Below the pieces are notes generated by a model. That model worked only from the letters and a program-made list of their open reading frames with translations. It was not told where the DNA came from and made no database searches. From assembly GCA_029288725.1 (NCBI GenBank), contig JARIGS010000010.1, positions 23,947 through 87,946 on the forward strand: DNA of 64,000 bases, in the 5' to 3' direction. Below are positions 1-64,000 of this stretch, piece after piece; position 1 is the first letter of the stretch, and each line of letters opens with the position of its first letter. Position numbers and translations under genes: made by a program. The DNA comes from Candidatus Nomurabacteria bacterium (lineage in GTDB: Bacteria; Patescibacteriota; Minisyncoccia; Phycocordibacterales; UBA9973).

Positions 1-934
1 AATTTCTTTCGGGAAATACTGAGAGTTTATCCTTTAATATGCAGATCTGCTCATTGTATTTTTTTATATAAGACTCTACATCTTTTGTTCTAACCACAAA
101 AATGCCTTTGTGTTTAATAGGAGTACGACATTCTTTGCATTCGCATGGCTCTGCTTTAATAAAATCGGGGTAAAGTTTAGAAGAAAAGTCGCATATCTCT
201 ATATTATTTCTATGAGAAAATTTTAAGGTTGTCTCATCAATATCAACATTATATTTTTTACACTTATCATGTATATACCCCTTTATATTACCGTCGATGT
301 ATCTCGAATTAATTTTTTCATAATGAGTGGTATAGGTGGTTTGTCTAGGATCTCCTACTAAAATGATGTTGCTCTTTGATTTAAATAAAAGCTGAATAAA
401 TTCTAAATCACTACCAGCTAGATCTTGTACTTCATCAATAAAAACTGAATTGTACACATCTTCAATTCTACTTAGTACAGAGCCCTCACTAAGATTGTCT
501 GCTTTTACAACAAATTTTGATATAACATTTTGAATTATCTTATTACCTAAGAAGTAATGATTTAAGACATCTTCTTCTTTGATATATATATTATCTTTAA
601 TCTTTTTCTCTTCTACATATTTTCTATATTCCGAATCCGGAAAGAAACCAATCTTTTTATATCTTAGACTATCGTTCATTACAGCTTTATATGGTCTGAC
701 GCCATTCTTCAACAAGAAAGTAAACCACTCTTCAACTAAAATATTTTCGGGTATGGAGTATGAACCGTTTTCTTTTTTATTTTTTTCTCTAATCTTTTTC
801 CTTATTTCCTCAGCATTAGACCTTGTGTAAGTTGTAATTAGAACTTTTTTATCTTTGAGTAAAAATGCTTGGCTTACTAGATAAGTCGTCTTCCCAGCAC
901 CAGCAGCGGCTATAACTAATGTATCTTTTGCCAT
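1..934 (-). CDS. gajB: UvrD/PcrA-like SF1 helicase, N-terminal part (gene continues beyond window start); GajB-like partner of the adjacent OLD-family ATPase
   Basis: Own translation of minus strand from ATG at 932-934: MAKDTLVIAAAGAGKTTYLVSQAFLLKDKKVLITTYTRSNAEEIRKKIREK. This gives helicase motif I (GAGKT) and Ia. The start lies 3 nt after the stop of 938..2554. It is absent from the ORF track because there is no in-window stop. Confidence 0.7.
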   Translation of the reverse strand, partial: MAKDTLVIAAAGAGKTTYLVSQAFLLKDKKVLITTYTRSNAEEIRKKIREKNKKENGSYSIPENILVEEWFTFLLKNGVRPYKAVMNDSLRYKKIGFFPDSEYRKYVEEKKIKDNIYIKEEDVLNHYFLGNKIIQNVISKFVVKADNLSEGSVLSRIEDVYNSVFIDEVQDLAGSDLEFIQLLFKSKSNIILVGDPRQTTYTTHYEKINSRYIDGNIKGYIHDKCKKYNVDIDETTLKFSHRNNIEICDFSSKLYPDFIKAEPCECKECRTPIKHKGIFVVRTKDVESYIKKYNEQICILKDKLSVFPERN

Positions 935-937
935 ATT

Positions 938-2554
938 TTATGAAACAAAATTAATTGCCTCAGTTATATATTTAGGATATACAATCTTTTCCTTTGTGGT
1001 AAAAATAGCTAGTGCACACTCAGTTTTATTTGCTCTCATATAGGACAACAGATCATCTGGTGTTTTCTTATCTGTTCCAAATATCTTATTTAAAATCTCA
1101 AGACTGTTATAAGCTAAAAGTAATGGCTCCAGTGTATTATTATTGTAATCTTCCATACTTCCTGTATATGGCGTATTTTCTTCAAAAAACACCTTGATAT
1201 CCTGTGTCTCTTTAGCCAACTCTTCCCTTAAAGTATTTCTGCTGTCTATATTGGAATCAACATCAATGACAAGAGCAATCTTCTTGTTCAGATGTTTTGC
1301 AATTTCTATGTATCTCTTATATGTATTATTAACAGAAATAACCTCAATTCCATTATTTATTGGCAATACTCCATCATGTGTATCCATATAAGCTCTTTGT
1401 ACAACAAGCTCATCAGCATCACCTTCAACTAAGATTGCTTTATTGCACAGTACAATTCTCAGGGTATCGTATCCTGGTAATTTTTTAAAAAAGTCTTTCA
1501 CGTCTTCTTTTAAGTCATTGAAGGCTACTGGTTCCTCATTGCCCAATAAAATTATATGATCAAGGCCCAATTTATTTGCTACGAAACTACTGTGCGAAGT
1601 AACCAAGATTTGCTTTCCTGTGCACTCATTCTCTATCTCGTTAATAAGAACATTCAGGTTAGTATGTGAGAGGTGGTTTTCTGGTTCTTCTATCAGTACA
1701 ACTGTTGAGCCCTGTGCTTTAGGTCCTGATACGGCAAAAATAGTTTTTATTATTGACTGTCTACCTTTACCAATATAACTAAAGGGTATTTTTTTGAAAT
1801 ATATTGAAAGATGCGCATCCCAAGAATTTTTAGCTGAAGGATCAACGGAAACCGTTATGTCTTTATCTTTTATACTATCCGACAACTTGTCATGCACTTG
1901 ATGTTTACTAAATTCATCCTTGAGCTTTCTATGGGCTTGAGCAGCAAGGAGTTTGTCACTTGAAGCAAGGTCTGACTTAATTTTTTTAGCAATCATTAGT
2001 TCTGAAGTGTCCTGGAAATTTGAACTAGTATCGACCATTACAGTTTTTATTGGAAGGGTTAATCTTACTTGTGAGTTGCCAGAAAATTGTGTTAATTCAA
2101 TATCGTAAAGTTCTAAAGGTAATGACTCTAGTAGGCTTGGATTATTTAAGAGCTCGGTGTAATTACTCCTACACTCTTCATCCATGGCAATCTGAAAATA
2201 AAATCCTTTTGCGGTTTTTGACAACAGGTAATTATTCGAACCCTTTAGGTTATCGGGGGCGTCGTCTGATAAAAAAACCTCAATCCTTATTATTGGTGGA
2301 TCAATCTTTTCTCCATCCTTAACCTTTGTTAAATATTCATTAACAATATCGGTATTGAAAAGAAACTGGTTAATTTTTTCCTTAGTTAAATAAATACCGT
2401 TAATGTAACCTGACAAAACGAGATTGACTGCCTCTAATACTGTTGTCTTTTTGGTTTCATTATCTCCGACAATAATATTAATACCGGAGTTCATATTAAG
2501 GTCTAGACTTTTATATCCCTTAAAGTTTTCAATATGGATCTTTGAAATATGCAT
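938..2554 (-). CDS. gajA: OLD-family ATP-dependent endonuclease (N-terminal AAA_15/21-type ATPase plus C-terminal Toprim); GajA-like
   Basis: N-terminus IHIENFKGYKSLDLNMNSGINIIVGDNETKKTTVLEAV (P-loop). C-terminus ILVEGDADELVVQ ... ALVIDVDSN (Toprim E/DxD). 538 aa, immediately followed by a UvrD-like helicase, the class-2 OLD/Gabija arrangement. Confidence 0.75.
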   Translation of the reverse strand: MHISKIHIENFKGYKSLDLNMNSGINIIVGDNETKKTTVLEAVNLVLSGYINGIYLTKEKINQFLFNTDIVNEYLTKVKDGEKIDPPIIRIEVFLSDDAPDNLKGSNNYLLSKTAKGFYFQIAMDEECRSNYTELLNNPSLLESLPLELYDIELTQFSGNSQVRLTLPIKTVMVDTSSNFQDTSELMIAKKIKSDLASSDKLLAAQAHRKLKDEFSKHQVHDKLSDSIKDKDITVSVDPSAKNSWDAHLSIYFKKIPFSYIGKGRQSIIKTIFAVSGPKAQGSTVVLIEEPENHLSHTNLNVLINEIENECTGKQILVTSHSSFVANKLGLDHIILLGNEEPVAFNDLKEDVKDFFKKLPGYDTLRIVLCNKAILVEGDADELVVQRAYMDTHDGVLPINNGIEVISVNNTYKRYIEIAKHLNKKIALVIDVDSNIDSRNTLREELAKETQDIKVFFEENTPYTGSMEDYNNNTLEPLLLAYNSLEILNKIFGTDKKTPDDLLSYMRANKTECALAIFTTKEKIVYPKYITEAINFVS

Positions 2555-2658
2555 GGCTGATTTGGGAATATTTAGCTGAAATCGTATACCTTATGGTATC
2601 ACAAGATCTTATGAATTGACGCTTTTGATTATTACAGGAAAATGGCTATATTAAGATA

Positions 2659-3360
2659 ATGATGATTGAGATAAGCAACAGGGTTTTTAAGACCAAAAAG
2701 AGTGCTGAGGAGTTTATTCAAGACATACTCTATAAATATCCCTTAAATCAAAGTTTGACCGGAGAGGATCTAGTTTTTGTATGTGGTATGCTTGAGCTTC
2801 ATCCTGATAAGGACGTGAAAATAGGGGTCGGGGTCAGCTCAATTATTATTGAGTCTGATACTGAATTCAATAAGACAAGACACTTTTCTGTAGTCAGAAC
2901 CGACGGTTCAATCGTCGATTTTAGTTTTAAGAAATGCTTGTCGCCAAACTTGAATGAGCCGATAAAATTGTTTCGCTCATGTGCTAGACGTGCCATTGCA
3001 AACCAGTGCTTGTCTTTCAGAGATGAATTCTTTCATAAAGAGCAGAACCTAGATACAAAAGTTCCATGTGCGATCACAGGGGTTTTGATTGATAAAAATA
3101 ATTGTCATGTTGATCACATCCACCCCGAAACATTCGATAAGATCATATTAGATTTTATTGCTGCAAATAATATTAATGTTTCCGAGATTAAATTCATCGA
3201 AGCTCAAAATGGCATAGGTAGAGTATTTGCAGATGATACTTTAAAGGATAGTTTTTCTAAATATCACAAAAGTGTTGCTAAACTACAGGTCGTATCGCCT
3301 GTGGCTAATTTAAAGCAGAAAAAAAGTAAAAACGTAGCATACAAAAACAGCTCAAAATGA
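2659..3360 (+). CDS. HNH-like nuclease-motif protein (paralog 1), unknown N-terminal domain; stand-alone copy of the RT-coupled protein at 14900..15568
   Basis: 233 aa; CAITGVLIDKNNCHVDHIHPETFDKI matches HNH core HxDHIxP. ~70% identical to 14900..15568. Own promoter TTGATT-16-TATATT (~2624-2651); terminator hairpin at the 3' end. Confidence 0.6.
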   Translation: MMIEISNRVFKTKKSAEEFIQDILYKYPLNQSLTGEDLVFVCGMLELHPDKDVKIGVGVSSIIIESDTEFNKTRHFSVVRTDGSIVDFSFKKCLSPNLNEPIKLFRSCARRAIANQCLSFRDEFFHKEQNLDTKVPCAITGVLIDKNNCHVDHIHPETFDKIILDFIAANNINVSEIKFIEAQNGIGRVFADDTLKDSFSKYHKSVAKLQVVSPVANLKQKKSKNVAYKNSSK

Positions 3361-3369
3361 GCTGTTTTT
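3342..3369 (+). terminator. Rho-independent terminator (ACAGCTC-AAAAT-GAGCTGT + T5) overlapping the stop of 2659..3360
   Basis: Perfect 7-bp stem, 5-nt loop, T-run 3365-3369. Confidence 0.7.
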
Positions 3370-3400
3370 GTATGCTACTCGTGCTAGCACGAGACGGTGA
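3369..3400. repeat. 32-nt direct repeat copy A (TGTATGCTACTCGTGCTAGCACGAGACGGTGA). Candidate att/boundary repeat containing the 16-nt perfect palindrome CTCGTGCTAGCACGAG.
   Basis: 30/32 identical to 16515..16546. It is followed by a decayed copy of the tRNA-Glu 3' half (GAGATAGAACC vs GGGAATCGAACC). Confidence 0.6.
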
Positions 3401-3496
3401 GCCTTCTCGAGATAGAACCTTTCGGTTCATTGCCCCATAAGCTCCGTTTTTAATACTTTGATAAAAAATACCGACCCTTCTCGTGCGTAGCAAAAT

Positions 3497-3534
3497 AGTG
3501 ACAAAAGTGACACAGGGTCGAGTATAAAGTGACA
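3497..3534. promoter_or_regulatory. Three direct repeats of (A)AAGTGACA at 3497, 3506 and 3528; possible arm-type or regulator binding sites near the island end
   Basis: atAGTGACAaaAGTGACAca...aaAGTGACAgt read directly. Confidence 0.25.
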
Positions 3535-3724
3535 GTCGTGTGTCCTTATTTCATAAGAGAGTGAGACATCCTGAGACAGGGAAAAACATTTTTCAATTCA
3601 TGAAGAACTTGATCCTATTCTTGAACTTATAGCTAATGAGCAGCGAAAAATTGAAGGGATGCGGGAGTAAACTTGAAAAAATTTCACACAAACCGACCTA
3701 TACGATAGGCGGTTTTTTTGATAT

Positions 3725-3758
3725 AAAAAAGCCTAAACAGTTTTACTGTTTAGGCCTT
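3725..3758 (-). terminator. Terminator for the minus operon 4035..5657 / 3777..4019 (AGCCTAAACAGT/ACTGTTTAGGC stem flanked by A/T runs)
   Basis: 11-bp perfect stem, T-run on minus strand. Confidence 0.65.
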
Positions 3759-3776
3759 GGATATTAGTTTAATGGC

Positions 3777-4019
3777 TCACCCGATCTTTTTCTTCATCGA
3801 ATGGCCGGTGTTTGTTGTAGCATTGTTTCCCGAAATTTGAGCGATTGTTATAGCGCTCCATTTATAAAACTCATCGAGCGAGCCGATAAGTTCAGGGTTT
3901 TGTTGCAACAATGCTGCAATGTTGTCTTCATGCTGGTCAGCATAGACTGCGATTTTTTGAGCTCCTTCAGAAAGTTTTTTGAATCCTTCCTCGTCAGCCC
4001 AGTTTCTGTCCTTTTTCAT
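3777..4019 (-). CDS. hypothetical 80-aa protein, co-oriented 15 nt downstream of the transglutaminase-like gene
   Basis: ORF with terminator just downstream; no recognisable motif. Confidence 0.4.
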   Translation of the reverse strand: MKKDRNWADEEGFKKLSEGAQKIAVYADQHEDNIAALLQQNPELIGSLDEFYKWSAITIAQISGNNATTNTGHSMKKKIG

Positions 4020-4034
4020 AACGTTTGAATTTGT

Positions 4035-5657
4035 TTAAAGAAATCTTTTGGAAAGCCTGTGTTTGGATGGGAGCTTGCGGATTGCTTCCGCAGCCGCCTG
4101 TGCAAGCTCTGGATCATCTTTTTCTGGAACCATAGCGTTGTGAAGCGTGGTTTGACAGAAACAATAATCCAAAATGAAAGAGCTGCTACCTGCAACACGG
4201 TGATCTATTGCTAAAGAATTTAAAGCAGCTATTGCGACATGGTGATAGTTATCCGCTCCAAAGTGAGCCTCTGAGTGAGTGATGATGCCGGTATCGTTCC
4301 AGTGGTCATTGATAGTATCTAACGCTAGACAATGATAGTACGTGTACAGGCAGTCTTTCTTCTTTTGCAGAAAATGCTCAGGGTCATTCAAAACATCATT
4401 CAGCAAGCTATTGCTCGGCCCAAGTAACATGTCGGATGCGGTGTTGATCTTAAAAATTTTATCAATACCTGAAGGAAACTTCTCGCCTGATCCTTCTTCA
4501 AAAAGAAGATCAAACTCACCGCTATCTACAAAGGCTTCAACGATCTTTACCAGGTCTGTAATTGGCTGTAAAAGAACTTCCATCTTTTTAGAGCGAACCA
4601 TATAACCATTAAATATATCAGTAATATGCTGAACGCCCTGCTCAAGCTGCAATGGGGCACTCCCTATCACGCTCAACCCTGGCAACACATCTCTGTATTT
4701 GGAAATTTTTCGAACAATTTCCTCCATATCCCATTCTTGCGAAAGGATACCCCAGTTGAGTGAATTGGAATCAATAATTACCCATCTTCCGTCCCTCACC
4801 TGTATGACAGGGCAAACGTGAAATGAGTGCATCATATCATCCAGATCTCCAATCCTTATTCCTGCTTCAAGGCTATCCATAAACTCTGGATCAGGAAATG
4901 TGATGGAGCGTGCTTCAATGTCTTTTTTAATTTCAGAAGCTTTCTTTTGCCTGAGATCATCCAAAACATCCCGAGCAGTTTTGTTAGGAAGCATGACTAC
5001 CGTTTTAGCTCCTACCATCTCTGCAAATGCCAGTATCATTTGTGTTTTGCCCTGACAGTTTGCACGGTTGTCACTTTTGTTCCATTTCCCATACCCTAGG
5101 GGAAAAACGCTATCGAAGCCGTATCGGCTATTTCTTATTTCGATCTTACGTCTAAATTCAGCAAAAAGCTCTTTAGACGATATGGTCGTTTTTTCGCGTT
5201 GATCCTCGGTATGGAACAGATAGTACAGTTTTTTCGTAAGCTCAACCTGTTCGTCGGCGGTTGCAGATTTCCATTCTTTGGCAATCTGTTTTGCCTCGTC
5301 TGGCAAATTTTTCTTTGCAGCAGTAACGAGAGCCTTTCCTAACCCTCCGATCATTGCCCTCATCTCAATCCCATGACCATATTTAGAATGGGTATTAGAA
5401 GATTCAATAAGTGCCTGTTTTTCAGGATAAGAGTTTAGCAGCACACCAGATACTAAGTGCCCGGCTCGCAGCATTTTACCTTCATCGGTATGCTCAGGGT
5501 ATTTCTCAAAAAGCAGTTTCTGGTTTTTGAGCAAAGAAGTGTAGATTTTTGACCTCTTGAATGAGGTAAGATTTACTCCACACCCTTGTGTGAGCGCAAA
5601 ATCAAATAGTTCTTTAATATTCATGTTAATGTGCTTTTGGTTAAAATTTTTACTCAT
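4035..5657 (-). CDS. 540-aa protein with transglutaminase-like (papain-fold) Cys-His-Asp core
   Basis: NCQGKTQMILAFAEM (Cys) ... MMHSFHVCPVIQVRDGRWVIIDSNS (H..W..D pattern), with C-H-D spacing typical of transglutaminase-like cysteine peptidases. Confidence 0.45.
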   Translation of the reverse strand: MSKNFNQKHINMNIKELFDFALTQGCGVNLTSFKRSKIYTSLLKNQKLLFEKYPEHTDEGKMLRAGHLVSGVLLNSYPEKQALIESSNTHSKYGHGIEMRAMIGGLGKALVTAAKKNLPDEAKQIAKEWKSATADEQVELTKKLYYLFHTEDQREKTTISSKELFAEFRRKIEIRNSRYGFDSVFPLGYGKWNKSDNRANCQGKTQMILAFAEMVGAKTVVMLPNKTARDVLDDLRQKKASEIKKDIEARSITFPDPEFMDSLEAGIRIGDLDDMMHSFHVCPVIQVRDGRWVIIDSNSLNWGILSQEWDMEEIVRKISKYRDVLPGLSVIGSAPLQLEQGVQHITDIFNGYMVRSKKMEVLLQPITDLVKIVEAFVDSGEFDLLFEEGSGEKFPSGIDKIFKINTASDMLLGPSNSLLNDVLNDPEHFLQKKKDCLYTYYHCLALDTINDHWNDTGIITHSEAHFGADNYHHVAIAALNSLAIDHRVAGSSSFILDYCFCQTTLHNAMVPEKDDPELAQAAAEAIRKLPSKHRLSKRFL

Positions 5658-5873
5658 ATTACAATTAATATTTGACTATGTCAATATCATTATACAAAGC
5701 AACCAAAGGGTATTTACATTAACGCGGCTACAAAAAAAATGGCACCGCTCGGGATGAGGGTGCCATTTTACTTTTAGTTAATTTCGCCAGTTCACGACTA
5801 GCCTGGAACTTTTTTATTGACACATTGCTTATTAATGATATGGTATTTACATCGTTCATTTAAACAACCCAAT

Positions 5874-6326
5874 ATGAAAAAGCACTTACTGTTCGCCCTT
5901 ATTACCGCTTTCGTTATCACTGCCGTATACAGCATTGTTACCCATGGCTTCATGGTCAGTCACCACATGCTGGTACGACCCACTGATCCCGATTACAAGA
6001 AAGCGGAATGGTCCATGCTGATCCTCGTATTCGCATCGGCACCATTCGTCATGGTCATGGACTTCCTGACCTTGGTAGAAGTTACCAGAGGAAGTACGGA
6101 AAAATGGATATTGAATAAATACCATTATGATGTTACCAACCCGCTCAAGATGAGATTCATGCTTTTCTTGGCACGGTATCAATTTTTCCTGTACCTGATC
6201 ATGATCATACCACTACTGTACACGCTGATCAGCGGCTTCTGCAGCTTCCTAAGCTTTCTGGCATTCATCTTTGAACGGCCGATCGACTGGATTCGCTGGC
6301 AATGTTTCTGCATTAGCCTCTGGTAA
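5874..6326 (+). CDS. hypothetical multi-pass membrane protein
   Basis: MKKHLLFALITAFVITAV...; hydrophobic segments; terminator at 6349-6372. Confidence 0.45.
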   Translation: MKKHLLFALITAFVITAVYSIVTHGFMVSHHMLVRPTDPDYKKAEWSMLILVFASAPFVMVMDFLTLVEVTRGSTEKWILNKYHYDVTNPLKMRFMLFLARYQFFLYLIMIIPLLYTLISGFCSFLSFLAFIFERPIDWIRWQCFCISLW

Positions 6327-6404
6327 ATTGGCCACACACATTTTTACAAATCGCTCCTCGGAGCGGTTTTTTCATTTTACCATTGATCTTGCTATGATTA
6401 TGGA

Positions 6405-6764
6405 ATGGAAAAACTCTACATCACTCGAATCACTCTGCACGTAAAGGGCTTTCGACCTACGACGACGTTTTCAAAGGTCAAAGAAAAGGGCATTTTATAC
6501 AGCGCGCTTTCTTCAGATTCGTTCAATAAGCCGATCACTGGCAATGACAATATCAGAAACTTGCGCATCGACTTGCCGGAAGATCTCATGGAGAAGGTGC
6601 GAGCAGGGACACTCGAAATAATGATCCCGAAGGAAGGCCTTCAGATCTATGCAGGCAGAGACACGATTGAAAAGGCTCAGCATGAAATGGACAAGGAGCG
6701 CAATATGTTGATTCACAAGAGCCGCGGCAAAACTTGGCGCGCCGATGATAAAGGTGTAAAATAG
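6405..6764 (+). CDS. hypothetical protein
   Basis: ORF only; no motif. Confidence 0.3.
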   Translation: MEKLYITRITLHVKGFRPTTTFSKVKEKGILYSALSSDSFNKPITGNDNIRNLRIDLPEDLMEKVRAGTLEIMIPKEGLQIYAGRDTIEKAQHEMDKERNMLIHKSRGKTWRADDKGVK

Positions 6765-6915
6765 AACCACAACCGAATATTACAGGTGTTGCCCCGCACG
6801 ATAGTGCCATGCTCGCTTCGTAGAGAAAGCCCAGAAAATTAGGAATAGTTTTTTGAGTCTTCATCGCGAAGCGAGCTTTCTTGTTCTAATTACAAAAATT
6901 AAACAAGCAACTATC

Positions 6916-8193
6916 ATGAACAACATCATATGGCATACGGAAGTACGCCAAGTATCTAGTCTCCACTCATGGAGTGAAAACCCCCGCAAGCTCTCAAAAA
7001 GTGCGTTTGCAAAGTTAGTCGGGCGCATTCAGGAGCGCGGATTTCATTCAGTACTAGTGATTGATACCGATGACACCATCCTCTCTGGCAATCAGCGAAA
7101 GACCGCATTGGAGCATCTTAAGATTGAAGAAGTCACTGTATTGATACCAAACCGAAAGCTCTCAGAGGAAGAGCGGAAGAAGATCGCCCTTGAAAGCAAT
7201 CTTAACGATGGGGAATGGAATTACGAGATGCTCAAGTCCTTCGATATCGATCTTGTTACCGACATCGGCTTCGACATGTCCGAGCTTTCAAAGTTTTGGG
7301 ACAAGGATCTAGAAGTAACAGAAGAAGAATTCGACGAGGAAAAGGAAATTAAGAAGATAAAAGTTCCCGTAACTGAGTTCGGAGATCTCATTATCATGGG
7401 CGGTCATAAGCTGCTCTGCGGAGACTCGACTGATCCAGAAGCGGTAAAGAAACTGTTCGGAAACGACAAGGCGGCGGTCATCTACAGTGATGCAATTTTT
7501 AACATTGGCTTGAGCTATGACGGCGGCGTGGGCAACAAATCTAGTTACGGCGGTACGGTTGACGACAACAAGTCAGCTGAGGAATATAAAGAATTTATCA
7601 AGAAAACGATTGTGAATGCACTGTCTGTCTCAAAGGATGATGTTCACTGCTTCCAATGGTGCGATGAGGCCTGGATCTGGGTTTTTCAAACCATATACAA
7701 CGAGCTCGGTATCAAGAACCGACGAGTGAATGTATGGTTGAAGAACAACGCATCGCCCGTGGCCCAAGTGGCATTTAACAAGGCACTTGAATTCTGCGTC
7801 TATGGCACGAAGGGATCTCCATTTCTGTCTCCATTATACACCAATCTTAACGAGATCATGAATCCAGAACTCGGAACAGGAAACGATCTCTATGAGCAAG
7901 TGACAAATGTCTGGGCGCACAAGCGTCTGCCAAGCAATCAGCTCGAACATCCAACGAGCAAGCCGCCAGAACTTCACAAGAAGGCACTGCTCCGCTGTTC
8001 AAAGCCAGGAGACATCATCTTCGACTCCTTCTCGGGATCGGCGAGTACAATGATCTGCGCAGAACAGTTGAAACGAAAAGTATATTCCTTGGATATAGAA
8101 GGCGTCTTCTGTGACTTGGCCATTCGCCGTTACGAAAAGTTCACAGGAAAGAAAGCAGAAATAATCAAACACTTCTATGAAAAAGAATACTAA
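6916..8193 (+). CDS. ParB-like N-terminal nuclease domain fused to a beta-class DNA (N6-adenine/N4-cytosine) methyltransferase
   Basis: VLVIDTDDTILSGNQRKTALEHL (ParB box). HPTSKPPELHKKAL (motif IV) then IIFDSFSGSASTMI (motif I FxGxG). ATG at 6916; the ORF track starts earlier at a TTG. Confidence 0.75.
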   Translation: MNNIIWHTEVRQVSSLHSWSENPRKLSKSAFAKLVGRIQERGFHSVLVIDTDDTILSGNQRKTALEHLKIEEVTVLIPNRKLSEEERKKIALESNLNDGEWNYEMLKSFDIDLVTDIGFDMSELSKFWDKDLEVTEEEFDEEKEIKKIKVPVTEFGDLIIMGGHKLLCGDSTDPEAVKKLFGNDKAAVIYSDAIFNIGLSYDGGVGNKSSYGGTVDDNKSAEEYKEFIKKTIVNALSVSKDDVHCFQWCDEAWIWVFQTIYNELGIKNRRVNVWLKNNASPVAQVAFNKALEFCVYGTKGSPFLSPLYTNLNEIMNPELGTGNDLYEQVTNVWAHKRLPSNQLEHPTSKPPELHKKALLRCSKPGDIIFDSFSGSASTMICAEQLKRKVYSLDIEGVFCDLAIRRYEKFTGKKAEIIKHFYEKEY

Positions 8194-8593
8194 GAAGAAC
8201 GAGTTCATTGATCAGCTCCGCAAGATTCCCATTGTCTTGGTCGCCTGCGAAAAGACATCGATTGCTCGCAACACGGTATACCGTTGGCGCAAGGAGGATG
8301 AATCGTTCGCAACGGCTATGGATGACGCGTTGCTCGAAGGCGAAGCACTGATCAATGACATGAGCGAGAGTCAACTGCTTACCATGATCAAGGAAAAAAA
8401 CTGGTCGGCGATCAGCTTCTGGCTTCGTCATCGCAATCCGAAGTTCAGAGACAAGGTTGAGATAACTCATTCCACGAAGGATAAGGAGCTTACCAACGAA
8501 CAAAAGGCATTGATTGAAAAAGCGCTACAACTCACTACCTTCTCGCAAGACAAGGCACTTGAAATATTATCAGGCACTACAAATGAAAAATAA
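8177..8593 (+). CDS. putative phage terminase small subunit (HTH)
   Basis: SIARNTVYRWRKEDESFATAMDDAL HTH typical of TerS N-termini; overlaps the MTase gene end and the TerL gene start. Confidence 0.5.
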   Translation: MKKNTKKNEFIDQLRKIPIVLVACEKTSIARNTVYRWRKEDESFATAMDDALLEGEALINDMSESQLLTMIKEKNWSAISFWLRHRNPKFRDKVEITHSTKDKELTNEQKALIEKALQLTTFSQDKALEILSGTTNEK

Positions 8594-10109
8594 ATATATG
8601 AATATATTAAATAACAAGGAGCTGATCGAAACTATTATCAAGGATCGTGAGGTGCGCCGCGCACTGACCAAGGAGAGCCATGAGTATTTCTTCCCCGTAT
8701 ATTTTGGGGAGTATATAAAATATCCCAGTGCGCCCCTTCATACGGAAATGATCAAGATCACGGAAAACACTGACGAGCAGTTGTCGGTGGTGGTGGCATT
8801 TCGTGGTTCTGCAAAATCCACAATCTTCTCTTTGTCATATCCCATCTGGGCGATATTGGGAAAGCAACAAAAGAAGTTCGTGCTCATAGTGTCCCAGACA
8901 CAGGTGCAGGCTCGGCAACTCCTCACCAACATCAAAGAAGAGTTGACGAACAATCACCTGCTGAAGAGCGACCTCGGACCATTTGAAGAGCCAGACGACG
9001 AATGGCGTGCGGCTTCCATTGTGCTTCCGCAGTACGGTGCCCGTATCATGGTCGCATCAAGCGAGCAAAGCATTCGTGGCATACGCCATAAAAGCTATCG
9101 TCCAGATCTCATCATTCTCGACGACATCGAGGACATTGCCTCCTCCAAGACAAAAGAGGGTCGCGACAAGACGTTTCGATGGCTTGCAAGCGAGGTGCTT
9201 CCTGCGGGAGATGTCACAACGAAAGTCATTCTTATTGGAAACCTTGTTCATGAGGATTCAGTCATCATGCGTCTTCGGCAAAAGATTAAGCTTAAGGAAA
9301 TCAAAGGAAGCTTCTCTATGTATCCGATCATGGATGAGCAGGGAGTGAGCTTGTGGCCCGGGAAATTCCCGACACCAGAATCGTTGAAAAACGAGGAGAC
9401 GAAAGTGCTCAATCCGCAGGCATGGTTTCGCGAGTATCTGCTTAAAATCATTCCCGAGGAAGGACAGGTAGTCTTTCCAGAATGGTTTCAATATTACGAC
9501 ACCTTGCCAACCAAACATCAGCGCGCCTACCGTTGCACGTATTCGGCGGTTGACTTGGCAATATCTCAGAAAGACAGTGCTGACTATACGACTGTTGTCA
9601 CGGCATATGTCTATGGGCGTGCGGACAAGATTCGCATATACATTCTGCCAAACCCAATCAACAAAAAGCTGTCATTTCCTGCACAAGTGGAAATGCTGAA
9701 AGGTCATGCAGCGATTGCTTTGCCGAATTCTTCCGACAAGCTTTTTGTTGAAAGCGTCGCATACCAAGACGCACTGCCGCAAATGCTCAAAACCCAAGGG
9801 GTGCATGCGATTGGCGTAAAGCCGCAAAATGACAAGCGCACACGCCTTGCACTGACGACTTCCTATATTCAATCGGGACGAGTGAAATTCCCCCAGAAAG
9901 GGTGCGAAGATCTCATTCAGCAACTGGTCGGTTTCGGTATTGAAAACCACGATGACCTTGCTGATGCATTTTCGTTGCTCATTCTGCAGATTGCGGAGCG
10001 ACATCTTAATGAGTCGACATGGATGATATGCTTCCTTGGTGGGTCAAGCTACGATAAGAACGGGACTATTTATTATGATGACTATATTGACGTGGAAACA
10101 GGAAAATAA
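8583..10109 (+). CDS. phage terminase large subunit (ATPase + RNaseH-like nuclease)
   Basis: Walker A AFRGSAKST, Walker B LIILDDIEDI, nuclease region SAVDLAISQKDSADYTTVV. ATG 8583 chosen (overlaps the TerS stop by 11 nt); alternative upstream start 8514. Confidence 0.8.
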   Translation: MKNKYMNILNNKELIETIIKDREVRRALTKESHEYFFPVYFGEYIKYPSAPLHTEMIKITENTDEQLSVVVAFRGSAKSTIFSLSYPIWAILGKQQKKFVLIVSQTQVQARQLLTNIKEELTNNHLLKSDLGPFEEPDDEWRAASIVLPQYGARIMVASSEQSIRGIRHKSYRPDLIILDDIEDIASSKTKEGRDKTFRWLASEVLPAGDVTTKVILIGNLVHEDSVIMRLRQKIKLKEIKGSFSMYPIMDEQGVSLWPGKFPTPESLKNEETKVLNPQAWFREYLLKIIPEEGQVVFPEWFQYYDTLPTKHQRAYRCTYSAVDLAISQKDSADYTTVVTAYVYGRADKIRIYILPNPINKKLSFPAQVEMLKGHAAIALPNSSDKLFVESVAYQDALPQMLKTQGVHAIGVKPQNDKRTRLALTTSYIQSGRVKFPQKGCEDLIQQLVGFGIENHDDLADAFSLLILQIAERHLNESTWMICFLGGSSYDKNGTIYYDDYIDVETGK

Positions 10110-10129
10110 TTCCGTTAATAATTGGCAAA

Positions 10130-10966
10130 TTAGTTATAGCTCGTAATGATTCCGCTACTGTCATAATAAACACAGCTTTCACTATAGTCAGACCCTGTCC
10201 AACAGGCCTGATACTGATTGCCAGTTCCATAGTTTGAGGTATGTACTGAGCTTGGGCTGCCCCATGCGGCGCGAACCATGTCTATGTCCATGCCGACTGT
10301 AATTTTATGGCTTGCAATGGTTGCACAGACATCCTTGCTCCAGTCAGGGTGCTTTTTGCACACCTTTCCCGCAGGACTGTTATCGTAGGCTGCTTGTACG
10401 GCCTTGTCTTCGGCTGTTTTGATAGCTTCTGCCTGGGCTTGCTGCAGGTCTTCGGTTGCCATTTGAGCTTTCTCCTGATCGGTATAGAGGCGAGTGATCG
10501 TAATAGTCTTCGTGTCAGTTTTGTCATTGTTCGTTGCGGCCACCATCACGGTATTCGTTTCCTTTGTCAGGCCAACTGATGAAGAAAACTTTCCATGCGA
10601 GACAACGGTGACATTTCCGTTGACGGTCACTGTTGCGGTGTACGGCTCGACCGATCCTTCAATGGTGGCGGAAGCCGACTGTATTGAGGCGTTGTCTGCG
10701 GGGCTGGTTATGACAATCGTTGGCGCTCGTTTGGCATACAAGTTAAGACCGGTGAGCATGATGCAAAGTGCCACGAGAGCCGCAGTCCATTGGACTTTTC
10801 CTTTTTGATGCATCGTGACGCTCTTCCAAACATATATTATCGCTATGAGTGGAAATGAGACGTACCAGTATATGAATGCGATCGGTACTACGACCACAAG
10901 TATGAGCAGGATGCTTATTATCTTGTGCTTGTGATAAAAGTCTTTCAGTTCTTCGTTAATGGTCAT
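10130..10966 (-). CDS. hypothetical membrane-anchored/exported protein (N-terminal TM, Cys-rich C-terminus)
   Basis: ILLILVVVVPIAFIYWYVSFPLIAIIYVW TM segments; long structured leader upstream. Confidence 0.5.
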   Translation of the reverse strand: MTINEELKDFYHKHKIISILLILVVVVPIAFIYWYVSFPLIAIIYVWKSVTMHQKGKVQWTAALVALCIMLTGLNLYAKRAPTIVITSPADNASIQSASATIEGSVEPYTATVTVNGNVTVVSHGKFSSSVGLTKETNTVMVAATNNDKTDTKTITITRLYTDQEKAQMATEDLQQAQAEAIKTAEDKAVQAAYDNSPAGKVCKKHPDWSKDVCATIASHKITVGMDIDMVRAAWGSPSSVHTSNYGTGNQYQACWTGSDYSESCVYYDSSGIITSYN

Positions 10967-10968
10967 AT

Positions 10969-11115
10969 TTTCTCTAGCGGGATTTAAATATGAGAGAAGC
11001 CCAGATATAACAAAAGGCTCCTCGCCATTGCGATGACCTTTCGGCCACCCATACCCGTTTCCAGATACGACCCGCTAGAGTGACTCTGACGAGGAGTCCT
11101 TTGTTCTCTAGCGGG
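10969..11115 (-). promoter_or_regulatory. Structured 5' leader of 10130..10966 with three copies of a 10-mer (CTCTAGCGGG 10972-10981, its reverse complement 11071-11080, CTCTAGCGGG 11106-11115)
   Basis: Read directly. The proximal copy sits 5 nt from the start codon, and the middle copy can pair with either outer copy. Confidence 0.35.
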
Positions 11116-11231
11116 AGTTTCGACCATATCCTTTGTTTCCAAGGGGGTTAGGCCTCTATTAAATTGTTACCTGACTATAATACAGTAAATACTGCATTAC
11201 TTCCACACCTTATCGCAGTTCAGTTGATTTG

Positions 11232-12254
11232 TTAAGGCTGGTTACCAACAGTCATCTGATTGAGGTATTTCCTCAAATCTTCTATCGTCTCAATCTGTTT
11301 TGTCTTATGCATGTAAGGCAGCTTTACCCATATGTTGATCGTGATGAATGCTCTCAGGAGAACTTGGTCATATTCTTCACCATCAAAGTATCCCTCGACA
11401 AGTTGCTTGGTTACTTCGTCCAATCCAACCTTTGAAGCAAGGATAATGCTTCTGGCTATGTCCATATATGGATGATGGAAACAAGCCCATGGGTCAAAGA
11501 CCGTAAGAGGCTCCGTAGCGAACACGTTACCAGTATGAAAGTCGTTGTGACAATACACTGTTTCTTTATTATTACCAATACGAGAAATGATCAATCTGCA
11601 TACTTCCTCTATTGATCCATGATCTCTATCATTTAAGAGCTGGTTCTCCTTCACATATGCAAACTGCTCCTTTGTGCGAGTGTCGCTCTCAAGCCACTCC
11701 GCAACCGTCTGGTACCCTGGCCCCTTCTTGTCATTCACTATATTGCTGCAGCCCTCCGTCTTGGTGGCGTGCATTTTTCTTAGCATCTTGCCCAAATCGT
11801 AATAGGCTCTCTTTTCCAAGAGTTCCTCGTTGCTGTATTTCTGAATCAAGGTCTGCGCTTCGATATATTCCATGAGTACATAGAAGTGGTCTCCTAACGT
11901 GCCCTCTTCAAAGACATGAGGTACTCTTACTCCACTGTCTTCCCATACCTTAAGGAACGACCCTTCTAGTCCCGAAGTGAGCAAGCTCAATGGCACCTTA
12001 AGAATATATTTTTGCTCCATTGTATCGAGAATGCAGACCAGTGATGAAACCCCTGCATGGAGAAAGGTAATGTCAACTTTCTTACTCAAAAACAAGAAAT
12101 GGTTACTTATAAAATCCTTAAGCACTGGAAGGAGTGCTGTTCGGCGTTCGTTGAAATTGGTGTCCGCTTCGTGCTCGGACAGCTTTGGCTCATTGAGGAA
12201 AGTGATCCTATTGGGATCTTGAAGATTGTCGTTCATCCACCAATTATACTCCAA
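11232..12254 (-). CDS. phosphotransferase enzyme family protein (APH/choline-kinase-like fold)
   Basis: CHNDFHTGNVF (catalytic HxDxxxxN) and FDPWAC (metal-binding D). Confidence 0.65.
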   Translation of the reverse strand: MEYNWWMNDNLQDPNRITFLNEPKLSEHEADTNFNERRTALLPVLKDFISNHFLFLSKKVDITFLHAGVSSLVCILDTMEQKYILKVPLSLLTSGLEGSFLKVWEDSGVRVPHVFEEGTLGDHFYVLMEYIEAQTLIQKYSNEELLEKRAYYDLGKMLRKMHATKTEGCSNIVNDKKGPGYQTVAEWLESDTRTKEQFAYVKENQLLNDRDHGSIEEVCRLIISRIGNNKETVYCHNDFHTGNVFATEPLTVFDPWACFHHPYMDIARSIILASKVGLDEVTKQLVEGYFDGEEYDQVLLRAFITINIWVKLPYMHKTKQIETIEDLRKYLNQMTVGNQP

Positions 12255-12351
12255 GTTCTATTTTGAGAGTATTGATACGATTGCGAGTATGCTATGAAAT
12301 ACTTATCCTGCATAGCTATGCATCACCAACCAGTCTGTCATTAATATAGGT

Positions 12352-13671
12352 ATGGAAACGACAGCTATCGGCAAGATTCCGAGCAACATATCCATTTCGG
12401 AGACGAGGGTCAGATACTGCCTGTATGCCCGAAAATCGACCGAGTCGGACGAGCAGCAGGCACTGTCCATAGACTCGCAGATCAAGGAGATGACGGATAT
12501 TGCGGAGCGACTAAAACTCAACGTGGTCATGGTGAAGCGAGAGTCACATTCCGCAAAGGAGTCTGGACAGCGACCAGTGTTCAAGGAATTGCTGGAAGAA
12601 ATCAGAGACGGAAAATGCGACGGTATTCTCACATGGGCACCAGACCGACTGAGCAGAAATGCTGGCGATCTTGGAACCGTTGTCGATCTCATGGATCAAA
12701 AGAGGCTGATTCACATTCAGACGTACGGACAGACATTTTCCAATTCACCAAATGAGAAATTTCTGCTGATGATATTATGTTCACAAGCGAAGCTTGAGAA
12801 TGACAATAAAAGCATCAACGTGAAGCGTGGGCTTCGGGCAAGAGTCGAGATGGGACTCTGGCCGTGCAGACCGCCGACTGGATATACAAAATACAAGCGT
12901 ATTGATCAGAAGTGCGAGTCAGTGATTGATCCAGTGCGAGCGCCAGTTATCAAGCAGATGTTTGAGAAAATTGCATATGACGGCTGGAGCGGAAGAAAGC
13001 TGTACCATTGGCTGAAGGACGACATCAAGTTCAGGACGGAAAACAACATGCCATTGAGTCTCGGCAATCTCTACAAGATTCTGGAGAACCATTTCTATTA
13101 CGGACGATTCGAGTTCCCGAAGCAGTCTGGCAACTGGTACAACGGCGCGCATGAGCCGATCATTACGAAAGACCTGTTTGACCTTGTTCAGGAAAGGATA
13201 AAGAGTCAGATACTTCAGCCACGGTCAGAGCAAAAGGAGTTTGCCTTCACCAAGATCATGACCTGCGGACTGTGCGGCTCTGGCATCACTGCAGACGAGA
13301 AGTTCAAGAAGCAGAAGAACGGCAACGTCCACCGCTATGTCTATTACAAGTGCACCCGTGTCAAGGATTCGCAGTGTCCCAGCGGATACATCAACGAAGA
13401 AGAACTCGTTACCCAGTTGCAGGATCTGATGGACGACGTTGAGATACAGACGGTGCCAATGCGGGAGAAGATAACGGCGGAGGTACACCGCTTCAAGAAG
13501 TTTGAGCAAATGCTACTGGGAACAAAGACGACAGTGTCGGTGAAGGATATCGATATCCGCAACTATGCCAAGTTCATTCTGCTTGAGGGAACAATGGACG
13601 AGAAGCGAGAGTTTCTAAGGTGTTTGAAGAGCGAGATCGTGTTGAATAACAAAAGGGTTTCATTAAAATAA
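12352..13671 (+). CDS. large serine recombinase (resolvase/invertase catalytic domain + recombinase domain + zinc ribbon)
   Basis: YARKSTESDEQQALSIDSQ (catalytic Ser), DRLSRN, GLWPCRPPTGYT, CGLCG...YYKC. Confidence 0.85.
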   Translation: METTAIGKIPSNISISETRVRYCLYARKSTESDEQQALSIDSQIKEMTDIAERLKLNVVMVKRESHSAKESGQRPVFKELLEEIRDGKCDGILTWAPDRLSRNAGDLGTVVDLMDQKRLIHIQTYGQTFSNSPNEKFLLMILCSQAKLENDNKSINVKRGLRARVEMGLWPCRPPTGYTKYKRIDQKCESVIDPVRAPVIKQMFEKIAYDGWSGRKLYHWLKDDIKFRTENNMPLSLGNLYKILENHFYYGRFEFPKQSGNWYNGAHEPIITKDLFDLVQERIKSQILQPRSEQKEFAFTKIMTCGLCGSGITADEKFKKQKNGNVHRYVYYKCTRVKDSQCPSGYINEEELVTQLQDLMDDVEIQTVPMREKITAEVHRFKKFEQMLLGTKTTVSVKDIDIRNYAKFILLEGTMDEKREFLRCLKSEIVLNNKRVSLK

Positions 13672-13688
13672 TGTGGTATAATAGAAGC

Positions 13689-13895
13689 CACTTGTAAATT
13701 GAAAAGCCACCCATTTTTTTATCTTTTTATAAAAAAGATTTCAAAGATAAAATGTCCCGATCATGACGGCACTGAGCTGGCTACCGCCTTAACAGTACAG
13801 TCGGAATCGTATCATTGATTTCTTTGTCCTTTGAGAGATTAGTCCTTAGAGAGGTAGGTAGTCCGCTATCAACAATGACAGTTTTACAAGTAGTT
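13689..13895 (+). ncRNA. candidate retron non-coding RNA (msr-msd) upstream of the RT
   Basis: Extended -10 TGgTATAAT at 13674-13682 predicts a TSS near 13689. Inverted repeat ACTTGTAAA (13690-13698) / TTTACAAGT (13883-13891) resembles a1/a2. Internal hairpins ATCTTTTT-ATA-AAAAAGAT (13721-13739) and GGGGTGG-N12-CCACCCC (13897-13922). Boundaries are approximate. Confidence 0.35.
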
Positions 13896-14010
13896 CGGGG
13901 TGGTTTTGTTATTGTCCACCCCACAGTTAGTGTATGGAATTATTCGTAATTGCATTACTGCTTATTTTCCTCACAATTCGTGAGTCGAATAAGTAAGGGC
14001 TAAGACCTCA

Positions 14011-14907
14011 GTGGATAATGAAAAATTATATTCCTCAAAGAAATACCTCCTAACGCTCCTTGGAATAAAGGAAAACTTTCTGTACCCCAATTTCTCACAA
14101 AAATACAAAGAAAAGAATATCCCCAAAAAGAATGGCGGCATTCGAAAAATTAAACCACCGCAATTTAACCTCAAGAAACTCCAAAAGGTTGTCCTTGAAA
14201 AAATACTCCGTATACATCCTCAGTTGCCATGCGTGTACGGTTTATCAAAGGATAGGAACATCACCAGTAATGCAAAACTTCACCGGAAAAATTTTGATAA
14301 CCAGTTAGTCGTTTTGGACATTGAAAACTTTTTTCCAAGCATAACAAAAAAGCAAATAGTTCAAGTATTTAAGAAAATCGGTTTCAATAAAGAAAATTCT
14401 TTGATACTTGCGAAAATTTGCACCGTTGATGATTGCTTACCCCAAGGCGCACCAACCAGTCCGTACCTCGCTTCTCTCGTTTGCATTAAACTGGATAAAG
14501 AAATATACCAATACTGTAAAAAACATAATTTTGAATACACAAGATATTTTGATGACATTAGTGTCTCAGGGAAAAACATACTGCCCAAACATATTAAAGA
14601 TATAGAAAACGCTATCCGTAAACACGGTTTTACCTGTAACGCAGAGAAGAAGAATTTTTATGACACAGGTAAGGATAAGATTATAAATGGTGTACTAATT
14701 ACTGAAAATGGGCTATCAGTAACAAGTTCTTACAAAAAGGAAATTGAAGATATTTATAATGCATTAATCAATAGTCGGACTATTGAAAACAAAAGGTCAT
14801 TTTCGGGCAAGTTTGGATTTTATTTACACATAAACAGGAAAGAAGCCGTTGCTTTTTTAGAAGGAATGAAAAAAGGAATAACCTCGCTAGCGTATAACCA
14901 TGATTGA
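14011..14907 (+). CDS. retron-type reverse transcriptase
   Basis: VLDIENFFPSITKKQIVQVF, LPQGAPTSPYLASLVCIKLD and YTRYFDDISVS align closely with Ec86 RT blocks NIDLEDFFPSL / LPQGAPSSPKLANLIC / YTRYADDLTLS. ~298 aa; no maturase or X domain. Confidence 0.85.
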   Translation: MDNEKLYSSKKYLLTLLGIKENFLYPNFSQKYKEKNIPKKNGGIRKIKPPQFNLKKLQKVVLEKILRIHPQLPCVYGLSKDRNITSNAKLHRKNFDNQLVVLDIENFFPSITKKQIVQVFKKIGFNKENSLILAKICTVDDCLPQGAPTSPYLASLVCIKLDKEIYQYCKKHNFEYTRYFDDISVSGKNILPKHIKDIENAIRKHGFTCNAEKKNFYDTGKDKIINGVLITENGLSVTSSYKKEIEDIYNALINSRTIENKRSFSGKFGFYLHINRKEAVAFLEGMKKGITSLAYNHD

Positions 14908-15568
14908 AATAGATAGCAAGATTTTCAAAACCAAAAAGGATACCGAGGATTTTATTCGTACGATACTTTACAAGTACCCCCTAAATGAGCCACTGATCGG
15001 AGAAGACTTGGCTTTTGTCTCTAGCCTGCTTGAACTTCACCCCGACAAGGACACGAAAATAGGAGCTGGAGTCAGCTCAATCATCACTGAAGCCGACAGC
15101 GAGTTCAATAAAACCAGACATTTTTCTATTGTTAGAGTGGACGGTACGATCGTCGATTTTAGTTTTAAAAAATGTTTGTCACCAGTACCGAATGAACCTA
15201 TCAAATTGTTCCGATCTTGTGCAAGGCGTGCAGTTGCAGATCAAGCTCTGTCTTTCAGGGACAAGTTTTTTCTTGAGAATCAGAATTCCGATGGAAATGT
15301 CGCATGTGCGCTTACTGGTGTTTTGATTAATAAAAATAATTCACACATTGATCATATCGCCCCAGCTACGTTCGACAAGATTGTTTTGGATTTTATTGCT
15401 ATAAACAACATTGATGTAAGTAAGGTCAAATTTATTGAATCGCTAAACGGGATAGGTAGAGTATTTGCTGATAACAATTTAAAAGATACCTTTTCTACAT
15501 ATCACAAAAATGTTGCCATGCTACAGGTCGTATCGCCTGTGGCCAATTTAAAGCAGAAAAAGAAGTAA
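14900..15568 (+). CDS. HNH-like nuclease-motif protein (paralog 2), translationally coupled to the RT (ATGATTGA overlap)
   Basis: CALTGVLINKNNSHIDHIAPATFDKIV (HxDHIxP). 8-nt overlap with the RT stop. ~70% identical to 2659..3360. Confidence 0.6.
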   Translation: MIEIDSKIFKTKKDTEDFIRTILYKYPLNEPLIGEDLAFVSSLLELHPDKDTKIGAGVSSIITEADSEFNKTRHFSIVRVDGTIVDFSFKKCLSPVPNEPIKLFRSCARRAVADQALSFRDKFFLENQNSDGNVACALTGVLINKNNSHIDHIAPATFDKIVLDFIAINNIDVSKVKFIESLNGIGRVFADNNLKDTFSTYHKNVAMLQVVSPVANLKQKKK

Positions 15569-15589
15569 AAAAATCTTCTCTTTTGCAAT

Positions 15590-16105
15590 TTATAATTTTC
15601 CCATTCTCTTCAAAACTTTTTCTGTAAGATCGTCTATATTTTCCTGATTACTAATATCAGGAGATAGTTTTTTTAAAATCACATCTAATTCCATGTATGA
15701 TTTTTGGTCACCAATTTTTGCATAAAAGTGCTTTAGTCCAATAATGATTGATTCTGTCAACATTTTGACATAAGGTAAGGAGCTAACTGCGGTATAGTGA
15801 TAACCTGCAATTCGTTCAAAATCAAAATCGTCATTAAAAACATCAAATGAATCAAGAAGGGCTCCATAAGAAACATGGGTATAGCTAGAGAGCATTCCGT
15901 AAATACCCGCCTTCACCTCATCAAACGGTATTTTTTCATTAGGCTTTTCTTGATTATCAGAATACTTTTGATATTGTTTTCTTGCTACTTCATTCCCAAC
16001 AATTTTACCCTCGAACCATTTGATTAAATCAGGATTTGTATCGTCACTGTCTAGGAAGTAAAATGCCAAGTCTAAAGCTTCTTGTGACGATCGAACAATT
16101 TCCAT
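15590..16105 (-). CDS. hypothetical protein
   Basis: 171-aa ORF; may be the distal part of a gene disrupted together with 16260..16487. Confidence 0.4.
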   Translation of the reverse strand: MEIVRSSQEALDLAFYFLDSDDTNPDLIKWFEGKIVGNEVARKQYQKYSDNQEKPNEKIPFDEVKAGIYGMLSSYTHVSYGALLDSFDVFNDDFDFERIAGYHYTAVSSLPYVKMLTESIIIGLKHFYAKIGDQKSYMELDVILKKLSPDISNQENIDDLTEKVLKRMGKL

Positions 16106-16259
16106 TACCTCATAATGAAATCCATCGGCTGCTAAATGGAAAATTGCCGATAGTCCTTGAGAAGCTTTGCCAAATAATATATAGGCGGCAGTAATTTTAT
16201 TTTGATCAATGGCATCCTTAATGTGAAGTCGGACCTGTCGAATGTATGGAAAAAACTCA

Positions 16260-16487
16260 TTAAAACATTTTTTTTAAAACTTCCACCTTTTTAAGAATAA
16301 AAACCTTGTCTGCCTCCATCTGCTCATATGGAAAATTAGGATTTTGATTCAAAAAATCCTTAACTTTCTCTTGCTGATCCTTGTACTTCTTGATACGTTC
16401 TGCTATTGAAAGTTGCGCTTCTTTTTTAAGGGGGTTAATGTTATCCATTGTTTTTAAACCACGAGTTCGATTCTCAAAAGGGTGCAA
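16260..16487 (-). CDS. hypothetical small protein (possible fragment)
   Basis: 75-aa ORF ending at a T8 homopolymer; a 150-nt gap before the next same-strand ORF. Confidence 0.3.
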   Translation of the reverse strand: MHPFENRTRGLKTMDNINPLKKEAQLSIAERIKKYKDQQEKVKDFLNQNPNFPYEQMEADKVFILKKVEVLKKMF

Positions 16488-16514
16488 AATCCTGATTTTG
16501 AAAATACCCTTAAA

Positions 16515-16546
16515 ATGTATGCTTCTCGTGCTAGCACGAGATGGTG
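16515..16546. repeat. 32-nt direct repeat copy B (TGTATGCTTCTCGTGCTAGCACGAGATGGTGA), overlapping the last 6 nt of tRNA-Glu
   Basis: 30/32 identity to 3369..3400. Confidence 0.6.
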
Positions 16547-16615
16547 ACCCTACGGGGAATCGAACCCCGATTTAAGCCTTGAGAAGGCTCCGTCCTAACC
16601 GTTAGACGATAGGGC
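16541..16615 (-). tRNA. tRNA-Glu (anticodon CUC), CCA encoded
   Basis: Reverse complement GGCCCTATCGTCTAACGGTTAGGACGGAGCCTTCTCAAGGCTTAAATCGGGGTTCGATTCCCCGTAGGGTCACCA. 7-bp acceptor stem with one G-U, T-loop GGTTCGATTCC, anticodon loop TTCTCAA. Confidence 0.85.
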
Positions 16616-16659
16616 CAAGTGCTGCATAACTATAATGAACGATGGTGTATAATGCAAGC

Positions 16660-17157
16660 ATGAAAAAAAGATATTTTTTGCTTATCTTTGTGGTGCTGTT
16701 TGCGGCATCGATGTATGGATTGGTGGCGACGGTGGAGAATAGTACACCGACGGTTAATACTCCTGCTGCAGGATTGTCGTCTGAGCAAGTGCCGCCAGTG
16801 CAGAAGGATGATCTGATCATGGTGACTGCGCCGCTGACCGGGCAGACCGTGACCTCGCCGTTGATGATCAGTGGCAAGGCAAGAGGGAATTGGTATTCCG
16901 AAGGCGTCTTTCCGGTCGAGCTGACGACTGATGACGGTTCGATCATTGCATCGGGTGAAGCTCATGCCGAAGGCGAATGGACGACGACCGACTACGTGCC
17001 ATTTACTGCTACGCTGACATTTCCGACCAGCAATCCTTCGCTTCGCTCAGGAGCTACGGCAGAAACATCCACTATGGGATACGTCGTATTGAAAAAGGAC
17101 AACCCTTCCGGTGATCCGCAGTTTGACAACTCCGTATCAATCCAAGTACAGTGGTAG
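16660..17157 (+). CDS. secreted Gmad2-like immunoglobulin-fold protein
   Basis: Signal/TM MKKRYFLLIFVVLFAASMYG; -10 TATAAT at 16648 with a short leader. Confidence 0.45.
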   Translation: MKKRYFLLIFVVLFAASMYGLVATVENSTPTVNTPAAGLSSEQVPPVQKDDLIMVTAPLTGQTVTSPLMISGKARGNWYSEGVFPVELTTDDGSIIASGEAHAEGEWTTTDYVPFTATLTFPTSNPSLRSGATAETSTMGYVVLKKDNPSGDPQFDNSVSIQVQW

Positions 17158-17158
17158 T

Positions 17159-17938
17159 ATGCAAGGTACACCAGTTTCCAAAAAAATATTGCTCGGGCTA
17201 TTGCTTGTCGTACTGGCAATCATCGGCGCATTGTTCTATGCACATCGCGCTTCCAATGTTGTCGTGGCACCGGTCAATGAAAACACTCCCATGCCTGCGG
17301 CCGGCGACTGGCCTTCTACGAAAGTCAGTGAGGCAAACATTACTGACAACAAAAGTTACTACACTATTTCTGCCGTCTATCCTGTAACCAGGGATGCCGT
17401 CATTACCGGCTACTTCAAGACCTTTGTCGAGCAGGCCATTGCACAGTTTAAGGATGACACCTCATGGGCGGCAACTGATGCAAGTACTGCACCAGCAGAA
17501 GCGGCCGCACTAACGCTCAACATTACTTATACCGAACAGAAGGGTACCTATGCCGACAACTATATCTTTTCAACTACAACCTATACTGGCGGTGCTCACG
17601 GCCTTGCATCAACCAAGACCTTTTCATTCTCCTCAACTGGTCAGCTGGTCTCGCTTAGCTCACTGTTTACCAATGGCTTGAACGGCCTCAAGACTGTTGC
17701 ACCATATGTGAAGTCACAATTGGCAAGCACGCTGCCCGCCGGTGATCAGTCATTTATCGATAGTGGCACCGAGGCAACACAGGACAACTATCAAAGCTTC
17801 GTCGTGTCAGACGATGGCGTACTCTTTATGTTTGACCCATATCAGGTCGCACCGTACTCAGACGGTCAGCAAAGCGTCAAAGTACCACTAACAGTATTCC
17901 GCAGCATCGCCAGCCCCGATATCTTTCCTACTCGGTAG
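17159..17938 (+). CDS. membrane-anchored DUF4163/DUF3298-like protein
   Basis: N-terminal TM, YPVT...ITGYF...F pattern. Confidence 0.5.
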   Translation: MQGTPVSKKILLGLLLVVLAIIGALFYAHRASNVVVAPVNENTPMPAAGDWPSTKVSEANITDNKSYYTISAVYPVTRDAVITGYFKTFVEQAIAQFKDDTSWAATDASTAPAEAAALTLNITYTEQKGTYADNYIFSTTTYTGGAHGLASTKTFSFSSTGQLVSLSSLFTNGLNGLKTVAPYVKSQLASTLPAGDQSFIDSGTEATQDNYQSFVVSDDGVLFMFDPYQVAPYSDGQQSVKVPLTVFRSIASPDIFPTR

Positions 17939-18995
17939 TGCGCTCGATTGGACTGACATCCACCAACAATGGTTCTATGTCATTGCCTGAACCGGTAATG
18001 CGCATGACATCCTTGTCCACCTTTTTCAATTCCTTGCCGGCATTGCTGTAATGATTGACGACAGTCGTGAGAGAATTACCAATCTTGTTATGGTATTCCT
18101 CATATGACTTCAAATGCTTGCCCAATTCCTCAACGCGCTTGACGATATCCTTGGCGCTTTCCTCGATTTGCATTGCACGCAATCCCTGAAGGACGGTCTG
18201 AAGGTATGCCAAAAATGATGTTGGAGAAACGATAATGACCTTCTTTTCAAATGCGTACTGGACCAAGTCCTGAGTGTTGACCTTGATGCTGCCGACTTCC
18301 GCTACCAATAAATCATAATAAATGGATTCGTGAGGGATGAACATAAACGCAAAGTCGAGGGTATTCTCAGCCGGACGGATGTATTTGGAAGTCTCATCAA
18401 TGCGCTTCTTGATATCCTTGCGGAATTCGTTTACAAACTGCTCGGCATCACTGCCGTTTTGATTTGATTCAATGATGCGGTTGTAGTTTTCCAGTGAGAA
18501 CTTTGAGTCAACGGGAATAATTTTATCTTTAACCATCACGACGGCATCTACAATCTCACCGTTATTGAACTTGTATTGTGTCTGAAATGTTTTTGGCGGA
18601 AGGACCTTGGAGAGGATTGTTTCCAAATAGTATTCACCGAGGATGGTGCCGCGCTGCTTAGGGTTTTTCAAAATATCTTGAAGATTGCGAAGCTGATCGG
18701 CAAAGCCAATGACCTGCTTGTTACCCTCATCGAGACGAGTGAGACGTTCGGTGATATCACTGATGATGCTGTTTGAGACAGCGGACTGGTGCATCATTGA
18801 TTCACGAATGCTTTTTTCTGATTCGCCCAGCTTCTGGTCAACGGTCTTTTGCAGCTCACTGACCTGCTGCATGAGCAATTGAAAGCCCGTAGTGTTGTCT
18901 TCTTTAGTAACTGGCTCGCCGCCTTTTCGTTCGGCAAAAAGATAGACGATCACGCCTCCGCCGACTAGCCCAATGAGTATGTAGAGTAATTGCAT
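17928..18995 (-). CDS. rmuC: DNA recombination protein RmuC
   Basis: N-terminal TM plus coiled coil, conserved RmuC C-terminal region (FMFIPHESIYYDLL...VIIVSPTSFLAYLQ). Confidence 0.85.
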   Translation of the reverse strand: MQLLYILIGLVGGGVIVYLFAERKGGEPVTKEDNTTGFQLLMQQVSELQKTVDQKLGESEKSIRESMMHQSAVSNSIISDITERLTRLDEGNKQVIGFADQLRNLQDILKNPKQRGTILGEYYLETILSKVLPPKTFQTQYKFNNGEIVDAVVMVKDKIIPVDSKFSLENYNRIIESNQNGSDAEQFVNEFRKDIKKRIDETSKYIRPAENTLDFAFMFIPHESIYYDLLVAEVGSIKVNTQDLVQYAFEKKVIIVSPTSFLAYLQTVLQGLRAMQIEESAKDIVKRVEELGKHLKSYEEYHNKIGNSLTTVVNHYSNAGKELKKVDKDVMRITGSGNDIEPLLVDVSPIERTTE

Positions 18996-18996
18996 G

Positions 18997-19716
18997 TTAT
19001 TTTACGTATTTTTCTAATGTATAAATCCAGTCCGTTTCGTCCTTGTCACTTTTGCGCTTCTGGTCAAGCAGCCAGGAAAGGTAGCCGATGTCCATTGATG
19101 CCACTTCGGCCACGGTCTTGCCATTGTATTTGCCGAAGTTGATGGTCTTGATTGCCAATGGCTCGTTGGTAACAGCCATCATTTTTTGTAGGGCAGTAGC
19201 TTCATCACAATTCCAGGCCTTCATTGCTTCCTGTAATTCATATTCGAACAACTGTTCAAGGACCAGGACATCTGCCATTGCCTCATGAGCGGGAACATCG
19301 AGTTCCATGCCGAGGGCATAGCGCAGGTATTGCAGCTTGTGCATTGAAAAGCGACCCTCATTATCGAGTTCGCGGATAACCTTGAAGGTGCAGAGCAGAT
19401 TCTTGATGGTGATGTCATCATTCTTTAAAATCTGCTGATCAAATGGGGCATTGTGAGCGACGCAAATGGTGTCATCACTTTCAAGTAATGCCTTAAGCTC
19501 AGCGTATTCTGCTGCGTCCTTAAATGACGGGCGATTAGCAACCATGGGGTTGGAAATATGGTGAATGGCAGAGCATTCGAAGGGGATTGGCACTGGTGGC
19601 TTGTAGAGGGCATTGACGATTGGTTCGTCCGCACCGCGTTCCTTGATTGCCAATTGGCACAAGTAATCACCGGTACCATTTCCTGTTGTTTCTGTATCAA
19701 AAAAGACTATCTTCAT
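18997..19716 (-). CDS. DnaQ-like 3'-5' exonuclease (DEDDh; ExoX/Pol III epsilon-like)
   Basis: KIVFFDTETTG (Exo I), VAHNAPFD (Exo II), HEAMADV (Exo III). Start at MKIVFF (19716). Confidence 0.8.
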   Translation of the reverse strand: MKIVFFDTETTGNGTGDYLCQLAIKERGADEPIVNALYKPPVPIPFECSAIHHISNPMVANRPSFKDAAEYAELKALLESDDTICVAHNAPFDQQILKNDDITIKNLLCTFKVIRELDNEGRFSMHKLQYLRYALGMELDVPAHEAMADVLVLEQLFEYELQEAMKAWNCDEATALQKMMAVTNEPLAIKTINFGKYNGKTVAEVASMDIGYLSWLLDQKRKSDKDETDWIYTLEKYVK

Positions 19717-19747
19717 GCACCTATTGTACCATGCTATAATTCGGCAT

Positions 19748-20203
19748 ATGACAATTGCAACACAAGTACGAGAAGACATGAAGCAGGCAATGCGCGACAA
19801 GGACCAGGTAGCGCTCGATACCTATCGTGGTGTGCTCAGTGCCTTTACCAATGAATTGGTCACTAATGGCAAGACGCCACAGGATGAAGTAACTGACGAT
19901 AGTGCATTGAAGGTGATTGTGAAGCTGATCAAGCAGCGCAAGGATGCCATTGCTCAGTTTGAAGCGGGAGGTAGGGCAGATCTTGCTGAGGAAGAAAAGA
20001 AACAACTCGCCTTGCTTGAGAAATTTCAGCCAGCGCAAATGAGCGAAGCCGACATTCGCGTCATTGCAGAAAGGAAAAAGGCCGAGCTCAATGTTACTGA
20101 CAAAGCCAAGGCCGGCATTCTCACCGGTGCGGTCATGAAGGAAGTCTCCGGCCAAGCCGATGGTGGTACCGTGAAGGCGATAGTGGAAAGTTTGTTTGAA
20201 TAA
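19748..20203 (+). CDS. GatB/YqeY domain protein
   Basis: MTIATQVREDMKQAMRDKDQVALDTYRGVLSAF... typical YqeY. Confidence 0.85.
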   Translation: MTIATQVREDMKQAMRDKDQVALDTYRGVLSAFTNELVTNGKTPQDEVTDDSALKVIVKLIKQRKDAIAQFEAGGRADLAEEEKKQLALLEKFQPAQMSEADIRVIAERKKAELNVTDKAKAGILTGAVMKEVSGQADGGTVKAIVESLFE

Positions 20204-20223
20204 GGAATTCACCGCCCCATCTC

Positions 20224-20317
20224 ACAAAACCACCCCCTCCACGGTACGCATAATTTTCTGCTGAAAATTTGCTCGGTCTCGGGCCAACCCTGCGAAGCCT
20301 GCTCCGGGAGTGTTTTG
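20224..20317. repeat. 94-nt intergenic repeat, copy 1 (core ACGCATAATTTTCTGCTGAAAATTTGCTCGGTCTCGGGCCA...)
   Basis: ~85% identical to 36726..36819. Contains hairpin AATTTTC-TGCTG-GAAAATT. Followed by promoter TTGCTC-17-TATAAT (20315-20343). Confidence 0.6.
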
Positions 20318-20349
20318 CTCGGTGGCGTTGCGAATGCTATAATTTTTGC

Positions 20350-20682
20350 ATGATATTACTTCGCTGGTTTATTACGACGCTTGCAATCTTTGCATTGCCA
20401 TTTTTTGTTGCCGGTATCGGTGTGAATAGTATTCTTACTGCCGTGATTGTGGCAGCCTGCCTGGTCTTCCTGAACATGGTGGTCAAGCCGATCATTACCT
20501 TGCTGACATTGCCGTTGAACATCATTACCCTGGGATTGTTTTCAATCATTATCAATGGCGCATTCTTCTGGTTCGTTGCCCAGATCATCACGGGCTTCAC
20601 TGTTGCCTCATTTGTCGCTGCCATCATCGGTGCCTTTGTGATCTCGATTATCAACTGGATTATCAATCATTTCATCGACTAA
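20350..20682 (+). CDS. 4-TM membrane protein, YvlD/phage-holin-4-like
   Basis: MILLRWFITTLAIFALPFF...; the ORF-track N-terminal extension comes from a TTG inside the repeat. Confidence 0.6.
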   Translation: MILLRWFITTLAIFALPFFVAGIGVNSILTAVIVAACLVFLNMVVKPIITLLTLPLNIITLGLFSIIINGAFFWFVAQIITGFTVASFVAAIIGAFVISIINWIINHFID

Positions 20683-20683
20683 T

Positions 20684-21568
20684 ATGGAACCATTACGCAT
20701 TGTGGCACATGACGGTACCTTCCATACCGATGATGTCTTTGCTTGTGCGGCATTGTCACTGTACTTCAAGGATCGCGAGCTGGAGATCACTCGTTCCCGC
20801 AATGAGCAGATCATTGCTCAGGCTGATATCGTTGTTGATGTTGGCGGGATCTACGATCCGGAAAAGGGAAGGTTTGACCATCATCAACAGGGTGGAGCAG
20901 GCACTCGCGACAACGGCATTCCGTATGCGTCATTCGGACTGGTCTGGAAGTCATACGGTGCGGCTCTTGCCGGCAATGAGGCATCAGCAAAGTTTATTGA
21001 TGAGCAGTTAGTCCAAGGCATTGATGGTGCTGACAATGGTGTCTTGAACAAGGTCGCTGACAATGGCGTCTATTGCTACTCAGTCATCGATATCATCTCT
21101 GCCATGCGCAAGACGTGGGAAGAATCCCAAACCATGGACGAGGCATTCATGGAAGCCGTGAACATGGCAACCATTATTTTGGATCGCATGATCGCGCATG
21201 CGACCAGCTATGCTCATGCCCAGGGTATTTTGGAGACTGCCTATACCCAGTCAGCTGACAAGCAGATTATCGATATCGGTACTGAATATCCCGGCTGGTA
21301 TGAAGTGATGGCAAATCATCCGGAGCCGTTATTTGTGGTCTATCAGCGTGAGGATGGGAACTGGAGTGCCAAGGCTGTTCGTAGCAACCCGATGGAATTT
21401 GCCGCTCGGAAGCTGTTTCCTGAAGCCTGGGCTGGTTTACGGGATGAAGAATTGCAGGCTGCCTCAGGGGTTGTCGATGCAATCTTTTGTCACAATGGTC
21501 GTTTTATTGCCGTAGCTCATAGTCGTGCCGGAGCCATTGAGCTTGCCCAAAAGGCAATTTCCCTATAG
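20684..21568 (+). CDS. MYG1/UPF0160 family metal-dependent hydrolase
   Basis: IVAHDGTFHTDDVFACA...GRFDHHQ. Confidence 0.8.
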   Translation: MEPLRIVAHDGTFHTDDVFACAALSLYFKDRELEITRSRNEQIIAQADIVVDVGGIYDPEKGRFDHHQQGGAGTRDNGIPYASFGLVWKSYGAALAGNEASAKFIDEQLVQGIDGADNGVLNKVADNGVYCYSVIDIISAMRKTWEESQTMDEAFMEAVNMATIILDRMIAHATSYAHAQGILETAYTQSADKQIIDIGTEYPGWYEVMANHPEPLFVVYQREDGNWSAKAVRSNPMEFAARKLFPEAWAGLRDEELQAASGVVDAIFCHNGRFIAVAHSRAGAIELAQKAISL

Positions 21569-21604
21569 GATGCAAGGACTTATAGATACTCACTATAGAC
21601 ATAT

Positions 21605-22594
21605 ATGGCTTTTTTAGATGAAATTACAATTACAGCGAAAGCGGGAAACGGCGGCGACGGCGTGGTTCGTTGGCGCAGGGAAAAATTTATTGCTAAGGGT
21701 GGTCCTAACGGCGGCGACGGTGGTCGTGGGGGACATGTCTATATCAGAGCAGTCCGCAGCTTTCGCGTCCTTGACCAGTATCGCAGCAAGAAGGAATTCT
21801 TTGCCGAGGATGGTAAACCAGGGAGCAGTCGCAGTTATACCGGTGCTGACGGCAATCGTCTAACCATTGATTTTCCCGTTGGCTCTGTCGTGACCAATGT
21901 CACCAATGGCATGGTCTATGACCTCAATAAGGAGGGGCAGGAATTTAAGATCCTGACTGGAGGAAATGGCGGCTACGGTAACGAGCATTTCAAAAGTTCT
22001 ACCAACCAGGCTCCTGAAAAGGCGACGAAGGGCTGGCCGGGCGAGGAGGCAGAGCTGCACATCGTCATCTCACTTATTGCCGATGTCGGGCTGATTGGTT
22101 TTCCCAATGCCGGCAAGTCCAGTCTTTTGAATGTCCTTACGAATGCCCAAGCGAAGGTTGGTGATTATCCGTTTACTACACTTGATCCAAACCTCGGTGA
22201 TTTGTACGGCTATATCATTGCTGATATCCCTGGCTTGATTGAAGGGGCAAGCGAAGGCAAAGGACTCGGTCACACATTCCTTCGGCACATTTCAAAAACA
22301 AAAGTCCTCGTTCATCTCATTTCATTTGAGCAGCCAAATATGATGAAGGCATATGAGACTATTCGCAGTGAATTGGAAAAGTACGAAGGAAACCTCGACC
22401 AGAAGGATGAAATTATTTTGCTGACAAAAACTGATACCGTGCCACCGGAAGTAGTGGAAGCGACAGTGAAGAAATTTGAAAAGCTCAATAAGCCAGTATT
22501 TGCCGTCACCCTGTTTGATGATAGTAGCGTTAAGGATTTCAGCGATGACTTGGTGCGATTTTTGAAGAAAGAAATTGTTTCAGAAGAAAAATAA
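21605..22594 (+). CDS. obg: GTPase Obg
   Basis: Gly-rich Obg fold GNGGDGVV...GGPNGGDGGRGG, G-domain GFPNAGKSSLL. Confidence 0.95.
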   Translation: MAFLDEITITAKAGNGGDGVVRWRREKFIAKGGPNGGDGGRGGHVYIRAVRSFRVLDQYRSKKEFFAEDGKPGSSRSYTGADGNRLTIDFPVGSVVTNVTNGMVYDLNKEGQEFKILTGGNGGYGNEHFKSSTNQAPEKATKGWPGEEAELHIVISLIADVGLIGFPNAGKSSLLNVLTNAQAKVGDYPFTTLDPNLGDLYGYIIADIPGLIEGASEGKGLGHTFLRHISKTKVLVHLISFEQPNMMKAYETIRSELEKYEGNLDQKDEIILLTKTDTVPPEVVEATVKKFEKLNKPVFAVTLFDDSSVKDFSDDLVRFLKKEIVSEEK

Positions 22595-22598
22595 AAAA

Positions 22599-22625
22599 GC
22601 CCCTCACGTGTTGGGGCTTTTTTTG
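22599..22625 (+). terminator. Rho-independent terminator after obg
   Basis: GCCCC-N9-GGGGC + T8. Confidence 0.7.
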
Positions 22626-23026
22626 GTGTGCTTTCTTTAATGTTTTTTAGGTAGGCTGTAGGCTAATTCACTGATAGTGAGGAATCATCATCTTCTTCAT
22701 CAGATAGTTCGTCCTCTCGTTGTTGGTCATCGGTCAAAAAGGCGAGCCGTGTGCTTAGAAAATCTCTGTTTCTAAGGGCGTTGGTCTTCTTTTTAACCGG
22801 GGGAACATGACTCAATGCAATGTCCTGAACTAGCCCAGCGAACTCTTCTCGGACTTCGCTGCCAATACTGCTTAAATGTTGTGCATACATAAAGAAAGTT
22901 TTTAAATTATTTATTTTCCCTTATAGTACTACTCTCAAAAAAAGAGTCAATATCTGCTGAATATTTTCAATTTTCATGTATAATTCCAACGTCGCATAAA
23001 GCTATGTCGGACAAAGCATTCCCTAT

Positions 23027-24433
23027 ATGAAAACCTACTATCCCATTATTGGCTTGGAAATCCATGCCGAACTCAATACCAAGAGCAAGATGTTCTGTGC
23101 CTGCAAGAACGACCCGGACGAGACTACTCCAAACGTCAATATCTGTCCGATTTGCATGGCTCATCCAGGAACATTGCCGGTAGCCAATAAGCAGGCTATT
23201 GAGTCAGTGATCAAGGTTGGGTTGGCCCTCGGTTCAACCATTGCCGACTTCACTGAGTTTGACCGTAAGAACTATTTCTATCCTGACATTCCCAAGGGCT
23301 ATCAAATCTCGCAATACAAATATCCGATTGTGTCTGGCGGTACCCTTAACGGCTTCGGTATTACCCGTATCCACTTGGAAGAAGATACTGGCCTCTCAAA
23401 GCATGATCGTGGTAACTTCACGCTTGTTGACTACAATCGCGCTGGCGTACCACTGATGGAGCTGGTGACCGAACCGGTTATTCATAGTGCCAAGGACGCA
23501 GCGGACTTCGCCAAGGAATTGCAATTGCTTCTTCGTACGCTTGGCGTGTCAGAAGCAAATTTGGAAAAAGGCGAGATGCGTGTTGAGCCGAACATTTCCA
23601 TTTCTGATAAGGAAGGAGTATTTGGGACGAAAGTTGAAGTGAAAAATTTGAACTCTTTTAAAAGTGTTGAGAAGGCGATTGAATATGAATTGTCACGCAT
23701 GCAAGCACTGTATGAGGCGGGACGACAGGATGAAATCGTTCAGGAAACACGCGGCTGGGATGAGGCAAAGCAGACAACGTTCTCACAGCGCTCAAAGGAA
23801 AATGCACATGACTATCGCTATTTCCCTGATCCTGACCTGCCAAAGATGCAATTGCATAGTGCATTTGATATTGATGCAATGAAAAATGCATTACCAGAAT
23901 TGCCGAATGCAAAACGATCCCGCTATGCGAACGATTTTGGCATTAAGGCCAATGACATTGAACTGTATGTGACCGACCCAACGCTCTCCGCGTATTTTGA
24001 ATCAGTGGTTGAGGGCAAGGATGCAACATTTGCCCAACTTGCATCAAACTATCTGAGCAGTGATGTGCTTGGATTGATGAAAAAGGATACAGAAGCTCAG
24101 CTTCCAAAAAAGGAATTATTCATTGAATTGATCAGTATGGCAGCCAATGGTGAGATAACTTCTCGCGGTGCCAAGGATATTTTGGCAGTGATTGTAAAAG
24201 AAAATCAGTCACCAAAGGCGATTGCGGAAAAGGAAGGATTGCTCCAACAGAACAATGAAGATGATTTGAAGCCGATCATCCAACAGGTTATCACTGACAA
24301 TGCTGCAATGGTAACGCAATACAAGGAAGGGAAGGAGGTCGTGCTCCAAGCCCTTGTCGGCATGGTGATGAAAGCCACGAAGGGAAGTGCCAATCCGGTA
24401 ATCGCAGCGAAGTTGTTAAAGGAATTGATGTAA
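23027..24433 (+). CDS. gatB: Asp-tRNA(Asn)/Glu-tRNA(Gln) amidotransferase subunit B
   Basis: MKTYYPIIGLEIHAELNTKSKMFC... Confidence 0.95.
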   Translation: MKTYYPIIGLEIHAELNTKSKMFCACKNDPDETTPNVNICPICMAHPGTLPVANKQAIESVIKVGLALGSTIADFTEFDRKNYFYPDIPKGYQISQYKYPIVSGGTLNGFGITRIHLEEDTGLSKHDRGNFTLVDYNRAGVPLMELVTEPVIHSAKDAADFAKELQLLLRTLGVSEANLEKGEMRVEPNISISDKEGVFGTKVEVKNLNSFKSVEKAIEYELSRMQALYEAGRQDEIVQETRGWDEAKQTTFSQRSKENAHDYRYFPDPDLPKMQLHSAFDIDAMKNALPELPNAKRSRYANDFGIKANDIELYVTDPTLSAYFESVVEGKDATFAQLASNYLSSDVLGLMKKDTEAQLPKKELFIELISMAANGEITSRGAKDILAVIVKENQSPKAIAEKEGLLQQNNEDDLKPIIQQVITDNAAMVTQYKEGKEVVLQALVGMVMKATKGSANPVIAAKLLKELM

Positions 24434-24435
24434 AT

Positions 24436-24471
24436 AAAAAAAGGTTACGACGTCGTCGTAACCTTTTTGCA
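24436..24471. terminator. bidirectional terminator hairpin between gatB and 24477..24857
   Basis: A7-GGTTACGACG/CGTCGTAACC-T5. Confidence 0.7.
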
Positions 24472-24476
24472 CGCAC

Positions 24477-24857
24477 TTAAAGTAACGTAAGGGTAAGGAG
24501 GAATACATACTCGAAAGAACCCTCTTCCGCTCTCTTGGTCTGTACTTTTACCCCAACAAGCACGTTGCTGAGTGTCTGCATGCAAATACTAAATTCTTGA
24601 TAGGTCATTCCCAGATTTTTTAAATCTTCTTCGGTTATCTCTACCTTTTCGACTGAAAACGGTGCGCGGTTTTTCTTGAAATGGTCACACAATAAGTTGT
24701 TCACCGCCTTTTCAAACTGCTGTGAGGTGGTGCCGTTATTGATGTATGCCTTATAAGCAATCACCGCGTTTTTAACATCATCTTTTACCGACCAGGTATA
24801 AGGAATGGAGCTTTCAGGATGCTCTTTAATATCGATATTCTTTGGCAATGTACTCAT
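24477..24857 (-). CDS. hypothetical protein
   Basis: 126-aa ORF with a terminator downstream. Confidence 0.35.
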   Translation of the reverse strand: MSTLPKNIDIKEHPESSIPYTWSVKDDVKNAVIAYKAYINNGTTSQQFEKAVNNLLCDHFKKNRAPFSVEKVEITEEDLKNLGMTYQEFSICMQTLSNVLVGVKVQTKRAEEGSFEYVFLLTLTLL

Positions 24858-24948
24858 TATTTCGGTTCTATTTCTTTTACCTTACCATTTAAATATTGTG
24901 TGTCAATATTCCACAAGAGTCCATATCATAAGGTGCTATACTATCTGC

Positions 24949-25986
24949 ATGGATACAACACAAACAATCAAAGTGGCTATTAATGGATTTGGACGCATCG
25001 GTCGAGCTTTTTTGAAGGTAGCATGGCTTCGCCCGGAAATTGAAATCGTGGCAGTGAACGATCTCGGTTCAATCGACAGCTTGGCCTACCTTCTTCGCCA
25101 TGACACGGTCTATCACGGCTGGGATCATGACGTACAGATCAGTGGCACCGACCTTGTTATTGATGGCAAAACGGTGAAGTTCATTTCTGAAAAGGATACC
25201 ACTAAGTTACCGTGGAAGGACCTTGGTATCGATGTTGTCGTTGAATCAACCGGCCTCTTTACCGCATATGACAAGGCTAAGTTCCACATCGATGACGGTG
25301 CCAAGAAGGTCGTCATCTCGGCTCCTTCAAAGGGTGGTGATGGTTCAGTCCAGGGCGAAACCATTCTCCTCGGTGTGAACGAAGACAAATTCGGTACTTG
25401 CGACATCACTTCAAATGCATCATGTACGACCAATGCCTCAAGTCCATTGATCGGTATCATGAATGAAGCGATCGGTATTGAAAAAGCAATTTTGAATACT
25501 GTTCATGGCTACACCGCCTCACAAGCACTCGTTGATGGTCCAAGCAAGAAAGACCTTCGTGAAGGTCGTGCCGCTGCACAGAACATCGTGCCAAGTTCAA
25601 CTGGTGCGGCTATTGCCGTAACGATGGCTTATCCTGAACTCACTGGTTTGTTTGACGGTATCTCTATCCGCGTGCCAGTACCAGCAGGCTCTATCGTCGA
25701 TGTGACCTTCATCGCAAAGCGTCCAACTACTGCCGAAGAGGTGAATGCCATCCTTACCAAAGCTGCTGCTGACCCTCGCTGGGCCGGCGTTTTTGCCGTC
25801 ACCAGCGAACCACTGGTTTCAAGTGACATTCTCGGCAACCGCCATGCTTCCATTGCAGACCTTGCTATGACCCGCGTCGTCGGCGGCAACCTCGTCAAAG
25901 TGATGGGGTGGTACGACAACGAGTACGGCTATACTCATACTTTGGTAGACCACGTTATTAAAACAGGAAAGACTATTCAAAAATAA
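24949..25986 (+). CDS. gap: glyceraldehyde-3-phosphate dehydrogenase
   Basis: IKVAINGFGRIGR, SNASCTTN (active Cys). Start ATG at 24949; the ORF-track N-terminal extension was rejected. Confidence 0.95.
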   Translation: MDTTQTIKVAINGFGRIGRAFLKVAWLRPEIEIVAVNDLGSIDSLAYLLRHDTVYHGWDHDVQISGTDLVIDGKTVKFISEKDTTKLPWKDLGIDVVVESTGLFTAYDKAKFHIDDGAKKVVISAPSKGGDGSVQGETILLGVNEDKFGTCDITSNASCTTNASSPLIGIMNEAIGIEKAILNTVHGYTASQALVDGPSKKDLREGRAAAQNIVPSSTGAAIAVTMAYPELTGLFDGISIRVPVPAGSIVDVTFIAKRPTTAEEVNAILTKAAADPRWAGVFAVTSEPLVSSDILGNRHASIADLAMTRVVGGNLVKVMGWYDNEYGYTHTLVDHVIKTGKTIQK

Positions 25987-26616
25987 ATGGAAACTCAAAC
26001 TAATAAAGAAAAAGAGTCTAATTTATCGAGTAGAGCATTTAAATTATTAATCCGGGTTATCGTTCTTAGTGTTTTGGCGGTAACTTTTGTTGCGGGAAAT
26101 GTTTTAGGCGGAATCGGAATAATTTTTGCAGCCCTCTTTCCGTTCATAATCGGAATAGATGCCATTGTTGCAATATATGGAATTATTGTTTCTTGCTTAG
26201 ATTTTAAAAGATTTAAGAGTAAAAAATTATTAACGCCCGCAATTGTTTCAATATTGTTTGTTTTTTCGATACTAACACTGGTTGCTTCTATTTTTTTAGG
26301 AGCTTTATCAATCAATAGTTACTTGGATAACAAACGTGTTGAAGACAAGCATACTCAAGATTTTACTAATTTCGACAACCTGCCAGTCCACAAGATTGAA
26401 AGTATTTCCTGGAATGGTCAAAACTGTTTCTTTGAAATGCAGGTAGTAGGCGAGCGACCTGTAGATTTTTATCTACCCGATGTTACCTTTACTAAAACAA
26501 GCTGTGATGACATTTCAAAGAAGCTTACTGGGCAAGAAGTAGTATTAAAAAACTTTAACTCATTCGAATCAAATAATAAATTTCAAATGTATTACAACGG
26601 AGAGTTAATCAAATGA
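25987..26616 (+). CDS. hypothetical membrane protein
   Basis: Multiple TM segments; starts 1 nt after the gap stop. Confidence 0.45.
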   Translation: METQTNKEKESNLSSRAFKLLIRVIVLSVLAVTFVAGNVLGGIGIIFAALFPFIIGIDAIVAIYGIIVSCLDFKRFKSKKLLTPAIVSILFVFSILTLVASIFLGALSINSYLDNKRVEDKHTQDFTNFDNLPVHKIESISWNGQNCFFEMQVVGERPVDFYLPDVTFTKTSCDDISKKLTGQEVVLKNFNSFESNNKFQMYYNGELIK

Positions 26617-26726
26617 TGTTCGTCGTTGCTATATAAAGAAGGTGTTGGTAAGATACTGACAGGTGAGCACACGCTCGTTGCCACGCCATCAAGACAGGGA
26701 AGACTATTCGAAAGTAGATTGCCTTC

Positions 26727-26754
26727 AAAATACCCCCGCACAAGGGGGTATTTT
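26727..26754 (+). terminator. terminator hairpin (11-bp perfect stem AAAATACCCCC/GGGGGTATTTT)
   Basis: read directly. Confidence 0.6.
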
Positions 26755-27040
26755 GCTTTACTCTTTACTGTGAGTAACGTTTATTGCCATAGAAAGGGTG
26801 GCTTGCTACACTTGGGACGTATGGAAAATATGGACAAAATAATCGTTACAGAGCATGACGGGGTGCCCGAAGGAGCAACGGAATTTGCCTTTAATGATGA
26901 AGCGCAGCTTCAGGAAAAGCTTGAGTCACTTCGCATTGAACATATTGAGGCACTGCAAAATAACAATGGGGAAGAAGCTAAGAAAATAGAGGAAAAGATT
27001 AATTTTATTGAAGAACAACTTGGCTTGAACGAAGCCAAGG

Positions 27041-27526
27041 ATGCAGCCTAATATGAAAATCCACCTTGCTACTGATCACGCTGGGTTTCAACATAAGGAA
27101 GCGGTCAAGGAATACCTGATCGAGCAGGGGCTTGAGGTTATTGACCATGGGGCGGTGACGTTTGACGGTCGGGATGACTATCCGGATTTCATTGCGCCGG
27201 CGGCCCAGGCCGTCGGTATCAGCGGTGATCCACAGGTCATCGACGGACAGGTCGTGATGAGTACCGATGTCGGCATTATCTTTGGTGCGTCAGGACAGGG
27301 TGAGGCAATGGTTGCCAATCGCGTGTCGGGCGTGCGGTGTGCCGTATACTATGGCGGGCCGGTGGATATTCTGACCCTTTCTCGCGCTCACAACAATGCC
27401 AACATGCTTTCGATCGGTGCAATGTTTGTCACTGCCCAGGAAGCCATCAATGCCATTGCGATCTGGTCCGAGATCCCGTTTTCCAATGATGCCCGCGATA
27501 TTCGCCGTCTCTCAAAGTTTAAATAA
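27041..27526 (+). CDS. rpiB: ribose-5-phosphate isomerase B
   Basis: MKIHLATDHAGFQHKEAV..., RpiB/LacAB family. Confidence 0.9.
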   Translation: MQPNMKIHLATDHAGFQHKEAVKEYLIEQGLEVIDHGAVTFDGRDDYPDFIAPAAQAVGISGDPQVIDGQVVMSTDVGIIFGASGQGEAMVANRVSGVRCAVYYGGPVDILTLSRAHNNANMLSIGAMFVTAQEAINAIAIWSEIPFSNDARDIRRLSKFK

Positions 27527-27527
27527 T

Positions 27528-28250
27528 ATGAACACTATAAAAATCACCCCCGCTATATTGCCTCAGACCTACCGAGGTATCGAAATTCCCGTTGAACGGG
27601 TACTTGGAGTTACCTCAGCAATCCAGATCGATTTTGTTGACGGTCATTTTGCGCCGAACAGAACCTGGTTATTCAACAACAAGGACGAGGAACGCATTCA
27701 GCAGATCTACGATCAGGAGCTCGGCATGCCATACTGGGAGGATGTGAACTATGAGTTTGATCTGATGGTGAAAGATCCCGTAGGACAGATGGAGCAATTC
27801 ATTGCCCTTGGTCCCTCAAAGGTTATTTTGCATGTTGAATCGCTTGAACAGGAAAGTGTGGTGGCATTTTTTGAAGGCCTGCCGGAAATCATTCGCAGTG
27901 CCGTCGCATTTGGAGTAGCACTTAATCTTGATACCGATCCAGCCCTGCTTGCACCGTACATTCCTTTTGTTGAAAGTGTGCAATGCATGGGCATTCGTAC
28001 AGTTGGCTACCAGGGACAGGCATTTGATCCTGCCGTGATTGAACAAATCAAAAAGGTCCGTGCATTGTATCCTGAAACATCTATCGCTGTTGATGGCGGC
28101 GTATCGCTTGATACTGCCACTGCTCTGGTCCATGCAGGTGCAACTGAGCTCGTTGTTGGGTCAGCGCTATTTCAGAATACCGACATACACGGTACAATGG
28201 AAGCATTCAGACAAGTATGCAGCAGCGCAATTTCACCACAAGGGAACTAG
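27528..28250 (+). CDS. rpe: ribulose-phosphate 3-epimerase
   Basis: ITPAILPQTY...IQIDFVDGHFAPN matches the Rpe signature. ATG at 27528. Confidence 0.75.
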   Translation: MNTIKITPAILPQTYRGIEIPVERVLGVTSAIQIDFVDGHFAPNRTWLFNNKDEERIQQIYDQELGMPYWEDVNYEFDLMVKDPVGQMEQFIALGPSKVILHVESLEQESVVAFFEGLPEIIRSAVAFGVALNLDTDPALLAPYIPFVESVQCMGIRTVGYQGQAFDPAVIEQIKKVRALYPETSIAVDGGVSLDTATALVHAGATELVVGSALFQNTDIHGTMEAFRQVCSSAISPQGN

Positions 28251-29083
28251 CACTCAAGGCAAACGACATTCGTCAGTCGATTATTTCTATGCTCCTCGAA
28301 GCGGGAAGCGGACATACGGCCGGACCACTCGGCATGGCCGATGTCTTCACTGCTCTCTACTTCGATCTTTTGCGTCATGACCCTGAACGACCAGACTGGC
28401 CTGAACGTGATCGGCTCGTACTTTCAAATGGTCATATCTGTCCCGTGCTGTATGCCGCAATGGCGCATAGCGGGTACTTTCCGGTAGAGGAATTGCTGAC
28501 TCTCCGCAAATGGGGTTCACGATTGCAGGGTCATCCGCACCGCGACTTTTTGCCCTATCTCGAAAACTCTTCTGGACCGCTTGGATCCGGCCTGTCACAG
28601 GCAGTCGGCATGGCTATCGCTGACCGCATGGATAACGGCGTGGCAACACCGCGTACGATATATTGCTTATTGGGTGATGGAGAATTGGACGAGGGTAATA
28701 ACTGGGAAGCGGTAATGCTTGGCGGGAAGGAAAAATTGCACAATCTATTGGCAATCGTTGATCGTAACAACATTCAAATCGATGGCTACACTGAAGACAT
28801 CATGCCATTGGATTCACTGACCAAGAAATGGGAAAGCTTCAACTGGCATGTCCAGGAAATTGATGGTAACAATATCCAGGAAATCATTGATGCCGTTCAC
28901 ACTGCCAAGGCGGTGTTTGAAAAGCCGTCGGTCATTATTGCACGCACTATTCCGGGCAAGGGCGTGAAGGAATTTGAGCGTAAGTTTGAGTGGCATGGCA
29001 AGGCACCGAACAAGGAGGAAGCGGCGATGGCATTGGCAGAATTGCGCACCTGGGGCGGAAAGATTAGGAGTGAACACCAATAG
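28217..29083 (+). CDS. transketolase, N-terminal (TPP-binding) subunit
   Basis: GSGHTAGPLGMADVFTALYF...GDGELDEGNNWEA. Confidence 0.9.
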   Translation: MQQRNFTTRELALKANDIRQSIISMLLEAGSGHTAGPLGMADVFTALYFDLLRHDPERPDWPERDRLVLSNGHICPVLYAAMAHSGYFPVEELLTLRKWGSRLQGHPHRDFLPYLENSSGPLGSGLSQAVGMAIADRMDNGVATPRTIYCLLGDGELDEGNNWEAVMLGGKEKLHNLLAIVDRNNIQIDGYTEDIMPLDSLTKKWESFNWHVQEIDGNNIQEIIDAVHTAKAVFEKPSVIIARTIPGKGVKEFERKFEWHGKAPNKEEAAMALAELRTWGGKIRSEHQ

Positions 29084-29086
29084 GCT

Positions 29087-30088
29087 ATGTTATATCCAGA
29101 CGCAAAACTCAATACAAAAATTTTCAATGATGATGTCGAGCAAGTACCGATTCGCAAGGGCTTTGGCGAGGGCTTGGTGATGGCAGGGGAAACTAATAAG
29201 GACATTGTGGCGCTCTGTGCTGACCTGACGGAATCCACCCAGATGCATTTCTTCAAGGCAAAGTTTCCTGAACGGTTTGTTGAGATTGGTGTGGCTGAGC
29301 AAAACTTGGCTGGCGTGTCGTCTGGCATGGCAGCGATGGGCAAGTATCCGTTCTTTTCCTCATATGCAATGTTTAGTCCCGGCAGAAACTGGGAACAAAT
29401 TCGCACCACGATTTGTTATAACGATCGTCCTGCCGTAATTGTCGGTAGTCATGCCGGTGTGTCCGTAGGACCTGATGGGGGGACGCATCAGGCCATCGAA
29501 GACATCGCCATCACTCGTGTCTTGCCCCGCATGACTGTTATCTCACCCTGCGATGCCATTCAGGCCAAGAAGGCAACTCTCGCATTGTCAGCCAATCCTC
29601 GCATTGCATACCTACGCTTAGCTCGCGAGAAAACACCGATCATTACAACGGAAGACACACCATTTGAAATCGGCAAAGGGCAAATCTTTTATCGCCCTGA
29701 TGGCTTGGCACAAGTCGCCATTGTTGCGACAGGCGCATTAGTCGCCCATGCATTGCGTGCCGCCAAGGATTTGGAAAAGAAAGGCATCAAGGTTATCGTT
29801 GCCAATATTCATACTATTAAACCAATTGATGCAGAACTGTTAGTGCAGCTTGCAAAAGAAACGAAAGCGATTGTTTCGGTGGAGGAACATCAGATTGCCG
29901 GCGGTCTCGGTAGTGCTATTGCTGAAACACTCGTAAAGGAATACCCGGTCGCAATGGAATTCATCGGCGTGAAGGATCACTTCGGCCAGTCCGGTACACC
30001 ACAAGAGCTCATAAAAAAATACGGTATGGACCAGGATGCTATCATTGCGGCGGTCATGAAAATTTTAGAAAGGAAGCCTACTGTTTAA
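29087..30088 (+). CDS. transketolase, C-terminal (Pyr + C-terminal domain) subunit
   Basis: separate ORF 3 nt after the N-terminal subunit; VAEQNLAGVSSGMA...GGLGSAIAE. Confidence 0.9.
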   Translation: MLYPDAKLNTKIFNDDVEQVPIRKGFGEGLVMAGETNKDIVALCADLTESTQMHFFKAKFPERFVEIGVAEQNLAGVSSGMAAMGKYPFFSSYAMFSPGRNWEQIRTTICYNDRPAVIVGSHAGVSVGPDGGTHQAIEDIAITRVLPRMTVISPCDAIQAKKATLALSANPRIAYLRLAREKTPIITTEDTPFEIGKGQIFYRPDGLAQVAIVATGALVAHALRAAKDLEKKGIKVIVANIHTIKPIDAELLVQLAKETKAIVSVEEHQIAGGLGSAIAETLVKEYPVAMEFIGVKDHFGQSGTPQELIKKYGMDQDAIIAAVMKILERKPTV

Positions 30089-30221
30089 AAAACAATATAT
30101 TATTAGGCACAAAGGCAAAACGTTTCCGGTGCACAAAACGCGAGGCCGAAGATGAGCTAATCTTTTCCCGCCTGCTTGCCAGGGAAAAATTAGGTCATCG
30201 GAGCAATACACCACAGACTGC

Positions 30222-31256
30222 CTACATCATAATTGTTGGTTGATAGTTTGCCGGAGCATTAGCAAGATATTGCTCCAATGAATCCTTCGTGAGCAAACCT
30301 TTCTGAGCGCCAACAAATTGGACCACTGACATTGAATTTATCGGACCCCAGCGTAATGCCTCGGTGATTGATTTGCCCATCAGTAATGCAACTGAAACGC
30401 TGGATGAAAATGCATCACCGGCACCCGTACGTTCATAAGGTTCATGAGGATAGACTGGCATGAACCAAATCGTTGTACCGTCTGAAGCATATGCCCCATT
30501 GATACTATCGGTGACGAACACCAACTTTGGTCCCAATACATGCAGTTTTTGCATCAGTGCCTTAATGTGTGCAGAAAATTCTGCCTGCCCTGAGCCTGCC
30601 GAATGGGTTGCCGGTCGCTCAATCTGAGTAATCAGTTCTGCCTCTTCTACATTGCAGAAAAACGCATAGGTATTGGCATAGATATCCTTCAATACTTCCG
30701 TACCCAATTTCATTTGAAATGTTCCTGGCTGAAACACTACTTTCATATCAGGGTTCTTTTTGATGAATTCGGCAATATCGTGATGGTATTGTTCACTGTG
30801 CGCGGCGATTGATGAAAGGTAGATCATCTTTGGCGCAACGGGAATATTGGGCATGATCAATGGATATGCCTCGTGCTTGATCAAAAGGGTGCGATCAACA
30901 CCATGCCAGAGGGCGTAGTGGTAGTTGGTCGGAATGCCTTCATGAGAAAAGACATAGTGAGTGCCGACATTGTTTTTGATTAATTCATCGATACAGCCCT
31001 GTCCATTGAGATCCTTACCGACATGTGACAGTAGCGCGCTCTTAAGCCCCAAGCGTGCCGCAGCAACAGCAGCATTGGCACTGTTACCAACAGCACGAAC
31101 TTCTTCTACTGATTCGAAAGGAATCTTCTCACCGTAGCGAAAACAAAGCAGGGGATGAGCACCGTTAGCGTCAGTTTTAATTTCAGCATCGTCAATTTTA
31201 ATAAAAGCGTCAGTCACCATGTCGCCAATGGCGAGAAAGTCTAATTGGTCATTCAT
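30222..31256 (-). CDS. PfkB-family carbohydrate kinase (ribokinase-like)
   Basis: C-terminal TGAGDAF motif; ribokinase-like fold. Confidence 0.85.
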   Translation of the reverse strand: MNDQLDFLAIGDMVTDAFIKIDDAEIKTDANGAHPLLCFRYGEKIPFESVEEVRAVGNSANAAVAAARLGLKSALLSHVGKDLNGQGCIDELIKNNVGTHYVFSHEGIPTNYHYALWHGVDRTLLIKHEAYPLIMPNIPVAPKMIYLSSIAAHSEQYHHDIAEFIKKNPDMKVVFQPGTFQMKLGTEVLKDIYANTYAFFCNVEEAELITQIERPATHSAGSGQAEFSAHIKALMQKLHVLGPKLVFVTDSINGAYASDGTTIWFMPVYPHEPYERTGAGDAFSSSVSVALLMGKSITEALRWGPINSMSVVQFVGAQKGLLTKDSLEQYLANAPANYQPTIMM

Positions 31257-31388
31257 AGCGTAAGTATAGTAAATAAGAGGAGTTTAATGCCATTGACTTT
31301 TTATTAATTTAATGATATAATGATAATGTAGCAATGTTGTTACAACTGACTAAGCAGTTTCTTAGGGTACAACAAAAACTTAATATTT

Positions 31389-31673
31389 ATGAGCACAATG
31401 ACAAATGTTCAGGGGGCTATTGCTCAAGCCAAGCTGAACAGAAGAGTTTTTCGCGATTTAAATTCTGCCTACAAGGATATGCTGCCATTATGGAGCGAGG
31501 AAGAAGTTGAATCATTTATCAAAGAGAACGGCCTAACCTTAGAACAGCTTATTGAGGAAATGCAAAGTTTCTTACAAATTGCAGTTGATAGTGCTTTGGT
31601 AAAAATCAAAGAAAAACAGCAAAAAGATTTAGAAAATTATTTAAAAAAGAGACAAAGAGCGGATAAAAAATAA
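31389..31673 (+). CDS. hypothetical protein
   Basis: ORF only. Confidence 0.35.
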   Translation: MSTMTNVQGAIAQAKLNRRVFRDLNSAYKDMLPLWSEEEVESFIKENGLTLEQLIEEMQSFLQIAVDSALVKIKEKQQKDLENYLKKRQRADKK

Positions 31674-31736
31674 TCAGCACGCTTTCCAATGGCCTCGGTA
31701 ATATACCGAGGCCTATTTTTTTGCTACAATCACTGT

Positions 31737-32603
31737 ATGAATACCCTGAAGGAATATCTCGCCCAGGCTCGAACAGAAAAGAAGGCAATTGGCCACTTTA
31801 ATTTTGCCAATATCGAAGGATTGTATGCCATTGCGCGGGCAGCCAAGACATTGGGTGTGCCGGTAATTGTGGGAACTGCCGAAGGGGAAGAAGAAGCAGT
31901 AGGAACGAAGGCTGCGGTGGCATTGGTCAAAATCATTCGTGAGGACTGGCAGATTCCAATATTTTTGAACGCCGATCACCACTATAGCTTTGCGACAGTA
32001 AAGGCCTGCATTGATGCCGGCTATGATAGCGTGATCTATGACGGGGCAAAGCAGACATTCGAAGAGAATGTTGCCATCTCAAAGCAGTGCGTTGAGTATG
32101 CGCGACAAGTCAGCATGCAAATGGGGAGAGAAATTTTGGTGGAGGTAGAACTGGGCTACATTGGGCAGGGTTCACAATTGCGTGACACCATTCCCGAAGG
32201 CATCGCTGCCATCACCAGCCCTGAAGAGGCGAAACTATTCCTTGAGCAAACTGGTGCTGATGCATTGGCTCCAGCGGTTGGCAATTTCCACGGCATGCTC
32301 AAGCAGGGTGACAAGCCACGCTTAAATATTGACTGCATCAAGGGCATTGCGGCGATTACTGACAAACCATTGGTACTCCACGGCGGTTCTGGTGAGGAAG
32401 CGGACTTCGCGGCCGCTATCGACGCCGGTATCAACATCATTCATGTGAATACCGAACTCCGTCGGGCGTATACTTCTACACTGAAAACGTACCTCGACCA
32501 ACATCCTGACGAAATAGCCCCTTACAAGTACTCTGCGCCTGCCTCACTTGCAATGGAAGCAGTCGTGACTGAGAAATTGAAAATCTTTAACCGCATGCAA
32601 TAA
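31737..32603 (+). CDS. fba: class II fructose/tagatose-bisphosphate aldolase
   Basis: GHFNFANIEG...NADHH...LHGGSG. Confidence 0.9.
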   Translation: MNTLKEYLAQARTEKKAIGHFNFANIEGLYAIARAAKTLGVPVIVGTAEGEEEAVGTKAAVALVKIIREDWQIPIFLNADHHYSFATVKACIDAGYDSVIYDGAKQTFEENVAISKQCVEYARQVSMQMGREILVEVELGYIGQGSQLRDTIPEGIAAITSPEEAKLFLEQTGADALAPAVGNFHGMLKQGDKPRLNIDCIKGIAAITDKPLVLHGGSGEEADFAAAIDAGINIIHVNTELRRAYTSTLKTYLDQHPDEIAPYKYSAPASLAMEAVVTEKLKIFNRMQ

Positions 32604-32604
32604 C

Positions 32605-34269
32605 ATGCTTAACGTCTCAGACTTACAAAAAAATGTGAACGGGGAAGTGATGGCCGATGAGCCAACGCTGGTGAAGTATTCGCGTGATGCGAGTTTGTTT
32701 GAGGTGCGACCAGAAGGAGTGGTGTTTCCACGCGATGCCGCCGATGTTGAGGCGGTGGTGAAATACGTTGTTGCTCATAAGGCGCAGGATCCGACACTGT
32801 CGATCACTGCGCGTTCTGCCGGCACTGACATGTCCGGTGGTCCGCTGAATGAAAGTATCATCATGGATTTCACGAAGTACATGGGTGCGCTTATTTCCGT
32901 TGATGAGCAGAAGGGCATTGCCCAGCCTGGTTTGTACTATCGTGATTTTGAAAAGGCGACGCTGAAGCTTAATCGCATCTTGCCTTCATACACTGCCTCA
33001 AAGGAACTCAATACCGTTGGTGGCATGAATGCCAATAACTCCGGTGGTGAGAAGTCGATCAAGTATGGCAAGACCGAGCGCTATGTCTTGCGACAGAAAG
33101 TCGTATTGTCTGACGGCAATGAATATGAGATCAAGCCACTGACTATGGCGCAGCTCGCAGTGAAAATGCAGGAAACAACGTTTGAAGGGAAACTCTACAA
33201 ACAGGTCTATGATTTGATCGACATGCACTATGACGAAATCATGGCAGCCAAGCCAGCGGTCACCAAAAACTCTGCCGGGTACTATCTCTGGAATGTCTGG
33301 GACAAGGAAAAGGGTATCTTTGATTTGAATAAGCTAATTTGCGGCTCACAAGGAACATTGGCGCTGACGACAGAAGTTGAGCTTGGTCTCGTGCCAGTGC
33401 CGAAGTTTTCAAAAATGGTCGTGATGTATCTGCCGACCATTGCTCGTCTTGGTGAGGTAGTGGATGAGGTCATGAAATACAATCCTGAAAGTTTCGAGTC
33501 CTACGATGACTACAGTATGAAGCTGGCAATTAAGTTCTCATTTGATTTCTTCAGTCAGCTTGGTTTTTGGGGCGCACTCAAGTTAGGTATCCAATTTATT
33601 CCTGACCTTTTGCGGGTCATTGTTGGCGGCGTACCGAAACTTATTCTGATGGCTGAAGTGACTGGTGATGACGAGCAGGAAGTATTGTCTCGGGCAGAAG
33701 CGATTAAAAAGGCAGTGAAGCATTTTAAATACCAAACCCATGTTGCGCGCAGCGCAGCGGAAGTGGAGAAGTACTGGAAGATTCGTCGTGAGAGCTTCAA
33801 TCTTCTCCGCAAGCATGTCAAAGGCAAGCAGACCGCACCATTCATCGATGACATCATCGTCAATCCGCATCAGATGCCGGAATTCCTTCCCAAGCTTCAG
33901 ACCATTCTCGATCAGTACAAGCTGATCTATACCATTGCCGGCCATGCTGGAAATGGCAATTTCCACATCATTCCTTTGATGGACCTCAATAATCCCATTT
34001 CCAGCGACATCATTTTGGAGCTCTCCAAGAAGGTCTATCAGCTCGTTGCCGACTATCACGGTTCCATTACCGCCGAGCACAATGACGGCATTATCCGCAC
34101 GCCATTTCTCTCTTATATGTACAAACCTGACATCATTCAGTATTTCGCCAAGATCAAGGCCATCTTTGACCCGCTCAATATCTTCAATCCTGGTAAGAAA
34201 GTCGGCGGCTCCTTTGATTACATCAAGTCCCATTTGGTCCAATCCCACACAGCAGAACACGGTTCATAG
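32605..34269 (+). CDS. FAD-binding (PCMH-type) oxidoreductase, GlcD/FAD-linked oxidase family
   Basis: ARSAGTDMSGGPLNES FAD-binding-4 signature, C-terminal oxidase domain. Confidence 0.8.
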   Translation: MLNVSDLQKNVNGEVMADEPTLVKYSRDASLFEVRPEGVVFPRDAADVEAVVKYVVAHKAQDPTLSITARSAGTDMSGGPLNESIIMDFTKYMGALISVDEQKGIAQPGLYYRDFEKATLKLNRILPSYTASKELNTVGGMNANNSGGEKSIKYGKTERYVLRQKVVLSDGNEYEIKPLTMAQLAVKMQETTFEGKLYKQVYDLIDMHYDEIMAAKPAVTKNSAGYYLWNVWDKEKGIFDLNKLICGSQGTLALTTEVELGLVPVPKFSKMVVMYLPTIARLGEVVDEVMKYNPESFESYDDYSMKLAIKFSFDFFSQLGFWGALKLGIQFIPDLLRVIVGGVPKLILMAEVTGDDEQEVLSRAEAIKKAVKHFKYQTHVARSAAEVEKYWKIRRESFNLLRKHVKGKQTAPFIDDIIVNPHQMPEFLPKLQTILDQYKLIYTIAGHAGNGNFHIIPLMDLNNPISSDIILELSKKVYQLVADYHGSITAEHNDGIIRTPFLSYMYKPDIIQYFAKIKAIFDPLNIFNPGKKVGGSFDYIKSHLVQSHTAEHGS

Positions 34270-34328
34270 CATTGCAAGGCCCGCTCTCCAGGTTGCATAA
34301 TTTCGATTTTTCAGTATACTAATGGCCT

Positions 34329-34946
34329 ATGATTACCCTAGAAGCAACACAGCGCACTGGCACTCCGGAAGCTCTTCGCGCGCAGGAAATGATCCCGGCA
34401 GTATATTACGGCGCAGGCAAGGATGCGGTTTCAATCGCTATTCCTGCAAAGGCATTTGCCAAGGTATACAAGGAAGCAGGAGAAACTACTGCGGTGACCC
34501 TTACTATCGGCGGTGAGAAGATCAGTACGATCATTCACGACCTTCAGCACAATCACATCACTGGTGAAGTGACGCACGTAGACTTCCTCATCATCGACAT
34601 GAAGAAGGAAATCGAAGTTGCTGTTCCACTTGAATTCGTTGGCGAAGCAGAGGCGGAAAAGAACGGTCTTGGTAATGCAGTAAAGGCATTGCACGAAGTC
34701 CATGTTTCAGCCCTTCCTGCAAACCTTCCTCACTCTATCGAAGTTGATATTAGTGGCCTCGCTACTCTTGAGGACCAGATCCACGTGAAGGATATCAAGC
34801 TCCCTCATGGCGTGACCATGGTGACTGATGGCGATGAAGTGATCGTCTCAATGGCGGCATTCGTTGAAGAAAAGGAAGAAGCACCAGTGCTTGACCTCGA
34901 TGCAATCGAAGTAGAAAAGAAAGGAAAGACAGAAGACGAGGAATAA
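34329..34946 (+). CDS. rplY: 50S ribosomal protein L25 / general stress protein Ctc
   Basis: MITLEATQRTGTPEALRAQEMIPAVYYG... Confidence 0.9.
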   Translation: MITLEATQRTGTPEALRAQEMIPAVYYGAGKDAVSIAIPAKAFAKVYKEAGETTAVTLTIGGEKISTIIHDLQHNHITGEVTHVDFLIIDMKKEIEVAVPLEFVGEAEAEKNGLGNAVKALHEVHVSALPANLPHSIEVDISGLATLEDQIHVKDIKLPHGVTMVTDGDEVIVSMAAFVEEKEEAPVLDLDAIEVEKKGKTEDEE

Positions 34947-35006
34947 CAACTTTCGTCAATAGATTTTCACGTAAGACTCCTGGTATACTAGGAGTCTTAT
35001 TGTTAT

Positions 35007-36398
35007 ATGTCGAAACGATTCAAAAAAATAAGCGCGTTCTTCCTGAGTTTGTTGCTTCCTCTGACATTTGCCACTTCACTGCTCCTTCCGACCGATACCG
35101 ATGCCCAAAGCACCACTCCTGCTGTTTGTACTAATCCAAGCAACTCCGATATTGCCCAGGCATGTGCCGATTATGCAGCCGAAAACAAAGTGTTGGCTCA
35201 ATTGCAGTCCCAGCTTGCTGCCCAGAAGGCAAAAAGCGGTACCTTGCAGAAAAACGTAAACGCTTTGGTTTCTCAAATTGCCAGTACCCAATCCAAAATC
35301 TCGGCTGAAATCAGCACCATCAATACGTTGAGTTTGGAAATTGGCCAAAAGCAAAAGGCCATTACTGATCTGAACTCAGAACTTGACCGTCAGCATGCCT
35401 CAATGGCTCAGCTTATTACCCGTACCGATGAGTTGGACCAAAAGGGTGCGGAATACGTGCTCCTTAGTGCCGATTCCATTTCCACCTTCTACAAGGACCT
35501 TGATGACTTTTTCTCCATTAAGCAGTCTCTCTATGGTGCGCTGACACGGGTGAAGCAAATTCGCAGTGTGACCGAAACCCAGGAACAGGAATTGCAGGAC
35601 AAGCAGTCCCAGGCCCTTGATGCCAAGGACGCATTGCAGAGTCAGAAAAACCAGCTCGCTACCTCGCAAAAGCAGGCTCAGCAGCTGCTCAATAGTAGTA
35701 AGTCCGCAGAACAGCAGCAGGCCGCACTGGTTTCTGAAGAGCAGAAGAAGGTGGCGGCAATTCAGAGCAAGCTCTTCAGCTTTGCCGGTGGTGGAACCAG
35801 TGCTATTCCATTTAGTCAGGCCTATGCCTATGCAACTACGGCAGCCAATGCGACCGGTGTTCGTGCCGCATTTATCCTGGCAATCCTAACGCAGGAATCC
35901 AGTCTTGGTAAAAACGTCGGTACTTGTAACCGTGCCGGTGATCCACCTTCCAAGAGCTATGTGAACGTTATGAATCCAACTCGTGACCAGCCAGCATTCT
36001 TGCGTATTACGTCTGCATTGGGACTCAATCCCAATACCACACCAGTGTCCTGTCCGATCGGTGGCAGTGGATGGGGAGGTGCCATGGGCCCAGCCCAGTT
36101 TATCCCTTCAACATGGGAACTGATTGCACCACAGGTTGCCAGTGCGTTGGGCAAAAGTGCGGCTAATCCATGGTCTGCCCAGGATGCCATTATGGCTTCC
36201 GCTATCTACCTCAAGGGACGCGGTGCTACGGGCGGAGAGACTAATGAGCGTAATGCGGCTTGTAAATACTACTCAGGACGTTCCTGTGATGGAAAATCAC
36301 CGCCAAACAGCTTCTACGGTAATAGCGTAATGTCATTGGCTCGTAGCATTCAGGCAGATATTGACTATTTGGTCCAATATGGTGTTTCGAGACGCTAA
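35007..36398 (+). CDS. secreted coiled-coil protein with C-terminal lytic-transglycosylase-like domain
   Basis: Signal peptide, long Q/A-rich coiled coil, C-terminal QESSLG...GPAQFIPSTW (SLT-like E...S...GxxQFxxxTW). Confidence 0.55.
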   Translation: MSKRFKKISAFFLSLLLPLTFATSLLLPTDTDAQSTTPAVCTNPSNSDIAQACADYAAENKVLAQLQSQLAAQKAKSGTLQKNVNALVSQIASTQSKISAEISTINTLSLEIGQKQKAITDLNSELDRQHASMAQLITRTDELDQKGAEYVLLSADSISTFYKDLDDFFSIKQSLYGALTRVKQIRSVTETQEQELQDKQSQALDAKDALQSQKNQLATSQKQAQQLLNSSKSAEQQQAALVSEEQKKVAAIQSKLFSFAGGGTSAIPFSQAYAYATTAANATGVRAAFILAILTQESSLGKNVGTCNRAGDPPSKSYVNVMNPTRDQPAFLRITSALGLNPNTTPVSCPIGGSGWGGAMGPAQFIPSTWELIAPQVASALGKSAANPWSAQDAIMASAIYLKGRGATGGETNERNAACKYYSGRSCDGKSPPNSFYGNSVMSLARSIQADIDYLVQYGVSRR

Positions 36399-36456
36399 TA
36401 TTCCTTATATTCCAGGCTCTTGAACTCTAGGAGAAGTATGCTACAATAGACCAGCT

Positions 36457-36708
36457 ATGAAAAAAGACATCCATCCAAAGAACTTCCGCGACGTGGTATT
36501 TCACGACAACTCTTCAGACACCGAGTTCGTGATTGCTTCAACCGTGAAGACCACTGAAACTACCACCAAGGACGGTAAGGAATACCCTATGTTCCGCGTG
36601 GAAATCTCAAGTGCGTCACACCCGTTCTACACTGGTAACGAAAAGGTGATCGATACTGCTGGACGCGTAGATCGCTTCAAGCGCCGTGCTGCTTCTGCAA
36701 AGAAGTAA
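36457..36708 (+). CDS. rpmE: 50S ribosomal protein L31
   Basis: MKKDIHPK...HPFYTG. Confidence 0.9.
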
Positions 36709-36725
36709 AGTACATACGAAGCTCA

Positions 36726-36819
36726 ACAAAACATCCCCTCTCGCAAGACGCATAATTTTCTGCTGAAAATTTGCTCGGTCTCGGGCCAGCCCTGCGAGGC
36801 ATGCTCGAGAGGTGTTTTG
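36726..36819. repeat. 94-nt intergenic repeat, copy 2
   Basis: see 20224..20317. Confidence 0.6.
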
Positions 36820-36839
36820 TATCGCTTCGAAAGCGCTCC

Positions 36840-37781
36840 ATGATCAATATTGATGAGTTAAAAAAGAATCATAAGACCCAATACCTCGCTGAACAGTACG
36901 AGCGTCTTTTGCGTCAGGAGGAGGAGACACAGGCACTGATCGCAACTGACCCTTCTATGAAAGACATGGCTGATGATGAATTAGCGGCTATTGCCATTCA
37001 GAAGACTGCAATTGAGGAACAGCTTGCCGCTATCGAAGCATCTGAAAAGGAAGAGGAGGAATTTCCTAATGAAATCATTTTGGAAGCCCGTGCCGGTGCT
37101 GGTGGGGACGAGGCATTTCTCTTTGCCCAGCAATTGCTCGATATGTACTGTCGTTTTGCAGAATCCCGTGGCTGGCAGTGGAAGCCCATCGATGACCTGA
37201 CCGTTGAAATAAAGGGGAAGGACGTATATCGTTTGTTACGTTTTGAAACAGGGGTGCATCGCGTGCAGCGTGTGCCGGTAACGGAAAAGAATGGCCGCAT
37301 TCATACTTCAACAGCATCGATTGCTATCCTGCCTATTAAGAAAAAGGTGACATTTGTCATCAATCCTGCAGATTTGGATATGGAATATTCCCGTTCCGGT
37401 GGGGCAGGGGGGCAGAACGTCAACAAGGTGGAAACCGCCGTACGCTTGATCCACAAGCCAACGGGTATCGATGTCCGCTCTACTAGCGAACGTAGTCAGT
37501 TAGCCAACCGTGAAAAGGCCTTGACCATTCTGACGGCGAAGCTCCAGCAGATGAAGGAAGAGGAGGAAGCGGCAAAGTATGCCGGTGATCGTAAAAATCA
37601 GATCGGTACCGCTGATCGCAGTGAGAAGATCCGCACCTATAACTTCCCCCAGGACCGCGTGACCGATCACCGTATCCGTCAGAACTTCTCAAACCTGGAA
37701 GGCATTATGGCCGGCAAAATCGATAAGATTATCGATGCACTGCAGGCAGGGGAAATGGGAGAGGCGAGTGACGACGAATAG
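36840..37781 (+). CDS. prfA: peptide chain release factor 1
   Basis: [18 protein letters not shown] (GGQ), PxT-type N-terminal region. Start at MINIDELKK; the ORF-track extension is a TTG inside the repeat. Confidence 0.95.
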
Positions 37782-37899
37782 TTGAAAATATCTCAAAATT
37801 TGGTATAGTAATCCAGCGAAGGTCCGCCTTCGCTAAAGCTACGAGCGCGATAAAACGTGCATCGCAGCGCCGAAGTTCTGAATGAAATGAAGAACGAAG

Positions 37900-37971
37900 G
37901 CGTGTATAGTTCAGTGGTAGAACGCTGTCCTGATAAGACAGAGGTCCTTGGTCCGATTCCAAGTACACGCA
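37900..37971 (+). tRNA. tRNA-Ile (anticodon GAU), no encoded CCA
   Basis: GCGTGTATAGTTCAGTGGTAGAACGCTGTCCTGATAAGACAGAGGTCCTTGGTCCGATTCCAAGTACACGCA; perfect 7-bp acceptor stem, anticodon loop CTGATAA. Confidence 0.85.
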
Positions 37972-38013
37972 CAAAGACAAAGGCCCCGCACACGTGCGGG
38001 GCCTTTGTCTTTG
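37972..38013 (+). terminator. 20-bp perfect hairpin (CAAAGACAAAGGCCCCGCAC/GTGCGGGGCCTTTGTCTTTG) immediately after tRNA-Ile
   Basis: read directly. Confidence 0.6.
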
Positions 38014-38093
38014 TGCGTATCCCTCTATTGTTTATTGTTATTTACAATATATAAATCTTATGGTATTAAGAAGAAAAAAGCAGGAGGTATATA

Positions 38094-38759
38094 TTGAACA
38101 TAGAAAATCCAATAAAAAATAATTTTGAAAAAATTTTTTCAAAATTATTAAAAAAATCAGAAATTACAACATATCAATTCTTAAGAGGGAAATTTGATTC
38201 AGGAAATGAGACATACAGCATATGGTATGAAGCCATAGTAGGAAAGACGAATGATTATCGGGTTAAGTTTCTTTTTGAAATAAATTTGCAATTTCCCGAA
38301 GTTAATTTTAAGTCACGTGCAAATGCAAAAAAACTCACAATTTCTTGCTCATATATGTGTCTAATTGACGATAGTAGGGTAGTAGCAACGATAGTGTCTG
38401 AATTGAAGGCCTGGAGAAAGGGCGAATTGCATGAAAGATTATTCCAGAAAAGATTTTTGGAGCCACTACAAAGAAAGTATCCTAACATCATTCACAACGT
38501 CATTAAGACCTCTGATGCAGTGGATTCCGGGTACGGAGTTGATTTCATCATTCAATTCAAAATGGAGAAGCAAGGATTAAAAAAAGAACTTCACTTTAAC
38601 CTTAAATCGTCAAAAATATTTCTGGATCAGCATACAGAAATACATCCGAATGTCAGTACGTTTGTTTTTGTAAAGGATGATTTACGAGATATGAAAATCC
38701 TCGAAAAAAACTTTTTGCTATTTATGTCGTCAGCATTGTCCAAAGTTGTTAATTTCTAA
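38094..38759 (+). CDS. hypothetical protein in a locally AT-rich segment after the tRNA
   Basis: 221-aa ORF, AT-rich; terminator ATCCGC-CCTTGT-GCGGAT + T5 at 38765-38790. Confidence 0.45.
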   Translation: MNIENPIKNNFEKIFSKLLKKSEITTYQFLRGKFDSGNETYSIWYEAIVGKTNDYRVKFLFEINLQFPEVNFKSRANAKKLTISCSYMCLIDDSRVVATIVSELKAWRKGELHERLFQKRFLEPLQRKYPNIIHNVIKTSDAVDSGYGVDFIIQFKMEKQGLKKELHFNLKSSKIFLDQHTEIHPNVSTFVFVKDDLRDMKILEKNFLLFMSSALSKVVNF

Positions 38760-38839
38760 AACTTAAATCCGCCCTTGTGCGGATTTTTAATTTGCAACTT
38801 ATTTACTATTAGTCAATAGTAAGGTAGAATAGGGGAATT

Positions 38840-39520
38840 ATGATACTCAAGGTCGTCGCCACCCCCATAGGAAACCTTTCCGACTGTTCGCCTCGCGCAA
38901 AGGAGGTGCTTGAACAGGCGACACTGATTATTGCCGAAGATACGAGAACAACGGGACAGTTGCTCAAGTTGTTAGGCGTGGGTGGCAAGAAGGTCTTTAT
39001 GTCTTCTCATGCCCAGAGTAGCGCTGGCGCATTGCAGAAGACCCTAGAGGCCTGCCAGGAACATGAACAGATTGCCTTGGTCACTGACGCCGGTACACCC
39101 GCTATTTCTGACCCGGGTTCATTCTTCATCAGCCATTTCCGGGCAATGTATCCTGAGGCAATGGTAGTGCCCATTCCAGGCCCTTCAGCCGCTATTGCAG
39201 CCCTGTCAGTATCAGGATTTCCAGCTAGTCATTTTGAATTCATGGGCTTTATCCCACACAAGAAAGGCCGCCAGACCCTCTTTGCTTCATTGGCTGAAAA
39301 GGAGCACACCGTTGTCCTGTACGAGTCACCACACCGCATTCTGAAGACCTTAGAATCCTTGACGGAGGCACTGGGCGAGTCCCGTCTCATTATGGTAGGC
39401 AGGGAAATGACCAAGCAGTTCGAGGAATATCCTGTAGGTACCGCCAAGACCTTGCTTGAGTATTACACCACTCATAGCGATAAGGTTCGCGGGGAATTCG
39501 TCATTGTTATAAGTCCTTAG
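38840..39520 (+). CDS. rsmI: 16S rRNA (cytidine1402-2'-O)-methyltransferase
   Basis: MILKVVATPIGNLSDCSPRAKEVLEQATLIIAEDTR (tetrapyrrole-methylase-like RsmI). Confidence 0.9.
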   Translation: MILKVVATPIGNLSDCSPRAKEVLEQATLIIAEDTRTTGQLLKLLGVGGKKVFMSSHAQSSAGALQKTLEACQEHEQIALVTDAGTPAISDPGSFFISHFRAMYPEAMVVPIPGPSAAIAALSVSGFPASHFEFMGFIPHKKGRQTLFASLAEKEHTVVLYESPHRILKTLESLTEALGESRLIMVGREMTKQFEEYPVGTAKTLLEYYTTHSDKVRGEFVIVISP

Positions 39521-39548
39521 CCGCCTTCACCGATGTTATGGCGAGCCG

Positions 39549-39782
39549 ATGTGCTACAATAGGGACATGATCGCAAAACTTCGAGTATTATTTTGGCTGG
39601 GCATAGTGATGCTCTTCTTGCCTTTTTTTGGCATTCCCAATACTTGGAAAACCGTTATTGCTATCCTTATCGGCATGGGGCTGATATGGATATCAGTTGC
39701 CTTGCGCAAGCAGTATCGTGCGATGCGTCACGTTATCCGTAACCTTGAACAGACCGTAACCCAACAAACTTTTCATGAATAA
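39549..39782 (+). CDS. hypothetical small membrane protein
   Basis: two TM helices. Confidence 0.35.
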   Translation: MCYNRDMIAKLRVLFWLGIVMLFLPFFGIPNTWKTVIAILIGMGLIWISVALRKQYRAMRHVIRNLEQTVTQQTFHE

Positions 39783-41037
39783 TCCAACACTCGCACCACA
39801 TATCAAAACCGCTCTCCGCATCATTGGCGGCATTGTCATGGTCGGCTTGATATTCCTTGGCGGTGTCTATATCGGCTATGATAACCGCCCAGCTTTTGCC
39901 AAGGTTACCAATATCGTCCATCAGGACGCTATTGCCTCAAGTACCGACAGTAGCAAGCCGGTCACTATGACTGACTTTGCGCCGTTTTGGAAGGCGTGGG
40001 AATTGGCAAGCCAGAATTATGTCGCTGCTGACAAAACAACTGACCAGGACCGCATGTATGGTGCGATCAAGGGCATGCTAGCGGCCTATGGTGACCCATA
40101 TACGACCTTCTTCCCACCAGCAGAAAACACCCAGTTCCAGAGTCAGATTGCCGGATCATTTAGCGGTGTTGGATTGGAGCTTGGACAGAAGGACAATATT
40201 CTTACCGTTATTGCACCACTGAAGGATACACCTGCCGATGTTGCCGGTATCAAGCCAGGAGACAAAATTATCAAGATCAATGACACTGACACGACAAACA
40301 TCAGCGTTGACCAGGCTACCGATCTCATTCGTGGCAAGGAAGGCACCACGCTTACGCTCACGATTGTTCGTGATGGACTAACTGCACCAAAGGTCTTCAC
40401 TCTTACGCGTGCTACTATTGACCTGCCAACGGTTAAAACTGAGGATATTGCCAATAAGGGCGTCTTCGTCATTCATTTCTACAGTTTCTCTGCCCAGTCT
40501 GCCGACCTCTTCCGCAAGGCTATGGAGACGTACCTTAACTCCGGCGAGCATAAGCTGCTCCTTGACCTCCGAGGTAATCCCGGTGGCTATCTCGATGCGG
40601 CAGTGCAGATTGGTAGTGAATTCATTCCGCAGGGCGAAACGATCGTAAAGGAAATCGGCAAGACTCCAACTGATGTTACGATTTATACCAGTACTGGCCC
40701 AAAGATATTCCCTGATGGTGATAAGCTCATTATTCTGGCAGACAAGGGATCAGCCTCTGCAGCCGAAATTCTTTCTGGGGCATTGAGTGAACAGGGCATC
40801 GGTACGCTGGTTGGTGAACAGACCTTTGGTAAGGGCTCAGTCCAGCAGGTTATCCCTATCACTAGCGATACCTCAATGAAAGTAACAGTGGCAAAATGGT
40901 ATACGCCAAATGGCATTTCTATCTCAGAAAAGGGTCTCACTCCGAAAGTGGTCATTCCATTTGATCCAACCGCAAAGACCGACACTCAGCTTCAGAAGGC
41001 AATCGATCTCTTTGCCAACCCTAATCCTCAGCAATAA
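39775..41037 (+). CDS. carboxyl-terminal processing protease (S41) with PDZ domain
   Basis: PDZ GLELGQKDNILTVIAPLKDTPADVAGIKPGDKII; S41 LLLDLRGNPGGYL. Confidence 0.9.
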   Translation: MNNPTLAPHIKTALRIIGGIVMVGLIFLGGVYIGYDNRPAFAKVTNIVHQDAIASSTDSSKPVTMTDFAPFWKAWELASQNYVAADKTTDQDRMYGAIKGMLAAYGDPYTTFFPPAENTQFQSQIAGSFSGVGLELGQKDNILTVIAPLKDTPADVAGIKPGDKIIKINDTDTTNISVDQATDLIRGKEGTTLTLTIVRDGLTAPKVFTLTRATIDLPTVKTEDIANKGVFVIHFYSFSAQSADLFRKAMETYLNSGEHKLLLDLRGNPGGYLDAAVQIGSEFIPQGETIVKEIGKTPTDVTIYTSTGPKIFPDGDKLIILADKGSASAAEILSGALSEQGIGTLVGEQTFGKGSVQQVIPITSDTSMKVTVAKWYTPNGISISEKGLTPKVVIPFDPTAKTDTQLQKAIDLFANPNPQQ

Positions 41038-41042
41038 CTGAT

Positions 41043-41486
41043 ATGAAAATCATTCTCTTAAAAAACGTTCCGAAGCTTGGCAAGAAGGACGATATTATCA
41101 CCGTGCCTGACGGTTATGCCCAGAATGCACTGTTTCCTAAAAAGCTTGCAATCGTTGCCACTGATCAGGCCATTGCCGCTGTACAGCGCACTCAGCAAAA
41201 CAAAATCACCGAAAAGAAAATCCAGCATGAACTGCTTGATAAGGCGATTGAAAGTCTGACCGGAAGGACACTGGTCTACAAGGCCAAGGTAAATGAAAAG
41301 GGGAGTCTCTTTTCAAAAATCAGCGAGCACGATATCAGCAAGGCATTACTTGATCAGCATCGCATCTCGATTGATCCGTCATTACTAACGATTGACGGTA
41401 GTCCGATAAAGCAGATCGGTGACTATACTGTCACTATCAAGGAAGGAGAGTACAAGGCATCGTTTACCGTATCGGTAGTCAAATAA
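41043..41486 (+). CDS. rplI: 50S ribosomal protein L9
   Basis: MKIILLKNVPKLGKKDDIITVPDGYAQN. Confidence 0.9.
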   Translation: MKIILLKNVPKLGKKDDIITVPDGYAQNALFPKKLAIVATDQAIAAVQRTQQNKITEKKIQHELLDKAIESLTGRTLVYKAKVNEKGSLFSKISEHDISKALLDQHRISIDPSLLTIDGSPIKQIGDYTVTIKEGEYKASFTVSVVK

Positions 41487-41501
41487 AATAGCTCAGATAA
41501 T

Positions 41502-41530
41502 AAAAAACCTCTCAGATTGAGAGGTTTTTT
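41502..41530. terminator. bidirectional terminator between rplI and rpmA
   Basis: A6-CCTCTCA-GAT-TGAGAGG-T6. Confidence 0.7.
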
Positions 41531-41531
41531 A

Positions 41532-41816
41532 TTATGCGCGAGTATCGAGGATGTTCACCATCTTGCGAACGGTCGTGGTACCGTCGAAGTTAAGCTTGCG
41601 CTTCTGGGTGAACTTCACGAACCCTGGCTTCAATGCGTAGAGAGTGTGATCTTTACCCATTGCTACTGCCTTACCAGCAAGGATCTTGCTGCCGCGCTGA
41701 CGCACGATGATAGAACCAGCCTGTGCTGTCTGTCCGTCATAAAGCTTGGTACCAAGGTATTTTGGTAGGGAATCTGTTAGGTTTTTTGCCGCTCCTTGGG
41801 CTTTCTTATGTGCCAT
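41532..41816 (-). CDS. rpmA: 50S ribosomal protein L27
   Basis: MAHKKAQGAAKN... Confidence 0.9.
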   Translation of the reverse strand: MAHKKAQGAAKNLTDSLPKYLGTKLYDGQTAQAGSIIVRQRGSKILAGKAVAMGKDHTLYALKPGFVKFTQKRKLNFDGTTTVRKMVNILDTRA

Positions 41817-41884
41817 AGTGGTTCTATGATAGCCCAGAGTGTCCCTGGTGTCAATATGGCTGCTTTGGGGTATACTAAGACAAT

Positions 41885-42292
41885 ATGCAGGCCTTTATCA
41901 CTCGATATCAGCACGCTATTCTTGCCACAACTGGCATTCTGACCGTTTTAGCGGCCTTTTATACGGGCTTTTTGGAAGGAAAAAACACTGCCACTACTCA
42001 GCCCGTTACCCTTGCTTGCAATGACAATGTTTTAAGTAATTTGTCAATACCAGTAGAAGCATTGGCAAGGGGAGTGGTAGCTCACGCCTCCGATACATCT
42101 ACGGCGCTGCAAAGCATGCCAGGAGGACAGCCTACTAATGCTCCGTTGGGTAAATATGTCGGTTCTAAAAACAGCACCAAGTATTATGCGCCTTCATGCG
42201 GGGCAGTGAAGCGCATCAAGCCTGAAAACTATATGTGGTTCGACAGTGCGGAGGACGCCCAGATACAGGGATACACACCAGGAAAATGTTAA
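41885..42292 (+). CDS. hypothetical exported protein with C-terminal Cys-containing motif
   Basis: N-terminal TM; C-terminus YYAPSCGAVKRIKPENYMWFDSAEDAQIQGYTPGKC. Confidence 0.4.
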   Translation: MQAFITRYQHAILATTGILTVLAAFYTGFLEGKNTATTQPVTLACNDNVLSNLSIPVEALARGVVAHASDTSTALQSMPGGQPTNAPLGKYVGSKNSTKYYAPSCGAVKRIKPENYMWFDSAEDAQIQGYTPGKC

Positions 42293-43224
42293 AGTCGATT
42301 TTGTCAGTAGCTATAATGGGTGCGCTTGGCTTGTTTATCTTCGCACTGGCTTTGCCGACTCAGGCCAATCAGGTGGCGCAGAGTGTCCTCGGAAACGTTG
42401 TTGCGCTTGATAGTATGAGCAATGTTACCAGTGCGCCAGTACACGCAATTTCTCAAGCAGTGTCTTCAGCGGTATCTTCCGTATTGACGAAAAAGGGAAG
42501 TACGACGAGCACTTCGACTACTACCAGCACTCCTCAAGACAACTCGCCCTTGTCTGTTGAGAATATTGTTGATGCTACGAATAAGGAGCGCATCAAGGCT
42601 GGCTTGCCACCACTCAAAACCAATACCAAATTGGAAACGTCAGCCAAGATCAAGGTCAATGACATGATTACCAACCAGTACTTTGAACATACGTCGCCGT
42701 CCGGCAAGACCGTGGCAGACCTCGGCAATGAGGTAGGGTATGACTACGTCATCATGGGTGAGAATCTTGCCTTGGGCGACTTTGCCAATGCCGATGATTT
42801 GCTGCAGGCCTGGATGAATAGCCCCGGTCATCGCGCAAACATTCTTAACACCTCATACCAGGACATCGGAGTCTATGCGGCGCAGGGCACGTATCAAGGT
42901 CAGACTGTCTGGTTCGCCGTACAGCATTTTGGAACGGAGCGGGGAGTCTGCCCGGCTATTAGCACTTCACTGAAGTCGAGCATCGACTCACTCAATGCCT
43001 TGATCAAAAAAGAGGAGACTGACATCACGACTATTCGTACCCAGATCGAGGCACCGGATCATGCCAATGACCAGAGCTACTCAACTCTCATCAACCAGTT
43101 CAATTCCTTGGTTGCTCAATACAATGCCAACGTCACTGCTTCGCAGAAACAAATTGCTCAGTACAACCAACAGGTGACTACCTTCAATAAGTGCCTTTCC
43201 CAGTACCAGGTATCAAAAGAGTAG
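42286..43224 (+). CDS. secreted CAP (SCP/PR1-like, YkwD-type) domain protein
   Basis: ATNKERIKAGLPPL...AWMNSPGHRANIL CAP signatures; signal peptide. Confidence 0.8.
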   Translation: MLKSILSVAIMGALGLFIFALALPTQANQVAQSVLGNVVALDSMSNVTSAPVHAISQAVSSAVSSVLTKKGSTTSTSTTTSTPQDNSPLSVENIVDATNKERIKAGLPPLKTNTKLETSAKIKVNDMITNQYFEHTSPSGKTVADLGNEVGYDYVIMGENLALGDFANADDLLQAWMNSPGHRANILNTSYQDIGVYAAQGTYQGQTVWFAVQHFGTERGVCPAISTSLKSSIDSLNALIKKEETDITTIRTQIEAPDHANDQSYSTLINQFNSLVAQYNANVTASQKQIAQYNQQVTTFNKCLSQYQVSKE

Positions 43225-43350
43225 GGCCCTCCCTGAAATATATGTAACGTCGCACAATAAGTGTTTTACGACATATAATATAGAAAATAAGGCTTATATA
43301 ATAAAGCCTGCGCTGCCTGAGGTATGTATACGTGGTATCATTCCCTACAC

Positions 43351-43845
43351 ATGACGGAAGAAAAAACGATCAATCTAGAATGGTTTAATATTGCCGCAAA
43401 ATCTGCACAAAAATCTCTCTGCTTACGTGACAAATGCGGCGCAGCCATTGTTCTTAATGGAAAGGTCATTGCCGAAGGCTACAATGCTCCACCACAAGAC
43501 AGCCTCGATAACCAAAAATGCGGTTATGACTTCCCTGTCGCTCATCGTAAAAAACCGAAGTCAGACTGCACGTGCTGTATGCACGCCGAATGGCGCGCCA
43601 TCATGGATGCGCTCAAGGCTGGTGTTGACCTTGCCGGTAGCACGCTGTACTTCACCCGTGTCGATGATCAAGGCCAGATTCTTTTTTCCGGTGAACCATA
43701 CTGTACCGTTTGCAGTCGCTTAGCCCTCGATGCCGGTATCAGCTTCTGGGCTCTTTGGCATGACCCTGAACCGATGCTCTACGATGCACAGGAATACAAT
43801 GACCTGTCATACGCATTTCACCTAAAACAAAAAAGCCTCACGTAG
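43351..43845 (+). CDS. CMP/dCMP-type zinc deaminase
   Basis: CMHAEWRAI (HAE) and PCTVCSRL (PCxxC) zinc ligands. Confidence 0.8.
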   Translation: MTEEKTINLEWFNIAAKSAQKSLCLRDKCGAAIVLNGKVIAEGYNAPPQDSLDNQKCGYDFPVAHRKKPKSDCTCCMHAEWRAIMDALKAGVDLAGSTLYFTRVDDQGQILFSGEPYCTVCSRLALDAGISFWALWHDPEPMLYDAQEYNDLSYAFHLKQKSLT

Positions 43846-43853
43846 GCTTTTTT

Positions 43854-44297
43854 TTATTTTCCAATCTGAAATTCTTCGCCTGTTGTAGTACCAATTTCAA
43901 ATTGGTATGTTCCAGGATCGATTCTTTGTGGGACCGTGTATGCGTACGAACCGGTATTTGGGACATGGTAGAGGCGATCAACGCTGCTGACTGAGGCACC
44001 GACCGGTTTCAGTGCGACATCAATAAGGAAAATATCGGTCATGCCTTCCCCATTTCCCGCCCATTGCAGCGTGTAAGTTTTCCCTATTGTTAAGCGATCA
44101 TTCTTTTGCGGAAATATAATAGTTGTATCAGCAGAAGCCGGTGTTGATATCGAATGCGGTACGTGTGGCGTCATTTTCTGTCGAACACGCATTAAGGCAT
44201 ATGTTCCTATTCCACCTACTACCACTATGCAAAGTATGATAATCCAGTTTTTTCTCATGGTTATACATACATTGTACATCATAGTAAAAACCCTCAT
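43854..44297 (-). CDS. hypothetical secreted protein
   Basis: N-terminal TM/signal. Confidence 0.4.
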   Translation of the reverse strand: MRVFTMMYNVCITMRKNWIIILCIVVVGGIGTYALMRVRQKMTPHVPHSISTPASADTTIIFPQKNDRLTIGKTYTLQWAGNGEGMTDIFLIDVALKPVGASVSSVDRLYHVPNTGSYAYTVPQRIDPGTYQFEIGTTTGEEFQIGK

Positions 44298-44335
44298 GAC
44301 GAGGGTTTGGTGTTTTTTAAATGAACATACAATAG

Positions 44336-44902
44336 CTACAACCGATTGTAATTTTCCGGTGCAATGATGAATCGTCTTTTGTTAACCAGATCAATGATAG
44401 TACGATCAAGGGTGTGTTGCGCCTCACATAATTCCTCTTCCAAATTCTTCGCCTCGAGTACGGCCTCTGCTGTCTCTCGAGATAGCATCTCGTGATATCT
44501 CCTCAATACTTTCTTGTAAGTCCTAAACTGCTCAGCAAATGCAAGGTCTTTTCGCTGCTCATCGTACAGAAACGGCCGAAGAAAGTCGCTCAGCTTTTGT
44601 TCGGCAAGGAGTGCGTCCTGTTTTTGTTTTCTCGGCTCAAATACCATGTGTATTATTTTTTCAGAAAATGGGCCAATCTTTTTTCTTTTATTCTTCGCAC
44701 CCTGTTTCTTATTGCCGACATACAGCATCGTAACCATATACATATTCTCAGCAATTCCCTGAATGTGTTCTATCTGGACTGGTAGTAGTGGGATGGGTCC
44801 AATAGTTGTTTCGTGGGATTCCAATCGATCATATTTCGCGATGATCTCTCTGCTTGTTTTAAAATCTTTGAAAAATTCCTCTAGTACTTCTTTGTTGTCC
44901 AT
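44336..44902 (-). CDS. hypothetical protein
   Basis: ORF only. Confidence 0.4.
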   Translation of the reverse strand: MDNKEVLEEFFKDFKTSREIIAKYDRLESHETTIGPIPLLPVQIEHIQGIAENMYMVTMLYVGNKKQGAKNKRKKIGPFSEKIIHMVFEPRKQKQDALLAEQKLSDFLRPFLYDEQRKDLAFAEQFRTYKKVLRRYHEMLSRETAEAVLEAKNLEEELCEAQHTLDRTIIDLVNKRRFIIAPENYNRL

Positions 44903-45484
44903 TTGTCCATGTTATTAAGGTGTGTTTTCCCTACTCTACCACATATCCTTTACAAAATCAACGAGTGTGGTAAAGTAAAGAAAAAAGTTATGACAAGAGA
45001 CATACCGATTACCTGCCCAATGGATTATTTCATTCGGTTTTGGGTGTGGAACGAGCAGTTAAAAAAGTTGCCTAATCACCCTGATCACTTCTTTCGATTT
45101 AAATGTGCCGATAGAATATCGCGCACATGCGAGAAAATCGTTACCAAAAATTATCATGAGATGATAAGGGAGCTATTTCCTCAAAAACAAGGATTGCTCG
45201 AAAGTGTTGAGGCCATAAAAGATAGCATGCGCTGGAGAAAGGTGCATGGTGAAAAAATCAAAGTCGCCATAACCTTAATGGAAATGGCCGATAACGCGCC
45301 GTCTAAAAAAGAGCGTGTTGAGGCCAGGAAAAAAACCCAGCTCATCTTCAAAAATGACTATCAATTAATGGAGATTGTCAGCCACATGCAAAAGCTTACT
45401 CATGCAACCTTTATTTCTTTCCCTGAAATTAAAAAAGAGTTGCAGGTACTCTCCCCTCGTCATGCCTTGCTGAAGAGGCATTAA
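44903..45484 (+). CDS. hypothetical protein
   Basis: ORF only. Confidence 0.4.
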   Translation: MSMLLRCVFPTLPHILYKINECGKVKKKVMTRDIPITCPMDYFIRFWVWNEQLKKLPNHPDHFFRFKCADRISRTCEKIVTKNYHEMIRELFPQKQGLLESVEAIKDSMRWRKVHGEKIKVAITLMEMADNAPSKKERVEARKKTQLIFKNDYQLMEIVSHMQKLTHATFISFPEIKKELQVLSPRHALLKRH

Positions 45485-45519
45485 CACAATGCCCCCTAAA
45501 GTAATTTAGGGGGCATTTA

Positions 45520-45543
45520 ATATATTGACAATGTCAATATATG
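45520..45543. promoter_or_regulatory. 23-bp perfect palindrome ATATATTGACA-A-TGTCAATATAT (member of the TTGAC-N3-GTCAA motif family) overlapping the -35 of the 45591 gene
   Basis: read directly; TTGACA-17-TATGGT, then AAGGAGG RBS and ATG at 45591. Confidence 0.5.
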
Positions 45544-45590
45544 TTTGTATGGTGTAGAAAACTATTGTTGTACCTAAAAAAGGAGGAAGT

Positions 45591-45908
45591 ATGCAAACAT
45601 CAGCCCCAAGCACCCCCGATAATTCGATGGAAAAATTTGACGAGGTATTTTTTAGCATTACCGGCATGCATAGAAAAGATGTATGCCCGAGAGAGAATGA
45701 CGGTGCCATACTGGCCAGGCATCAAAAGAAGGTCCCGACCGGATGGCCGTTAGGAATTCCTACTGACTATGCCGAAAAGGAGGTCAGGCTCAGCTCCCTT
45801 ATCGGGTTGTCGGTGGGTAAAAAATGGGAACACGCGCCTGCCCAGCCCGATGGAGAGTATATCTTGGTATTCCCTCCTAATATCGAAGCCATGATGGATG
45901 TGGCATAA
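45591..45908 (+). CDS. hypothetical protein
   Basis: good RBS AAGGAGG 7 nt upstream. Confidence 0.45.
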   Translation: MQTSAPSTPDNSMEKFDEVFFSITGMHRKDVCPRENDGAILARHQKKVPTGWPLGIPTDYAEKEVRLSSLIGLSVGKKWEHAPAQPDGEYILVFPPNIEAMMDVA

Positions 45909-45973
45909 AACAAGAGAGACATTTCGATGTCTCTTTTTTTATTGCATTTGATAAATATCATAAGAGGTGTAGT

Positions 45974-46621
45974 ATGGTAAAAAACTTACAATATATGAAG
46001 AAATCCTCAGAATTAGCCGACATACTGCTCGTGCAGCAGTATCAGGCAGGTGATGACAAATCTTTTGGCGTTATTTTTTCAAAATACCACGCCAGCATTG
46101 AAATGCTCATAAGGACATATGTCCAGGATGAAGACATTGCACAAGATCTTACACAAGATGTCTTTGAAAAAGCTCTTACGTGGATTAAAAACAATTCGTA
46201 TGATGCCGATGGCGGGATTAAACCCTGGTTGGTGCGTATAGCAACAAACATCTGTATGGACTATTTCCGCAAGCAGCAACGAGTGCGTAAGACCATTGAT
46301 GCTTTTCCCCTCTCAGAAATTAATGATGATAATGAGACTATGGAAATGTTCGATGATTACTATTATCGCGATATTGAACGGATCCTCATCAATAAGGATT
46401 GTCGCGATGAGGCCGTTATGCTCATTCGCTGCCTGTGTCCGGAACAGAAAGAAGTGCTGCTCATGCGGTATTATTGCAACTTATCGTTTAGGCAGATTAC
46501 CGAGGTGTTTGGAGAAAGTATTAACACTACCCTGGGGCGGATGCGCTATGCGCTGCGAAATTTACAGAAGCTACAAAAAACAATGATGCAAAAAGAAGCG
46601 ACGGTACTTTTATCCGCATGA
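45974..46621 (+). CDS. sigma-70 family (ECF-like) RNA polymerase sigma factor
   Basis: region 2 DLTQDVFEKALTW...WLVRIATNICMDYFRK; region 4 LSFRQITEVFGESINTTLGRMRYALRNLQK. Confidence 0.75.
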   Translation: MVKNLQYMKKSSELADILLVQQYQAGDDKSFGVIFSKYHASIEMLIRTYVQDEDIAQDLTQDVFEKALTWIKNNSYDADGGIKPWLVRIATNICMDYFRKQQRVRKTIDAFPLSEINDDNETMEMFDDYYYRDIERILINKDCRDEAVMLIRCLCPEQKEVLLMRYYCNLSFRQITEVFGESINTTLGRMRYALRNLQKLQKTMMQKEATVLLSA

Positions 46622-46657
46622 CCAAATCACCCTTACCTGTAAAAGGTAAGGGTGATT

Positions 46658-47284
46658 TTATATTTCTCGATGCCGGGCTTTCTTGTTGAGGTTATTGATG
46701 ATCTTCTTCCAAAAGATTGCAACAGCCAGGGCGATGGCAAGAAAGAAGAGAATGCTGAAGTTGCCGATGAGATTGTTCACCGCCTGCCAGCTGTCGCCAA
46801 AAAGATAGCCGATCATTCCGTAAAAGAATGCATCGACGAATGCACCGAGGGTTTCGTAGATCATGAACTTGCGGTAGCTAACCTTACCCAACCCACAGAT
46901 CAAGTTGACGGTCAGCGTTGCAATGACTTCAAAGCGGCTGATGAAGATTACGAAGCCCGGACGGTCACTGATACTGTCTTCGATGAGGGTGAAATTCTTG
47001 GAGGTGAGGATCTTGCGCATGAAGCCGATGCGATAGAGCACTTTCTTTCCGTAGAGGCGGGCCAGCCAGAACAGGATGTTGTCACCGGCAATATTGGCAA
47101 CAATGACCACCCCAATCAGAACGACGATATTAAAATAGCCCTGACTGGCAAATGCCGCAGAGGCCACTAATAGCGTGCCTGCCGGGATGGGCAATGCCAA
47201 CGAGGCCAGGAAGGTAATGACAAAAAGCGCACTGTACTTATAGAGCAGGATGTATGGAAGGATAGTCTGAGCCAAGGCATCCAT
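46658..47284 (-). CDS. DedA/VTT-domain membrane protein
   Basis: GDNILFWLARLYGKK...GFVIFISRF. Confidence 0.85.
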   Translation of the reverse strand: MDALAQTILPYILLYKYSALFVITFLASLALPIPAGTLLVASAAFASQGYFNIVVLIGVVIVANIAGDNILFWLARLYGKKVLYRIGFMRKILTSKNFTLIEDSISDRPGFVIFISRFEVIATLTVNLICGLGKVSYRKFMIYETLGAFVDAFFYGMIGYLFGDSWQAVNNLIGNFSILFFLAIALAVAIFWKKIINNLNKKARHREI

Positions 47285-47289
47285 AGGTA

Positions 47290-47685
47290 TTAATGGGTGT
47301 TTTGTTGGTAATTGATAATGGCGACCTGTACGGCCTGGACGAATGCCGAACTGCTTAAGCCGTGCCGCTTCACGTAATAATCGATACGCATATTTGGATA
47401 GCGAGGATCAGTAATGTCCAAAACGTTCTGGAGGTAATTTTTCGGCAATTTAAATACGACGTTGAGATAATCAAACGTCATCCAGCTTCTGATGCTGTTG
47501 ACCGTGATCGGATGATAGACTCGTGTTGTCCCCTCCCGCGTATAGGTTGGCTGCAGCTCCCCTGTTTGATAGTCCTTTTTTACGTTAAATACAAACCACC
47601 ACAATGAAAACAGACAGACCGCGGCCAGAAGGATTACGCCGCTTATCTTAAGTATCTTTATCTGGCGATGAGTGAGTTTTTTCAT
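47290..47685 (-). CDS. hypothetical membrane-anchored protein
   Basis: N-terminal TM. Confidence 0.4.
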   Translation of the reverse strand: MKKLTHRQIKILKISGVILLAAVCLFSLWWFVFNVKKDYQTGELQPTYTREGTTRVYHPITVNSIRSWMTFDYLNVVFKLPKNYLQNVLDITDPRYPNMRIDYYVKRHGLSSSAFVQAVQVAIINYQQNTH

Positions 47686-47686
47686 G

Positions 47687-48067
47687 CTAGTGCTTGTTGA
47701 GAATGTCTAAAATTTTATCAAGCTTTTCCGTTTCAATTGCGTGAAGACGTTCGGTGATATTTTCAATTTCTTTCTTTGACTCAACGTTGGTTTCGTAGTC
47801 GGCATCAGCCCGAAGTTCGGCATGGCGGCTCTGCAAATTTTGTCCGACCATGATGATAGAAAGCAGTACGAGCTGCAAAAATGTCTGAGCAATCCAGGAA
47901 ATAGTAGGAGCCACTCCCCCTTCAATGGCCTTTGGTAGGCTGATGAGCGCAATGAGGGCAAAGGCAATGGCGCACCACATCGTGCCGACAATCCTGGTAA
48001 TAAACAGTGCTACCTTATCAAGGGCGGTGAGACTGGCACGGTGTTCCTTGTTTACGTTTCTGGTCAT
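47687..48067 (-). CDS. DUF1003-like membrane protein
   Basis: 2 TM + C-terminal coiled coil; start uncertain (48067 or 48106). Confidence 0.5.
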   Translation of the reverse strand: MTRNVNKEHRASLTALDKVALFITRIVGTMWCAIAFALIALISLPKAIEGGVAPTISWIAQTFLQLVLLSIIMVGQNLQSRHAELRADADYETNVESKKEIENITERLHAIETEKLDKILDILNKH

Positions 48068-48248
48068 AGCCGCATTATACAATATCTGTGGAGAAAAGAC
48101 TTGCATTATTTTTTGGTAGGTATATAAATAAGAATAAGATTATCTGGTTTTAATTGTTGTAATGACCGGAAGTGCAGTAGTGATTTTCTGCTCTTCCGGT
48201 TTTTTATTTTAGCTTTATATATAAACATTTTATTGGTATACTGCGCTC

Positions 48249-49724
48249 ATGAATAGGATCAAACAATGGTGGCAGGCTTCCAGCCGCAAAAAGAAAATTA
48301 TTACCGGAAGTATCGTAGCACTTGTCGTCATTATCATCATCCTAATTGCGAAAAAGCATTCCGCTACCCCGGCTTTGTCTGCCACGGTTCAGCAAGGCAA
48401 TGTAGTCAGCTCCGTTGTGCTTTCCGGTACCACTGAATCTGCCAGTGCAGTTAGTCTTGGATTTGCCGATCAGGGACGCATCAGCAGCGTAAAGGTGAAG
48501 GAGGGTGACAAGGTCCATGCCGGACAGGTTATCGCTTCACTTGATACTGCTGACTTGCAGGCATCATTGAAAAACGCCCAGGCGGCACTTGTGATCGCCA
48601 AGGCAAACGCCACCAACAATACCATCAATCTCGCAACCGTTACTGACCAGCAGGATACCTTGGTTCAGAATGCTTACAATACCCTGCTTTCTGATCACTT
48701 GCAGGCTACGCCCGTGAACCTTTCCACCTCTGCGACCGCACCGACTATTACCGGTGCCTACAGCGGTCCGATGGGACAGTATGTCATCAATGTCTTTACC
48801 TCCGGTTCAAATAGCGGCTTTTCATTTACTGTATCCGGTTTGGAAAGTGGCTTTACGACTGAGGCTGCAACCAATACTGCTGTACCGCTAGGGTCTCATG
48901 GCTTGTACATTCAGTTCCAGGCCGGTCAGCCGTATGGCAATAGCCAATGGGTCGTCAATATTCCCAATACCAAGTCCAGTACCTACACTGCCAACGTCAA
49001 TGCGTACAATGCCGCTGTGGCTGCCCGTACTCAGGCCATTGCTAATGCGACTGCTTCCCTTGCTGCCCGCAATGACAACCAGTCCGTTGCCAATGCCCAG
49101 GTCACCCAGGCCCAGGCAACCATTGATGGCATCATGGCGCAGATGCAGAAGCGCGAAATCATCGCACCGTTTGACGGCGTGGTGGCAGCCGTGAACGTCA
49201 AGCCGGGGCAGACGACTAACTCATTCAATCCAAGCGGCAACAGCAGCGATGCAGCCAATGCCAACATTTCCCTCATTTCTGAAAATGATTATGAAGTCGT
49301 ACTGAAGACACCGGAAATCGATGTTGCCTCTCTTGCCGTTGGACAGCCTGTCTCATTGAAGCTTGATGCTTTTCCTGGTGAATCATTCCCTGCTACCATT
49401 ACCAGCATCAACCCGGCTGAAACTATCGTTGATGGCGTACCGGTGTATCAGACCAAGGTTGCCTTCACTACCATTGACCCCCGCATTCGTTCCGGTATGA
49501 CTGCGACGGCAACGATCACGGTCGGTGAAAAGGACAATGTTCTTATCCTTCCAGTATCGTTTATTCACACTGACAGTCGTGGTTCATATGTCTATGTTGC
49601 CAACGCTAACAACAAGCACACCACGCAGCAAAGTGTTGTGACTGGCCTTCGTGGTAGTGACAGTACGGTAGAGATCATTAGTGGCCTTACTGCCGGACAG
49701 ACGGTGCTGTCTGACGCGCAATAA
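48249..49724 (+). CDS. efflux transporter periplasmic adaptor (HlyD/MacA-like membrane fusion protein)
   Basis: N-terminal TM, biotinyl-lipoyl-like hairpins (VKVKEGDKVHAGQVIASLD), beta-barrel region. Confidence 0.7.
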   Translation: MNRIKQWWQASSRKKKIITGSIVALVVIIIILIAKKHSATPALSATVQQGNVVSSVVLSGTTESASAVSLGFADQGRISSVKVKEGDKVHAGQVIASLDTADLQASLKNAQAALVIAKANATNNTINLATVTDQQDTLVQNAYNTLLSDHLQATPVNLSTSATAPTITGAYSGPMGQYVINVFTSGSNSGFSFTVSGLESGFTTEAATNTAVPLGSHGLYIQFQAGQPYGNSQWVVNIPNTKSSTYTANVNAYNAAVAARTQAIANATASLAARNDNQSVANAQVTQAQATIDGIMAQMQKREIIAPFDGVVAAVNVKPGQTTNSFNPSGNSSDAANANISLISENDYEVVLKTPEIDVASLAVGQPVSLKLDAFPGESFPATITSINPAETIVDGVPVYQTKVAFTTIDPRIRSGMTATATITVGEKDNVLILPVSFIHTDSRGSYVYVANANNKHTTQQSVVTGLRGSDSTVEIISGLTAGQTVLSDAQ

Positions 49725-49725
49725 T

Positions 49726-50982
49726 ATGGCATCATTTGGCCAATCAGTCAGAGTTGGTATCTTTCTCGGCACGCGCCAGTTGCGTCGGGCCAATCGTTCA
49801 ACCACCGTACTGATCATTTCGATCATGACTTTCACCTTCCTGAACCTCGTGGTCGTATCCGGTATCTTGGTCGGGCTTATTGTCGGCGGCAACATTGCCA
49901 ATCGTAATCAGTACACTGGTGACGTCATTGCCACTACCCTTTCTGGCAAGGGTGCCATTGATCACTCCCAGGATTTCATTGCCACTCTGGCGCATGATCC
50001 CCAAGTTACTGCCTATACTGCCCGTTTCCTCGGCGGTGGCACGATTGAGGCAAATTACAAAACTCGTACTGACTTTGCCAACAAGGCCAATAGTGTCGGC
50101 GCGCAGCTAGCCGGGGTCGATCCGACACAGGAAGACAATTTCTCTCACATTTCAAACTACGTTGTTGAGGGTAAGTTTCTCGACCCAACTGAAAGTGGAT
50201 ATATTGTGCTTGGTTCTGATATTCTCGATCGCTACTCCGCATCATTTGGACAGGGCTTTGATTCACTGAAAAATGTCTATCCTGGTGACACGGTTAAGGT
50301 GACCGTCGGTACGAACACTCGTGAATTCATTGTTAAGGGCATTGTGAAGTCCAAGGTTGGGCAGGTATCACTTCGTTCATTCATCAGCAATGCTGATTTC
50401 ATTCAGCTTTCAGGACGGACTGATTTGGATGTGAATGAGATTGCCGTGGAACACAATGCCACCATTACCGACGATCAGATGAAAGCCCGCTTGGTCGCTG
50501 ACGGCTTTGACAAGAACGCTCAGATTCAGACTGCGACTGAGGCCATTCCGGACTTTTTGACCCAGATCAAGACCGCATTTAGTCTGCTCGGTAATCTTAT
50601 CGGTGCAATCGGTATCGTGGTCGGTTCCATCACGATCTTCATCGTGGTCTTCATCAATGCCGTGACGCGTAAGAAGTTCATCGGTATTTTGAAAGGCATC
50701 GGCGTATCGCCATTGGCCATTCAGGTTTCCTACCTGCTCCAGTCATTGTTCTACGGTCTCTCAGGATCATTGCTCGGCAGTCTAATCCTCTATGGATTGC
50801 TGGTGCCAGCATTCAATGCCCACCCATTGAACTTCCCCTTCTCTGACGGTATTCTGGTGGCTGATGTACCGACGACCATTGTTCGCATTATCATTCTCCT
50901 GATCGTGACACTGATTGCTGGTTACATCCCTGCCCGTATGATCATCAAGAAAAACACCCTTGATAGCATTTTAGGACGATAA
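49726..50982 (+). CDS. ABC transporter permease, FtsX/MacB-like
   Basis: N-terminal TM, large periplasmic domain, C-terminal FtsX 3-TM bundle (GILKGIGVSPLAIQVSYLLQ). Confidence 0.8.
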   Translation: MASFGQSVRVGIFLGTRQLRRANRSTTVLIISIMTFTFLNLVVVSGILVGLIVGGNIANRNQYTGDVIATTLSGKGAIDHSQDFIATLAHDPQVTAYTARFLGGGTIEANYKTRTDFANKANSVGAQLAGVDPTQEDNFSHISNYVVEGKFLDPTESGYIVLGSDILDRYSASFGQGFDSLKNVYPGDTVKVTVGTNTREFIVKGIVKSKVGQVSLRSFISNADFIQLSGRTDLDVNEIAVEHNATITDDQMKARLVADGFDKNAQIQTATEAIPDFLTQIKTAFSLLGNLIGAIGIVVGSITIFIVVFINAVTRKKFIGILKGIGVSPLAIQVSYLLQSLFYGLSGSLLGSLILYGLLVPAFNAHPLNFPFSDGILVADVPTTIVRIIILLIVTLIAGYIPARMIIKKNTLDSILGR

Positions 50983-50994
50983 TATTTTTACCAT

Positions 50995-51657
50995 ATGATT
51001 ACCGCATCAAACATTACAAAAACATTCAAGAACGGCAGCGTTGAAACGCAGGTCCTCAAAGGTATCGATCTCACTATCGCTCAGGGCGAGTTCGTGGCCA
51101 TCATGGGTAAGTCTGGGGCCGGCAAGTCCACCCTGCTCTATCAGCTTGGCTTGCTTGACCACCCAACGACCGGTGAGATTATTATTGATGGTACTAATAC
51201 CACCTCGCTTTCTCACGCTGACCGTACGACATTTCGCCTGAATGAATTGGGATACATTTTCCAGGACTACGCATTGCTTCCAGAGCTGACAGCAATCGAA
51301 AACGTCATGGTGCCACTGCTGATGCAGGGCAAGTCTGATGAAGAGGCGCGGGCTATCAGTCTCGCCTCCCTTGATCGTATTGGTTTGGCTCATAAGGAGA
51401 ACAACTTACCAAACCAGCTTTCTGGTGGCGAACAGCAGCGTGTGTCCATCGCTCGTGCCGTTGCTCACAATCCCAAGATTCTCTTTGCCGATGAACCGAC
51501 CGCCAACCTCGACAGCGAATCCGGCGATGCCGTCCTGGCAATCTTCAAGGACCTTCACGACAAGGGTCAGACCATCGTGATGGTCACTCACGAACCCGAA
51601 TACACCGTTCACTGCAACCGCATCATCACTATTGCTGACGGTAAGGCATCAGAATAA
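50995..51657 (+). CDS. ABC transporter ATP-binding protein (MacB/LolD-like)
   Basis: GKSGAGKST, LSGGEQQRVSIARA, LFADEPT. Confidence 0.9.
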   Translation: MITASNITKTFKNGSVETQVLKGIDLTIAQGEFVAIMGKSGAGKSTLLYQLGLLDHPTTGEIIIDGTNTTSLSHADRTTFRLNELGYIFQDYALLPELTAIENVMVPLLMQGKSDEEARAISLASLDRIGLAHKENNLPNQLSGGEQQRVSIARAVAHNPKILFADEPTANLDSESGDAVLAIFKDLHDKGQTIVMVTHEPEYTVHCNRIITIADGKASE

Positions 51658-51668
51658 TAAAGTTTAAA

Positions 51669-51693
51669 TAAAAAGGGGTCAGACCCCTTTTTA
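51669..51693 (+). terminator. terminator after the ABC operon
   Basis: A5-GGGGTC-AGA-CCCC-T5. Confidence 0.7.
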
Positions 51694-51798
51694 TAGTTTC
51701 TTTATTTTCCAGGAGGTCCGGCCTTTTCTCTTTAATCTCCGGTTTGTTGACTAATTATTTAAATATGTTAATTTAACGATAAATCAAAATACATTGTT

Positions 51799-52365
51799 AT
51801 GGCAAGAGATCCTTATGCAAAGACAGTGGTCACAAAGGCTGACCAGAGTTTTCCTTGTACAAAAAAGAACGATTTTCTTTTTCATCCTATTTCAAATGGA
51901 GACCATATTTATGAAATGAATATGCCTTGGGGGTATGAGCTTGAATATACTGAGGATGAATCAATAAAGCGTAAATTTGTTGAGGATTTTATTCTCACCG
52001 TTATTCAAAAAGCTCCAAAACGACACACTTTCTTTTTTGGAAGATTTGTTTTACAGGAAAGCCTAAGCTTCGAATTTGAAGGAAAAGAGATAGAGTTGTA
52101 TAAGAACAGGCAAACATATGATCCGGTTTTATATGTATTCGACAATCTTTCTGGTGGTGCGCCTCGCAAGTTGGTTAAGCTCGGAGATATCCCTAAACAT
52201 AGGGATATCGACAGTTATTACAACGCCAGCATTACCTGGAGAGATATTAAGAATTACCCCGATGACCCGTGCTTCCTTCTTACCAAGAGTTCTTTTATGC
52301 AACATAACCAGAATGTTCGCTTTACATCAGTAGTACTGACCAGCGAGCTTTCCGTGCATGTTTAA
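51799..52365 (+). CDS. hypothetical protein (AT-rich)
   Basis: ORF only. Confidence 0.4.
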   Translation: MARDPYAKTVVTKADQSFPCTKKNDFLFHPISNGDHIYEMNMPWGYELEYTEDESIKRKFVEDFILTVIQKAPKRHTFFFGRFVLQESLSFEFEGKEIELYKNRQTYDPVLYVFDNLSGGAPRKLVKLGDIPKHRDIDSYYNASITWRDIKNYPDDPCFLLTKSSFMQHNQNVRFTSVVLTSELSVHV

Positions 52366-52425
52366 TTTAAAAAAGATTATCACTAACACCTTTCTCGCTT
52401 CATTGACGGGAAAGGTGTTTTATTA

Positions 52426-53685
52426 TTAGGCATTCGAACCAGCGACGTAGCCAGTCGTCCAGCAGAGTTGAAGTGAGAAACCACCGGAAGGGCGAGTGAT
52501 ATGGAGGAGATCGCCGGTGATGTAGAGATTGGTGAAGAGCTTGGAACGCATGGTCTTCATGTCCATTTCGGTCAGTGGAATGCCGCCATCGGCGACAACG
52601 GCACGGTCAAAGCCCATCAGTCCAGTGATGGTCAGCGGCAGTGCCTTAAGCATATTCACCAGCTCCTTGCGCTGTTCCTTCGTGACGCTGTGCACTTTTA
52701 ATTCTCGGTCTAGGTTTGGTAACAATGAGAACACCGCTTCAATGGTGCCGTGGGGTACGATTTCATCCATCACGTTTTTCAGTAATTTATTTTTGTTGGC
52801 ATCAAATACGCTGATGATCTTTTGCTCCAATGCCCCATGGTCAGTATCAGGATACGCATCAATGGTGGCGGTTACCTTTCCAGCGTGTAATAAATCTGCA
52901 ACTTCACCGGCACTATTAAGAATTAACGGACCAGATAAGCCGAAATGGGTAAATAGTAATTTTCCTGTTTTTGAAAAAGCTTTTTTCTTTTGTTTTCCCT
53001 CTTCGACAAAGAATGTGATTTTCATAAATGACAATGACGTACCGGACAGTGACTTCACCCACGGTTCCTTAACGGCCAGCGGTACGATGGTCGGTGTCGG
53101 GTCAGCGACCGTATGCCCTAGGGCTTTCAACCAGTTAAACCCATCACCCGTTGAGCCGGTTTCCTGATGCGACAATCCTCCTGTTGCTAGAACATATGAA
53201 GTGGCAGTATAGAGCGTTTTCCCTACGCTGACACCAGTAATACGATTGTCCTCATGATGAATACGGCTCACTTCGCTGTTGGTCATAATGGTAACCTTAC
53301 CCTTGGCCATGTAGCGTTCCATAGCCCTGAATACATCGATTGATTTCTCAGTATGAGGAAAGGCACGCTTGCGGGCCTGCACCACCAACGGCAATCCAAG
53401 ATTTTCAAAAAACGTAAACGTATCCTTGTTGCTGAATTGTGAAAATGCCGAATATAAAAACTGTTCGGCACTTTTATAGTGTTTCAAAAAAAGTCGTGTG
53501 TCTTCTTCGGCATTGGTAATATTGCATCGTCCTCCCCCGCTGATTTTTAATTTCTCACCAAGCTGGGCATTCTTTTCCAATACAAGCACCCTCTTACCGA
53601 GCTCTCCTGCTCGGCCTGCCGCCATGATGCCTGAAGGTCCACCACCAATCACGATCACATCATATTGCTTGTCGAGAGTAGTCAT
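52426..53685 (-). CDS. FAD-dependent oxidoreductase, HI0933/aminoacetone-oxidase-like
   Basis: DVIVIGGGPSGIMAAG...GGGRCNITN. Confidence 0.85.
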   Translation of the reverse strand: MTTLDKQYDVIVIGGGPSGIMAAGRAGELGKRVLVLEKNAQLGEKLKISGGGRCNITNAEEDTRLFLKHYKSAEQFLYSAFSQFSNKDTFTFFENLGLPLVVQARKRAFPHTEKSIDVFRAMERYMAKGKVTIMTNSEVSRIHHEDNRITGVSVGKTLYTATSYVLATGGLSHQETGSTGDGFNWLKALGHTVADPTPTIVPLAVKEPWVKSLSGTSLSFMKITFFVEEGKQKKKAFSKTGKLLFTHFGLSGPLILNSAGEVADLLHAGKVTATIDAYPDTDHGALEQKIISVFDANKNKLLKNVMDEIVPHGTIEAVFSLLPNLDRELKVHSVTKEQRKELVNMLKALPLTITGLMGFDRAVVADGGIPLTEMDMKTMRSKLFTNLYITGDLLHITRPSGGFSLQLCWTTGYVAGSNA

Positions 53686-53686
53686 A

Positions 53687-55156
53687 TTATTTGTCTAAAT
53701 CCAATACCTCATCAATGCGAATCTGGTGGACGAATTCCGGTACGTGGGAGACCAGGATCATTGCCCCAGCATAGCTGCTCAATGCCTTGGCAATGACCGG
53801 TAAGTGGCGGAAGTTGATGTGGTTAGTCGGCTCGTCGAGAATGAGCAGTCCCGGCTCCATCAGCACCAATGTCGCAAATGCCACCAAGCCCTTCTGGCCT
53901 TCTGAGAGGTTGCCGATCTGAGTATTGATAATGTCCGACGTGATCAGGAAGCTTGCTGCCACTGAACGCACGCGCTCTTCATTGGGGCGCAGGCCAGCGC
54001 TTGCCATCGCACCGCGAAGGGCCTGATATGGGCTCTCATTGAAGTTAAGGGTTGAAAAGTCCTGACGATAATACCCAACACGGACATTACGGCCAATGCT
54101 TGAGCCTTTGGCAGTGCCATTAGCGATGGATTCGAGCAGCGTGCTTTTGCCGATACCGTTCGGCCCCTTGAGAAGGAGGTGCTGGTTTCGCTTGAGCGAG
54201 ATGGTAGCTTTGCGCTCAGTCACCTTGTGATTTTTTAGTACGGTAAATGAGCTAATGCCGATGATTTCACCAACAATGTCTTCTTGTACAGGAATGGTAA
54301 ATGGACGAATGGTTTTGTCTTCCTTGCGGACATCGACAATGTCTTCCTCCAGCTCCTCGGCTTTCTCGCGCATGCGTTTGGCCACGAGACGCATCTGACC
54401 ACCCTTGTAGGCGAACTGATTGGCCTTCTCCTTTTTGGCCTGGATTTCCTTTGCCAACATGGCATTTTTCATGTTTTCCTTTTCGATACGAACGGCAATG
54501 TCACGAACGACGTCATTGTAGTTACCAACATACTGCTCGATCTTGCGGGTAAAGATGTCGAGATAAAAGACTCCTTCAGTAAAGGCATTGAGAAAGGCAG
54601 CATCATGGGAAATGACCAAGACGGTTTTCTTGTAATCAATAAGAAACTTTGTCAGATGGGCAATGCCAGCCGTATCAAGGTTATTGGTCGGCTCGTCGAG
54701 CAGCAACAAATCCGGATCCTGGATTAAAGCAGAGGCCAACAGCAAGCGTGCCTGCTGTCCACCAGAAAAGCTTTTGATTAGTCGCTCATGAATGTCTTTG
54801 ACAGAAAGGTTCACGACTTCAAGTACGGCGTCAATTTTTGGATCGATATCATAGACCTTCTGGGAAAACTGGCTTTCGAAGAACTCTCGCACCGTCCATT
54901 CCATCTGTTCACGAGGAATAACCTGTCGGGCAGTGGCTACGGTCGTGCCTTTGACGATGTTGATGGTCCCGTGTTCGGGCGTAAAGACCCCGGTCAGGAG
55001 GTTAAAGATGGTGCTTTTGCCGGCGCCGTTCTGTCCCATAAGGGTAAATTTGGCACCTTTGCGGATCGAAAAAGATACCTCGTCGAGAATGGGCTTGGTA
55101 GCGCTATATTCGAATGAGACATTCTCAAATCGAACGATTGTTTCGGCTTTTGACAT
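53687..55156 (-). CDS. ABC-F family ATPase (tandem ABC domains, no TM)
   Basis: Two Walker A / signature sets (GQNGAGKST, LSGGQQARLLLA; GPNGIGKSTL, LSEGQKGLVAFA). Start at MSKAETIVRF (55156). Confidence 0.85.
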   Translation of the reverse strand: MSKAETIVRFENVSFEYSATKPILDEVSFSIRKGAKFTLMGQNGAGKSTIFNLLTGVFTPEHGTINIVKGTTVATARQVIPREQMEWTVREFFESQFSQKVYDIDPKIDAVLEVVNLSVKDIHERLIKSFSGGQQARLLLASALIQDPDLLLLDEPTNNLDTAGIAHLTKFLIDYKKTVLVISHDAAFLNAFTEGVFYLDIFTRKIEQYVGNYNDVVRDIAVRIEKENMKNAMLAKEIQAKKEKANQFAYKGGQMRLVAKRMREKAEELEEDIVDVRKEDKTIRPFTIPVQEDIVGEIIGISSFTVLKNHKVTERKATISLKRNQHLLLKGPNGIGKSTLLESIANGTAKGSSIGRNVRVGYYRQDFSTLNFNESPYQALRGAMASAGLRPNEERVRSVAASFLITSDIINTQIGNLSEGQKGLVAFATLVLMEPGLLILDEPTNHINFRHLPVIAKALSSYAGAMILVSHVPEFVHQIRIDEVLDLDK

Positions 55157-55190
55157 AATGATGGCAAGTGTATCATAATAAGCGTTATCT

Positions 55191-56231
55191 ATGAACACTG
55201 CCGTTTCGCGGGCTTCAAAAAAACTGCTCACCGTACCCAATGTCATTTTTCTCGTATTGTGCTGCGTGGTGATGTACCTGATCTTCAAGAATGTTGCCCA
55301 AATCAAGGCCATTGATGAACTGTTTCGACAGATTGATGATCGGTGGATCATTATTGCCATCGCGTCTCAGCTCATTACCTATCTTGCAACGACCGCTATT
55401 TACTACGCCCTGATTAATCGCTTCAAGGGCCCGCATGGCAGTGTCGGCTTTGTGGACATGCTCAAGCTCTCTATTGTCAGCATCTTCATTAATCAGATTG
55501 TGCCGAGTGGCGGTATTGGCGGCAATGGCTTTCTCTTTAATGAAATCACCAAGCGCGGTGTCACCCAGAAGAAAGCATTCTTCACTATTGTGATGGAATG
55601 CATCTATCTCTATGTGGCAATGCTGGTGCTTTTGATCACGCTTCCTTTGCTGTACCTGCTCAATCACAATGCCCTACCGCCATCATTTCTCATTGCCATC
55701 ATTTATGGATTCTTGCTCTACGGTGCATTGGCGGTACTGATGACGATACTAAGCGTTAAGGAAACCCTACAAAAGGCATTGAAGGCCATTTCCCGCATCA
55801 AGTTCTTGAGGCATTACGTCGAGGATATCACCTTCTCACCGCAGGGTACGTTTGCCGATCATCAGACGGAGGGACCATGGGGTATTTTTCGTAAATATAT
55901 AAAAGGTTCAATGGCGGTAGTGCTGCTGCAGATGGCAGTATTTTTTGCCGACGGATTGACGATATTTGCACTCTTGCAGGGATTGCATGTTCATACCTCC
56001 TTCCTTATCATCATCTTCGGTTTGTTGTTGACATTTGGTGTCGCCGCTATTCCGATCTCCCCTGGTTCGCTGCTCGTGTACGAAAGTGCCATGACATTCT
56101 TCTATACCAGCATGGGCATGCCGTTTCAGGCTGCCATTGTCGTTACCCTACTGTACCGCGTGTTGTCATTCTGGCTGCCGATTGGACTTGGTCTTGGACT
56201 GTACAAGCATGTACAAAAGCAAAGTATCTAG
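55191..56231 (+). CDS. flippase-like/UPF0104 (MprF-TM-like) membrane protein
   Basis: 8+ TM segments; family assignment tentative. Confidence 0.45.
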   Translation: MNTAVSRASKKLLTVPNVIFLVLCCVVMYLIFKNVAQIKAIDELFRQIDDRWIIIAIASQLITYLATTAIYYALINRFKGPHGSVGFVDMLKLSIVSIFINQIVPSGGIGGNGFLFNEITKRGVTQKKAFFTIVMECIYLYVAMLVLLITLPLLYLLNHNALPPSFLIAIIYGFLLYGALAVLMTILSVKETLQKALKAISRIKFLRHYVEDITFSPQGTFADHQTEGPWGIFRKYIKGSMAVVLLQMAVFFADGLTIFALLQGLHVHTSFLIIIFGLLLTFGVAAIPISPGSLLVYESAMTFFYTSMGMPFQAAIVVTLLYRVLSFWLPIGLGLGLYKHVQKQSI

Positions 56232-56520
56232 GCTATACTTTATAGCGAAGTACTACTACCTTTAAACAAATAACCTCTACTATGAAAAAGCAGGCTTGGA
56301 CCAAACGAACCAATTGGAACGGCCTAATCCTCATCACGGGAACTGTATTGATTATCATTGCTTTTATAAATGGCAAATACGACTCCGGTGCAGTCTGTTT
56401 GTTATTCGGCATTGCTTCACTGGCCTATTTTTCCGGTGAATGTATAAAAGTCAAAAAACGAAAGCGCAAAGAACTGTTACAGCAAAAAGTTGAGCCCTAG
56501 CTCAACTTTTATTTTTTATA

Positions 56521-57084
56521 CTAATAACGGCGCATGACGCTGCGTACTACTGCAACAATCTTTAATTCGTATTCAGGATAGATCGGTTTGAAGTCCTTGT
56601 TTGCCGGTTCAAGCCAAAGCTTGTTGTTTTTGCTGCGAAGATATTTCATCGTGAATTCTCCGTCAACTTGGGCAATGACGATGTCCCCGTCTTTGGCGGT
56701 GTTGGTGCGTTCTGCAACCACAATATCGCCATCATCAATATGGGCATCAATCATGGACTTTCCATCTACTTCAAAAAGATAGGTGGAAGCTTTTTTAGGC
56801 ACGAGATAGTCTTCGATGTTTAATGAGTCAGTCAGTAACTCTCCTGGTGCTGGTAAGCCGGCTTTCACTAAGCCGACCATGGGGATCTCATCGAAACTGC
56901 TGCTTGGAATGAGTTTGCCAAGCTTGTCCTTGGTCACGATACCGGCAGCGATGAGTTTGGTCACGACACGGTAGACGGCATTCTTGGACTTGAAGCCGAA
57001 AAGGCTCATCATTTCCGTATACGTCGGCATGCGACGCTTGGACTGGTAGAACGATATGAGTTTTTCCTTGTAGTCTGGTGTCAT
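56521..57084 (-). CDS. lexA: LexA repressor (S24 peptidase)
   Basis: N-terminal wHTH; VDGKSM (Ser) ... FTMKYL (Lys) catalytic dyad. Confidence 0.9.
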   Translation of the reverse strand: MTPDYKEKLISFYQSKRRMPTYTEMMSLFGFKSKNAVYRVVTKLIAAGIVTKDKLGKLIPSSSFDEIPMVGLVKAGLPAPGELLTDSLNIEDYLVPKKASTYLFEVDGKSMIDAHIDDGDIVVAERTNTAKDGDIVIAQVDGEFTMKYLRSKNNKLWLEPANKDFKPIYPEYELKIVAVVRSVMRRY

Positions 57085-57087
57085 AAT

Positions 57088-57100
57088 ACTAACTTAGTAC
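57088..57100. promoter_or_regulatory. palindrome TACTAA-C-TTAGTA abutting the lexA start; candidate operator
   Basis: read directly, 3 nt upstream of the lexA ATG. Confidence 0.3.
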
Positions 57101-57659
57101 GTGCTTGCCCTGAAGAACTTGAAGGGATGAAAGAATTGTACCAGAAAGTGGCGGTGCTTCGTAGGCTTGGCAAAGTGTGCGGAAATCAGAGAAAGGGACT
57201 GACCATGTTCAGCAATAGTTAATCGTTCAAGGCGAGTAAGTTCGTTTTTGAGAGCTTGTTGGAATGGAGTTGTTTTCATACGAGTGAATGTTAGGCAAAC
57301 AATGGGAAGACGCGGCTGATAATGCCTGTCTTGCCTTCGCGTTTCTGTTCGCGAATCTTCCGTACGATCATACGGTGCTTCCTGGCTTCCTCAACGTACT
57401 TTTGACCGCTCATGATTTTGCTATCGATGCGCTGATTGAGCGTGCGAAGCTGTCTTTCCAATGTGATGATGTATTCCTGTTGTGACATATAATAAACAAT
57501 AATTACTCCTTTTAACTACTCTTATAGTATAGGTGAACGATTGTTCACACGCAAGTACATACCCTACCCATACTGTGGAAAACTCTTGAGGACCGACCTA
57601 AAGAATCAAATAAAAAAGCCCCCTGATTGGGGCTTGTCATGTTTATCGTCTGCTTCTCT

Positions 57660-57845
57660 TTAACGACGGTTATCCGGAGCAGGTTCATGTTCCATTCTTT
57701 TCAGAACCTCGTTACGGAGTTGGTCTTTGTCGAAAGGACTTTTTCCGTTGCCATTATCTTTGGCATCAAGTTCAACAGCGCGTTGGAAATGATGCAGCAA
57801 CTCATTGTTATTTAAACTAGTGAGCTCCTCGTTGTTCATGCACAT
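57660..57845 (-). CDS. hypothetical small protein
   Basis: Promoter TTGACT-17-TAAGAT upstream; terminator GCCCC.../GGGGC + T6 downstream (57612-57634). Confidence 0.4.
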   Translation of the reverse strand: MCMNNEELTSLNNNELLHHFQRAVELDAKDNGNGKSPFDKDQLRNEVLKRMEHEPAPDNRR

Positions 57846-57939
57846 AATTCTAGGATTAAATTAAGGTGAATTTTGCTCATCTTAGTCCCCCGCTTTGACA
57901 AAGTCAAGCAAGATGGTAAGGTAAATAAAACTTAAAAAT

Positions 57940-58239
57940 ATGAAAAAGATACTTAGCACCACTGGCCTTGTCGTTGAGCTTTTCTTGGCCGCCATCTTCT
58001 TAATGATCCCCGGGGCGGTAATAGCCCTAACATGCTTTTTGGTTATTCTGGCGATAAAAATTTTCGCTTATTATTTAATGCCCTGGTTATCAGTGTTTTT
58101 GGTCTTCAAAAACACTCACTGGATTTTAGGGGTATTATTGACGCTTGTTTTCTTTGTTCTCGGAAAATCATTGTATAAGCGAAAATTTTTTACCATAAAA
58201 AATCTCATTAATCCCGCTTTTCCGCTTTTTACAAATTGA
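57940..58239 (+). CDS. hypothetical small membrane protein
   Basis: 3 TM; bidirectional terminator 58251-58278. Confidence 0.35.
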   Translation: MKKILSTTGLVVELFLAAIFLMIPGAVIALTCFLVILAIKIFAYYLMPWLSVFLVFKNTHWILGVLLTLVFFVLGKSLYKRKFFTIKNLINPAFPLFTN

Positions 58240-58280
58240 GCACTCATAGCAAAGGCCACCCTTTCGGGTGGCCTTTTTAT

Positions 58281-58559
58281 TTAGATCATTTCTACTTCCT
58301 TTTCTTCGTGACGTTCCTCGTCAGTCATTGGGCGGTCTTCACCCTGGGCAAGTCCTTCAAGACGAGCTTTTTCGTTTGCACTCCATGCTGCCATTTCTTC
58401 AGGAGACATATTTTTCATATCTTCAACGATTTTCTTGTGCGCTTCGTCATCCGTGCTCATTACATGGGTATTGCCATTTTCAATTACTTCTTCAGGAGTG
58501 TTCCCTTTGATTTCTGCATCACAAGGTCCGCCCATATCTTTACATGTTGTTACTATCAT
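58281..58559 (-). CDS. DUF1059-like small protein
   Basis: MIVTTCKDMGGPCDAEIKGNTPEEV... Confidence 0.55.
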   Translation of the reverse strand: MIVTTCKDMGGPCDAEIKGNTPEEVIENGNTHVMSTDDEAHKKIVEDMKNMSPEEMAAWSANEKARLEGLAQGEDRPMTDEERHEEKEVEMI

Positions 58560-58581
58560 AATTGTGTTACTCGTTTATCTA

Positions 58582-60099
58582 TTACTCCTCTATTGTACCG
58601 ACAATATGCTTCCCTGTCATTGTTTCGGGGGTGGAAATACCAAGAAGGCCTAATACTGTTGGCGCAAGCCAGGTTAGGTCGCCATTATCATGAATGGTGA
58701 GGCCTTCCTTGGTGACAATACACGGTACTTTGTTGAGAGTGTGTGCGGTGTGAGGGACATTTTCAGTAGCATCAAAATTTACCTCGGCATTGCCGTGGTC
58801 AGCAGTGATGATGGCGATACCATCATGTGCAATCAATGCTTCAATAACACGACCCAATTGTGTATCAGTTTCTTCAAGGGCTTCAATAATCGCTGGGACA
58901 TTGGCAGTATGTCCAACCATGTCGGGATTGGCAAAGTTAATGAAGATGAAATTCACCCCATCCTCAATGCGCTTGATTGCCTCATCGGCAATGCCCTCGG
59001 CCCGCATCTTCGGTGCGAGGTCGTGAGTCTGAACATCCTTGCGACTATCAAGCAGGACAAATTCTTCATTAGTGTGCGGTGTTTCCACTCCGCCATTAAG
59101 GAAATACGTTGCATGAGGAAACTTTTCAGTTTCAGCGATATGGGCTTGGGTCATGCCGGCATCAGCAACTTCCTGAGCCAGTGTCGTTTGCAACACTTCC
59201 GGTGGAAATGCCACGGCAACGTCATACTTGCTGCTGTATTCGGTCATGGTAGTGATAAAGAGGTTTTTTGACTCCTTGTGCTTGAGCAGGGTTTCGGTCA
59301 GCATGCGGGCACGATCAGCGCGGAAGTTAAAGAAAAATACACCATCGTTTTGCTGAATAGGATATGCAGTACCGTCGGCATCGGTTATAACAATGGGCGC
59401 AAGGTGCTCATCATATACGCCCTCGGCATGCAGCTGTTCCATTATTGCTGATGGTTTCAGGTGATGGGTAGTGCCTTCGCCCTCAAAGAGTGCCGCTTCA
59501 GCCTTTGCCAAACGATCCCAGTTACTGTCTCTGTCCATGGCATAGAAGCGTCCACTCATCGTGGCAATGCGCCCAACGCCAATTGTTTCTAGCTCCTGTT
59601 CCAACGTTTTCAAAAATCCGGCAGCGGACTGTGGCGCAGTGTCGCGACCATCGGTAAAGACATGCAGGTATACCTTGGTGATGTTTTGCTTCTTGCAGGC
59701 CTTCAGAAATGCCACCAGGTGGTCATGGTGAGCGTGAACGCCGCCGGTACCAAGCAAGCCAAGGACGTGGATGGCGCTGTCGTGCGTTTGGACATGCTTA
59801 AACAATTGACCAAACGCACTTCGCTCACCAAAACTGTCCTCACGAATTGTTTTGCCAATGCGAACGAGATCAGTATCCAAGGTTCGCCCTGCGCCAATCG
59901 TCATATGACCGATCTCACTGTTCCCTACCTGCCCTTCAGGCAAGCCTACGGCCTCACCACTGGCTTCTAGCAACGTATGCGGGTACATATTCCAATACCT
60001 ATCAAAATTCGGCGTCTTGGCCGCCGCAACGGCATTATCAGCAATTTCTTCACGATACCCCCATCCGTCCAATACAATAAGCGCAACTTGTTTTTTCAT
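58582..60099 (-). CDS. gpmI: 2,3-bisphosphoglycerate-independent phosphoglycerate mutase
   Basis: MKKQVALIVLDGWGY...; start at 60099. Confidence 0.95.
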   Translation of the reverse strand: MKKQVALIVLDGWGYREEIADNAVAAAKTPNFDRYWNMYPHTLLEASGEAVGLPEGQVGNSEIGHMTIGAGRTLDTDLVRIGKTIREDSFGERSAFGQLFKHVQTHDSAIHVLGLLGTGGVHAHHDHLVAFLKACKKQNITKVYLHVFTDGRDTAPQSAAGFLKTLEQELETIGVGRIATMSGRFYAMDRDSNWDRLAKAEAALFEGEGTTHHLKPSAIMEQLHAEGVYDEHLAPIVITDADGTAYPIQQNDGVFFFNFRADRARMLTETLLKHKESKNLFITTMTEYSSKYDVAVAFPPEVLQTTLAQEVADAGMTQAHIAETEKFPHATYFLNGGVETPHTNEEFVLLDSRKDVQTHDLAPKMRAEGIADEAIKRIEDGVNFIFINFANPDMVGHTANVPAIIEALEETDTQLGRVIEALIAHDGIAIITADHGNAEVNFDATENVPHTAHTLNKVPCIVTKEGLTIHDNGDLTWLAPTVLGLLGISTPETMTGKHIVGTIEE

Positions 60100-60160
60100 A
60101 GCGGACACAGTATACAAAACTGTGAGGTACTGAGCAACGCACAAATTAGATAAAAGAAAA

Positions 60161-60188
60161 AGGCCGCCTTTTGTACAAAAGGCGGCCT
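60161..60188 (-). terminator. terminator for 60198..60674 (AGGCCGCCTTTTGT/ACAAAAGGCGGCCT perfect palindrome + T-run on minus)
   Basis: read directly. Confidence 0.65.
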
Positions 60189-60197
60189 AACAAAAAA

Positions 60198-60674
60198 TTA
60201 TCTAAATTCAACATAAAACATATCAAGCACGTTTCTTTCTTGCTGTCTGCACGTTAGACCGCAAAATGATGCGAGTAACTCACATGCGTGAATGGTGGTT
60301 AGGTTCGATTCAAAACGAAAAATTGCTTTATCATCAAACATTGTGCTGTTTAAATTAAAAAGTATCCGTTTTCCAGTAAGTTTAAGTGAGGGTCTATAAA
60401 TACTGACAGTGTTATCTTTTGTATAAAAACACAAAATATCTCCACTTTCTAATGATGTTGTGACAGCATTTTTACAACTTCTCTCCGGGGAAATTACTAA
60501 ACCTGAATTAAACAATGAGGGTTTTTCATTTAAATAATCAATAAACGCCCTGATTGTTACCGTTGGATTATTTATTGCTTTTTGGATTTTTTCAGAATCG
60601 ATTGCCTCGCAATCTATCCCAGTTAAAAGCTTTGCTAAAAGCTCACGAAACTGACCTTCTGTGGCTGATTTCAT
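60198..60674 (-). CDS. hypothetical protein (AT-rich)
   Basis: ORF; promoter TTGACT-17-TAGAGT at 60759. Confidence 0.4.
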   Translation of the reverse strand: MKSATEGQFRELLAKLLTGIDCEAIDSEKIQKAINNPTVTIRAFIDYLNEKPSLFNSGLVISPERSCKNAVTTSLESGDILCFYTKDNTVSIYRPSLKLTGKRILFNLNSTMFDDKAIFRFESNLTTIHACELLASFCGLTCRQQERNVLDMFYVEFR

Positions 60675-60783
60675 TTTTTTTGTTTTTAAATTGTACTACT
60701 TGGTATTTTGAGTCCACCGTTCATATCTCGGACATTTCCCGCACTCTACCTATTTATATTGACAAAGTCAAGAAATAGGATTT

Positions 60784-60816
60784 AAAAAATACCACCATTT
60801 GGTGGTATTTTTTTTA
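60784..60816 (-). terminator. terminator after eno (TACCACCA-TTT-TGGTGGTA flanked by A6/T8)
   Basis: read directly. Confidence 0.7.
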
Positions 60817-60842
60817 TGTTGAACACTTAGTGTTTAACAGGA

Positions 60843-62138
<1,296 letters not shown>

Positions 62139-62298
62139 TTAGTATATCAAAAACCAAAAGACTCTCAAACAATCGAGAATCTTTTGAAAGAAAACTGTCA
62201 TTTATATTTATGCTGTTGTTGAAGATGAATAGTTGATGGTGTACGGCAATACTCGTAAGGTTAGTGATAATGATATTGAAGGTGCATATTTGTTATTG

Positions 62299-62631
62299 TT
62301 ATGAAGTTGTAGGGGCTGTTATTCCTGCATGCTGCAGAAGTATTTGTGCCTGCGTATCCTTTCCTGCTTGGTGCAGGGTGTAAGCGGATACGAGCGCATC
62401 AAACTGATCATGTGTTACTGCCCGGGCTCCTGGTTTACCGGCGATGGCACTGGTAAAGGCATTGTAGTCGTCGTGAGCAATGGCTTGCGCCAAAGCCTGG
62501 TGTAATACGGGTCTGCTCATCTTTTGTATCCAGATCGGCTCTTGTGCCGCATATCCTGTAGCGGCAATCATACCGGCGGATACAATTCCCAGAAGCCCCG
62601 AAAGTAGAATCTTTCGTGTTGCGACCGTCAT
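62299..62631 (-). CDS. hypothetical exported protein
   Basis: N-terminal TM/signal. Confidence 0.35.
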   Translation of the reverse strand: MTVATRKILLSGLLGIVSAGMIAATGYAAQEPIWIQKMSRPVLHQALAQAIAHDDYNAFTSAIAGKPGARAVTHDQFDALVSAYTLHQAGKDTQAQILLQHAGITAPTTS

Positions 62632-62700
62632 AATACGTTGTGTAAATTAATTTAGTAAGGCACGGAATGACATGCTGTCGTTGCTGATGGTCATTCCGTA

Positions 62701-63171
62701 TCAATTCATACGTATCACATTCACATTTCTTTCAAAGTAGTCATCCTGATGTTGAGTTGGATAGCGGTAATACGTGCGCACCATATTATCTTCGGTATTT
62801 TGAGTGATGGCATAGAAAAGAATACCCAAAATAATGCTGCTCGCGACACTTACCAACAGCAATTGCAGCGTAGTGTGACGGTAACCGGTATAGGTATTGC
62901 GCAAAAATGAAGTACTGATAAGGCAGAATATGAAAAATGACACTACCCAGAGCAGCGGAATGGCGGCAATCATCAGTAATTGGTTAGGATGGCCGTGAAG
63001 GATACCGTAAATCAGGCCGGCAATGGTGTAGGCACCGAGGACAGTAGTGATAATGCCCGGAATCCACAAAATACTGTTACGCAAGACGAAATGCCATTTC
63101 GGTCGAGGTCTAACCCGTTGATGCTCAATGGCCGTAAGGATTTTTTCAGTTGTAGTGGTAGTCATTTCCAT
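62701..63171 (-). CDS. hypothetical membrane protein downstream of the ECF sigma (possible anti-sigma)
   Basis: 4 TM; 4 nt after the sigma gene. Confidence 0.4.
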   Translation of the reverse strand: MEMTTTTTEKILTAIEHQRVRPRPKWHFVLRNSILWIPGIITTVLGAYTIAGLIYGILHGHPNQLLMIAAIPLLWVVSFFIFCLISTSFLRNTYTGYRHTTLQLLLVSVASSIILGILFYAITQNTEDNMVRTYYRYPTQHQDDYFERNVNVIRMN

Positions 63172-63175
63172 AGTG

Positions 63176-63757
63176 TTATAAGGATGGTGGTAATTGCTTT
63201 TGTATGCGTTTCTGCAATTGTTTTTTGGCGCGGTTAATGCGGACAGCGACTGTGCCGGCAGGAATTTTCAAAATGTCGGCGATTTCCTCGTAGGACTTGT
63301 CCTCAAAGAAGCGCAGGAGCAGGATTTCCTTGTATTTTTCATCCAAGGTATTCAATGTATTGATAATGTACTGTTTCTGCTCGGCATTGCTGAATTGGGT
63401 GGTGAGATCCTCGTCCACCATCAGCTTTGAAATAATGTCATGCGCCTCATCATCCAATGAAAGGGTCGACCGTCGCTTTTCCCGGCGATACCAGTCGATC
63501 ATCTCATTGTGAGTAATACGATAGATCCAGGAGGAAAATAACAGCGACGTGTCGTATTCGTTGATATTGCGATAGACCTTGATGAAGATATTCTGCAGGA
63601 GGTCCTCGATGTCAGCTGCCGTAGCGGCACTGCGACGCTTGATATACCGAGTGAGCTTGGGCACATACCGATCCACCAATACGGCAAAATATTGCTGATC
63701 CTTTTTGCACTTAATGACCAGTGCTTCATCGGAAAGATGGCTGTGTACTACCTGCAT
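63176..63757 (-). CDS. ECF-type RNA polymerase sigma factor
   Basis: region 2 LLQNIFIKVYRNI...WIYRITHNEMIDWYRR; region 4 SYEEIADILKIPAGTVAVRINRAKKQL. Start chosen so it does not overlap the divergent uppP. Confidence 0.8.
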   Translation of the reverse strand: MQVVHSHLSDEALVIKCKKDQQYFAVLVDRYVPKLTRYIKRRSAATAADIEDLLQNIFIKVYRNINEYDTSLLFSSWIYRITHNEMIDWYRREKRRSTLSLDDEAHDIISKLMVDEDLTTQFSNAEQKQYIINTLNTLDEKYKEILLLRFFEDKSYEEIADILKIPAGTVAVRINRAKKQLQKRIQKQLPPSL

Positions 63758-63793
63758 TCTCTCATTATACGCCAATTCGTGATAAAATCTTCC

Positions 63794-64000
63794 CATGATA
63801 GCAACCATACAGGCAATTTTATTAGGAGCATTACAAGGTATTACTGAACTCTTCCCTATTTCTAGTCTTGGCCACAGCGTCATTCTGCCTACCATCCTGC
63901 AATGGCATATCGATCAGTCCAGTAATACGTTCGTGCTCTTTTTGGTGGCAACGCACTTTGCCACGGCGGTAGTGTTGATTGGTTTCTTCTTTCAGGACTG
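63794..64000 (+). CDS. uppP: undecaprenyl-diphosphate phosphatase, N-terminal part (runs off window end)
   Basis: Own translation MIATIQAILLGALQGITELFPISSLGHSVILPTIL...; not in the ORF track (no stop). Confidence 0.7.

What the first reader, a model, noticed from the sequence alone, without database searches (positions are those of the whole stretch)
1..2554. Gabija-like anti-phage pair (OLD-family ATPase-Toprim + UvrD helicase) at the window edge
A 538-aa protein with an N-terminal ABC-type ATPase and C-terminal Toprim (ILVEGDADE…VIDVD) is followed 3 nt later by a UvrD-like helicase (motif I GAGKT). This is the class-2 OLD / GajA-GajB architecture. It lies in an AT-rich stretch adjacent to the other defence candidates.
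Basis: partly seen in the sequence, partly recalled or inferred. Interest (0 to 1): 0.5.

Follow-up and report, generated by a model that had tools for sequence, protein, structure and literature searches.

The report
Compact Gabija-type defence gene pair
The window edge carries a two-gene Gabija-type anti-phage module, a nuclease and a small helicase, on a mobile island next to a tRNA gene in what is probably a candidate-phyla-radiation bacterium; it is an ordinary member of a known, widespread defence family, with a few unusual sequence details.

Summary
A 538-aa OLD-family protein (ABC-type ATPase plus Toprim nuclease; 938..2554, minus strand) is followed after 3 nt by a UvrD-like SF1 helicase gene (934..1) that the window cuts at residue 311. 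The complete 398-aa helicase from the same source contig was recovered (P0121) and has motifs V and VI.

Both proteins match PADLOC Gabija models end to end (GajA E=2e-165; GajB E=1.6e-109). The pair is adjacent in every informative related locus examined, about 50 in genomes, metagenomes and viral contigs. The nuclease catalytic set of class 2 OLD enzymes is intact. The nearest solved fold is B. cereus GajA.

This is a compact, distant subfamily, about 15% identical to the studied B. cereus proteins:
- The helicase has no 2B accessory domain and carries a conserved four-residue Cys/His cluster.
- The closest GajA clade replaces the second glycine of Walker A with Lys, Arg or Glu.

The module is cargo at a tRNA-Glu(CTC) integration hotspot, associated with a serine recombinase. 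A DUF3223 gene beside it has a 75% identical paralogue next to a retron-like reverse transcriptase 12 kb away.

Verdict: new member of a known kind, with modest interest.

The parts
938..2554 (-). gajA-like gene: 538-aa class 2 OLD-family protein with an N-terminal ABC-type ATPase, a helical insertion and a C-terminal Toprim nuclease with helical domain
   Evidence: ORF. PADLOC GajA PDLC00102 E=2e-165, residues 1-536 against model 1-531 of 532. Pfam AAA_15 and OLD-like_TOPRIM. AF2 model pLDDT 85.5. Top Foldseek PDB hit 8sm3_A GajA, E=1.1e-17.
2441..2467 (-). Deviant Walker A, G30-D-N-E-T-K35-K36-T-T: the Walker lysine K36 is kept, but the glycine before it is Lys
   Evidence: Sequence. K36 is invariant in the family. 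Position 35 is K, R or E in 19 of the 20 closest homologues and G in the other 100.
1673..1702 (-). Walker B region VVLIEEPENH (E289, E290, E292, H294)
   Evidence: Invariant columns in alignment A3 of 44 sequences.
1757..1771 (-). ABC signature-like motif G262-K-G264-R-Q266
   Evidence: G262, G264 and Q266 are invariant.
1592..1594 (-). H-loop histidine H321 (TSHS). By position and motif it corresponds to B. cereus GajA H320 (inference)
   Evidence: Invariant. H320A partly relieves ATP inhibition in B. cereus GajA (PMC8136825).
1256..1441 (-). Toprim core: E377 (VEG), D381/E382, D431-x-D433
   Evidence: Pfam PF20469 over residues 370-433. Invariant columns. Aligns to the VEGD and TDRD motifs of the Xanthomonas class 2 OLD C-terminal region. 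Same spacing as BpOLD E400, E404, D455, D457 (PMC6755086).
1025..1135 (-). Helical-domain catalytic residues T474-x-E476 (NNNTLEP) and K510 (NKTEC)
   Evidence: E476 and K510 are invariant in all alignments; T474 is invariant in A3 and at least 90% conserved in A2 and A5. NTLEP aligns with NTLEPEL and STLEPEL of 6njv and 6nk8. Equivalent to BpOLD T506, E508 and K562.
935..937 (-). 3-nt spacer between the gajA stop and the gajB start, consistent with one operon and translational coupling
   Evidence: Sequence. In related loci the spacing ranges from an apparent overlap of 73 nt to a gap of 5 nt; most fall between -26 and +5, and the large overlaps reflect the first-start-codon rule of the ORF script.
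1..934 (-). gajB-like gene, first 311 of 398 codons: compact UvrD-like SF1 helicase cut by the window edge just before motif V
   Evidence: Translation. PADLOC GajB PDLC00148 E=1.2e-83. Complete product P0121 is 398 aa, 100% identical, and matches PDLC00148 end to end at 1.6e-109. AF2 model pLDDT 93.
884..910 (-). Helicase motif I (Walker A), AAAGAGKTT, residues 9-17
   Evidence: A9, A11, G12, K15 and T16 are invariant.
332..442 (-). Helicase motif II FIDEVQD (residues 165-171) and motif III VGDPRQTTY (residues 193-201)
   Evidence: D167, E168, Q170, D171, G194, D195, R197 and Q198 are invariant.
203..217 (-). Helicase motif IV, SHRNN (R242)
   Evidence: R242 is invariant.
128..262 (-). Conserved Cys cluster C225 ... 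C264-x-C266-x-x-C269: a putative metal site in domain 2A, near where UvrD carries domain 2B
   Evidence: 40/42, 41/42, 42/42 and 41/42 (C or H) among homologues at 45% identity or more. Absent from the Flavobacterium-type branch. Metal binding is inferred, not shown.
2555..2658 (.). 104-nt AT-rich divergent intergenic region between gajA and DUF3223 copy 1, presumed to hold the promoters
   Evidence: Sequence. Promoter-like hexamers are no more frequent than chance, so this is inference only.
2659..3360 (+). DUF3223 (HamC-like) gene, copy 1, divergent from gajA; possible accessory gene or independent effector
   Evidence: Pfam DUF3223 2.5e-19, PADLOC HamC2 6.8e-35. Same arrangement in L030, whose GajA is 81% identical. 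Absent from all other related loci. 75% identical to the copy at 14900..15568.
3369..3419 (+). Degenerate tRNA-Glu 3' remnant (3395-3419) plus a 26-nt flank hairpin (3369-3394): a former attachment-site junction marking the inner end of the Gabija-carrying segment
   Evidence: 51-nt direct repeat of 16516-16566, which overlaps the 3' end of tRNA-Glu. The 26-mer occurs only at these two places in the window, against 0 expected by chance. In L033 and L028, tRNA-Glu(CTC) with a similar flank lies directly upstream of gajA.

Best explanation
This is a two-gene Gabija-type anti-phage module, meaning a class 2 OLD nuclease (GajA) with its UvrD-like partner (GajB). It belongs to a compact and widespread subfamily and is carried as cargo of an integrative element at a tRNA-Glu(CTC) hotspot.

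**Shown here**
- gajA encodes an ABC-type ATPase fused to a Toprim nuclease. It has an intact two-metal catalytic set: E377, D381/E382, D431, D433, T474, E476 and K510.
- gajB, 3 nt downstream, encodes a 398-aa SF1 helicase with motifs I-VI and no 2B domain.
- The two genes are adjacent in every informative related locus.

**Inferred by analogy with B. cereus and P. aeruginosa Gabija**
- GajA oligomerises through the helical insertion in its ATPase domain and binds GajB through the helicase 1B domain.
- The nuclease is held in check, either by nucleotide bound to the ABC domain or by host end-processing enzymes.
- On infection it nicks or cleaves phage DNA.
- GajB recognises the resulting DNA ends and hydrolyses (d)ATP and (d)GTP. 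The outcome is a block to phage replication or abortive infection.

The Lys in place of the Walker A glycine suggests that nucleotide sensing in this clade may differ in detail.
For: - **Family models.** PADLOC GajA PDLC00102 at 2e-165 and GajB PDLC00148 at 1.6e-109, both end to end. These models were built from the Gabija loci listed by Doron et al. (PMC8565338).
- **Domains.** Pfam AAA_15, OLD-like_TOPRIM and UvrD-helicase.
- **Conserved pairing.** 19 of 19 genome loci, 5 further loci and 26 viral loci keep the GajA-like gene followed directly by a 337-449-aa helicase.
- **Catalytic and ABC motifs.** Invariant or nearly so across 44 homologues.
- **C-terminal profile.** It hits only the class 2 OLD structures 6njv and 6nk8.
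- **Fold.** The AF2 model's best PDB match is B. cereus GajA, 8sm3_A, E=1.1e-17, TM 0.54. The helicase model matches UvrD, PcrA and GajB at 1e-13 to 1e-11.
- **Mobile context.** Low GC. An 81-83% identical serine recombinase flanks gajB in L030 and L033. tRNA-Glu(CTC) lies directly upstream of gajA in L033 and L028, and a tRNA-Glu remnant sits beside the module in the window. Relatives occur on IMG/VR contigs.
Against: - There is no experimental evidence for any member of this compact subfamily. I found none in the searched literature, and that search is not exhaustive.
- Foldseek sequence identity to B. cereus GajA and GajB is only about 14-15%.
- HMMER, with a single sequence or a family profile, does not reach B. 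cereus GajA at E<=1e-3. It hits PtuA, retron ATPases and class 1 TsOLD through the ATPase head.
- The helicase profile scores UvrD, PcrA and AddA (about 1e-11) slightly better than GajB (5e-9).
- The helicase lacks the roughly 100-residue C-terminal accessory (2B) subdomain of B. cereus GajB. The family profile skips UvrD residues 311-546; GajB subdomain boundaries are from PMC10681800.
- The Walker A glycine is replaced, so NTP regulation may not transfer.
- Complex formation and anti-phage activity could not be tested.
Confidence: 0.8

Rival explanations
1. A three-gene system: the DUF3223 (HamC-like, possibly HNH-like) protein encoded divergently from gajA is a functional third component. 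This would be analogous to Hachiman type II, where a DUF3223 gene accompanies a nuclease-helicase pair.
For: - The DUF3223-gajA-gajB arrangement recurs in L030, at 72%, 81% and 74% protein identity. The linkage has therefore survived substantial divergence.
- DUF3223 accompanies 3.8% of Hachiman systems (PMC8565338).
- The C-terminal half has a weak HNH-like match to PtuB, E=0.0022.
Against: - It is absent from all the other roughly 50 related loci. These include the close relatives L028, L031, L033 and L034, where tRNA-Glu or other genes directly precede gajA.
- A 75% identical paralogue follows a retron-like RT in the same window. DUF3223 therefore looks like a floating effector or a backbone gene of this element family.
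- Searches for further DUF3223 contexts gave nothing informative.
Confidence: 0.12
2. The pair is a degenerate or repurposed relic. The Walker A Gly-to-Lys change has destroyed nucleotide binding, so the system is inactive or no longer regulated.
For: - The P-loop glycine before the Walker lysine is normally strongly conserved (general knowledge).
- The window protein has GDNETKKT.
Against: - The substitution is clade-wide: K, R or E in 19 of the 20 closest homologues, spanning 51-81% identity.
- K36, Walker B E289/E290, the signature G262/G264/Q266, H321 and all nuclease residues stay invariant, which indicates purifying selection.
- Both ORFs are intact. The full-length helicase keeps motifs V and VI.
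Confidence: 0.06
3. A different OLD- or ABC-ATPase system (class 1 stand-alone OLD, retron-associated class 3 OLD, Septu PtuA or PARIS AriA) that merely happens to lie next to a helicase gene, or a housekeeping UvrD/PcrA fragment.
For: - Sequence searches against PDB find PtuA, retron Ec83 ATPase, TsOLD and AriA before GajA.
- A retron-like RT exists in the window at 14011..14907.
Against: - Those hits cover mainly the N-terminal 50 residues of the ATPase head. PADLOC PtuA hits are 1e-18 or weaker and cover only the N-terminal 60-80 residues, against 2e-165 end to end for GajA.
- There is no HNH PtuB or AriB partner.
- The RT is 11.5 kb away and has its own overlapping DUF3223 gene.
- The helicase adjacency is universal.
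- NCBIfam uvrD, pcrA and rep scores are far below their cut-offs.
Confidence: 0.02

Closest known systems
Bacillus cereus VD045 Gabija (GajA 578 aa, GajB 494 aa; PDB 8SM3, 8U7I, 8J4T, 8TK0)
   Same: - Gene order gajA then gajB.
- GajA is an ABC ATPase with a helical insertion plus a Toprim nuclease.
- The Toprim Glu, DxD, a helical-domain acidic residue and a Lys are conserved. B. cereus E379, D511 and K541 are essential; the window protein has E377, E476 and K510.
- An H-loop His is present (H320 in B. cereus, H321 here).
- GajB is an SF1 UvrD-like protein with a Walker A and a DExQD box.
- B. cereus GajA is the best solved-fold match for the nuclease.
   Different: - About 15% identity, and HMMER does not link the GajA proteins.
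- GajA is 40 aa shorter.
- GajB is 96 aa shorter and has nothing at the place of the Cacc/2B subdomain, residues 314-416 of B. cereus GajB.
- The helicase carries a conserved Cys cluster.
- Walker A reads GxNxxKK[ST] rather than GxxxxGK[ST].
Class 2 OLD nucleases of Burkholderia pseudomallei and Xanthomonas campestris (PDB 6NK8, 6NJV)
   Same: - These are the only PDB sequences matched by the C-terminal profile.
- The metal-A and metal-B ligand pattern is identical: E, E/D at +4, DxD, TxE and a Lys.
- They are encoded in tandem with a UvrD-like helicase, which is the defining context.
   Different: - The helical domain is shorter here. The E-to-K spacing is 34 residues against 54, and DxD-to-TxE is 43 against 51.
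- In the AF2 secondary structure no helix is predicted between Toprim alpha3 and beta4, where BpOLD and XccOLD have the 'Insert 3' helix.
- BpOLD hydrolyses ATP and cuts non-specifically, while B. cereus GajA does not hydrolyse ATP. Which behaviour applies here is unknown.
Thermus scotoductus class 1 OLD (PDB 6P74)
   Same: Similar length (528 aa) and overall fold: Foldseek E=2.6e-15, TM 0.48-0.50. The sequence profile also matches both its ATPase and Toprim parts.
   Different: Class 1 OLD genes stand alone. Here a helicase gene is always attached.
UvrD / PcrA / Rep (SF1A helicases)
   Same: Motifs I-VI are present. They are the best fold matches for the helicase: 4c30 at 3e-13 with TMq 0.65.
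   Different: - About 320 residues shorter.
- No 2B domain: the family profile jumps from UvrD residue 311 to 546.
- Not a housekeeping equivalog.
Hachiman type II (HamA, HamB and the DUF3223 protein HamC)
   Same: A DUF3223 gene sits beside a nuclease-helicase defence pair.
   Different: No HamA or HamB match was found among the first-16-kb ORFs scanned against PADLOC. Here the DUF3223 gene accompanies Gabija-like genes, and a retron-like RT elsewhere in the window.

Membership tests
Gabija / class 2 OLD system | OLD-family protein: N-terminal ABC-type ATPase plus C-terminal Toprim domain | tested here: met
   Pfam AAA_15, AAA_23 and OLD-like_TOPRIM. The AF2 model matches GajA, TsOLD and retron-Eco8 OLD folds.
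Gabija / class 2 OLD system | [quoted passage not shown] | tested here: met
   3-nt spacing in the window. Adjacency is kept in all informative related loci. Definition from PMC10568477.
Gabija / class 2 OLD system | Match to profile models built from the original Gabija loci | tested here: met
   GajA PDLC00102 at 2e-165 and GajB PDLC00148 at 1.6e-109, both end to end. Origin of the models: PMC8565338.
Gabija / class 2 OLD system | Two-metal Toprim catalytic set (Glu, Glu/Asp at +4, DxD, TxE, Lys) | tested here: met
   E377, E382, D431, D433, E476 and K510 are invariant in every alignment; D381 and T474 are invariant in A3 and at least 90% conserved in the others. They align to the 6njv and 6nk8 motifs. 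Reference residues from PMC6755086.
Gabija / class 2 OLD system | Canonical ABC nucleotide-binding motifs (Walker A GxxxxGK[ST], Walker B, signature, H-loop) | tested here: inconclusive
   Walker Lys, Walker B EE, the signature and the H-loop are all invariant. The Walker A glycine is Lys here, and K, R or E in 19 of the 20 closest relatives. The effect on nucleotide binding is unknown.
Gabija / class 2 OLD system | Detectable homology to an experimentally characterised GajA | tested here: met
   At fold level, 8sm3_A is the top hit, E=1.1e-17. At sequence level, only the BpOLD and XccOLD class 2 C-terminal regions are reached. B. cereus GajA is not reached by HMMER.
Gabija / class 2 OLD system | Helical dimerisation insertion inside the ATPase domain (a feature of the B. 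cereus archetype and of TsOLD) | tested here: inconclusive
   The AF2 model predicts three helices (181-195, 198-209, 219-226) between strands 171-175 and 233-237, at lower confidence of 67-81. No oligomer modelling was possible.
Gabija / class 2 OLD system | GajB with four subdomains 1A, 1B, 2A and 2B (a feature of the B. cereus archetype, not part of the family definition) | tested here: not met
   Only about 68 residues lie between motif IV (R242) and motif V (about residue 311). The family profile skips UvrD residues 311-546. B. cereus GajB has a 103-residue Cacc subdomain, residues 314-416. PADLOC GajB models of 365-369 positions show that short forms are inside the operational family.
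Gabija / class 2 OLD system | 4:4 GajA:GajB complex; NTP-inhibited DNA nicking; anti-phage protection | not testable with these tools
   Needs biochemistry, cryo-EM and phage assays.
Class 1 OLD (stand-alone) | Single gene with no associated helicase | tested here: not met
   The helicase gene is 3 nt downstream and universally linked.
Class 3 OLD (retron I-B effector) | OLD gene adjacent to a retron RT and ncRNA | tested here: not met
   The only RT is at 14011..14907, 11.5 kb away, with its own overlapping DUF3223 gene. None of the close loci has an RT next to gajA.
Septu (PtuA/PtuB) and PARIS (AriA/AriB) | ABC ATPase without Toprim, paired with an HNH (PtuB) or Toprim (AriB) partner | tested here: not met
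   PADLOC PtuA hits cover only the N-terminal 60-80 residues, at 1e-18 or weaker. The partner gene is a helicase.
Housekeeping UvrD / PcrA / Rep | Score above the NCBIfam equivalog cut-off; protein of about 650-750 aa with a 2B domain | tested here: not met
   33, 29, 25 and 24 bits against cut-offs of 965, 1144, 911 and 951. Full length is 398 aa.

The most novel reading that the evidence does not exclude
The clade containing this locus may be a mechanistically distinct compact Gabija. Three features define it: a GxNxxKK[ST] Walker A in GajA, a 2B-less GajB carrying a Cys4-type metal site, and occasional linkage to a DUF3223/HNH-like gene. The nuclease might be gated by something other than bulk NTP level, for example a metal- or redox-sensitive helicase module or the DUF3223 partner. 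That could be an adaptation to candidate-phyla-radiation hosts, which are generally thought to rely on scavenged nucleotides (general knowledge, not tested here).
Probability: 0.1. Interest if true: 0.55.

Novelty: new member of a known kind. Interest (0 to 1): 0.3.

Why it matters

This locus belongs to a large, compact and very distant branch, with thousands of database relatives and none found to be characterised. That branch shows which parts of the archetype are dispensable and which are universal:
- **Dispensable:** the helicase 2B domain, part of the Toprim helical domain, and the canonical P-loop glycine.
- **Universal:** the nuclease two-metal set, the ABC motifs, helicase motifs I-VI and the 1B domain.

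It also documents a Gabija-type module in a probable Patescibacteria genome, riding a small serine-recombinase element at a tRNA-Glu hotspot. For annotation, the result is routine: existing PADLOC models already match both proteins end to end.

Tried and rejected
- **Recovering the source contig beyond position 1.** Exact-product look-ups for GajA, P0001, DUF3223, the 540-aa protein and P0121 all returned 'not on record'. The genome-contig scan did not contain the source genome. The complete helicase was recovered only as a protein (P0121).
- **Single-sequence phmmer against PDB.** It gave no GajA or GajB hits. The full-length GajA family profile also failed to reach B. cereus GajA. Homology had to be shown through the C-terminal profile and a fold search.
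- **DUF3223 as a regular partner of this Gabija family.** Rejected as a general rule, because only the window and L030 have it. Metagenome scans for further DUF3223 contexts found nothing, or only three distant and uninformative loci.
- **Promoter and terminator scan.** Promoter-like sites in the region are no more frequent than chance, 20 found against 15.8 expected, so they were not used as evidence.
- **Rfam scan of 1-17.2 kb.** It found no retron ncRNA or other element tied to the Gabija genes.
- **Rival assignments.** Class 1 or class 3 OLD, Septu, PARIS and a housekeeping uvrD fragment were all considered and rejected; see the membership table.
- **Exact history of the composite island.** I could not settle whether 3420-16515 is one element or two.


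Full report
**Observation**

The 538-aa ORF at 938..2554 on the minus strand is real. Its TAA stop occupies 940-938. Three bases follow, and an ATG at 934 opens a frame that reaches the window edge after 311 codons. GC is 0.32-0.36 over the first 4 kb, against about 0.43-0.50 over most of the window.

**Domains and family models**

Pfam finds AAA_15, AAA_23 and SMC_N-type ABC ATPase signatures and OLD-like_TOPRIM (residues 370-433) in the first protein. It finds UvrD-helicase and AAA_19 in the second.

Against PADLOC, the first protein matches GajA model PDLC00102 end to end (E=2e-165), and the fragment matches GajB model PDLC00148 (E=1.2e-83). NCBIfam equivalogs for uvrD, pcrA, rep and recB score 24-34 bits against cut-offs of about 700-1140. 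The helicase is therefore not a housekeeping gene fragment.

**Completing gajB**

Exact look-ups of the source contig failed. The protein database does hold P0121, which is 398 aa, 100% identical over all 311 residues, and on the same 169,748-bp NCBI contig as the GajA product P0001.
- The missing 87 residues carry motif V (FGDSKGLTFERVLIYP) and motif VI (YVAITRAR).
- P0121 matches PDLC00148 over its whole length (E=1.6e-109).
- The gene is intact in the genome; only the window cuts it.
- The source annotation starts GajA at Met21. The 20 upstream residues are conserved across the family, so 2554 is the real start.

**Is the pairing more than chance?**

In 19 of 19 genome loci with a full-length GajA relative (35-45% identity), a 344-398-aa helicase homologous to the window fragment lies immediately downstream. 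The same holds in five loci that carry the closest relatives, at 54-81% identity. It also holds in 26 IMG/VR viral contigs. The GajA relatives at 26% identity or more that lack a helicase hit are cut off by a contig end or are themselves truncated. Spacing ranges from an apparent overlap of 73 nt to a gap of 5 nt. Most loci fall between -26 and +5, and the large overlaps come from the first-start-codon rule of the ORF script. This is a conserved two-gene operon.

**Nuclease anatomy**

Alignments of 22 and 44 homologues show the following residues invariant or nearly so.
- **ATPase:** Walker Lys K36, Walker B E289/E290 (LIEEPENH), signature-like G262/G264/Q266 and H-loop H321.
- **Nuclease:** E377, D381/E382, D431, D433, T474, E476 and K510.

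The nuclease set reproduces the two-metal machinery defined for the class 2 OLD enzyme of B. pseudomallei: E400, E404, D455, D457, T506, E508 and K562 (PMC6755086). By position and motif it also corresponds to the essential residues E379, D511 and K541 of B. cereus GajA (PMC8136825); that correspondence is inferred, because HMMER does not align the two proteins.

A profile of the C-terminal 200 residues finds only two sequences in the whole PDB at E<=10. Both are class 2 OLD C-terminal regions: 6njv at 1.4e-4 and 6nk8 at 2.8e-3. The alignment runs through VEGD, DxD and NTLEP.

An AlphaFold2 model (pLDDT 85.5) has B. cereus GajA as its best solved-structure match (8sm3_A, E=1.1e-17, TM 0.54). 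TsOLD and retron-Eco8 OLD follow.

By sequence alone, HMMER does not reach B. cereus GajA. It finds PtuA, retron ATPases and AriA through the ATPase domain, and class 1 TsOLD through both its ATPase and Toprim parts. The relationship to the archetype is therefore distant, with about 15% identity in the Foldseek alignment.

**Helicase anatomy**

Motifs I (AAAGAGKTT), Ia, II (FIDEVQD), III (VGDPRQTTY) and IV (SHRNN) lie in the window. Motifs V and VI are in P0121. The model (pLDDT 93) matches UvrD and PcrA (about 3e-13) and B. cereus GajB (8tk1_F at 1.9e-12, 8sm3_B at 5e-11) about equally. The sequence profile behaves the same way.

The family is uniformly short. The 120 best hits are 337-444 aa, and the PADLOC models are 365-369 positions long. 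The profile alignment jumps from UvrD residue 311 to 546 across only 25 profile positions. B. cereus GajB has a 103-residue C-terminal accessory subdomain, residues 314-416 (PMC10681800). I therefore infer that this helicase has no 2B domain. The 1B region, which makes the main GajA contacts in B. cereus (PMC10781630), is retained.

Near the place where UvrD carries 2B, the clade has a conserved C225 ... C264-x-C266-x-x-C/H269 set, present in 40-42 of 42 sequences. This may be a metal site; that is inference only.

**An unexplained detail**

The Walker A reads GDNETKKT. The glycine before the Walker lysine is K, R or E in 19 of the 20 closest GajA homologues (51-81% identity), and G in the other 100 listed. 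All other ABC motifs stay invariant, so the change looks functional rather than degenerative. In B. cereus, nucleotide binding to this domain inhibits the nuclease. Regulation may therefore differ here, and I could not test it.

**Context**

The enolase at 60843..62132 is 77% identical to a protein labelled Candidatus Paceibacterota, and 67-69% identical to other Paceibacterota and Pacebacteria entries. Its exact copy lies on the same contig. The rest of the window beyond 17 kb is housekeeping. The host is probably a Patescibacteria (CPR) bacterium.

The first 16.5 kb is a composite island ending at tRNA-Glu(CTC), 16542..16616. In order it contains:
- the Gabija pair;
- DUF3223 copy 1;
- a 540-aa protein with no family match;
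- a DNA methylase whose N-terminal region looks ParB-like by eye (not profile-tested);
- a possible small terminase and a large terminase;
- a LOOT RNA;
- an APH-like kinase;
- a large serine recombinase;
- a retron-like RT overlapping DUF3223 copy 2, which is 75% identical to copy 1.

A 51-nt repeat links 3369-3419, just after DUF3223 copy 1, to 16516-16566, which covers the tRNA-Glu 3' end and its flank. In L033 and L028, tRNA-Glu(CTC) with a similar flank hairpin lies directly upstream of gajA. In L030 and L033, a serine recombinase 81-83% identical to the window's own lies directly after gajB.

The simplest reading is as follows. The gajAB module, here with a DUF3223 gene, is cargo of a small serine-recombinase element family at the tRNA-Glu hotspot. 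In this genome a later insertion of about 13.1 kb (3420-16515) displaced it from the tRNA. I predict a recombinase gene just left of window position 1.

**DUF3223**

The gene is divergent from gajA, 104 nt away. The same arrangement occurs in L030, but in none of the other related loci. PADLOC knows the family as HamC, an occasional third gene of Hachiman. It may be an accessory gene, an independent effector, or a backbone gene of the element family. Further searches were uninformative.

**Mechanism**

- **Shown:** an intact OLD-type nuclease gene and an intact compact SF1 helicase gene in a conserved operon on mobile DNA.
- **Inferred from B. cereus**: GajA oligomerises and binds GajB. The nuclease is restrained by nucleotide binding. 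Infection releases nicking or cleavage. GajB senses DNA ends and hydrolyses purine (d)NTPs.
- **Inferred from P. aeruginosa**: Gabija acts on linear DNA ends that are not protected by RecBCD, and blocks genome circularisation.

Which of these applies to a 2B-less, Walker-A-deviant clade in a CPR host is unknown.

**Novelty and verdict**

Under the operational definitions, this is a Gabija / class 2 OLD system: an OLD gene in tandem with a UvrD-like helicase gene, matching PADLOC models built from the original loci.

The subfamily is abundant. There are 4996 GajA-like proteins at E<=1e-3 and 1556 helicases at E<=1e-10. Its members also occur on viral contigs. The locus is therefore a new member of a known kind.

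The compact architecture, the deviant P-loop clade, the Cys cluster and the CPR host add some interest, because I found no characterised member of this branch in the literature searched. Nothing points to a new kind of system. Interest is 0.3.

Noticed in passing
window 14011..15568 (+), with upstream intergenic region 13672..14010: A retron-like reverse transcriptase (298 aa; PADLOC RT_III-A at 8.9e-69, RT_II-A at 5e-67) overlaps by 8 nt a second DUF3223 gene (222 aa) that is 75% identical to the one beside gajA. It is probably a retron with a DUF3223 effector. No ncRNA was identified: Rfam found nothing in the 340-nt upstream gap.
   Followed up: partly
window 3369..3419 and 16516..16566; L033 1563..1637; L028 4257..4330: A 51-nt direct repeat consists of a degenerate tRNA-Glu 3' end and a near-identical 26-nt hairpin flank. 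In two related genomes, tRNA-Glu(CTC) sits directly upstream of gajA. This points to a tRNA-Glu integration hotspot with tandem or composite elements. Whether 3420-16515 is one element or two is unresolved.
   Followed up: partly
window 12352..13671 (+); L033 4580..5905; L030 7701..9014; L031 5769..7211: The window's large serine recombinase is 83%, 81% and 77% identical to the recombinases that lie next to gajB in the closest related loci. Here it is 9.8 kb from gajA, on the other side. A second copy may lie just beyond window position 1.
   Followed up: partly
window 2441..2467 (-), GajA residues 30-38: Walker A is GDNETKKT. The conserved glycine before the Walker lysine is K, R or E in 19 of the 20 closest homologues and G in 100 more distant ones. 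This is a clade-specific deviant P-loop with all other ABC motifs intact. Its functional meaning is unknown.
   Followed up: partly
window 128..262 (-), GajB residues 225-269: A conserved C...CxCxxC/H cluster is present in 40-42 of 42 homologues, in helicase domain 2A near where UvrD carries domain 2B. It may be a Zn or Fe-S site. It is absent from the Flavobacterium-type branch of the family.
   Followed up: partly
window 11032..11154 (-): A LOOT RNA (Rfam RF03000) scores 82.5 bits against a gathering score of 46.4, E=1.4e-14, full length. It lies between a glucodextranase-B-like ORF and an APH-like kinase inside the island.
   Followed up: no
window 6853..10109 (+): A phage-like block. It holds a 446-aa N6/N4 DNA methylase (the N-terminal part looks ParB-like by eye and was not profile-tested), an HTH protein that may be a small terminase (weak Pfam hit below the cut-off), and a 531-aa large terminase (Terminase_6C). 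No other structural genes were recognised, so it may be a satellite or a prophage remnant.
   Followed up: no
window 4035..5657 (-): A 540-aa ORF between the tRNA remnant and the methylase has no hit in Pfam, NCBIfam or PADLOC, and no relative in any fetched locus.
   Followed up: partly
window 60843..62132 (-) and the whole window beyond 17 kb: Housekeeping genes (gatB, GAPDH, enolase, iPGM, CtpA-like protease). The enolase's best named relatives are Candidatus Paceibacterota at 77% and 67-69% identity. The window therefore probably comes from a Patescibacteria (CPR) MAG, on a 169,748-bp contig.
   Followed up: partly
window 2495..2554 (-): The public annotation of the source genome (P0001, 518 aa) starts the GajA gene at Met21 and drops a conserved N-terminal strand (MHISKIHIENFKGYKSLDLN). 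The 538-aa start at 2554 is supported by all homologues.
   Followed up: yes
window 3334..3378: A perfect 20-bp hairpin (GTAGCATACAAAAACAGCTCA...TGAGCTGTTTTTGTATGCTAC) spans the stop codon of DUF3223 copy 1 and runs into the att-like repeat. It looks like a bidirectional terminator.
   Followed up: no

What the first reader, a model, noticed from the sequence alone, without database searches (positions are those of the whole stretch)
2659..3360. Second stand-alone copy of the RT-coupled HNH-like protein, sitting next to Gabija
2659-3360 encodes a ~70%-identical paralog of 14900-15568 with the same domain order and HVDHIHP motif. It has its own promoter and terminator and no RT. The last ~50 nt of the two genes are almost identical at DNA level (…CTACAGGTCGTATCGCCTGTGGCYAATTTAAAGCAGAAAAA…), much more conserved than the rest, which suggests gene conversion or a shared functional 3' element. 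Two copies, one RT-coupled and one free, both inside a defence/mobile region, argue that this is a modular effector family that can act alone or with a retron.
Basis: seen in the sequence. Interest (0 to 1): 0.65.

Follow-up and report, generated by a model that had tools for sequence, protein, structure and literature searches.

The report
HamC-like nuclease gene beside Gabija
The gene at 2659-3360 is a real, old paralog of the retron-linked gene, and both belong to the little-studied HamC/DCL family (a nucleic-acid-binding domain plus an HNH-like nuclease domain), which in related genomes sits at the same end of tRNA-Glu-integrated elements next to at least five different anti-phage systems.

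Summary
Copy A (2659-3360) and copy B (14900-15568) are 75% identical in protein and 74% in DNA, with the same two domains. A has no RT and lies head-to-head with gajA. The motif is HVDHIHP in A but HIDHIAP in B. A's 11-residue tail comes from a 1-nt indel in an A-run.

The near-identical 3' end is mostly explained by a family-wide C-terminal peptide (…VVSPxANLKQKKK). Extra synonymous identity is weak (p about 0.03) and not family-wide.

The protein is not a retron-specific effector. It is a HamC / "DCL family" protein: DUF3223/DeCL plus a divergent HNH-like domain with invariant D-H…H…N. HamC is known only as the uncharacterised third gene of type II Hachiman.

In close relatives (62-83% identical) the same gene abuts a retron RT, Gabija, Hachiman, an Hhe-like helicase-nuclease or an ABC-3C ATPase. 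It is usually downstream of a conserved large serine recombinase and ends at a conserved hairpin block beside tRNA-Glu. A and B are the end genes of two tandem elements (dS about 1.9, so not a recent duplication).

The best reading is a partner-independent accessory nuclease. The main rival is a conserved flank or backbone gene of a defence hot spot.

The parts
2659..3360 (+). Copy A: HamC/DCL-family gene, 233 aa. The probable true start is 2662, because relatives begin MIEI.
   Evidence: ORF. 75% identical to copy B. Pfam DUF3223 and PADLOC HamC over the full length. AF2 model with mean pLDDT 87.
2722..2940 (+). DUF3223/DeCL domain (aa 22-94).
3055..3327 (+). Divergent HNH-like domain (aa 133-223). 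HVDH lies at 3106-3117 and N217 at 3307-3309. About 55 residues are inserted between them.
3319..3325 (+). A7 run where a 1-nt indel, relative to all relatives, replaces the …QKKK* ending by an 11-residue tail.
   Evidence: DNA alignment of A and B. All 17 relatives end in KKK or KK. The tail has pLDDT below 50.
3334..3378 (.). Hairpin H1, a perfect 20-bp inverted repeat. It is terminator-like on the minus strand. It is conserved downstream of the gene in L001, L020, L021 and L023, and in diverged form in L008/L018.
3378..3400 (.). Hairpin H2 (CTCGTGCTAGCACGAG), followed by GGTGA. GGTGA is the reverse complement of a tRNA-Glu 3' end, so this is a tRNA remnant and a probable old attachment junction.
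   Evidence: The same block runs into an intact tRNA-Glu at window 16525-16616 and in L023. In L001, L018 and L021 it is followed by foreign DNA.
938..2554 (-). gajA, divergent from copy A across a 104-nt gap.
   Evidence: PADLOC GajA 2e-165. Pfam AAA_15 and OLD-like TOPRIM. 81% identical to L017 GajA.
2..934 (-). gajB, N-terminal 311 aa. The gene runs off the window.
   Evidence: PADLOC GajB 1.2e-83. Pfam UvrD-helicase.
14900..15568 (+). Copy B: HamC/DCL-family gene, 222 aa. It overlaps the RT gene by 8 nt.
14011..14907 (+). Retron-type reverse transcriptase.
   Evidence: PADLOC RT_III-A 8.9e-69 and RT_II-A 5e-67. NCBIfam retron St85 family at 199 bits, below the cutoff of 235. 83% identical to the RT of L021/L022, which is also followed by a DCL gene.
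13741..13915 (+). Putative retron ncRNA (msr-msd), closed by a long-range helix. This is inferred.
   Evidence: The region is 79% conserved with L021/L022 and RNAalifold predicts a closing helix. Only two distinct sequences are available, so covariation is not informative.
12352..13671 (+). Large serine recombinase at the upstream side of the cargo slot.
   Evidence: Pfam Resolvase + Recombinase + Zn_ribbon_recom. Identity is 81% to L017, 75% to L020, 72% to L016 and 91% to the L022 fragment.
16516..16616 (-). Partial H1 right arm, then H2, then an intact tRNA-Glu(CTC) at 16542-16616. This is the second direct copy of the block found after copy A.

Best explanation
Copy A encodes a HamC / 'DCL family' protein. 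It has an N-terminal DUF3223/DeCL domain. In eukaryotic homologues this fold binds RNA. The C-terminus is a divergent HNH (His-Me finger) domain with a Cas9-like D-H…N catalytic set.

It is the conserved last gene of an integrative element inserted at the 3' end of tRNA-Glu. The slot upstream of it, downstream of a large serine recombinase where that end is readable, carries interchangeable defence systems.
- In the first element of the window, the slot holds Gabija, followed by copy A.
- In the second, phage-like element, it holds a retron, followed by copy B.

The most likely function is a partner-independent accessory nuclease. The DeCL domain would recognise a nucleic-acid species produced or exposed when the neighbouring system acts. 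Candidates are unwound or nicked DNA from helicase-nucleases such as GajAB, HamAB and Hhe, or the RNA-DNA msDNA of the retron. The HNH domain would then nick or cleave DNA, strengthening or completing the defence response.

What is shown and what is inferred:
- Shown: family identity, domain fold, conserved catalytic residues, purifying selection, recurrent neighbourhoods and element architecture.
- Inferred: nuclease activity, the activating signal and cooperation with Gabija.
For: **Family and fold.**

**Catalytic residues.** They are invariant over 50 members at 30-50% identity.

**Family size.** The family has 527 clusters at E <= 1e-30, almost all 210-250 aa.

**Selection.** dN/dS is 0.06-0.19 with saturated dS, whatever the partner.

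**Neighbourhoods of close relatives**:
- Retron RT: window B, L021, L022.
- Gabija: window A, L017.
- Hachiman: L008/L018/L019, L024.
- Hhe / PDC-S37-like helicase-nuclease: L020.
- DUF2326 / PDC-M68B ABC-3C: L016.

**Operon-like packing when co-directional.**
- 8-nt overlap with the RT in the window.
- 3-nt gaps in L020 and L021.
- 8-nt overlap in L024.

**Independent support in other phyla.**
- HamA-HamB-DCL operons occur on Agrobacterium, Rhizobium and Bartonella plasmids.
- The PADLOC paper reports 379 type II Hachiman loci.
- DCL also sits beside UvrD-type or other helicases and large ATPases.

**RNA binding by the DeCL domain.** This has been shown for AtDomino.

**Recurrence of the Gabija layout.** GajA is 81% and DCL 74% identical between the window and L017.
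Against: - No experiment on any HamC/DCL protein was found.
- Gabija, Hachiman and Hhe already carry their own nucleases, so a need for an extra one is not obvious.
- The DCL tree ignores the partner.
  - The Hhe-linked L020 and Hachiman-linked L024 proteins are 83% identical.
  - The two Hachiman systems (L018 and L024) share only about 25% identity.
  - This fits a conserved flank as well as it fits a generic cofactor.
- 6 of 18 plasmid contexts show no obvious partner.
- Copy A may be slightly damaged by the C-terminal frameshift.
Confidence: 0.5

Rival explanations
1. The gene is a backbone or flank gene of the integrative element rather than a defence partner. The HNH-like protein would serve the element itself, for example by nicking at or near the conserved hairpin/att block for excision, replication, transfer or packaging. 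Alternatively it merely persists as the homologous-recombination anchor across which defence cargos are swapped.
For: - The serine recombinase (73-81% identity) and DCL (62-83%) are conserved while the genes between them are replaced wholesale.
- DCL is always at the tRNA-proximal end, directly before the conserved H1/H2 block.
- Window element 2 carries a terminase and a ParB-like methylase, and related recombinases lie in IMG/VR contigs.
- Distant homologues sit in phage replication modules.
- Streptomyces linear plasmids have the order TpgA1, helicase, DCL.
- The best structural match for the C-terminal domain is a phage nicking endonuclease.
Against: - HamA-HamB-DCL operons exist on plasmids in other phyla without any adjacent serine recombinase.
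- The gene is translationally coupled to cargo genes.
- More distant relatives of the recombinase (57-61% identity) lack DCL.
- Copy B has lost direct contact with the hairpin block yet is intact and under purifying selection.
Confidence: 0.22
2. The gene is an autonomous single-gene defence or a selfish free-standing HNH gene. It accumulates in defence islands but has no functional tie to its neighbours.
For: - Copy A has its own intergenic region and hairpin.
- 6 of 18 plasmid contexts and several metagenomic ones (L009, L010, L015) show no recognisable partner.
- Homologues occur in phages.
- Frameshifted or truncated copies occur (L001, L011, L012), as expected for dispensable genes.
Against: - Overlapping or 3-nt-spaced reading frames with upstream cargo genes occur in four loci.
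- The HamAB-DCL gene order is conserved across phyla.
- The position is fixed rather than scattered.
Confidence: 0.15
3. The protein is a retron effector family that was duplicated within this genome. One copy lost its RT, and gene conversion or a shared functional 3' element keeps the ends identical.
For: - RT-DCL pairs recur in the window, L021 and L022.
- Copy B is the only candidate effector of that retron.
- 40/41 nt are identical at the 3' end, and the scan test gives p 0.029.
Against: - dS between A and B is about 1.9, and B is closer to the proteins of L017 and L021 than to A.
- Most relatives have no RT, and the one RT relative (65% identity) with a readable downstream flank has no DCL.
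- There is no family-wide synonymous conservation at the 3' end.
- A has a recurrent Gabija partner.
Confidence: 0.08

Closest known systems
HamC of type II Hachiman (PADLOC; NCBI 'DCL family protein', Pfam DUF3223)
   Same: - Full-length match to the PADLOC HamC models.
- Same DUF3223 + C-terminal domain architecture and the same size.
- Close relatives (L018, L024) really do sit with HamA and HamB.
   Different: - There is no HamA or HamB in this window.
- Copy A pairs with Gabija and copy B with a retron RT.
- These pairings, and those with Hhe-like and ABC-3C systems, were not found in the searchable literature.
HNH partner nucleases of defence systems, such as PtuB of Septu and of type I-A retrons
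   Same: - A small HNH-type protein is encoded next to a retron RT or an ATPase.
   Different: - There is no PtuA-type ATPase partner.
- The HNH core is split by an insertion of about 55 residues.
- The N-terminal DeCL domain is absent from PtuB.
Defence hot spots at integrase-proximal ends of prophages and satellites, and SCC-like cassette carriers with Ccr-type serine recombinases
   Same: - Conserved flanks surround interchangeable defence cargo.
- Integration is at a tRNA end, with tandem accretion.
- The recombinase is most similar to CcrB/XisF-type large serine recombinases.
   Different: - One flank is itself a defence-associated nuclease gene.
- The hosts are probably Patescibacteria. 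This is inferred from the source names of relatives only.
DeCL domains of plant DCL/Domino proteins, Pol IV/V largest subunits and ciliate La protein Mlp1
   Same: - The N-terminal fold and sequence motifs are homologous (HP…KIG.GV…R.DG…DFS..KC).
   Different: - The eukaryotic proteins lack the HNH-like domain and act in RNA biogenesis or silencing, not in phage defence.

Membership tests
HamC / DCL family (DUF3223 + HNH-like) | N-terminal DUF3223/DeCL domain | tested here: met
HamC / DCL family (DUF3223 + HNH-like) | Full-length similarity to curated HamC profiles | tested here: met
   PADLOC PDLC00202, E 6.8e-35, aa 3-222 against profile positions 5-233 of 245.
HamC / DCL family (DUF3223 + HNH-like) | Conserved C-terminal residues (C…xDH…P…YH…N-L) | tested here: met
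   D152, H153 and H203 are invariant, and C137, P156, N217 and L218 are at least 90% conserved, in 50 diverse members. All are present in copy A.
Type II Hachiman system | Adjacent HamA (DUF1837) and HamB helicase | tested here: not met
   tblastn with two HamA/HamB pairs gives no hit in the window. The neighbours of copy A are GajA and GajB.
Gabija system (neighbour of copy A) | GajA ATPase-TOPRIM plus GajB UvrD-type helicase in one operon | tested here: met
   GajA 2e-165. GajB 1.2e-83, but truncated by the window start. A third gene is not part of the published definition.
Retron (for copy A) | Adjacent retron RT and ncRNA | tested here: not met
   The only RT in the window is at 14011-14904. 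No Rfam match lies downstream of A.
Retron (for copy B) | Retron-clade RT | tested here: inconclusive
   PADLOC RT_III-A 8.9e-69. NCBIfam retron St85 at 199 bits is below its cutoff of 235.
Retron (for copy B) | msr-msd ncRNA with flanking inverted repeats, and msDNA production | tested here: inconclusive
   A conserved upstream region has a predicted long-range helix, but only two distinct sequences are available. msDNA production cannot be tested here.
HNH / His-Me finger nucleases | Beta-beta-alpha-metal fold | tested here: inconclusive
HNH / His-Me finger nucleases | Catalytic His after Asp, plus a downstream metal-ligand Asn or His | tested here: met
   HVDH at aa 150-153 and N217. These are conserved family-wide.
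HNH / His-Me finger nucleases | Metal-dependent nuclease activity | not testable with these tools
   This needs biochemistry.
tRNA-targeting serine-recombinase integrative element | Large serine recombinase plus repeated tRNA-end block at the boundaries | tested here: met
   The recombinase domains are present. Two direct copies of the H2-GGTGA block lie at 3378-3400 and 16525-16547, the second fused to tRNA-Glu. For element 1 the recombinase would lie off the window, by analogy with L017.

The most novel reading that the evidence does not exclude
The HamC/DCL protein is a universal plug-in nuclease that works with mechanistically unrelated sensors: Gabija, Hachiman, Hhe-type helicase-nucleases, ABC-3C ATPases and a retron. 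Its DeCL domain would read a common danger signal such as exposed single-stranded or RNA-DNA hybrid nucleic acid. A lineage of serine-recombinase elements in candidate-phyla bacteria keeps this nuclease fixed while swapping the sensor cassette in front of it.
Probability: 0.25. Interest if true: 0.75.

Novelty: new variant of a known kind. Interest (0 to 1): 0.55.

Why it matters
HamC is a catalogued but uncharacterised component of type II Hachiman. This window and its relatives show that almost the same protein is kept intact, under strong purifying selection, next to five different defence systems.

This gives a simple experimental handle. One can take one protein with several natural partners and ask whether it is a shared effector, a shared sensor or just a conserved flank.

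It also identifies a retron whose only candidate effector is a DeCL-HNH protein, which is not among the 13 published retron types. It points as well to a defence-cassette exchange platform at tRNA-Glu in poorly studied bacteria.

If the flank explanation is right, the finding is an ordinary prophage-end defence hot spot.

Tried and rejected
1. **A structured RNA or known ncRNA downstream of copy A.** An Rfam E-value scan of 3250-4100 gave only sub-threshold noise. The conserved block turned out to be a hairpin pair plus a tRNA-Glu 3' remnant.
2. **A family-wide functional DNA element in the last 50 nt.** Synonymous identity in the last 20 codons (0.60) is within the range of the rest of the gene (0.43-0.65).
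3. **Strong gene conversion between A and B.** The longest-run test gives p 0.38 and the scan test only p 0.029. Other pairs show similar 3' rises.
4. **RT linkage as the rule.**
   - There is no RT in L001-L014.
   - There is none in 18 plasmid and phage contexts.
   - The 65%-identical RT relative (L036-L038) lacks DCL downstream. The 70% relative's contig ends too soon to tell.
5. **An attachment site inside the ORF**, suggested by 5'-truncated copies. L023 is simply cut by the contig start and has an internal stop. Only L001 is a true remnant.
6. **Full-length Foldseek against the PDB for the C-terminal domain.** Only the N-terminal 2K0M match was significant.
8. **Literature searches** for DUF3223, DeCL or HamC together with retron, Gabija or HNH. 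Nothing was found beyond the type II Hachiman definition.
9. **My first pattern searches for the downstream block** were mis-specified and found nothing. A corrected regular expression found it.

Full report
**1. The observation**

The ORF at 2659-3360 (+) encodes 233 aa. It aligns without gaps to the 222-aa product of 14900-15568, with 165/221 identities (75%, E 1e-127). DNA identity is 74%.

Both proteins carry Pfam DUF3223 at residues ~20-94. Both match PADLOC HamC profiles over their whole length.

The upstream neighbour on the other strand is GajA (938-2554, PADLOC 2e-165). It is followed by the first 311 residues of GajB, which runs off the window. The only RT in the window is at 14011-14904.

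Promoter-like hexamers in the 104-nt gajA/copy-A gap are weak and not in excess.

The 'terminator' is a perfect 20-bp hairpin at 3334-3378 whose T-tail is on the minus strand.

**2. The 3' end**

The quoted stretch is 40/41 identical, and the last 60 nt are 90% identical.

The peptide …VVSPxANLKQKKK is conserved in all 18 close relatives. N217, L218 and neighbouring residues are conserved in 50 diverse members. Most of the DNA identity is therefore protein constraint.

The remaining synonymous signal is weak:
- Among same-residue codons, 58% are identical overall.
- 12 of the last 14 such codons are identical.
- The longest-run permutation test gives p 0.38, and a multi-window scan gives p 0.029.
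- Across eight full-length family members, synonymous identity in the last 20 codons is not raised.
- Several other pairs also show 85-88% identity in the last 60 nt.

A short conversion tract between A and B cannot be excluded but is not needed.

A's extra 11 residues arise from one missing base in an A-run (3319-3325) relative to every relative. This could be a real frameshift or a homopolymer error. The tail is predicted to be disordered.

**3. What the protein is**

*N-terminal domain.*
- By profile, it matches the C-terminal DeCL domains of the largest subunits of plant Pol IV and Pol V.
- A 2026 preprint shows RNA binding by this domain in AtDomino. Earlier work shows an RNA-chaperone-like role in Tetrahymena Mlp1.

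*C-terminal half.*
- It is confidently modelled (mean pLDDT 87).
- D152, H153 and H203 are invariant, and C137, P156 and N217 nearly so, across members at 30-50% identity.
- I read this as an HNH core (β-strand HVDH, then the helix ANLKQKKK) split by an insertion of about 55 residues. This is an inference.

*Size and naming of the family.*
- The family has 527 clusters at E <= 1e-30 in 1.84 billion representatives.
- NCBI calls its members 'DCL family protein'.
- PADLOC calls them HamC, the extra gene of type II Hachiman. Its function is stated to be unknown.

**4. Neighbourhoods of close relatives (62-83% identical)**

| Partner | Loci |
|---|---|
| Retron RT | window B, L021, L022 |
| Gabija (GajB-GajA, divergent) | window A, L017 |
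| Hachiman | L008/L018/L019 (divergent, 19-nt gap); L024 (co-directional, 8-nt overlap with a small gene) |
| 1629-aa Hhe / PDC-S37-like helicase-nuclease | L020 (3-nt gap) |
| DUF2326 / PDC-M68B ABC-3C system | L016 (convergent) |
| No recognised partner | L015 |
| 5'-deleted remnant | L001 |

Further points:
- More distant homologues in viral contigs lie near replication genes and have no PADLOC hits.
- 17 plasmid contexts and 1 phage context were sampled:

| Context | Count |
|---|---|
| HamA-HamB-DCL | 4 |
| UvrD-type helicase next door | 2 |
| TpgA1-helicase-DCL | 2 |
| Large AAA ATPase-DCL | 2 |
| 498-aa hypothetical-DCL | 1 |
| No evident partner | 6 |
| Phage (DCL followed by a 784-aa hypothetical protein; no evident partner) | 1 |
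| With an RT | 0 |

- The RT relative at 65% identity has no DCL gene downstream. The 70% relative's contig ends about 60 nt after the RT, so it is uninformative.

RT coupling is therefore a minority arrangement. Helicase or ATPase partners are the common theme.

**5. Element architecture**

*A conserved block downstream of the gene.* It consists of hairpin H1, hairpin H2 (CTCGTGCTAGCACGAG) and GGTGA. GGTGA is the reverse complement of the 3' end of tRNA-Glu.
- In L023, and at window 16516-16616, the block runs into an intact tRNA-Glu.
- After copy A, and in L001, L018 and L021, foreign DNA follows.

The window therefore holds two direct copies of the block, at 3378-3400 and at 16525-16547. 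Everything between them looks like a later insertion at the tRNA end. That stretch includes:
- a ParB-like methylase (6853-8193);
- a large terminase (8514-10109);
- a LOOT RNA;
- the serine recombinase;
- the retron;
- copy B.

*The upstream flank.* The serine recombinase before the retron has these identities:

| Compared with | Identity |
|---|---|
| Recombinase before Gabija in L017 | 81% |
| Recombinase before the Hhe-like gene in L020 | 75% |
| Recombinase in L016 | 72% |
| Fragment before the RT in L022 | 91% (89% over 110 aa by tblastn) |

*Where similarity breaks.* Nucleotide similarity between the window and L017 covers the recombinase and the DCL gene, but not the cargo between them.

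*The DCL tree ignores the partner*:
- B (RT-linked) is 79% identical to the L017 protein (Gabija-linked).
- L020 (Hhe-linked) is 83% identical to L024 (Hachiman-linked).
- The Hachiman proteins of L018 and L024 are only about 25% identical.

*Age and selection.* dS between A and B is about 1.9, and dN/dS is 0.06-0.19 for all pairs. A and B are therefore old, separately acquired and selectively maintained.

*Base composition.* GC is 33% for 1-3400 and 39.5% for 12301-16541, against about 46% for the rest of the window.

**6. Interpretation**

Family identity and element architecture are well supported. Function is inferred.

I favour a partner-independent accessory nuclease, for four reasons:
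- tight operon packing with cargo genes;
- conserved HamAB-DCL operons in other phyla that lack the recombinase;
- invariant catalytic residues;
- strong purifying selection.

The main rival is that the gene is a backbone or flank gene of the element, possibly acting at the hairpin/att block. In that case its association with many systems would be a by-product of cargo exchange. A stand-alone or selfish HNH gene is a further rival.

**7. Comparison and novelty**

The protein is a member of the HamC/DCL family, and all tested defining features are met.

The loci in this window are not type II Hachiman systems, because HamA and HamB are absent.

A retron whose only adjacent candidate effector is a DeCL-HNH protein does not appear in the 13-type retron classification.

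Pairings with Gabija, Hhe-like and ABC-3C systems were not found in the searchable literature.

Defence hot spots at integrase-proximal ends of prophages and satellites are a known phenomenon (my own knowledge). The platform itself is therefore a variant, not a new kind.

The host is probably a member of the Patescibacteria. I infer this only from the source names of the closest relatives.

Noticed in passing
window 11032-11154(-); L016 9585-9707(-); L020 636-766(-); L021 4494-4615(-): The LOOT RNA (Rfam RF03000, 61-93 bits) lies just upstream of, and divergent from, a large serine recombinase gene in four loci. One of these recombinases is only 23% identical to the others. LOOT may be an element-borne RNA linked to these recombinases.
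   Followed up: partly
window 3401-16541: The stretch between the two tRNA-end blocks looks like a small phage-like or satellite-like element.
- It carries a ParB-like N6/N4 methylase (6853-8193) and a large terminase (8514-10109).
- It carries an unannotatable 540-aa gene (4035-5657, minus strand) and an APH-type kinase (11232-12254, minus strand).
- The serine recombinase, retron and copy B follow.
- The methylase-terminase-recombinase order recurs in IMG/VR contig L047.
   Followed up: partly
L021 1930-3015: A 278-aa gene (weak TIGR02569 hit) is inserted inside the left arm of hairpin H1. It is flanked by the direct repeat AAGCATACAAAA, which suggests a further small insertion event at this hot spot.
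   Followed up: no
window 3401-3544; L015 7778-7921: The 144 nt that follow the tRNA remnant after copy A are 72% identical to the sequence directly upstream of the DCL gene in L015. They contain three AGTGACA repeats (about 3497-3540). This may be an element end or a protein-binding site.
   Followed up: no
L001 9983-10417; L011; L012 9977-10683: Decayed copies of the gene exist. L001 is a 5'-deleted remnant beside tRNA-Glu in a Patescibacteria MAG. L011 and L012 are frameshifted copies, and the L012 copy lies beside a four-tRNA cluster.
   Followed up: partly
L036-L038 (Candidatus Nomurabacteria contigs), RT at 6001-6867: Relatives of the window RT at 65% identity stand without any co-directional downstream gene. 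The usual effector of this RT clade is therefore unclear.
   Followed up: no
L041 and L045 (Streptomyces linear plasmids): DCL genes lie in the order terminal protein TpgA1, large helicase, DCL. This hints at a role near linear-replicon ends that is unrelated to phage defence.
   Followed up: no
window 16460-16490: A tRNA-like T-arm fragment (CACGAGTTCGATTCTC) lies just before the partial H1 block. It resembles the region next to tRNA-Arg in L017 (76% over 103 nt) and may be another integration scar.
   Followed up: no

Follow-up and report, generated by a model that had tools for sequence, protein, structure and literature searches.

Serine integrases such as those of phiC31 and Bxb1 usually target protein-coding genes, and filamentous phages of the phiRSM type reportedly integrate at a tRNA-Ser gene with a small, resolvase-like serine recombinase. 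P4-like elements and PICIs are small integrated elements that combine a tyrosine integrase, packaging genes and a variable anti-phage slot. Islands in tRNA genes mostly depend on tyrosine integrases, and serial occupancy of one tRNA is known for such Islander-type islands (PMC4383910). In composite SCC islands, cassettes are stacked in tandem with a repeated site at each junction (PMC7029739, PMC6243372).

The DNA analyzed here is a stretch of 64 kb from a Candidatus Nomurabacteria bacterium, referred to as the window. Judged from its sequence, the region between positions 3400 and 16546 appears to be a 13.1-kb mobile element (E2) at the 3′ end of a tRNA-Glu gene. Very probably, E2 depends on a large serine recombinase (LSR) for its movement and belongs to a family of integrative elements targeting tRNA-Glu, and two 32-nt repeats, copies A and B, are the homologous P arms of E2 and of a second, tandem element, E1. 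The locus resembles SCC and SCCmec, which are mobilized by Ccr LSRs, in being an LSR-driven island with variable cargo that occupies the 3′ end of a single conserved housekeeping gene, in a target that is conserved on the gene-side half only and in the tandem arrangement. In contrast to SCC, a tRNA gene is targeted instead of rlmH, the hosts are CPR bacteria, one 439-aa recombinase stands in place of the CcrA/CcrB pair, what is repeated at the junctions is an arm of 27 nt borne by the element instead of a short sequence derived from the target, and the cargo consists mainly of anti-phage systems and a terminase module, with a LOOT RNA attached. The LSR domain architecture, with detectable homology, the putative attP, in which two inverted and imperfect half-sites, each of about 25 bp, flank a central non-palindromic dinucleotide, and the lack of a long target duplication are shared with serine-integrase elements (SPbeta SprA, A118, TP901-1, phiC31, Bxb1), from which the locus differs by targeting a tRNA acceptor end that the P′ arm of attP would mimic. 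Insertion at a tRNA 3′ end and restoration of that end, here of C72-A73-CCA only, recall Islander-type islands, whereas the recombinase is of another family, attP and attB lack a long identity block and no displaced tRNA fragment lies at the far end. A serine recombinase acting at a tRNA 3′ end is also found in phiRSM, but phiRSM is a filamentous phage, and its enzyme is a small serine recombinase of another subfamily. Small size, an integrase, packaging genes and an anti-phage cargo slot are shared with P4-like elements and PICIs; unlike in these, the integrase is an LSR instead of a tyrosine integrase, and neither a helper phage nor a replication module or genes for capsid redirection were recognized.

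Eight independent loci were compared: the window (W), L082, L084, L088, L092, L094, L098 and L103. All of them contain a left-end motif, an LSR (78-95% mutual identity), variable cargo and a right-end motif, which establishes the conserved ends and their linkage to the recombinase. A distance of 5.6-15.1 kb separates the two GTGA cores, and the flanking DNA past the ends is unrelated between loci. The LSR is the sole gene common to W and L082, as it is the sole gene common to all family members. That tRNA-Glu is the target is demonstrated by its position next to the right end in seven of the eight loci (five CUC, two UUC). In L082 the right end is present with no tRNA after it, and L095 contains an LSR with neither end within 10 kb; both observations count against the main explanation.

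The LSR of E2 (12352..13671, plus strand; Pfam Resolvase, Recombinase and Zn_ribbon_recom) contains the catalytic motif YARKST (YxRxST), is homologous to the SPbeta SprA, TP901-1 and A118 integrases and would serve as integrase and excisionase of the element. Among NCBIfam models CcrB matches it best (E=9e-35), though far short of the family cut-off, and its relatives form at least 120 clusters with at least 77% identity. The enzyme is presumably still active. A recombination directionality factor was not identified. Tyrosine recombinase domains were absent from the window ORFs tested and from the gene tables of the other loci; the original prediction, made from the letters of the window, had made the same observation and called it unusual, which it is not if the LSR is the integrase.

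The remaining gene content that had been read between the repeats is also borne out. A ParB-N6/N4 DNA methyltransferase (6853-8193), a small terminase (8177-8593) and a large terminase (8514-10109), all on the plus strand and recognized by Pfam and PHROGs, form a module (6853..10109) that recurs in L084, L092, L094, L103, L085 and L086 according to tblastn and gene tables. To its left lie a 540-aa ORF (4035..5657, minus) with no match in Pfam, PHROGs, PADLOC, NCBIfam or PDB sequences and a 169-aa ORF (5817..6326, plus) that is common to the L088 element (83% aa, tblastn). A LOOT RNA (RF03000; 11032..11154, minus; 82.5 bits against a gathering score of 46.4) is a constant companion of this LSR family and occupies the same place in L084, L092, L094, L095, L085 and L086. 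Downstream of the RNA follows a variable gene, "X" (10130..10966, minus; 278 aa), with a Glucodextran_B-like domain (Pfam), and the occupants of this position are non-homologous between loci. Between LOOT and LSR, in E2 only, lies an APH-family kinase-like gene (11232..12254, minus; Pfam APH, weak NCBIfam match). Retron-type cargo follows the LSR (13672..15568, plus), with a conserved non-coding leader (13672-14010), a reverse transcriptase (14011-14907; PADLOC retron RT, E=9e-69) and a DUF3223/HamC-like gene (14900-15568; PADLOC HamC); leader and reverse transcriptase are common to L088 (82% aa). The last cargo gene is a 171-aa ORF (15590..16105, minus) without family matches.

The terminase module raises the possibility that E2 is a phage satellite or degraded prophage, packaged into helper capsids by the ParB-methyltransferase, TerS and TerL, with the LSR serving for integration alone. 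The module is intact in E2 and recurs in L094, L103, L085 and L086, capsid, portal and tail genes are absent from every locus, IMG/VR lists relatives as viral, and 5.6-15 kb is a satellite-like size. However, in L082 and L088 the entire module is missing although ends and LSR are retained, genes for replication or helper sensing were not recognized and no helper phage is known, so that we hold this reading to be possible but rather unlikely. It concerns the mode of transfer and is compatible with the LSR-moved element that we favor.

The ends of that element are defined by a GTGA core. The family left end reads GTGA-GCCTTCTCGAGATAGAACC... and the right end TATGCTTCTCGTGCTAGCACGAGATG-GTGA, and in all eight loci homology to other elements stops on both sides of GTGA. 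The conserved non-coding left end of E2 (3401..3593, plus), 80% identical in nucleotides to positions 7906-8103 of L082, contains the P′ half-site GCCTTCTCGAGATAGAACC, which looks like tRNA, a second CCTTCTCGTGC at 3478-3488 and GTGACA repeats at 3494-3545. A left-end profile matches in W, L082, L084, L088, L092, L094, L098 and L103. A terminator hairpin with perfect 21-bp arms followed by GTTTTT (3334..3378, minus; inverted repeat search, I5, and terminator scan) is part of the family right end; it is also present, with compensatory stem changes, in L081, L082, L092, L094, L098 and L103, and at other loci it immediately follows the tRNA-Glu gene.

The two arms are inverted relative to each other around a symmetry center between G and A of GTGA. 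Counted outward from this center, the reverse complement of P matches P′ at 12-16 of 26 positions across the eight loci and at 14/26 in the window, a value equalled by 19 of 10000 shuffles. Positions +6 to +12 co-vary in both arms, and the variants track LSR clades: TCTCG(T/A)G is found in W, L082 and L088, TCA(A/G)CAG in L084, L094 and L103, and A(A/T)TCGTG in L098. The half-site variants of L092 are mixed, which counts against the main explanation. Such co-varying inverted ends around GTGA have the signature expected of a serine-integrase attP, and a circle-joined P-GTGA-P′ would give a typical one. Neither an excised circle nor an attP outside the tandem context was found in viral scans. 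Extra half-site-like and tRNA-like motifs, counted against the main explanation, occur in both arms; one, the inverted tRNA-3′-half-like motif GAGTTCGATTCTCAAAAGGGTGCA in the right arm (16459..16485, plus; direct reading), is also present in L037 at an equal distance from the P arm.

According to the mechanism that we propose, the family would insert at the 3′ end of tRNA-Glu genes of the CUC or UUC isoacceptor, with a crossover within GTGA, which corresponds to T71-C72-A73 of the acceptor end on the tRNA strand and in which GA is the most likely crossover dinucleotide. The right end (P arm), often preceded by the terminator hairpin, would replace the tRNA trailer and supply C72, A73 and CCA. 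The left end (P′ arm) repeats the P arm imperfectly in inverted orientation and bears a likeness to the tRNA acceptor/T-arm as well, presumably because all three sites, P, P′ and the tRNA half-site, have to be bound by subunits of the LSR.

Copy A (3369..3400, plus; right-end profile E=5e-15) would be the P half-site of E1 with its GTGA, and copy B (16516..16547, plus; right-end profile), with the core at 16544-16547, the P half-site of E2, which gives the tRNA its C72, A73 and CCA. The original prediction had taken the two repeats as the limits of one island; the DNA between them does look like a mobile island at the tRNA-Glu 3′ end, but its left repeat belongs to a different, upstream element. 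E1 carries a GajB-like UvrD helicase (2..934, minus; PADLOC GajB, E=1e-83), which runs past the left edge of the window, a GajA gene (938..2554, minus; OLD-family ATPase-TOPRIM, PADLOC GajA E=2e-165, Pfam AAA_15 and OLD-like TOPRIM), predicted to form with it a Gabija defence system, and, as its last gene, a DUF3223/HamC-like gene (2659..3360, plus; Pfam DUF3223, PADLOC HamC) whose product is 75% identical to that of 14900-15568 (BLASTP). Over 65-69 nt, copy A with its hairpin is 90-94% identical to the right ends of L081 and L082. Copy A thus reads as the right end of E1 abutting the left end of E2, the stretch 3369-3422 as P(E1)-GTGA-P′(E2), and the two elements as a tandem array, with a putative crossover dinucleotide GA (3399-3400) within the core at the junction (3397..3400). 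The second element may have used a resident junction that still carried the tRNA half-site or its mimic, as with SCC at rlmH. Recombination of attP with attL or attR is not known for canonical LSRs, which counts against this route of array formation.

E1 is probably a complete element whose own LSR lies just beyond the left edge of the window. A second, full-length LSR, P0002 (440 aa), has no gene in the window and is 95% identical to that of E2; it is recorded on a contig of 169748 nt, the length also recorded for the contig of the window proteins P0001 and P0121, and the best 120 matches include no third LSR from this contig. Alternatively, P0002 may be part of an element in the other tRNA-Glu gene of the genome, a placement seen in L088 (from the metagenome that also yielded L104), and E1 would then perhaps be a remnant. 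E2 would in that case be the one live element beside a decayed older stump, the Gabija and DUF3223 genes being fixed without recombinase or left end and the array a fossil. The left part of E1 is outside the window, and such a stump exists in L081, where the LSR is cut to residues 254-439 and the P arm is intact. Against this stand the full length, high identity and contig of P0002, the lack of a third LSR among those matches, and the intact P arm, hairpin and cargo genes of E1, and we therefore regard a fossil array as a minority possibility, less probable than a tandem of two complete elements.

The chromosomal target is a tRNA-Glu(CUC) gene (16542..16616, minus; ARAGORN with CTC anticodon, Rfam), which provides the B′ half-site and lies at the same place in the element-free L104. 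This closest available relative (RmuC 92% aa identity) is collinear for about 9 kb rightward of the tRNA and contains the same gene with nothing inserted and unrelated sequence beyond, reading ...GACGCG|GTGA|CCCC; the locus has no LSR and neither end motif, so that the empty site sought in related genomes is present in the nearest one. In the more distant, syntenic L006 and L013, the dcw cluster lies 1-3 kb past the tRNA. The trailers of unoccupied tRNA-Glu genes all differ from one another. This variation of the B half of the target between genomes is unusual for an LSR attB and counts against the main explanation.

The pattern TGTATGCTWCTCGTGCTAGCACGAGAYGGTGA has exactly two matches in the window, at 3369-3400 and 16516-16547, and none in 100 shuffled sequences; copy A had been placed correctly and copy B one base too low (16515-16546). 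The copies are identical at 30 of 32 positions and, as also reported before, both include the 16-nt palindrome CTCGTGCTAGCACGAG, which has no other site in the window; ARAGORN confirms that the last 6 nt of tRNA-Glu (TGGTGA = TCACCA, with the encoded CCA) fall within copy B. The likeness extends to 51 nt with 82% identity (3369-3419 against 16516-16566). Downstream of tRNA-Glu, the 32-mer is absent in unoccupied relatives, whereas it is found wherever the LSR family is found, and for this reason we take it as the element-borne right-end (P) arm.

Originally, the locus was explained as a tRNA island made by a since-lost tyrosine integrase, with the 32-mer as the duplicated attachment core and a displaced tRNA 3′ half in decay. 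This would account for direct repeats over the tRNA 3′ end with a tRNA-like stretch at the distal copy and would agree with the prevalence of tyrosine integrases at tRNA genes and with genuine tRNA 3′ fragments of 19-23 nt further left in L084 and L037, which indicate other integrations at such sites. The resemblance itself holds: by direct reading, GGTGAGCCTTCTCGAGATAGAACC, which follows copy A, agrees with the tRNA acceptor/T-arm in 17 of 24 positions, and in half-site register P′ and tRNA match at 13/26 (equalled by 56/10000 shuffles). Decay does not, since the first 23 nt of the P′ arm are 65-96% identical at the left ends of the seven other loci, whose left flanks are unrelated, and co-vary with the right end and the LSR clade. 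It had been noted correctly that the non-tRNA part of the repeat is better conserved than the tRNA-like part, which is explained by the P′ arm being the element's left end. Moreover, the 26 non-tRNA bases are missing at unoccupied tRNA-Glu sites and were thus not duplicated from the target, and no locus gene table lists a tyrosine recombinase domain. We consider this explanation very improbable. Even less credible is that the 32-mer is generic host sequence, a native tRNA-Glu terminator or trailer or a REP-like palindrome uninformative on mobility: although the palindrome is perfect, a strong terminator hairpin adjoins it in most loci and the 32-mer lies downstream of tRNA-Glu in several genomes, the search for it at many unrelated loci gave two copies in 64 kb, no palindrome in 80 RmuC-linked loci from other species, no 32-mer in IMG/VR and, with a 23-nt core pattern, a single match in the metagenome collection (L081, again a tRNA-Glu with hairpin and P arm, with an LSR remnant 3.4 kb off), each occurrence lies within 2-8 kb of an LSR of the E2 family or its remnant, and the broken palindrome of variant-2 elements (CTCGTGCTAGCTGTTGA), matched by a change in the opposite arm, fits a protein-binding site and not a hairpin.

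The element moved by an LSR into tRNA-Glu appears to represent a large family, widespread in CPR/Patescibacteria, of which we found no earlier description. The LSR is 86% identical between W and L084, where RmuC is 50% identical, and its best non-self matches reach 92-95%, compared with 69% for the DUF3298 protein in the flank; the LSR is thus far better conserved than host genes, which indicates horizontal spread. Retron, Gabija, Hachiman, MmeI-type restriction-modification and KAP NTPase genes are among the cargoes of the family. The islands would be real mobile elements of a familiar kind that carry anti-phage genes in a bacterium with a tiny genome.

The sequence TGTATGCT[A/T]CTCGTGCTAGCACGAGA[C/T]GGTGA occurs exactly twice in the 64-kb window, at 3369-3400 (copy A) and at 16516-16547 (copy B, previously placed one base too low), and none of 100 shuffles matched it. 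Within the window, a 16-nt palindrome is confined to these two copies, whose likeness extends to 51 nt at 82% identity. Copy B overlaps the last 6 nt, encoded CCA included, of a tRNA-Glu(CUC) gene on the minus strand (16542-16616). The original prediction took the two 32-mers for a target duplicated by integration at the tRNA 3' end and the tRNA-like stretch at copy A for a decaying fragment of the displaced tRNA. A REP or generic terminator repeat can be dismissed, since two copies in 64 kb are not the many dispersed, unlinked copies of such a family. Further copies of the 32-mer do exist elsewhere, not at unrelated loci but at the right ends of elements that carry a large serine recombinase (LSR), next to tRNA-Glu.

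Relatives of the flanking protein RmuC all come from CPR/Patescibacteria (Paceibacterota-like) genomes. Several of these genomes preserve the order RmuC, DUF3298, Gmad2, tRNA-Glu(CUC), and the sequence 3' of the tRNA is different in every one of the related loci compared. The nearest relative found, locus L104 (RmuC 92% identical, about 9 kb collinear to the right of the tRNA), has the tRNA-Glu gene and then ...ATATGACGCG-GTGA-CCCC, and both the LSR and the two end motifs are absent. Its dcw cluster lies 4 kb further beyond the tRNA, and those of two other relatives (L006 and L013) lie 1-3 kb beyond it. At the same place the window holds more than 16.5 kb of accessory DNA of low or mixed GC, and the genes of the L006 dcw block (including FtsI/PBP, MraW and MraZ) have no homologue anywhere in the 64 kb. 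The lack of the dcw-block genes, the accessory DNA in their stead and the unoccupied site of L104 argue that the DNA adjoining the tRNA is an insertion. The predicted comparison with relatives thus did yield an empty tRNA-Glu site, and the island between the repeats is real and located at the tRNA 3' end. Its accessory content was likewise confirmed: a ParB-N6 methyltransferase, small and large terminase subunits, a LOOT RNA, an APH-like kinase, the LSR, a retron-type reverse transcriptase (RT) with a DUF3223 gene and several unknown ORFs.

Classical tRNA islands use tyrosine integrases (PMC4383910). No Phage_integrase-type domain was detected among the ORFs of at least 60 aa tested in window 1-20000, and the gene tables for the related loci list none either. 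When the defining features of a tyrosine-integrase tRNA island were tested, there was no tyrosine recombinase and the repeat was not a block of tRNA sequence, so this reading was rejected. The absence of a tyrosine integrase, noted earlier as an anomaly, therefore stands as an absence and falls as an anomaly, because the LSR (12352-13671, 439 aa) is present. This protein contains the Pfam domains PF00239, PF07508 and PF13408 (resolvase catalytic, recombinase and zinc-ribbon) and the catalytic motif YARKST at residues 25-30. It aligns with SPbeta SprA over residues 25-366, is homologous also to the TP901-1 and A118 integrases, and finds its best NCBIfam match in CcrB.

More than 120 database clusters of this LSR (90%-identity clusters; a lower bound, counted among the matches listed) are 77-100% identical to it, and essentially all derive from CPR metagenomes. 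Host proteins are far more divergent: the flanking DUF3298 protein has no non-self relative above 69% identity, and between the window and locus L084 RmuC is 50% and the LSR 86% identical. This difference argues that the recombinase spreads horizontally. The genomic contexts of several homologues were fetched and compared with a left-end profile (window 3390-3530) and a right-end profile (the 32-mer region). On the left side of the LSR, the left-end profile recognised its sequence in L082, L084, L088, L092, L094, L098 and L103; on the right side, the right-end profile did so in those seven loci and in L081. Of the eight elements made up by that of the window and those of the seven loci, seven have a tRNA-Glu gene (CUC or UUC) abutting the right end, element lengths range from 5.6 to 15.1 kb, and the flanks outside both end motifs are unrelated between loci. 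L081, the only metagenome match to the core pattern, consists of tRNA-Glu and a right end with a 5'-truncated LSR 3.4 kb away; L095 has an LSR and no detectable ends within 10 kb. The palindrome or 32-mer was found in none of 80 RmuC-linked loci and once in the metagenome scan; IMG/VR, searched for the palindrome and for degenerate left- and right-end patterns, contained none of them and no free attP, and a protein search of the same database returned three distant LSR relatives only (57-61% identical). The element is accordingly an LSR integrative island, the underlying mechanism of which is familiar; no description of this LSR family in CPR bacteria was found in the literature searched.

In every locus, homology to other elements begins or ends at the core GTGA, and the family left end is of the type GTGA-GCCTTCTCGAG. 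Read outward from between G and A, the right-end arm P (reverse-complemented) is CACCATCTCGTGCTAGCACGAGAAGC and the left-end arm P' is AGCCTTCTCGAGATAGAACC... in the window. These arms agree at 14 of 26 positions, which 19 of 10000 shuffles also attained; across eight loci the agreement is 12-16 of 26. Positions +6 to +12 exist in three versions, with the same version in both arms of an element: TCTCG(T/A)G in the window, L082 and L088, TCA(A/G)CAG in L084, L094 and L103, and A(A/T)TCGTG in L098; L092 has mixed versions. The three versions coincide with three clades of the LSR. A serine-integrase attP has just this look: a pair of inverted half-sites that flank a central dinucleotide and change together with the enzyme. 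The attP of a circular form would be the 60-bp P-GTGA-P' sequence AATGTATGCTTCTCGTGCTAGCACGAGATGGTGAGCCTTCTCGAGATAGAACCTTTCGG, with the tRNA-Glu 3' end as its predicted partner. Counted on the tRNA strand, this centre separates T71 from C72, and therefore the P arm supplies C72, A73 and CCA. Such co-varying pairs of recombinase and site on a conserved tRNA end are of practical interest for serine-integrase engineering.

This architecture revises what the repeats are. The 13.1-kb element that ends at the tRNA (E2) has its P arm and core in copy B. Just 4-6 nt of the 32-mer are tRNA-derived and the other 26 nt are missing from empty sites, which is at odds with a duplicated target. The tRNA-like stretch, instead of a decaying tRNA fragment, is the element end, a recombination arm that has been conserved, and for this reason the non-tRNA part of the repeat is the better conserved one. 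A full pseudo-tRNA at copy A was also considered and rejected, as a global alignment against the whole tRNA showed no convincing homology past the T-arm. Annotators can learn from this that a target is not necessarily duplicated where a repeat overlaps the end of a tRNA. Most loci have a long hairpin in front of the P arm; a terminator scan scores it as directed away from the tRNA, and between loci the stem has changed in a compensatory manner. The tRNA thus receives a terminator from the element.

Several further sequences were observed around the ends. Some 80 nt inside the left end (window 3478-3488) there is a third motif like a half-site, CCTTCTCGTGC, which is found at the same positions in L082, L084, L098 and L103; it keeps the first version (TCTCGTG; TCTCGAG in L098) even in elements with the second or third version at the crossover half-sites, and is followed by three GTGACA repeats (window 3494-3545). 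The motif and the repeats may be accessory or regulatory binding sites. A sequence resembling a T-loop and acceptor 3' half is located at window 16459-16485 (plus strand), opposite to the real tRNA and 60-100 nt from the crossover. Such tRNA-like sequences recur inside the right arm, as in the window, in L037 (2305-2335) and in the left flank of L084, L088 and L094. True copies of the 3' end of tRNA-Glu, 19-23 nt long (GTGACCCTACGGGGAATCG...), occur in L084 (5673-5692) and L037 (186-208), left of the elements and separate from P', and record other events at this tRNA. L037 itself is an apparent 2.2-kb remnant that has kept the P arm and has no LSR. In L082 (13498-13530) a complete right end with GTGA and CCC runs into non-tRNA sequence (AAATCCGAACGGATTGG), reflecting either loss of the tRNA or an off-target insertion. 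In L103 the gene of a different, 546-aa serine recombinase (3929-5569) spans the left junction, which suggests that one recombinase-bearing element inserted into or against another.

Copy A together with its hairpin matches the right ends of L081 and L082 at 90-94% identity over 65-69 nt, and directly after its GTGA the family left end follows, so that the junction at 3369-3422 has a P-core-P' structure. These matches argue that copy A is the P arm of another family member (E1, the neighbouring element upstream) fused to the P' arm of E2, which would make the two a tandem array. What can be seen of E1 agrees with the layout of the family, with a Gabija system and a DUF3223 gene as cargo between LSR and P arm; its recombinase and left end lie outside the window. 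A second LSR, P0002, 95% identical to the first and not encoded in the window, is found on a single 169,748-bp contig, a size equal to that of the contig carrying the window's LSR and DUF3298 genes. P0002 is probably the recombinase of E1. It may instead sit at the genome's other tRNA-Glu, and E1 would then possibly be a stump like L081.

Apart from the LSR, no gene is present in all elements, and the window and L082 share no other. Very different modules occupy the cargo slot between LSR and right end (L092, L084/L094, L098-L101, L095 and L103): an MmeI-type restriction-modification (R-M) system with helicase and T5orf172, a 1,650-aa DUF4011/MTES_1575 helicase with DUF2779, ZnuABC with Fur (and Hachiman on the other side), Mer/copper-type redox functions, and a Dcm methylase with a KAP NTPase. 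An apparent cargo swap between L088 and L090 was discarded, as both are the same sequence. In E2 the slot holds the retron-type RT and a DUF3223/HamC-like gene (14011-15568), the RT running 8 nt into the start of the latter. The RT matches PADLOC retron RT models (E=9e-69), and it shares a 340-nt conserved leader with L088. Rfam gave no retron RNA match, DUF3223 is not a listed retron effector, and the pairing is not among the retron types described in the literature searched. A paralogue 75% identical to the DUF3223 gene of E2 lies in E1 (2659-3360), directly before the hairpin and the 32-mer and adjoining Gabija (2-2554, minus strand; GajA 938-2554, GajB 2-934, cut by the window edge). This Gabija system resides in a CPR genome, and the surrounding DNA has a GC content of just 30-35%. 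A 540-aa ORF of E2 (4035-5657, minus strand) found no match when compared with Pfam, PHROGs, PADLOC, NCBIfam and the sequences of the PDB.

A LOOT RNA (RF03000) was detected at window 11032-11154 (minus strand) and also in L084 (9721-9835), L092 (9721-9850), L094 (9717-9839), L095 (9736-9858), L085 (5466-5580) and L086 (4850-4979). It is a constant companion of the LSR family and is always on the strand opposite to the LSR, with its 5' end 140-165 nt from the LSR start, and lies 54-75 nt upstream of a gene that is non-homologous between loci; the idea that these neighbouring genes form one family was dropped for that reason. In the window only, the APH-like kinase gene is inserted between LOOT and LSR. 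This arrangement suggests that LOOT is a regulator belonging to the element. Nothing specific on the context of LOOT was found in the literature searched, and the LSR family gives this orphan RNA a genomic context.

E2 encodes the methyltransferase and both terminase subunits and has no structural genes. This module recurs in the family, and no capsid genes accompany it; some family members (L082, L088) are without the whole module. Phage satellites (PICI/P4-like) have packaging genes and no capsid genes, carry replication and helper-interference functions and are induced by a helper phage; no replication or helper-interference genes were recognised here. A satellite lifestyle is conceivable from this gene content.

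As to how the array formed, canonical serine integrases recombine attP with attB only. Of the target, the tRNA half is conserved and the trailer half is free to differ from genome to genome, so that on the trailer side nearly any sequence is probably acceptable to the enzyme. P' resembles the tRNA half-site B' (13 of 26 positions in the window; 56 of 10000 shuffles score as high). A resident junction, either P-GTGA-tRNA or trailer-GTGA-P', might then serve as the landing site for a second element. Alternatively, homologous recombination between a circle and the resident copy could have given the same array. In enzyme and site architecture the nearest known systems are prophages with serine integrases. 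In behaviour it is SCC/Ccr, whose LSR acts at a housekeeping gene's 3' end, whose target is conserved on only one of its sides and whose cassettes stack in tandem at rlmH (PMC7029739, PMC6243372). It is tempting, if rather unlikely as a complete account, to see here a CPR 'cassette chromosome' system, in which a widespread LSR family stacks defence, metal-resistance and packaging cassettes at tRNA-Glu, the P' mimic leaves a landing site for the next insertion and LOOT regulates integration or excision. Beyond the family, a 57%-identical LSR ends 117 nt before a tRNA-Gln(CUG) gene in L087 (6040-7513), and in L009 (3063-4708) a tRNA-Glu(CUC) gene has a 31%-identical LSR as its neighbour. Among CPR serine integrases, the use of tRNA ends as targets may therefore be more widespread.

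Little is known of the mobile elements of CPR bacteria, whose genomes are tiny. If the cassette reading is true and the terminase module is functional, CPR bacteria would have in these elements their first known phage satellites. The LSR family comprises well over 100 clusters and carries Gabija, retron, Hachiman, R-M and KAP-NTPase systems together with metal-handling genes; it is thus probably one of the main routes of exchange of anti-phage systems among CPR bacteria.
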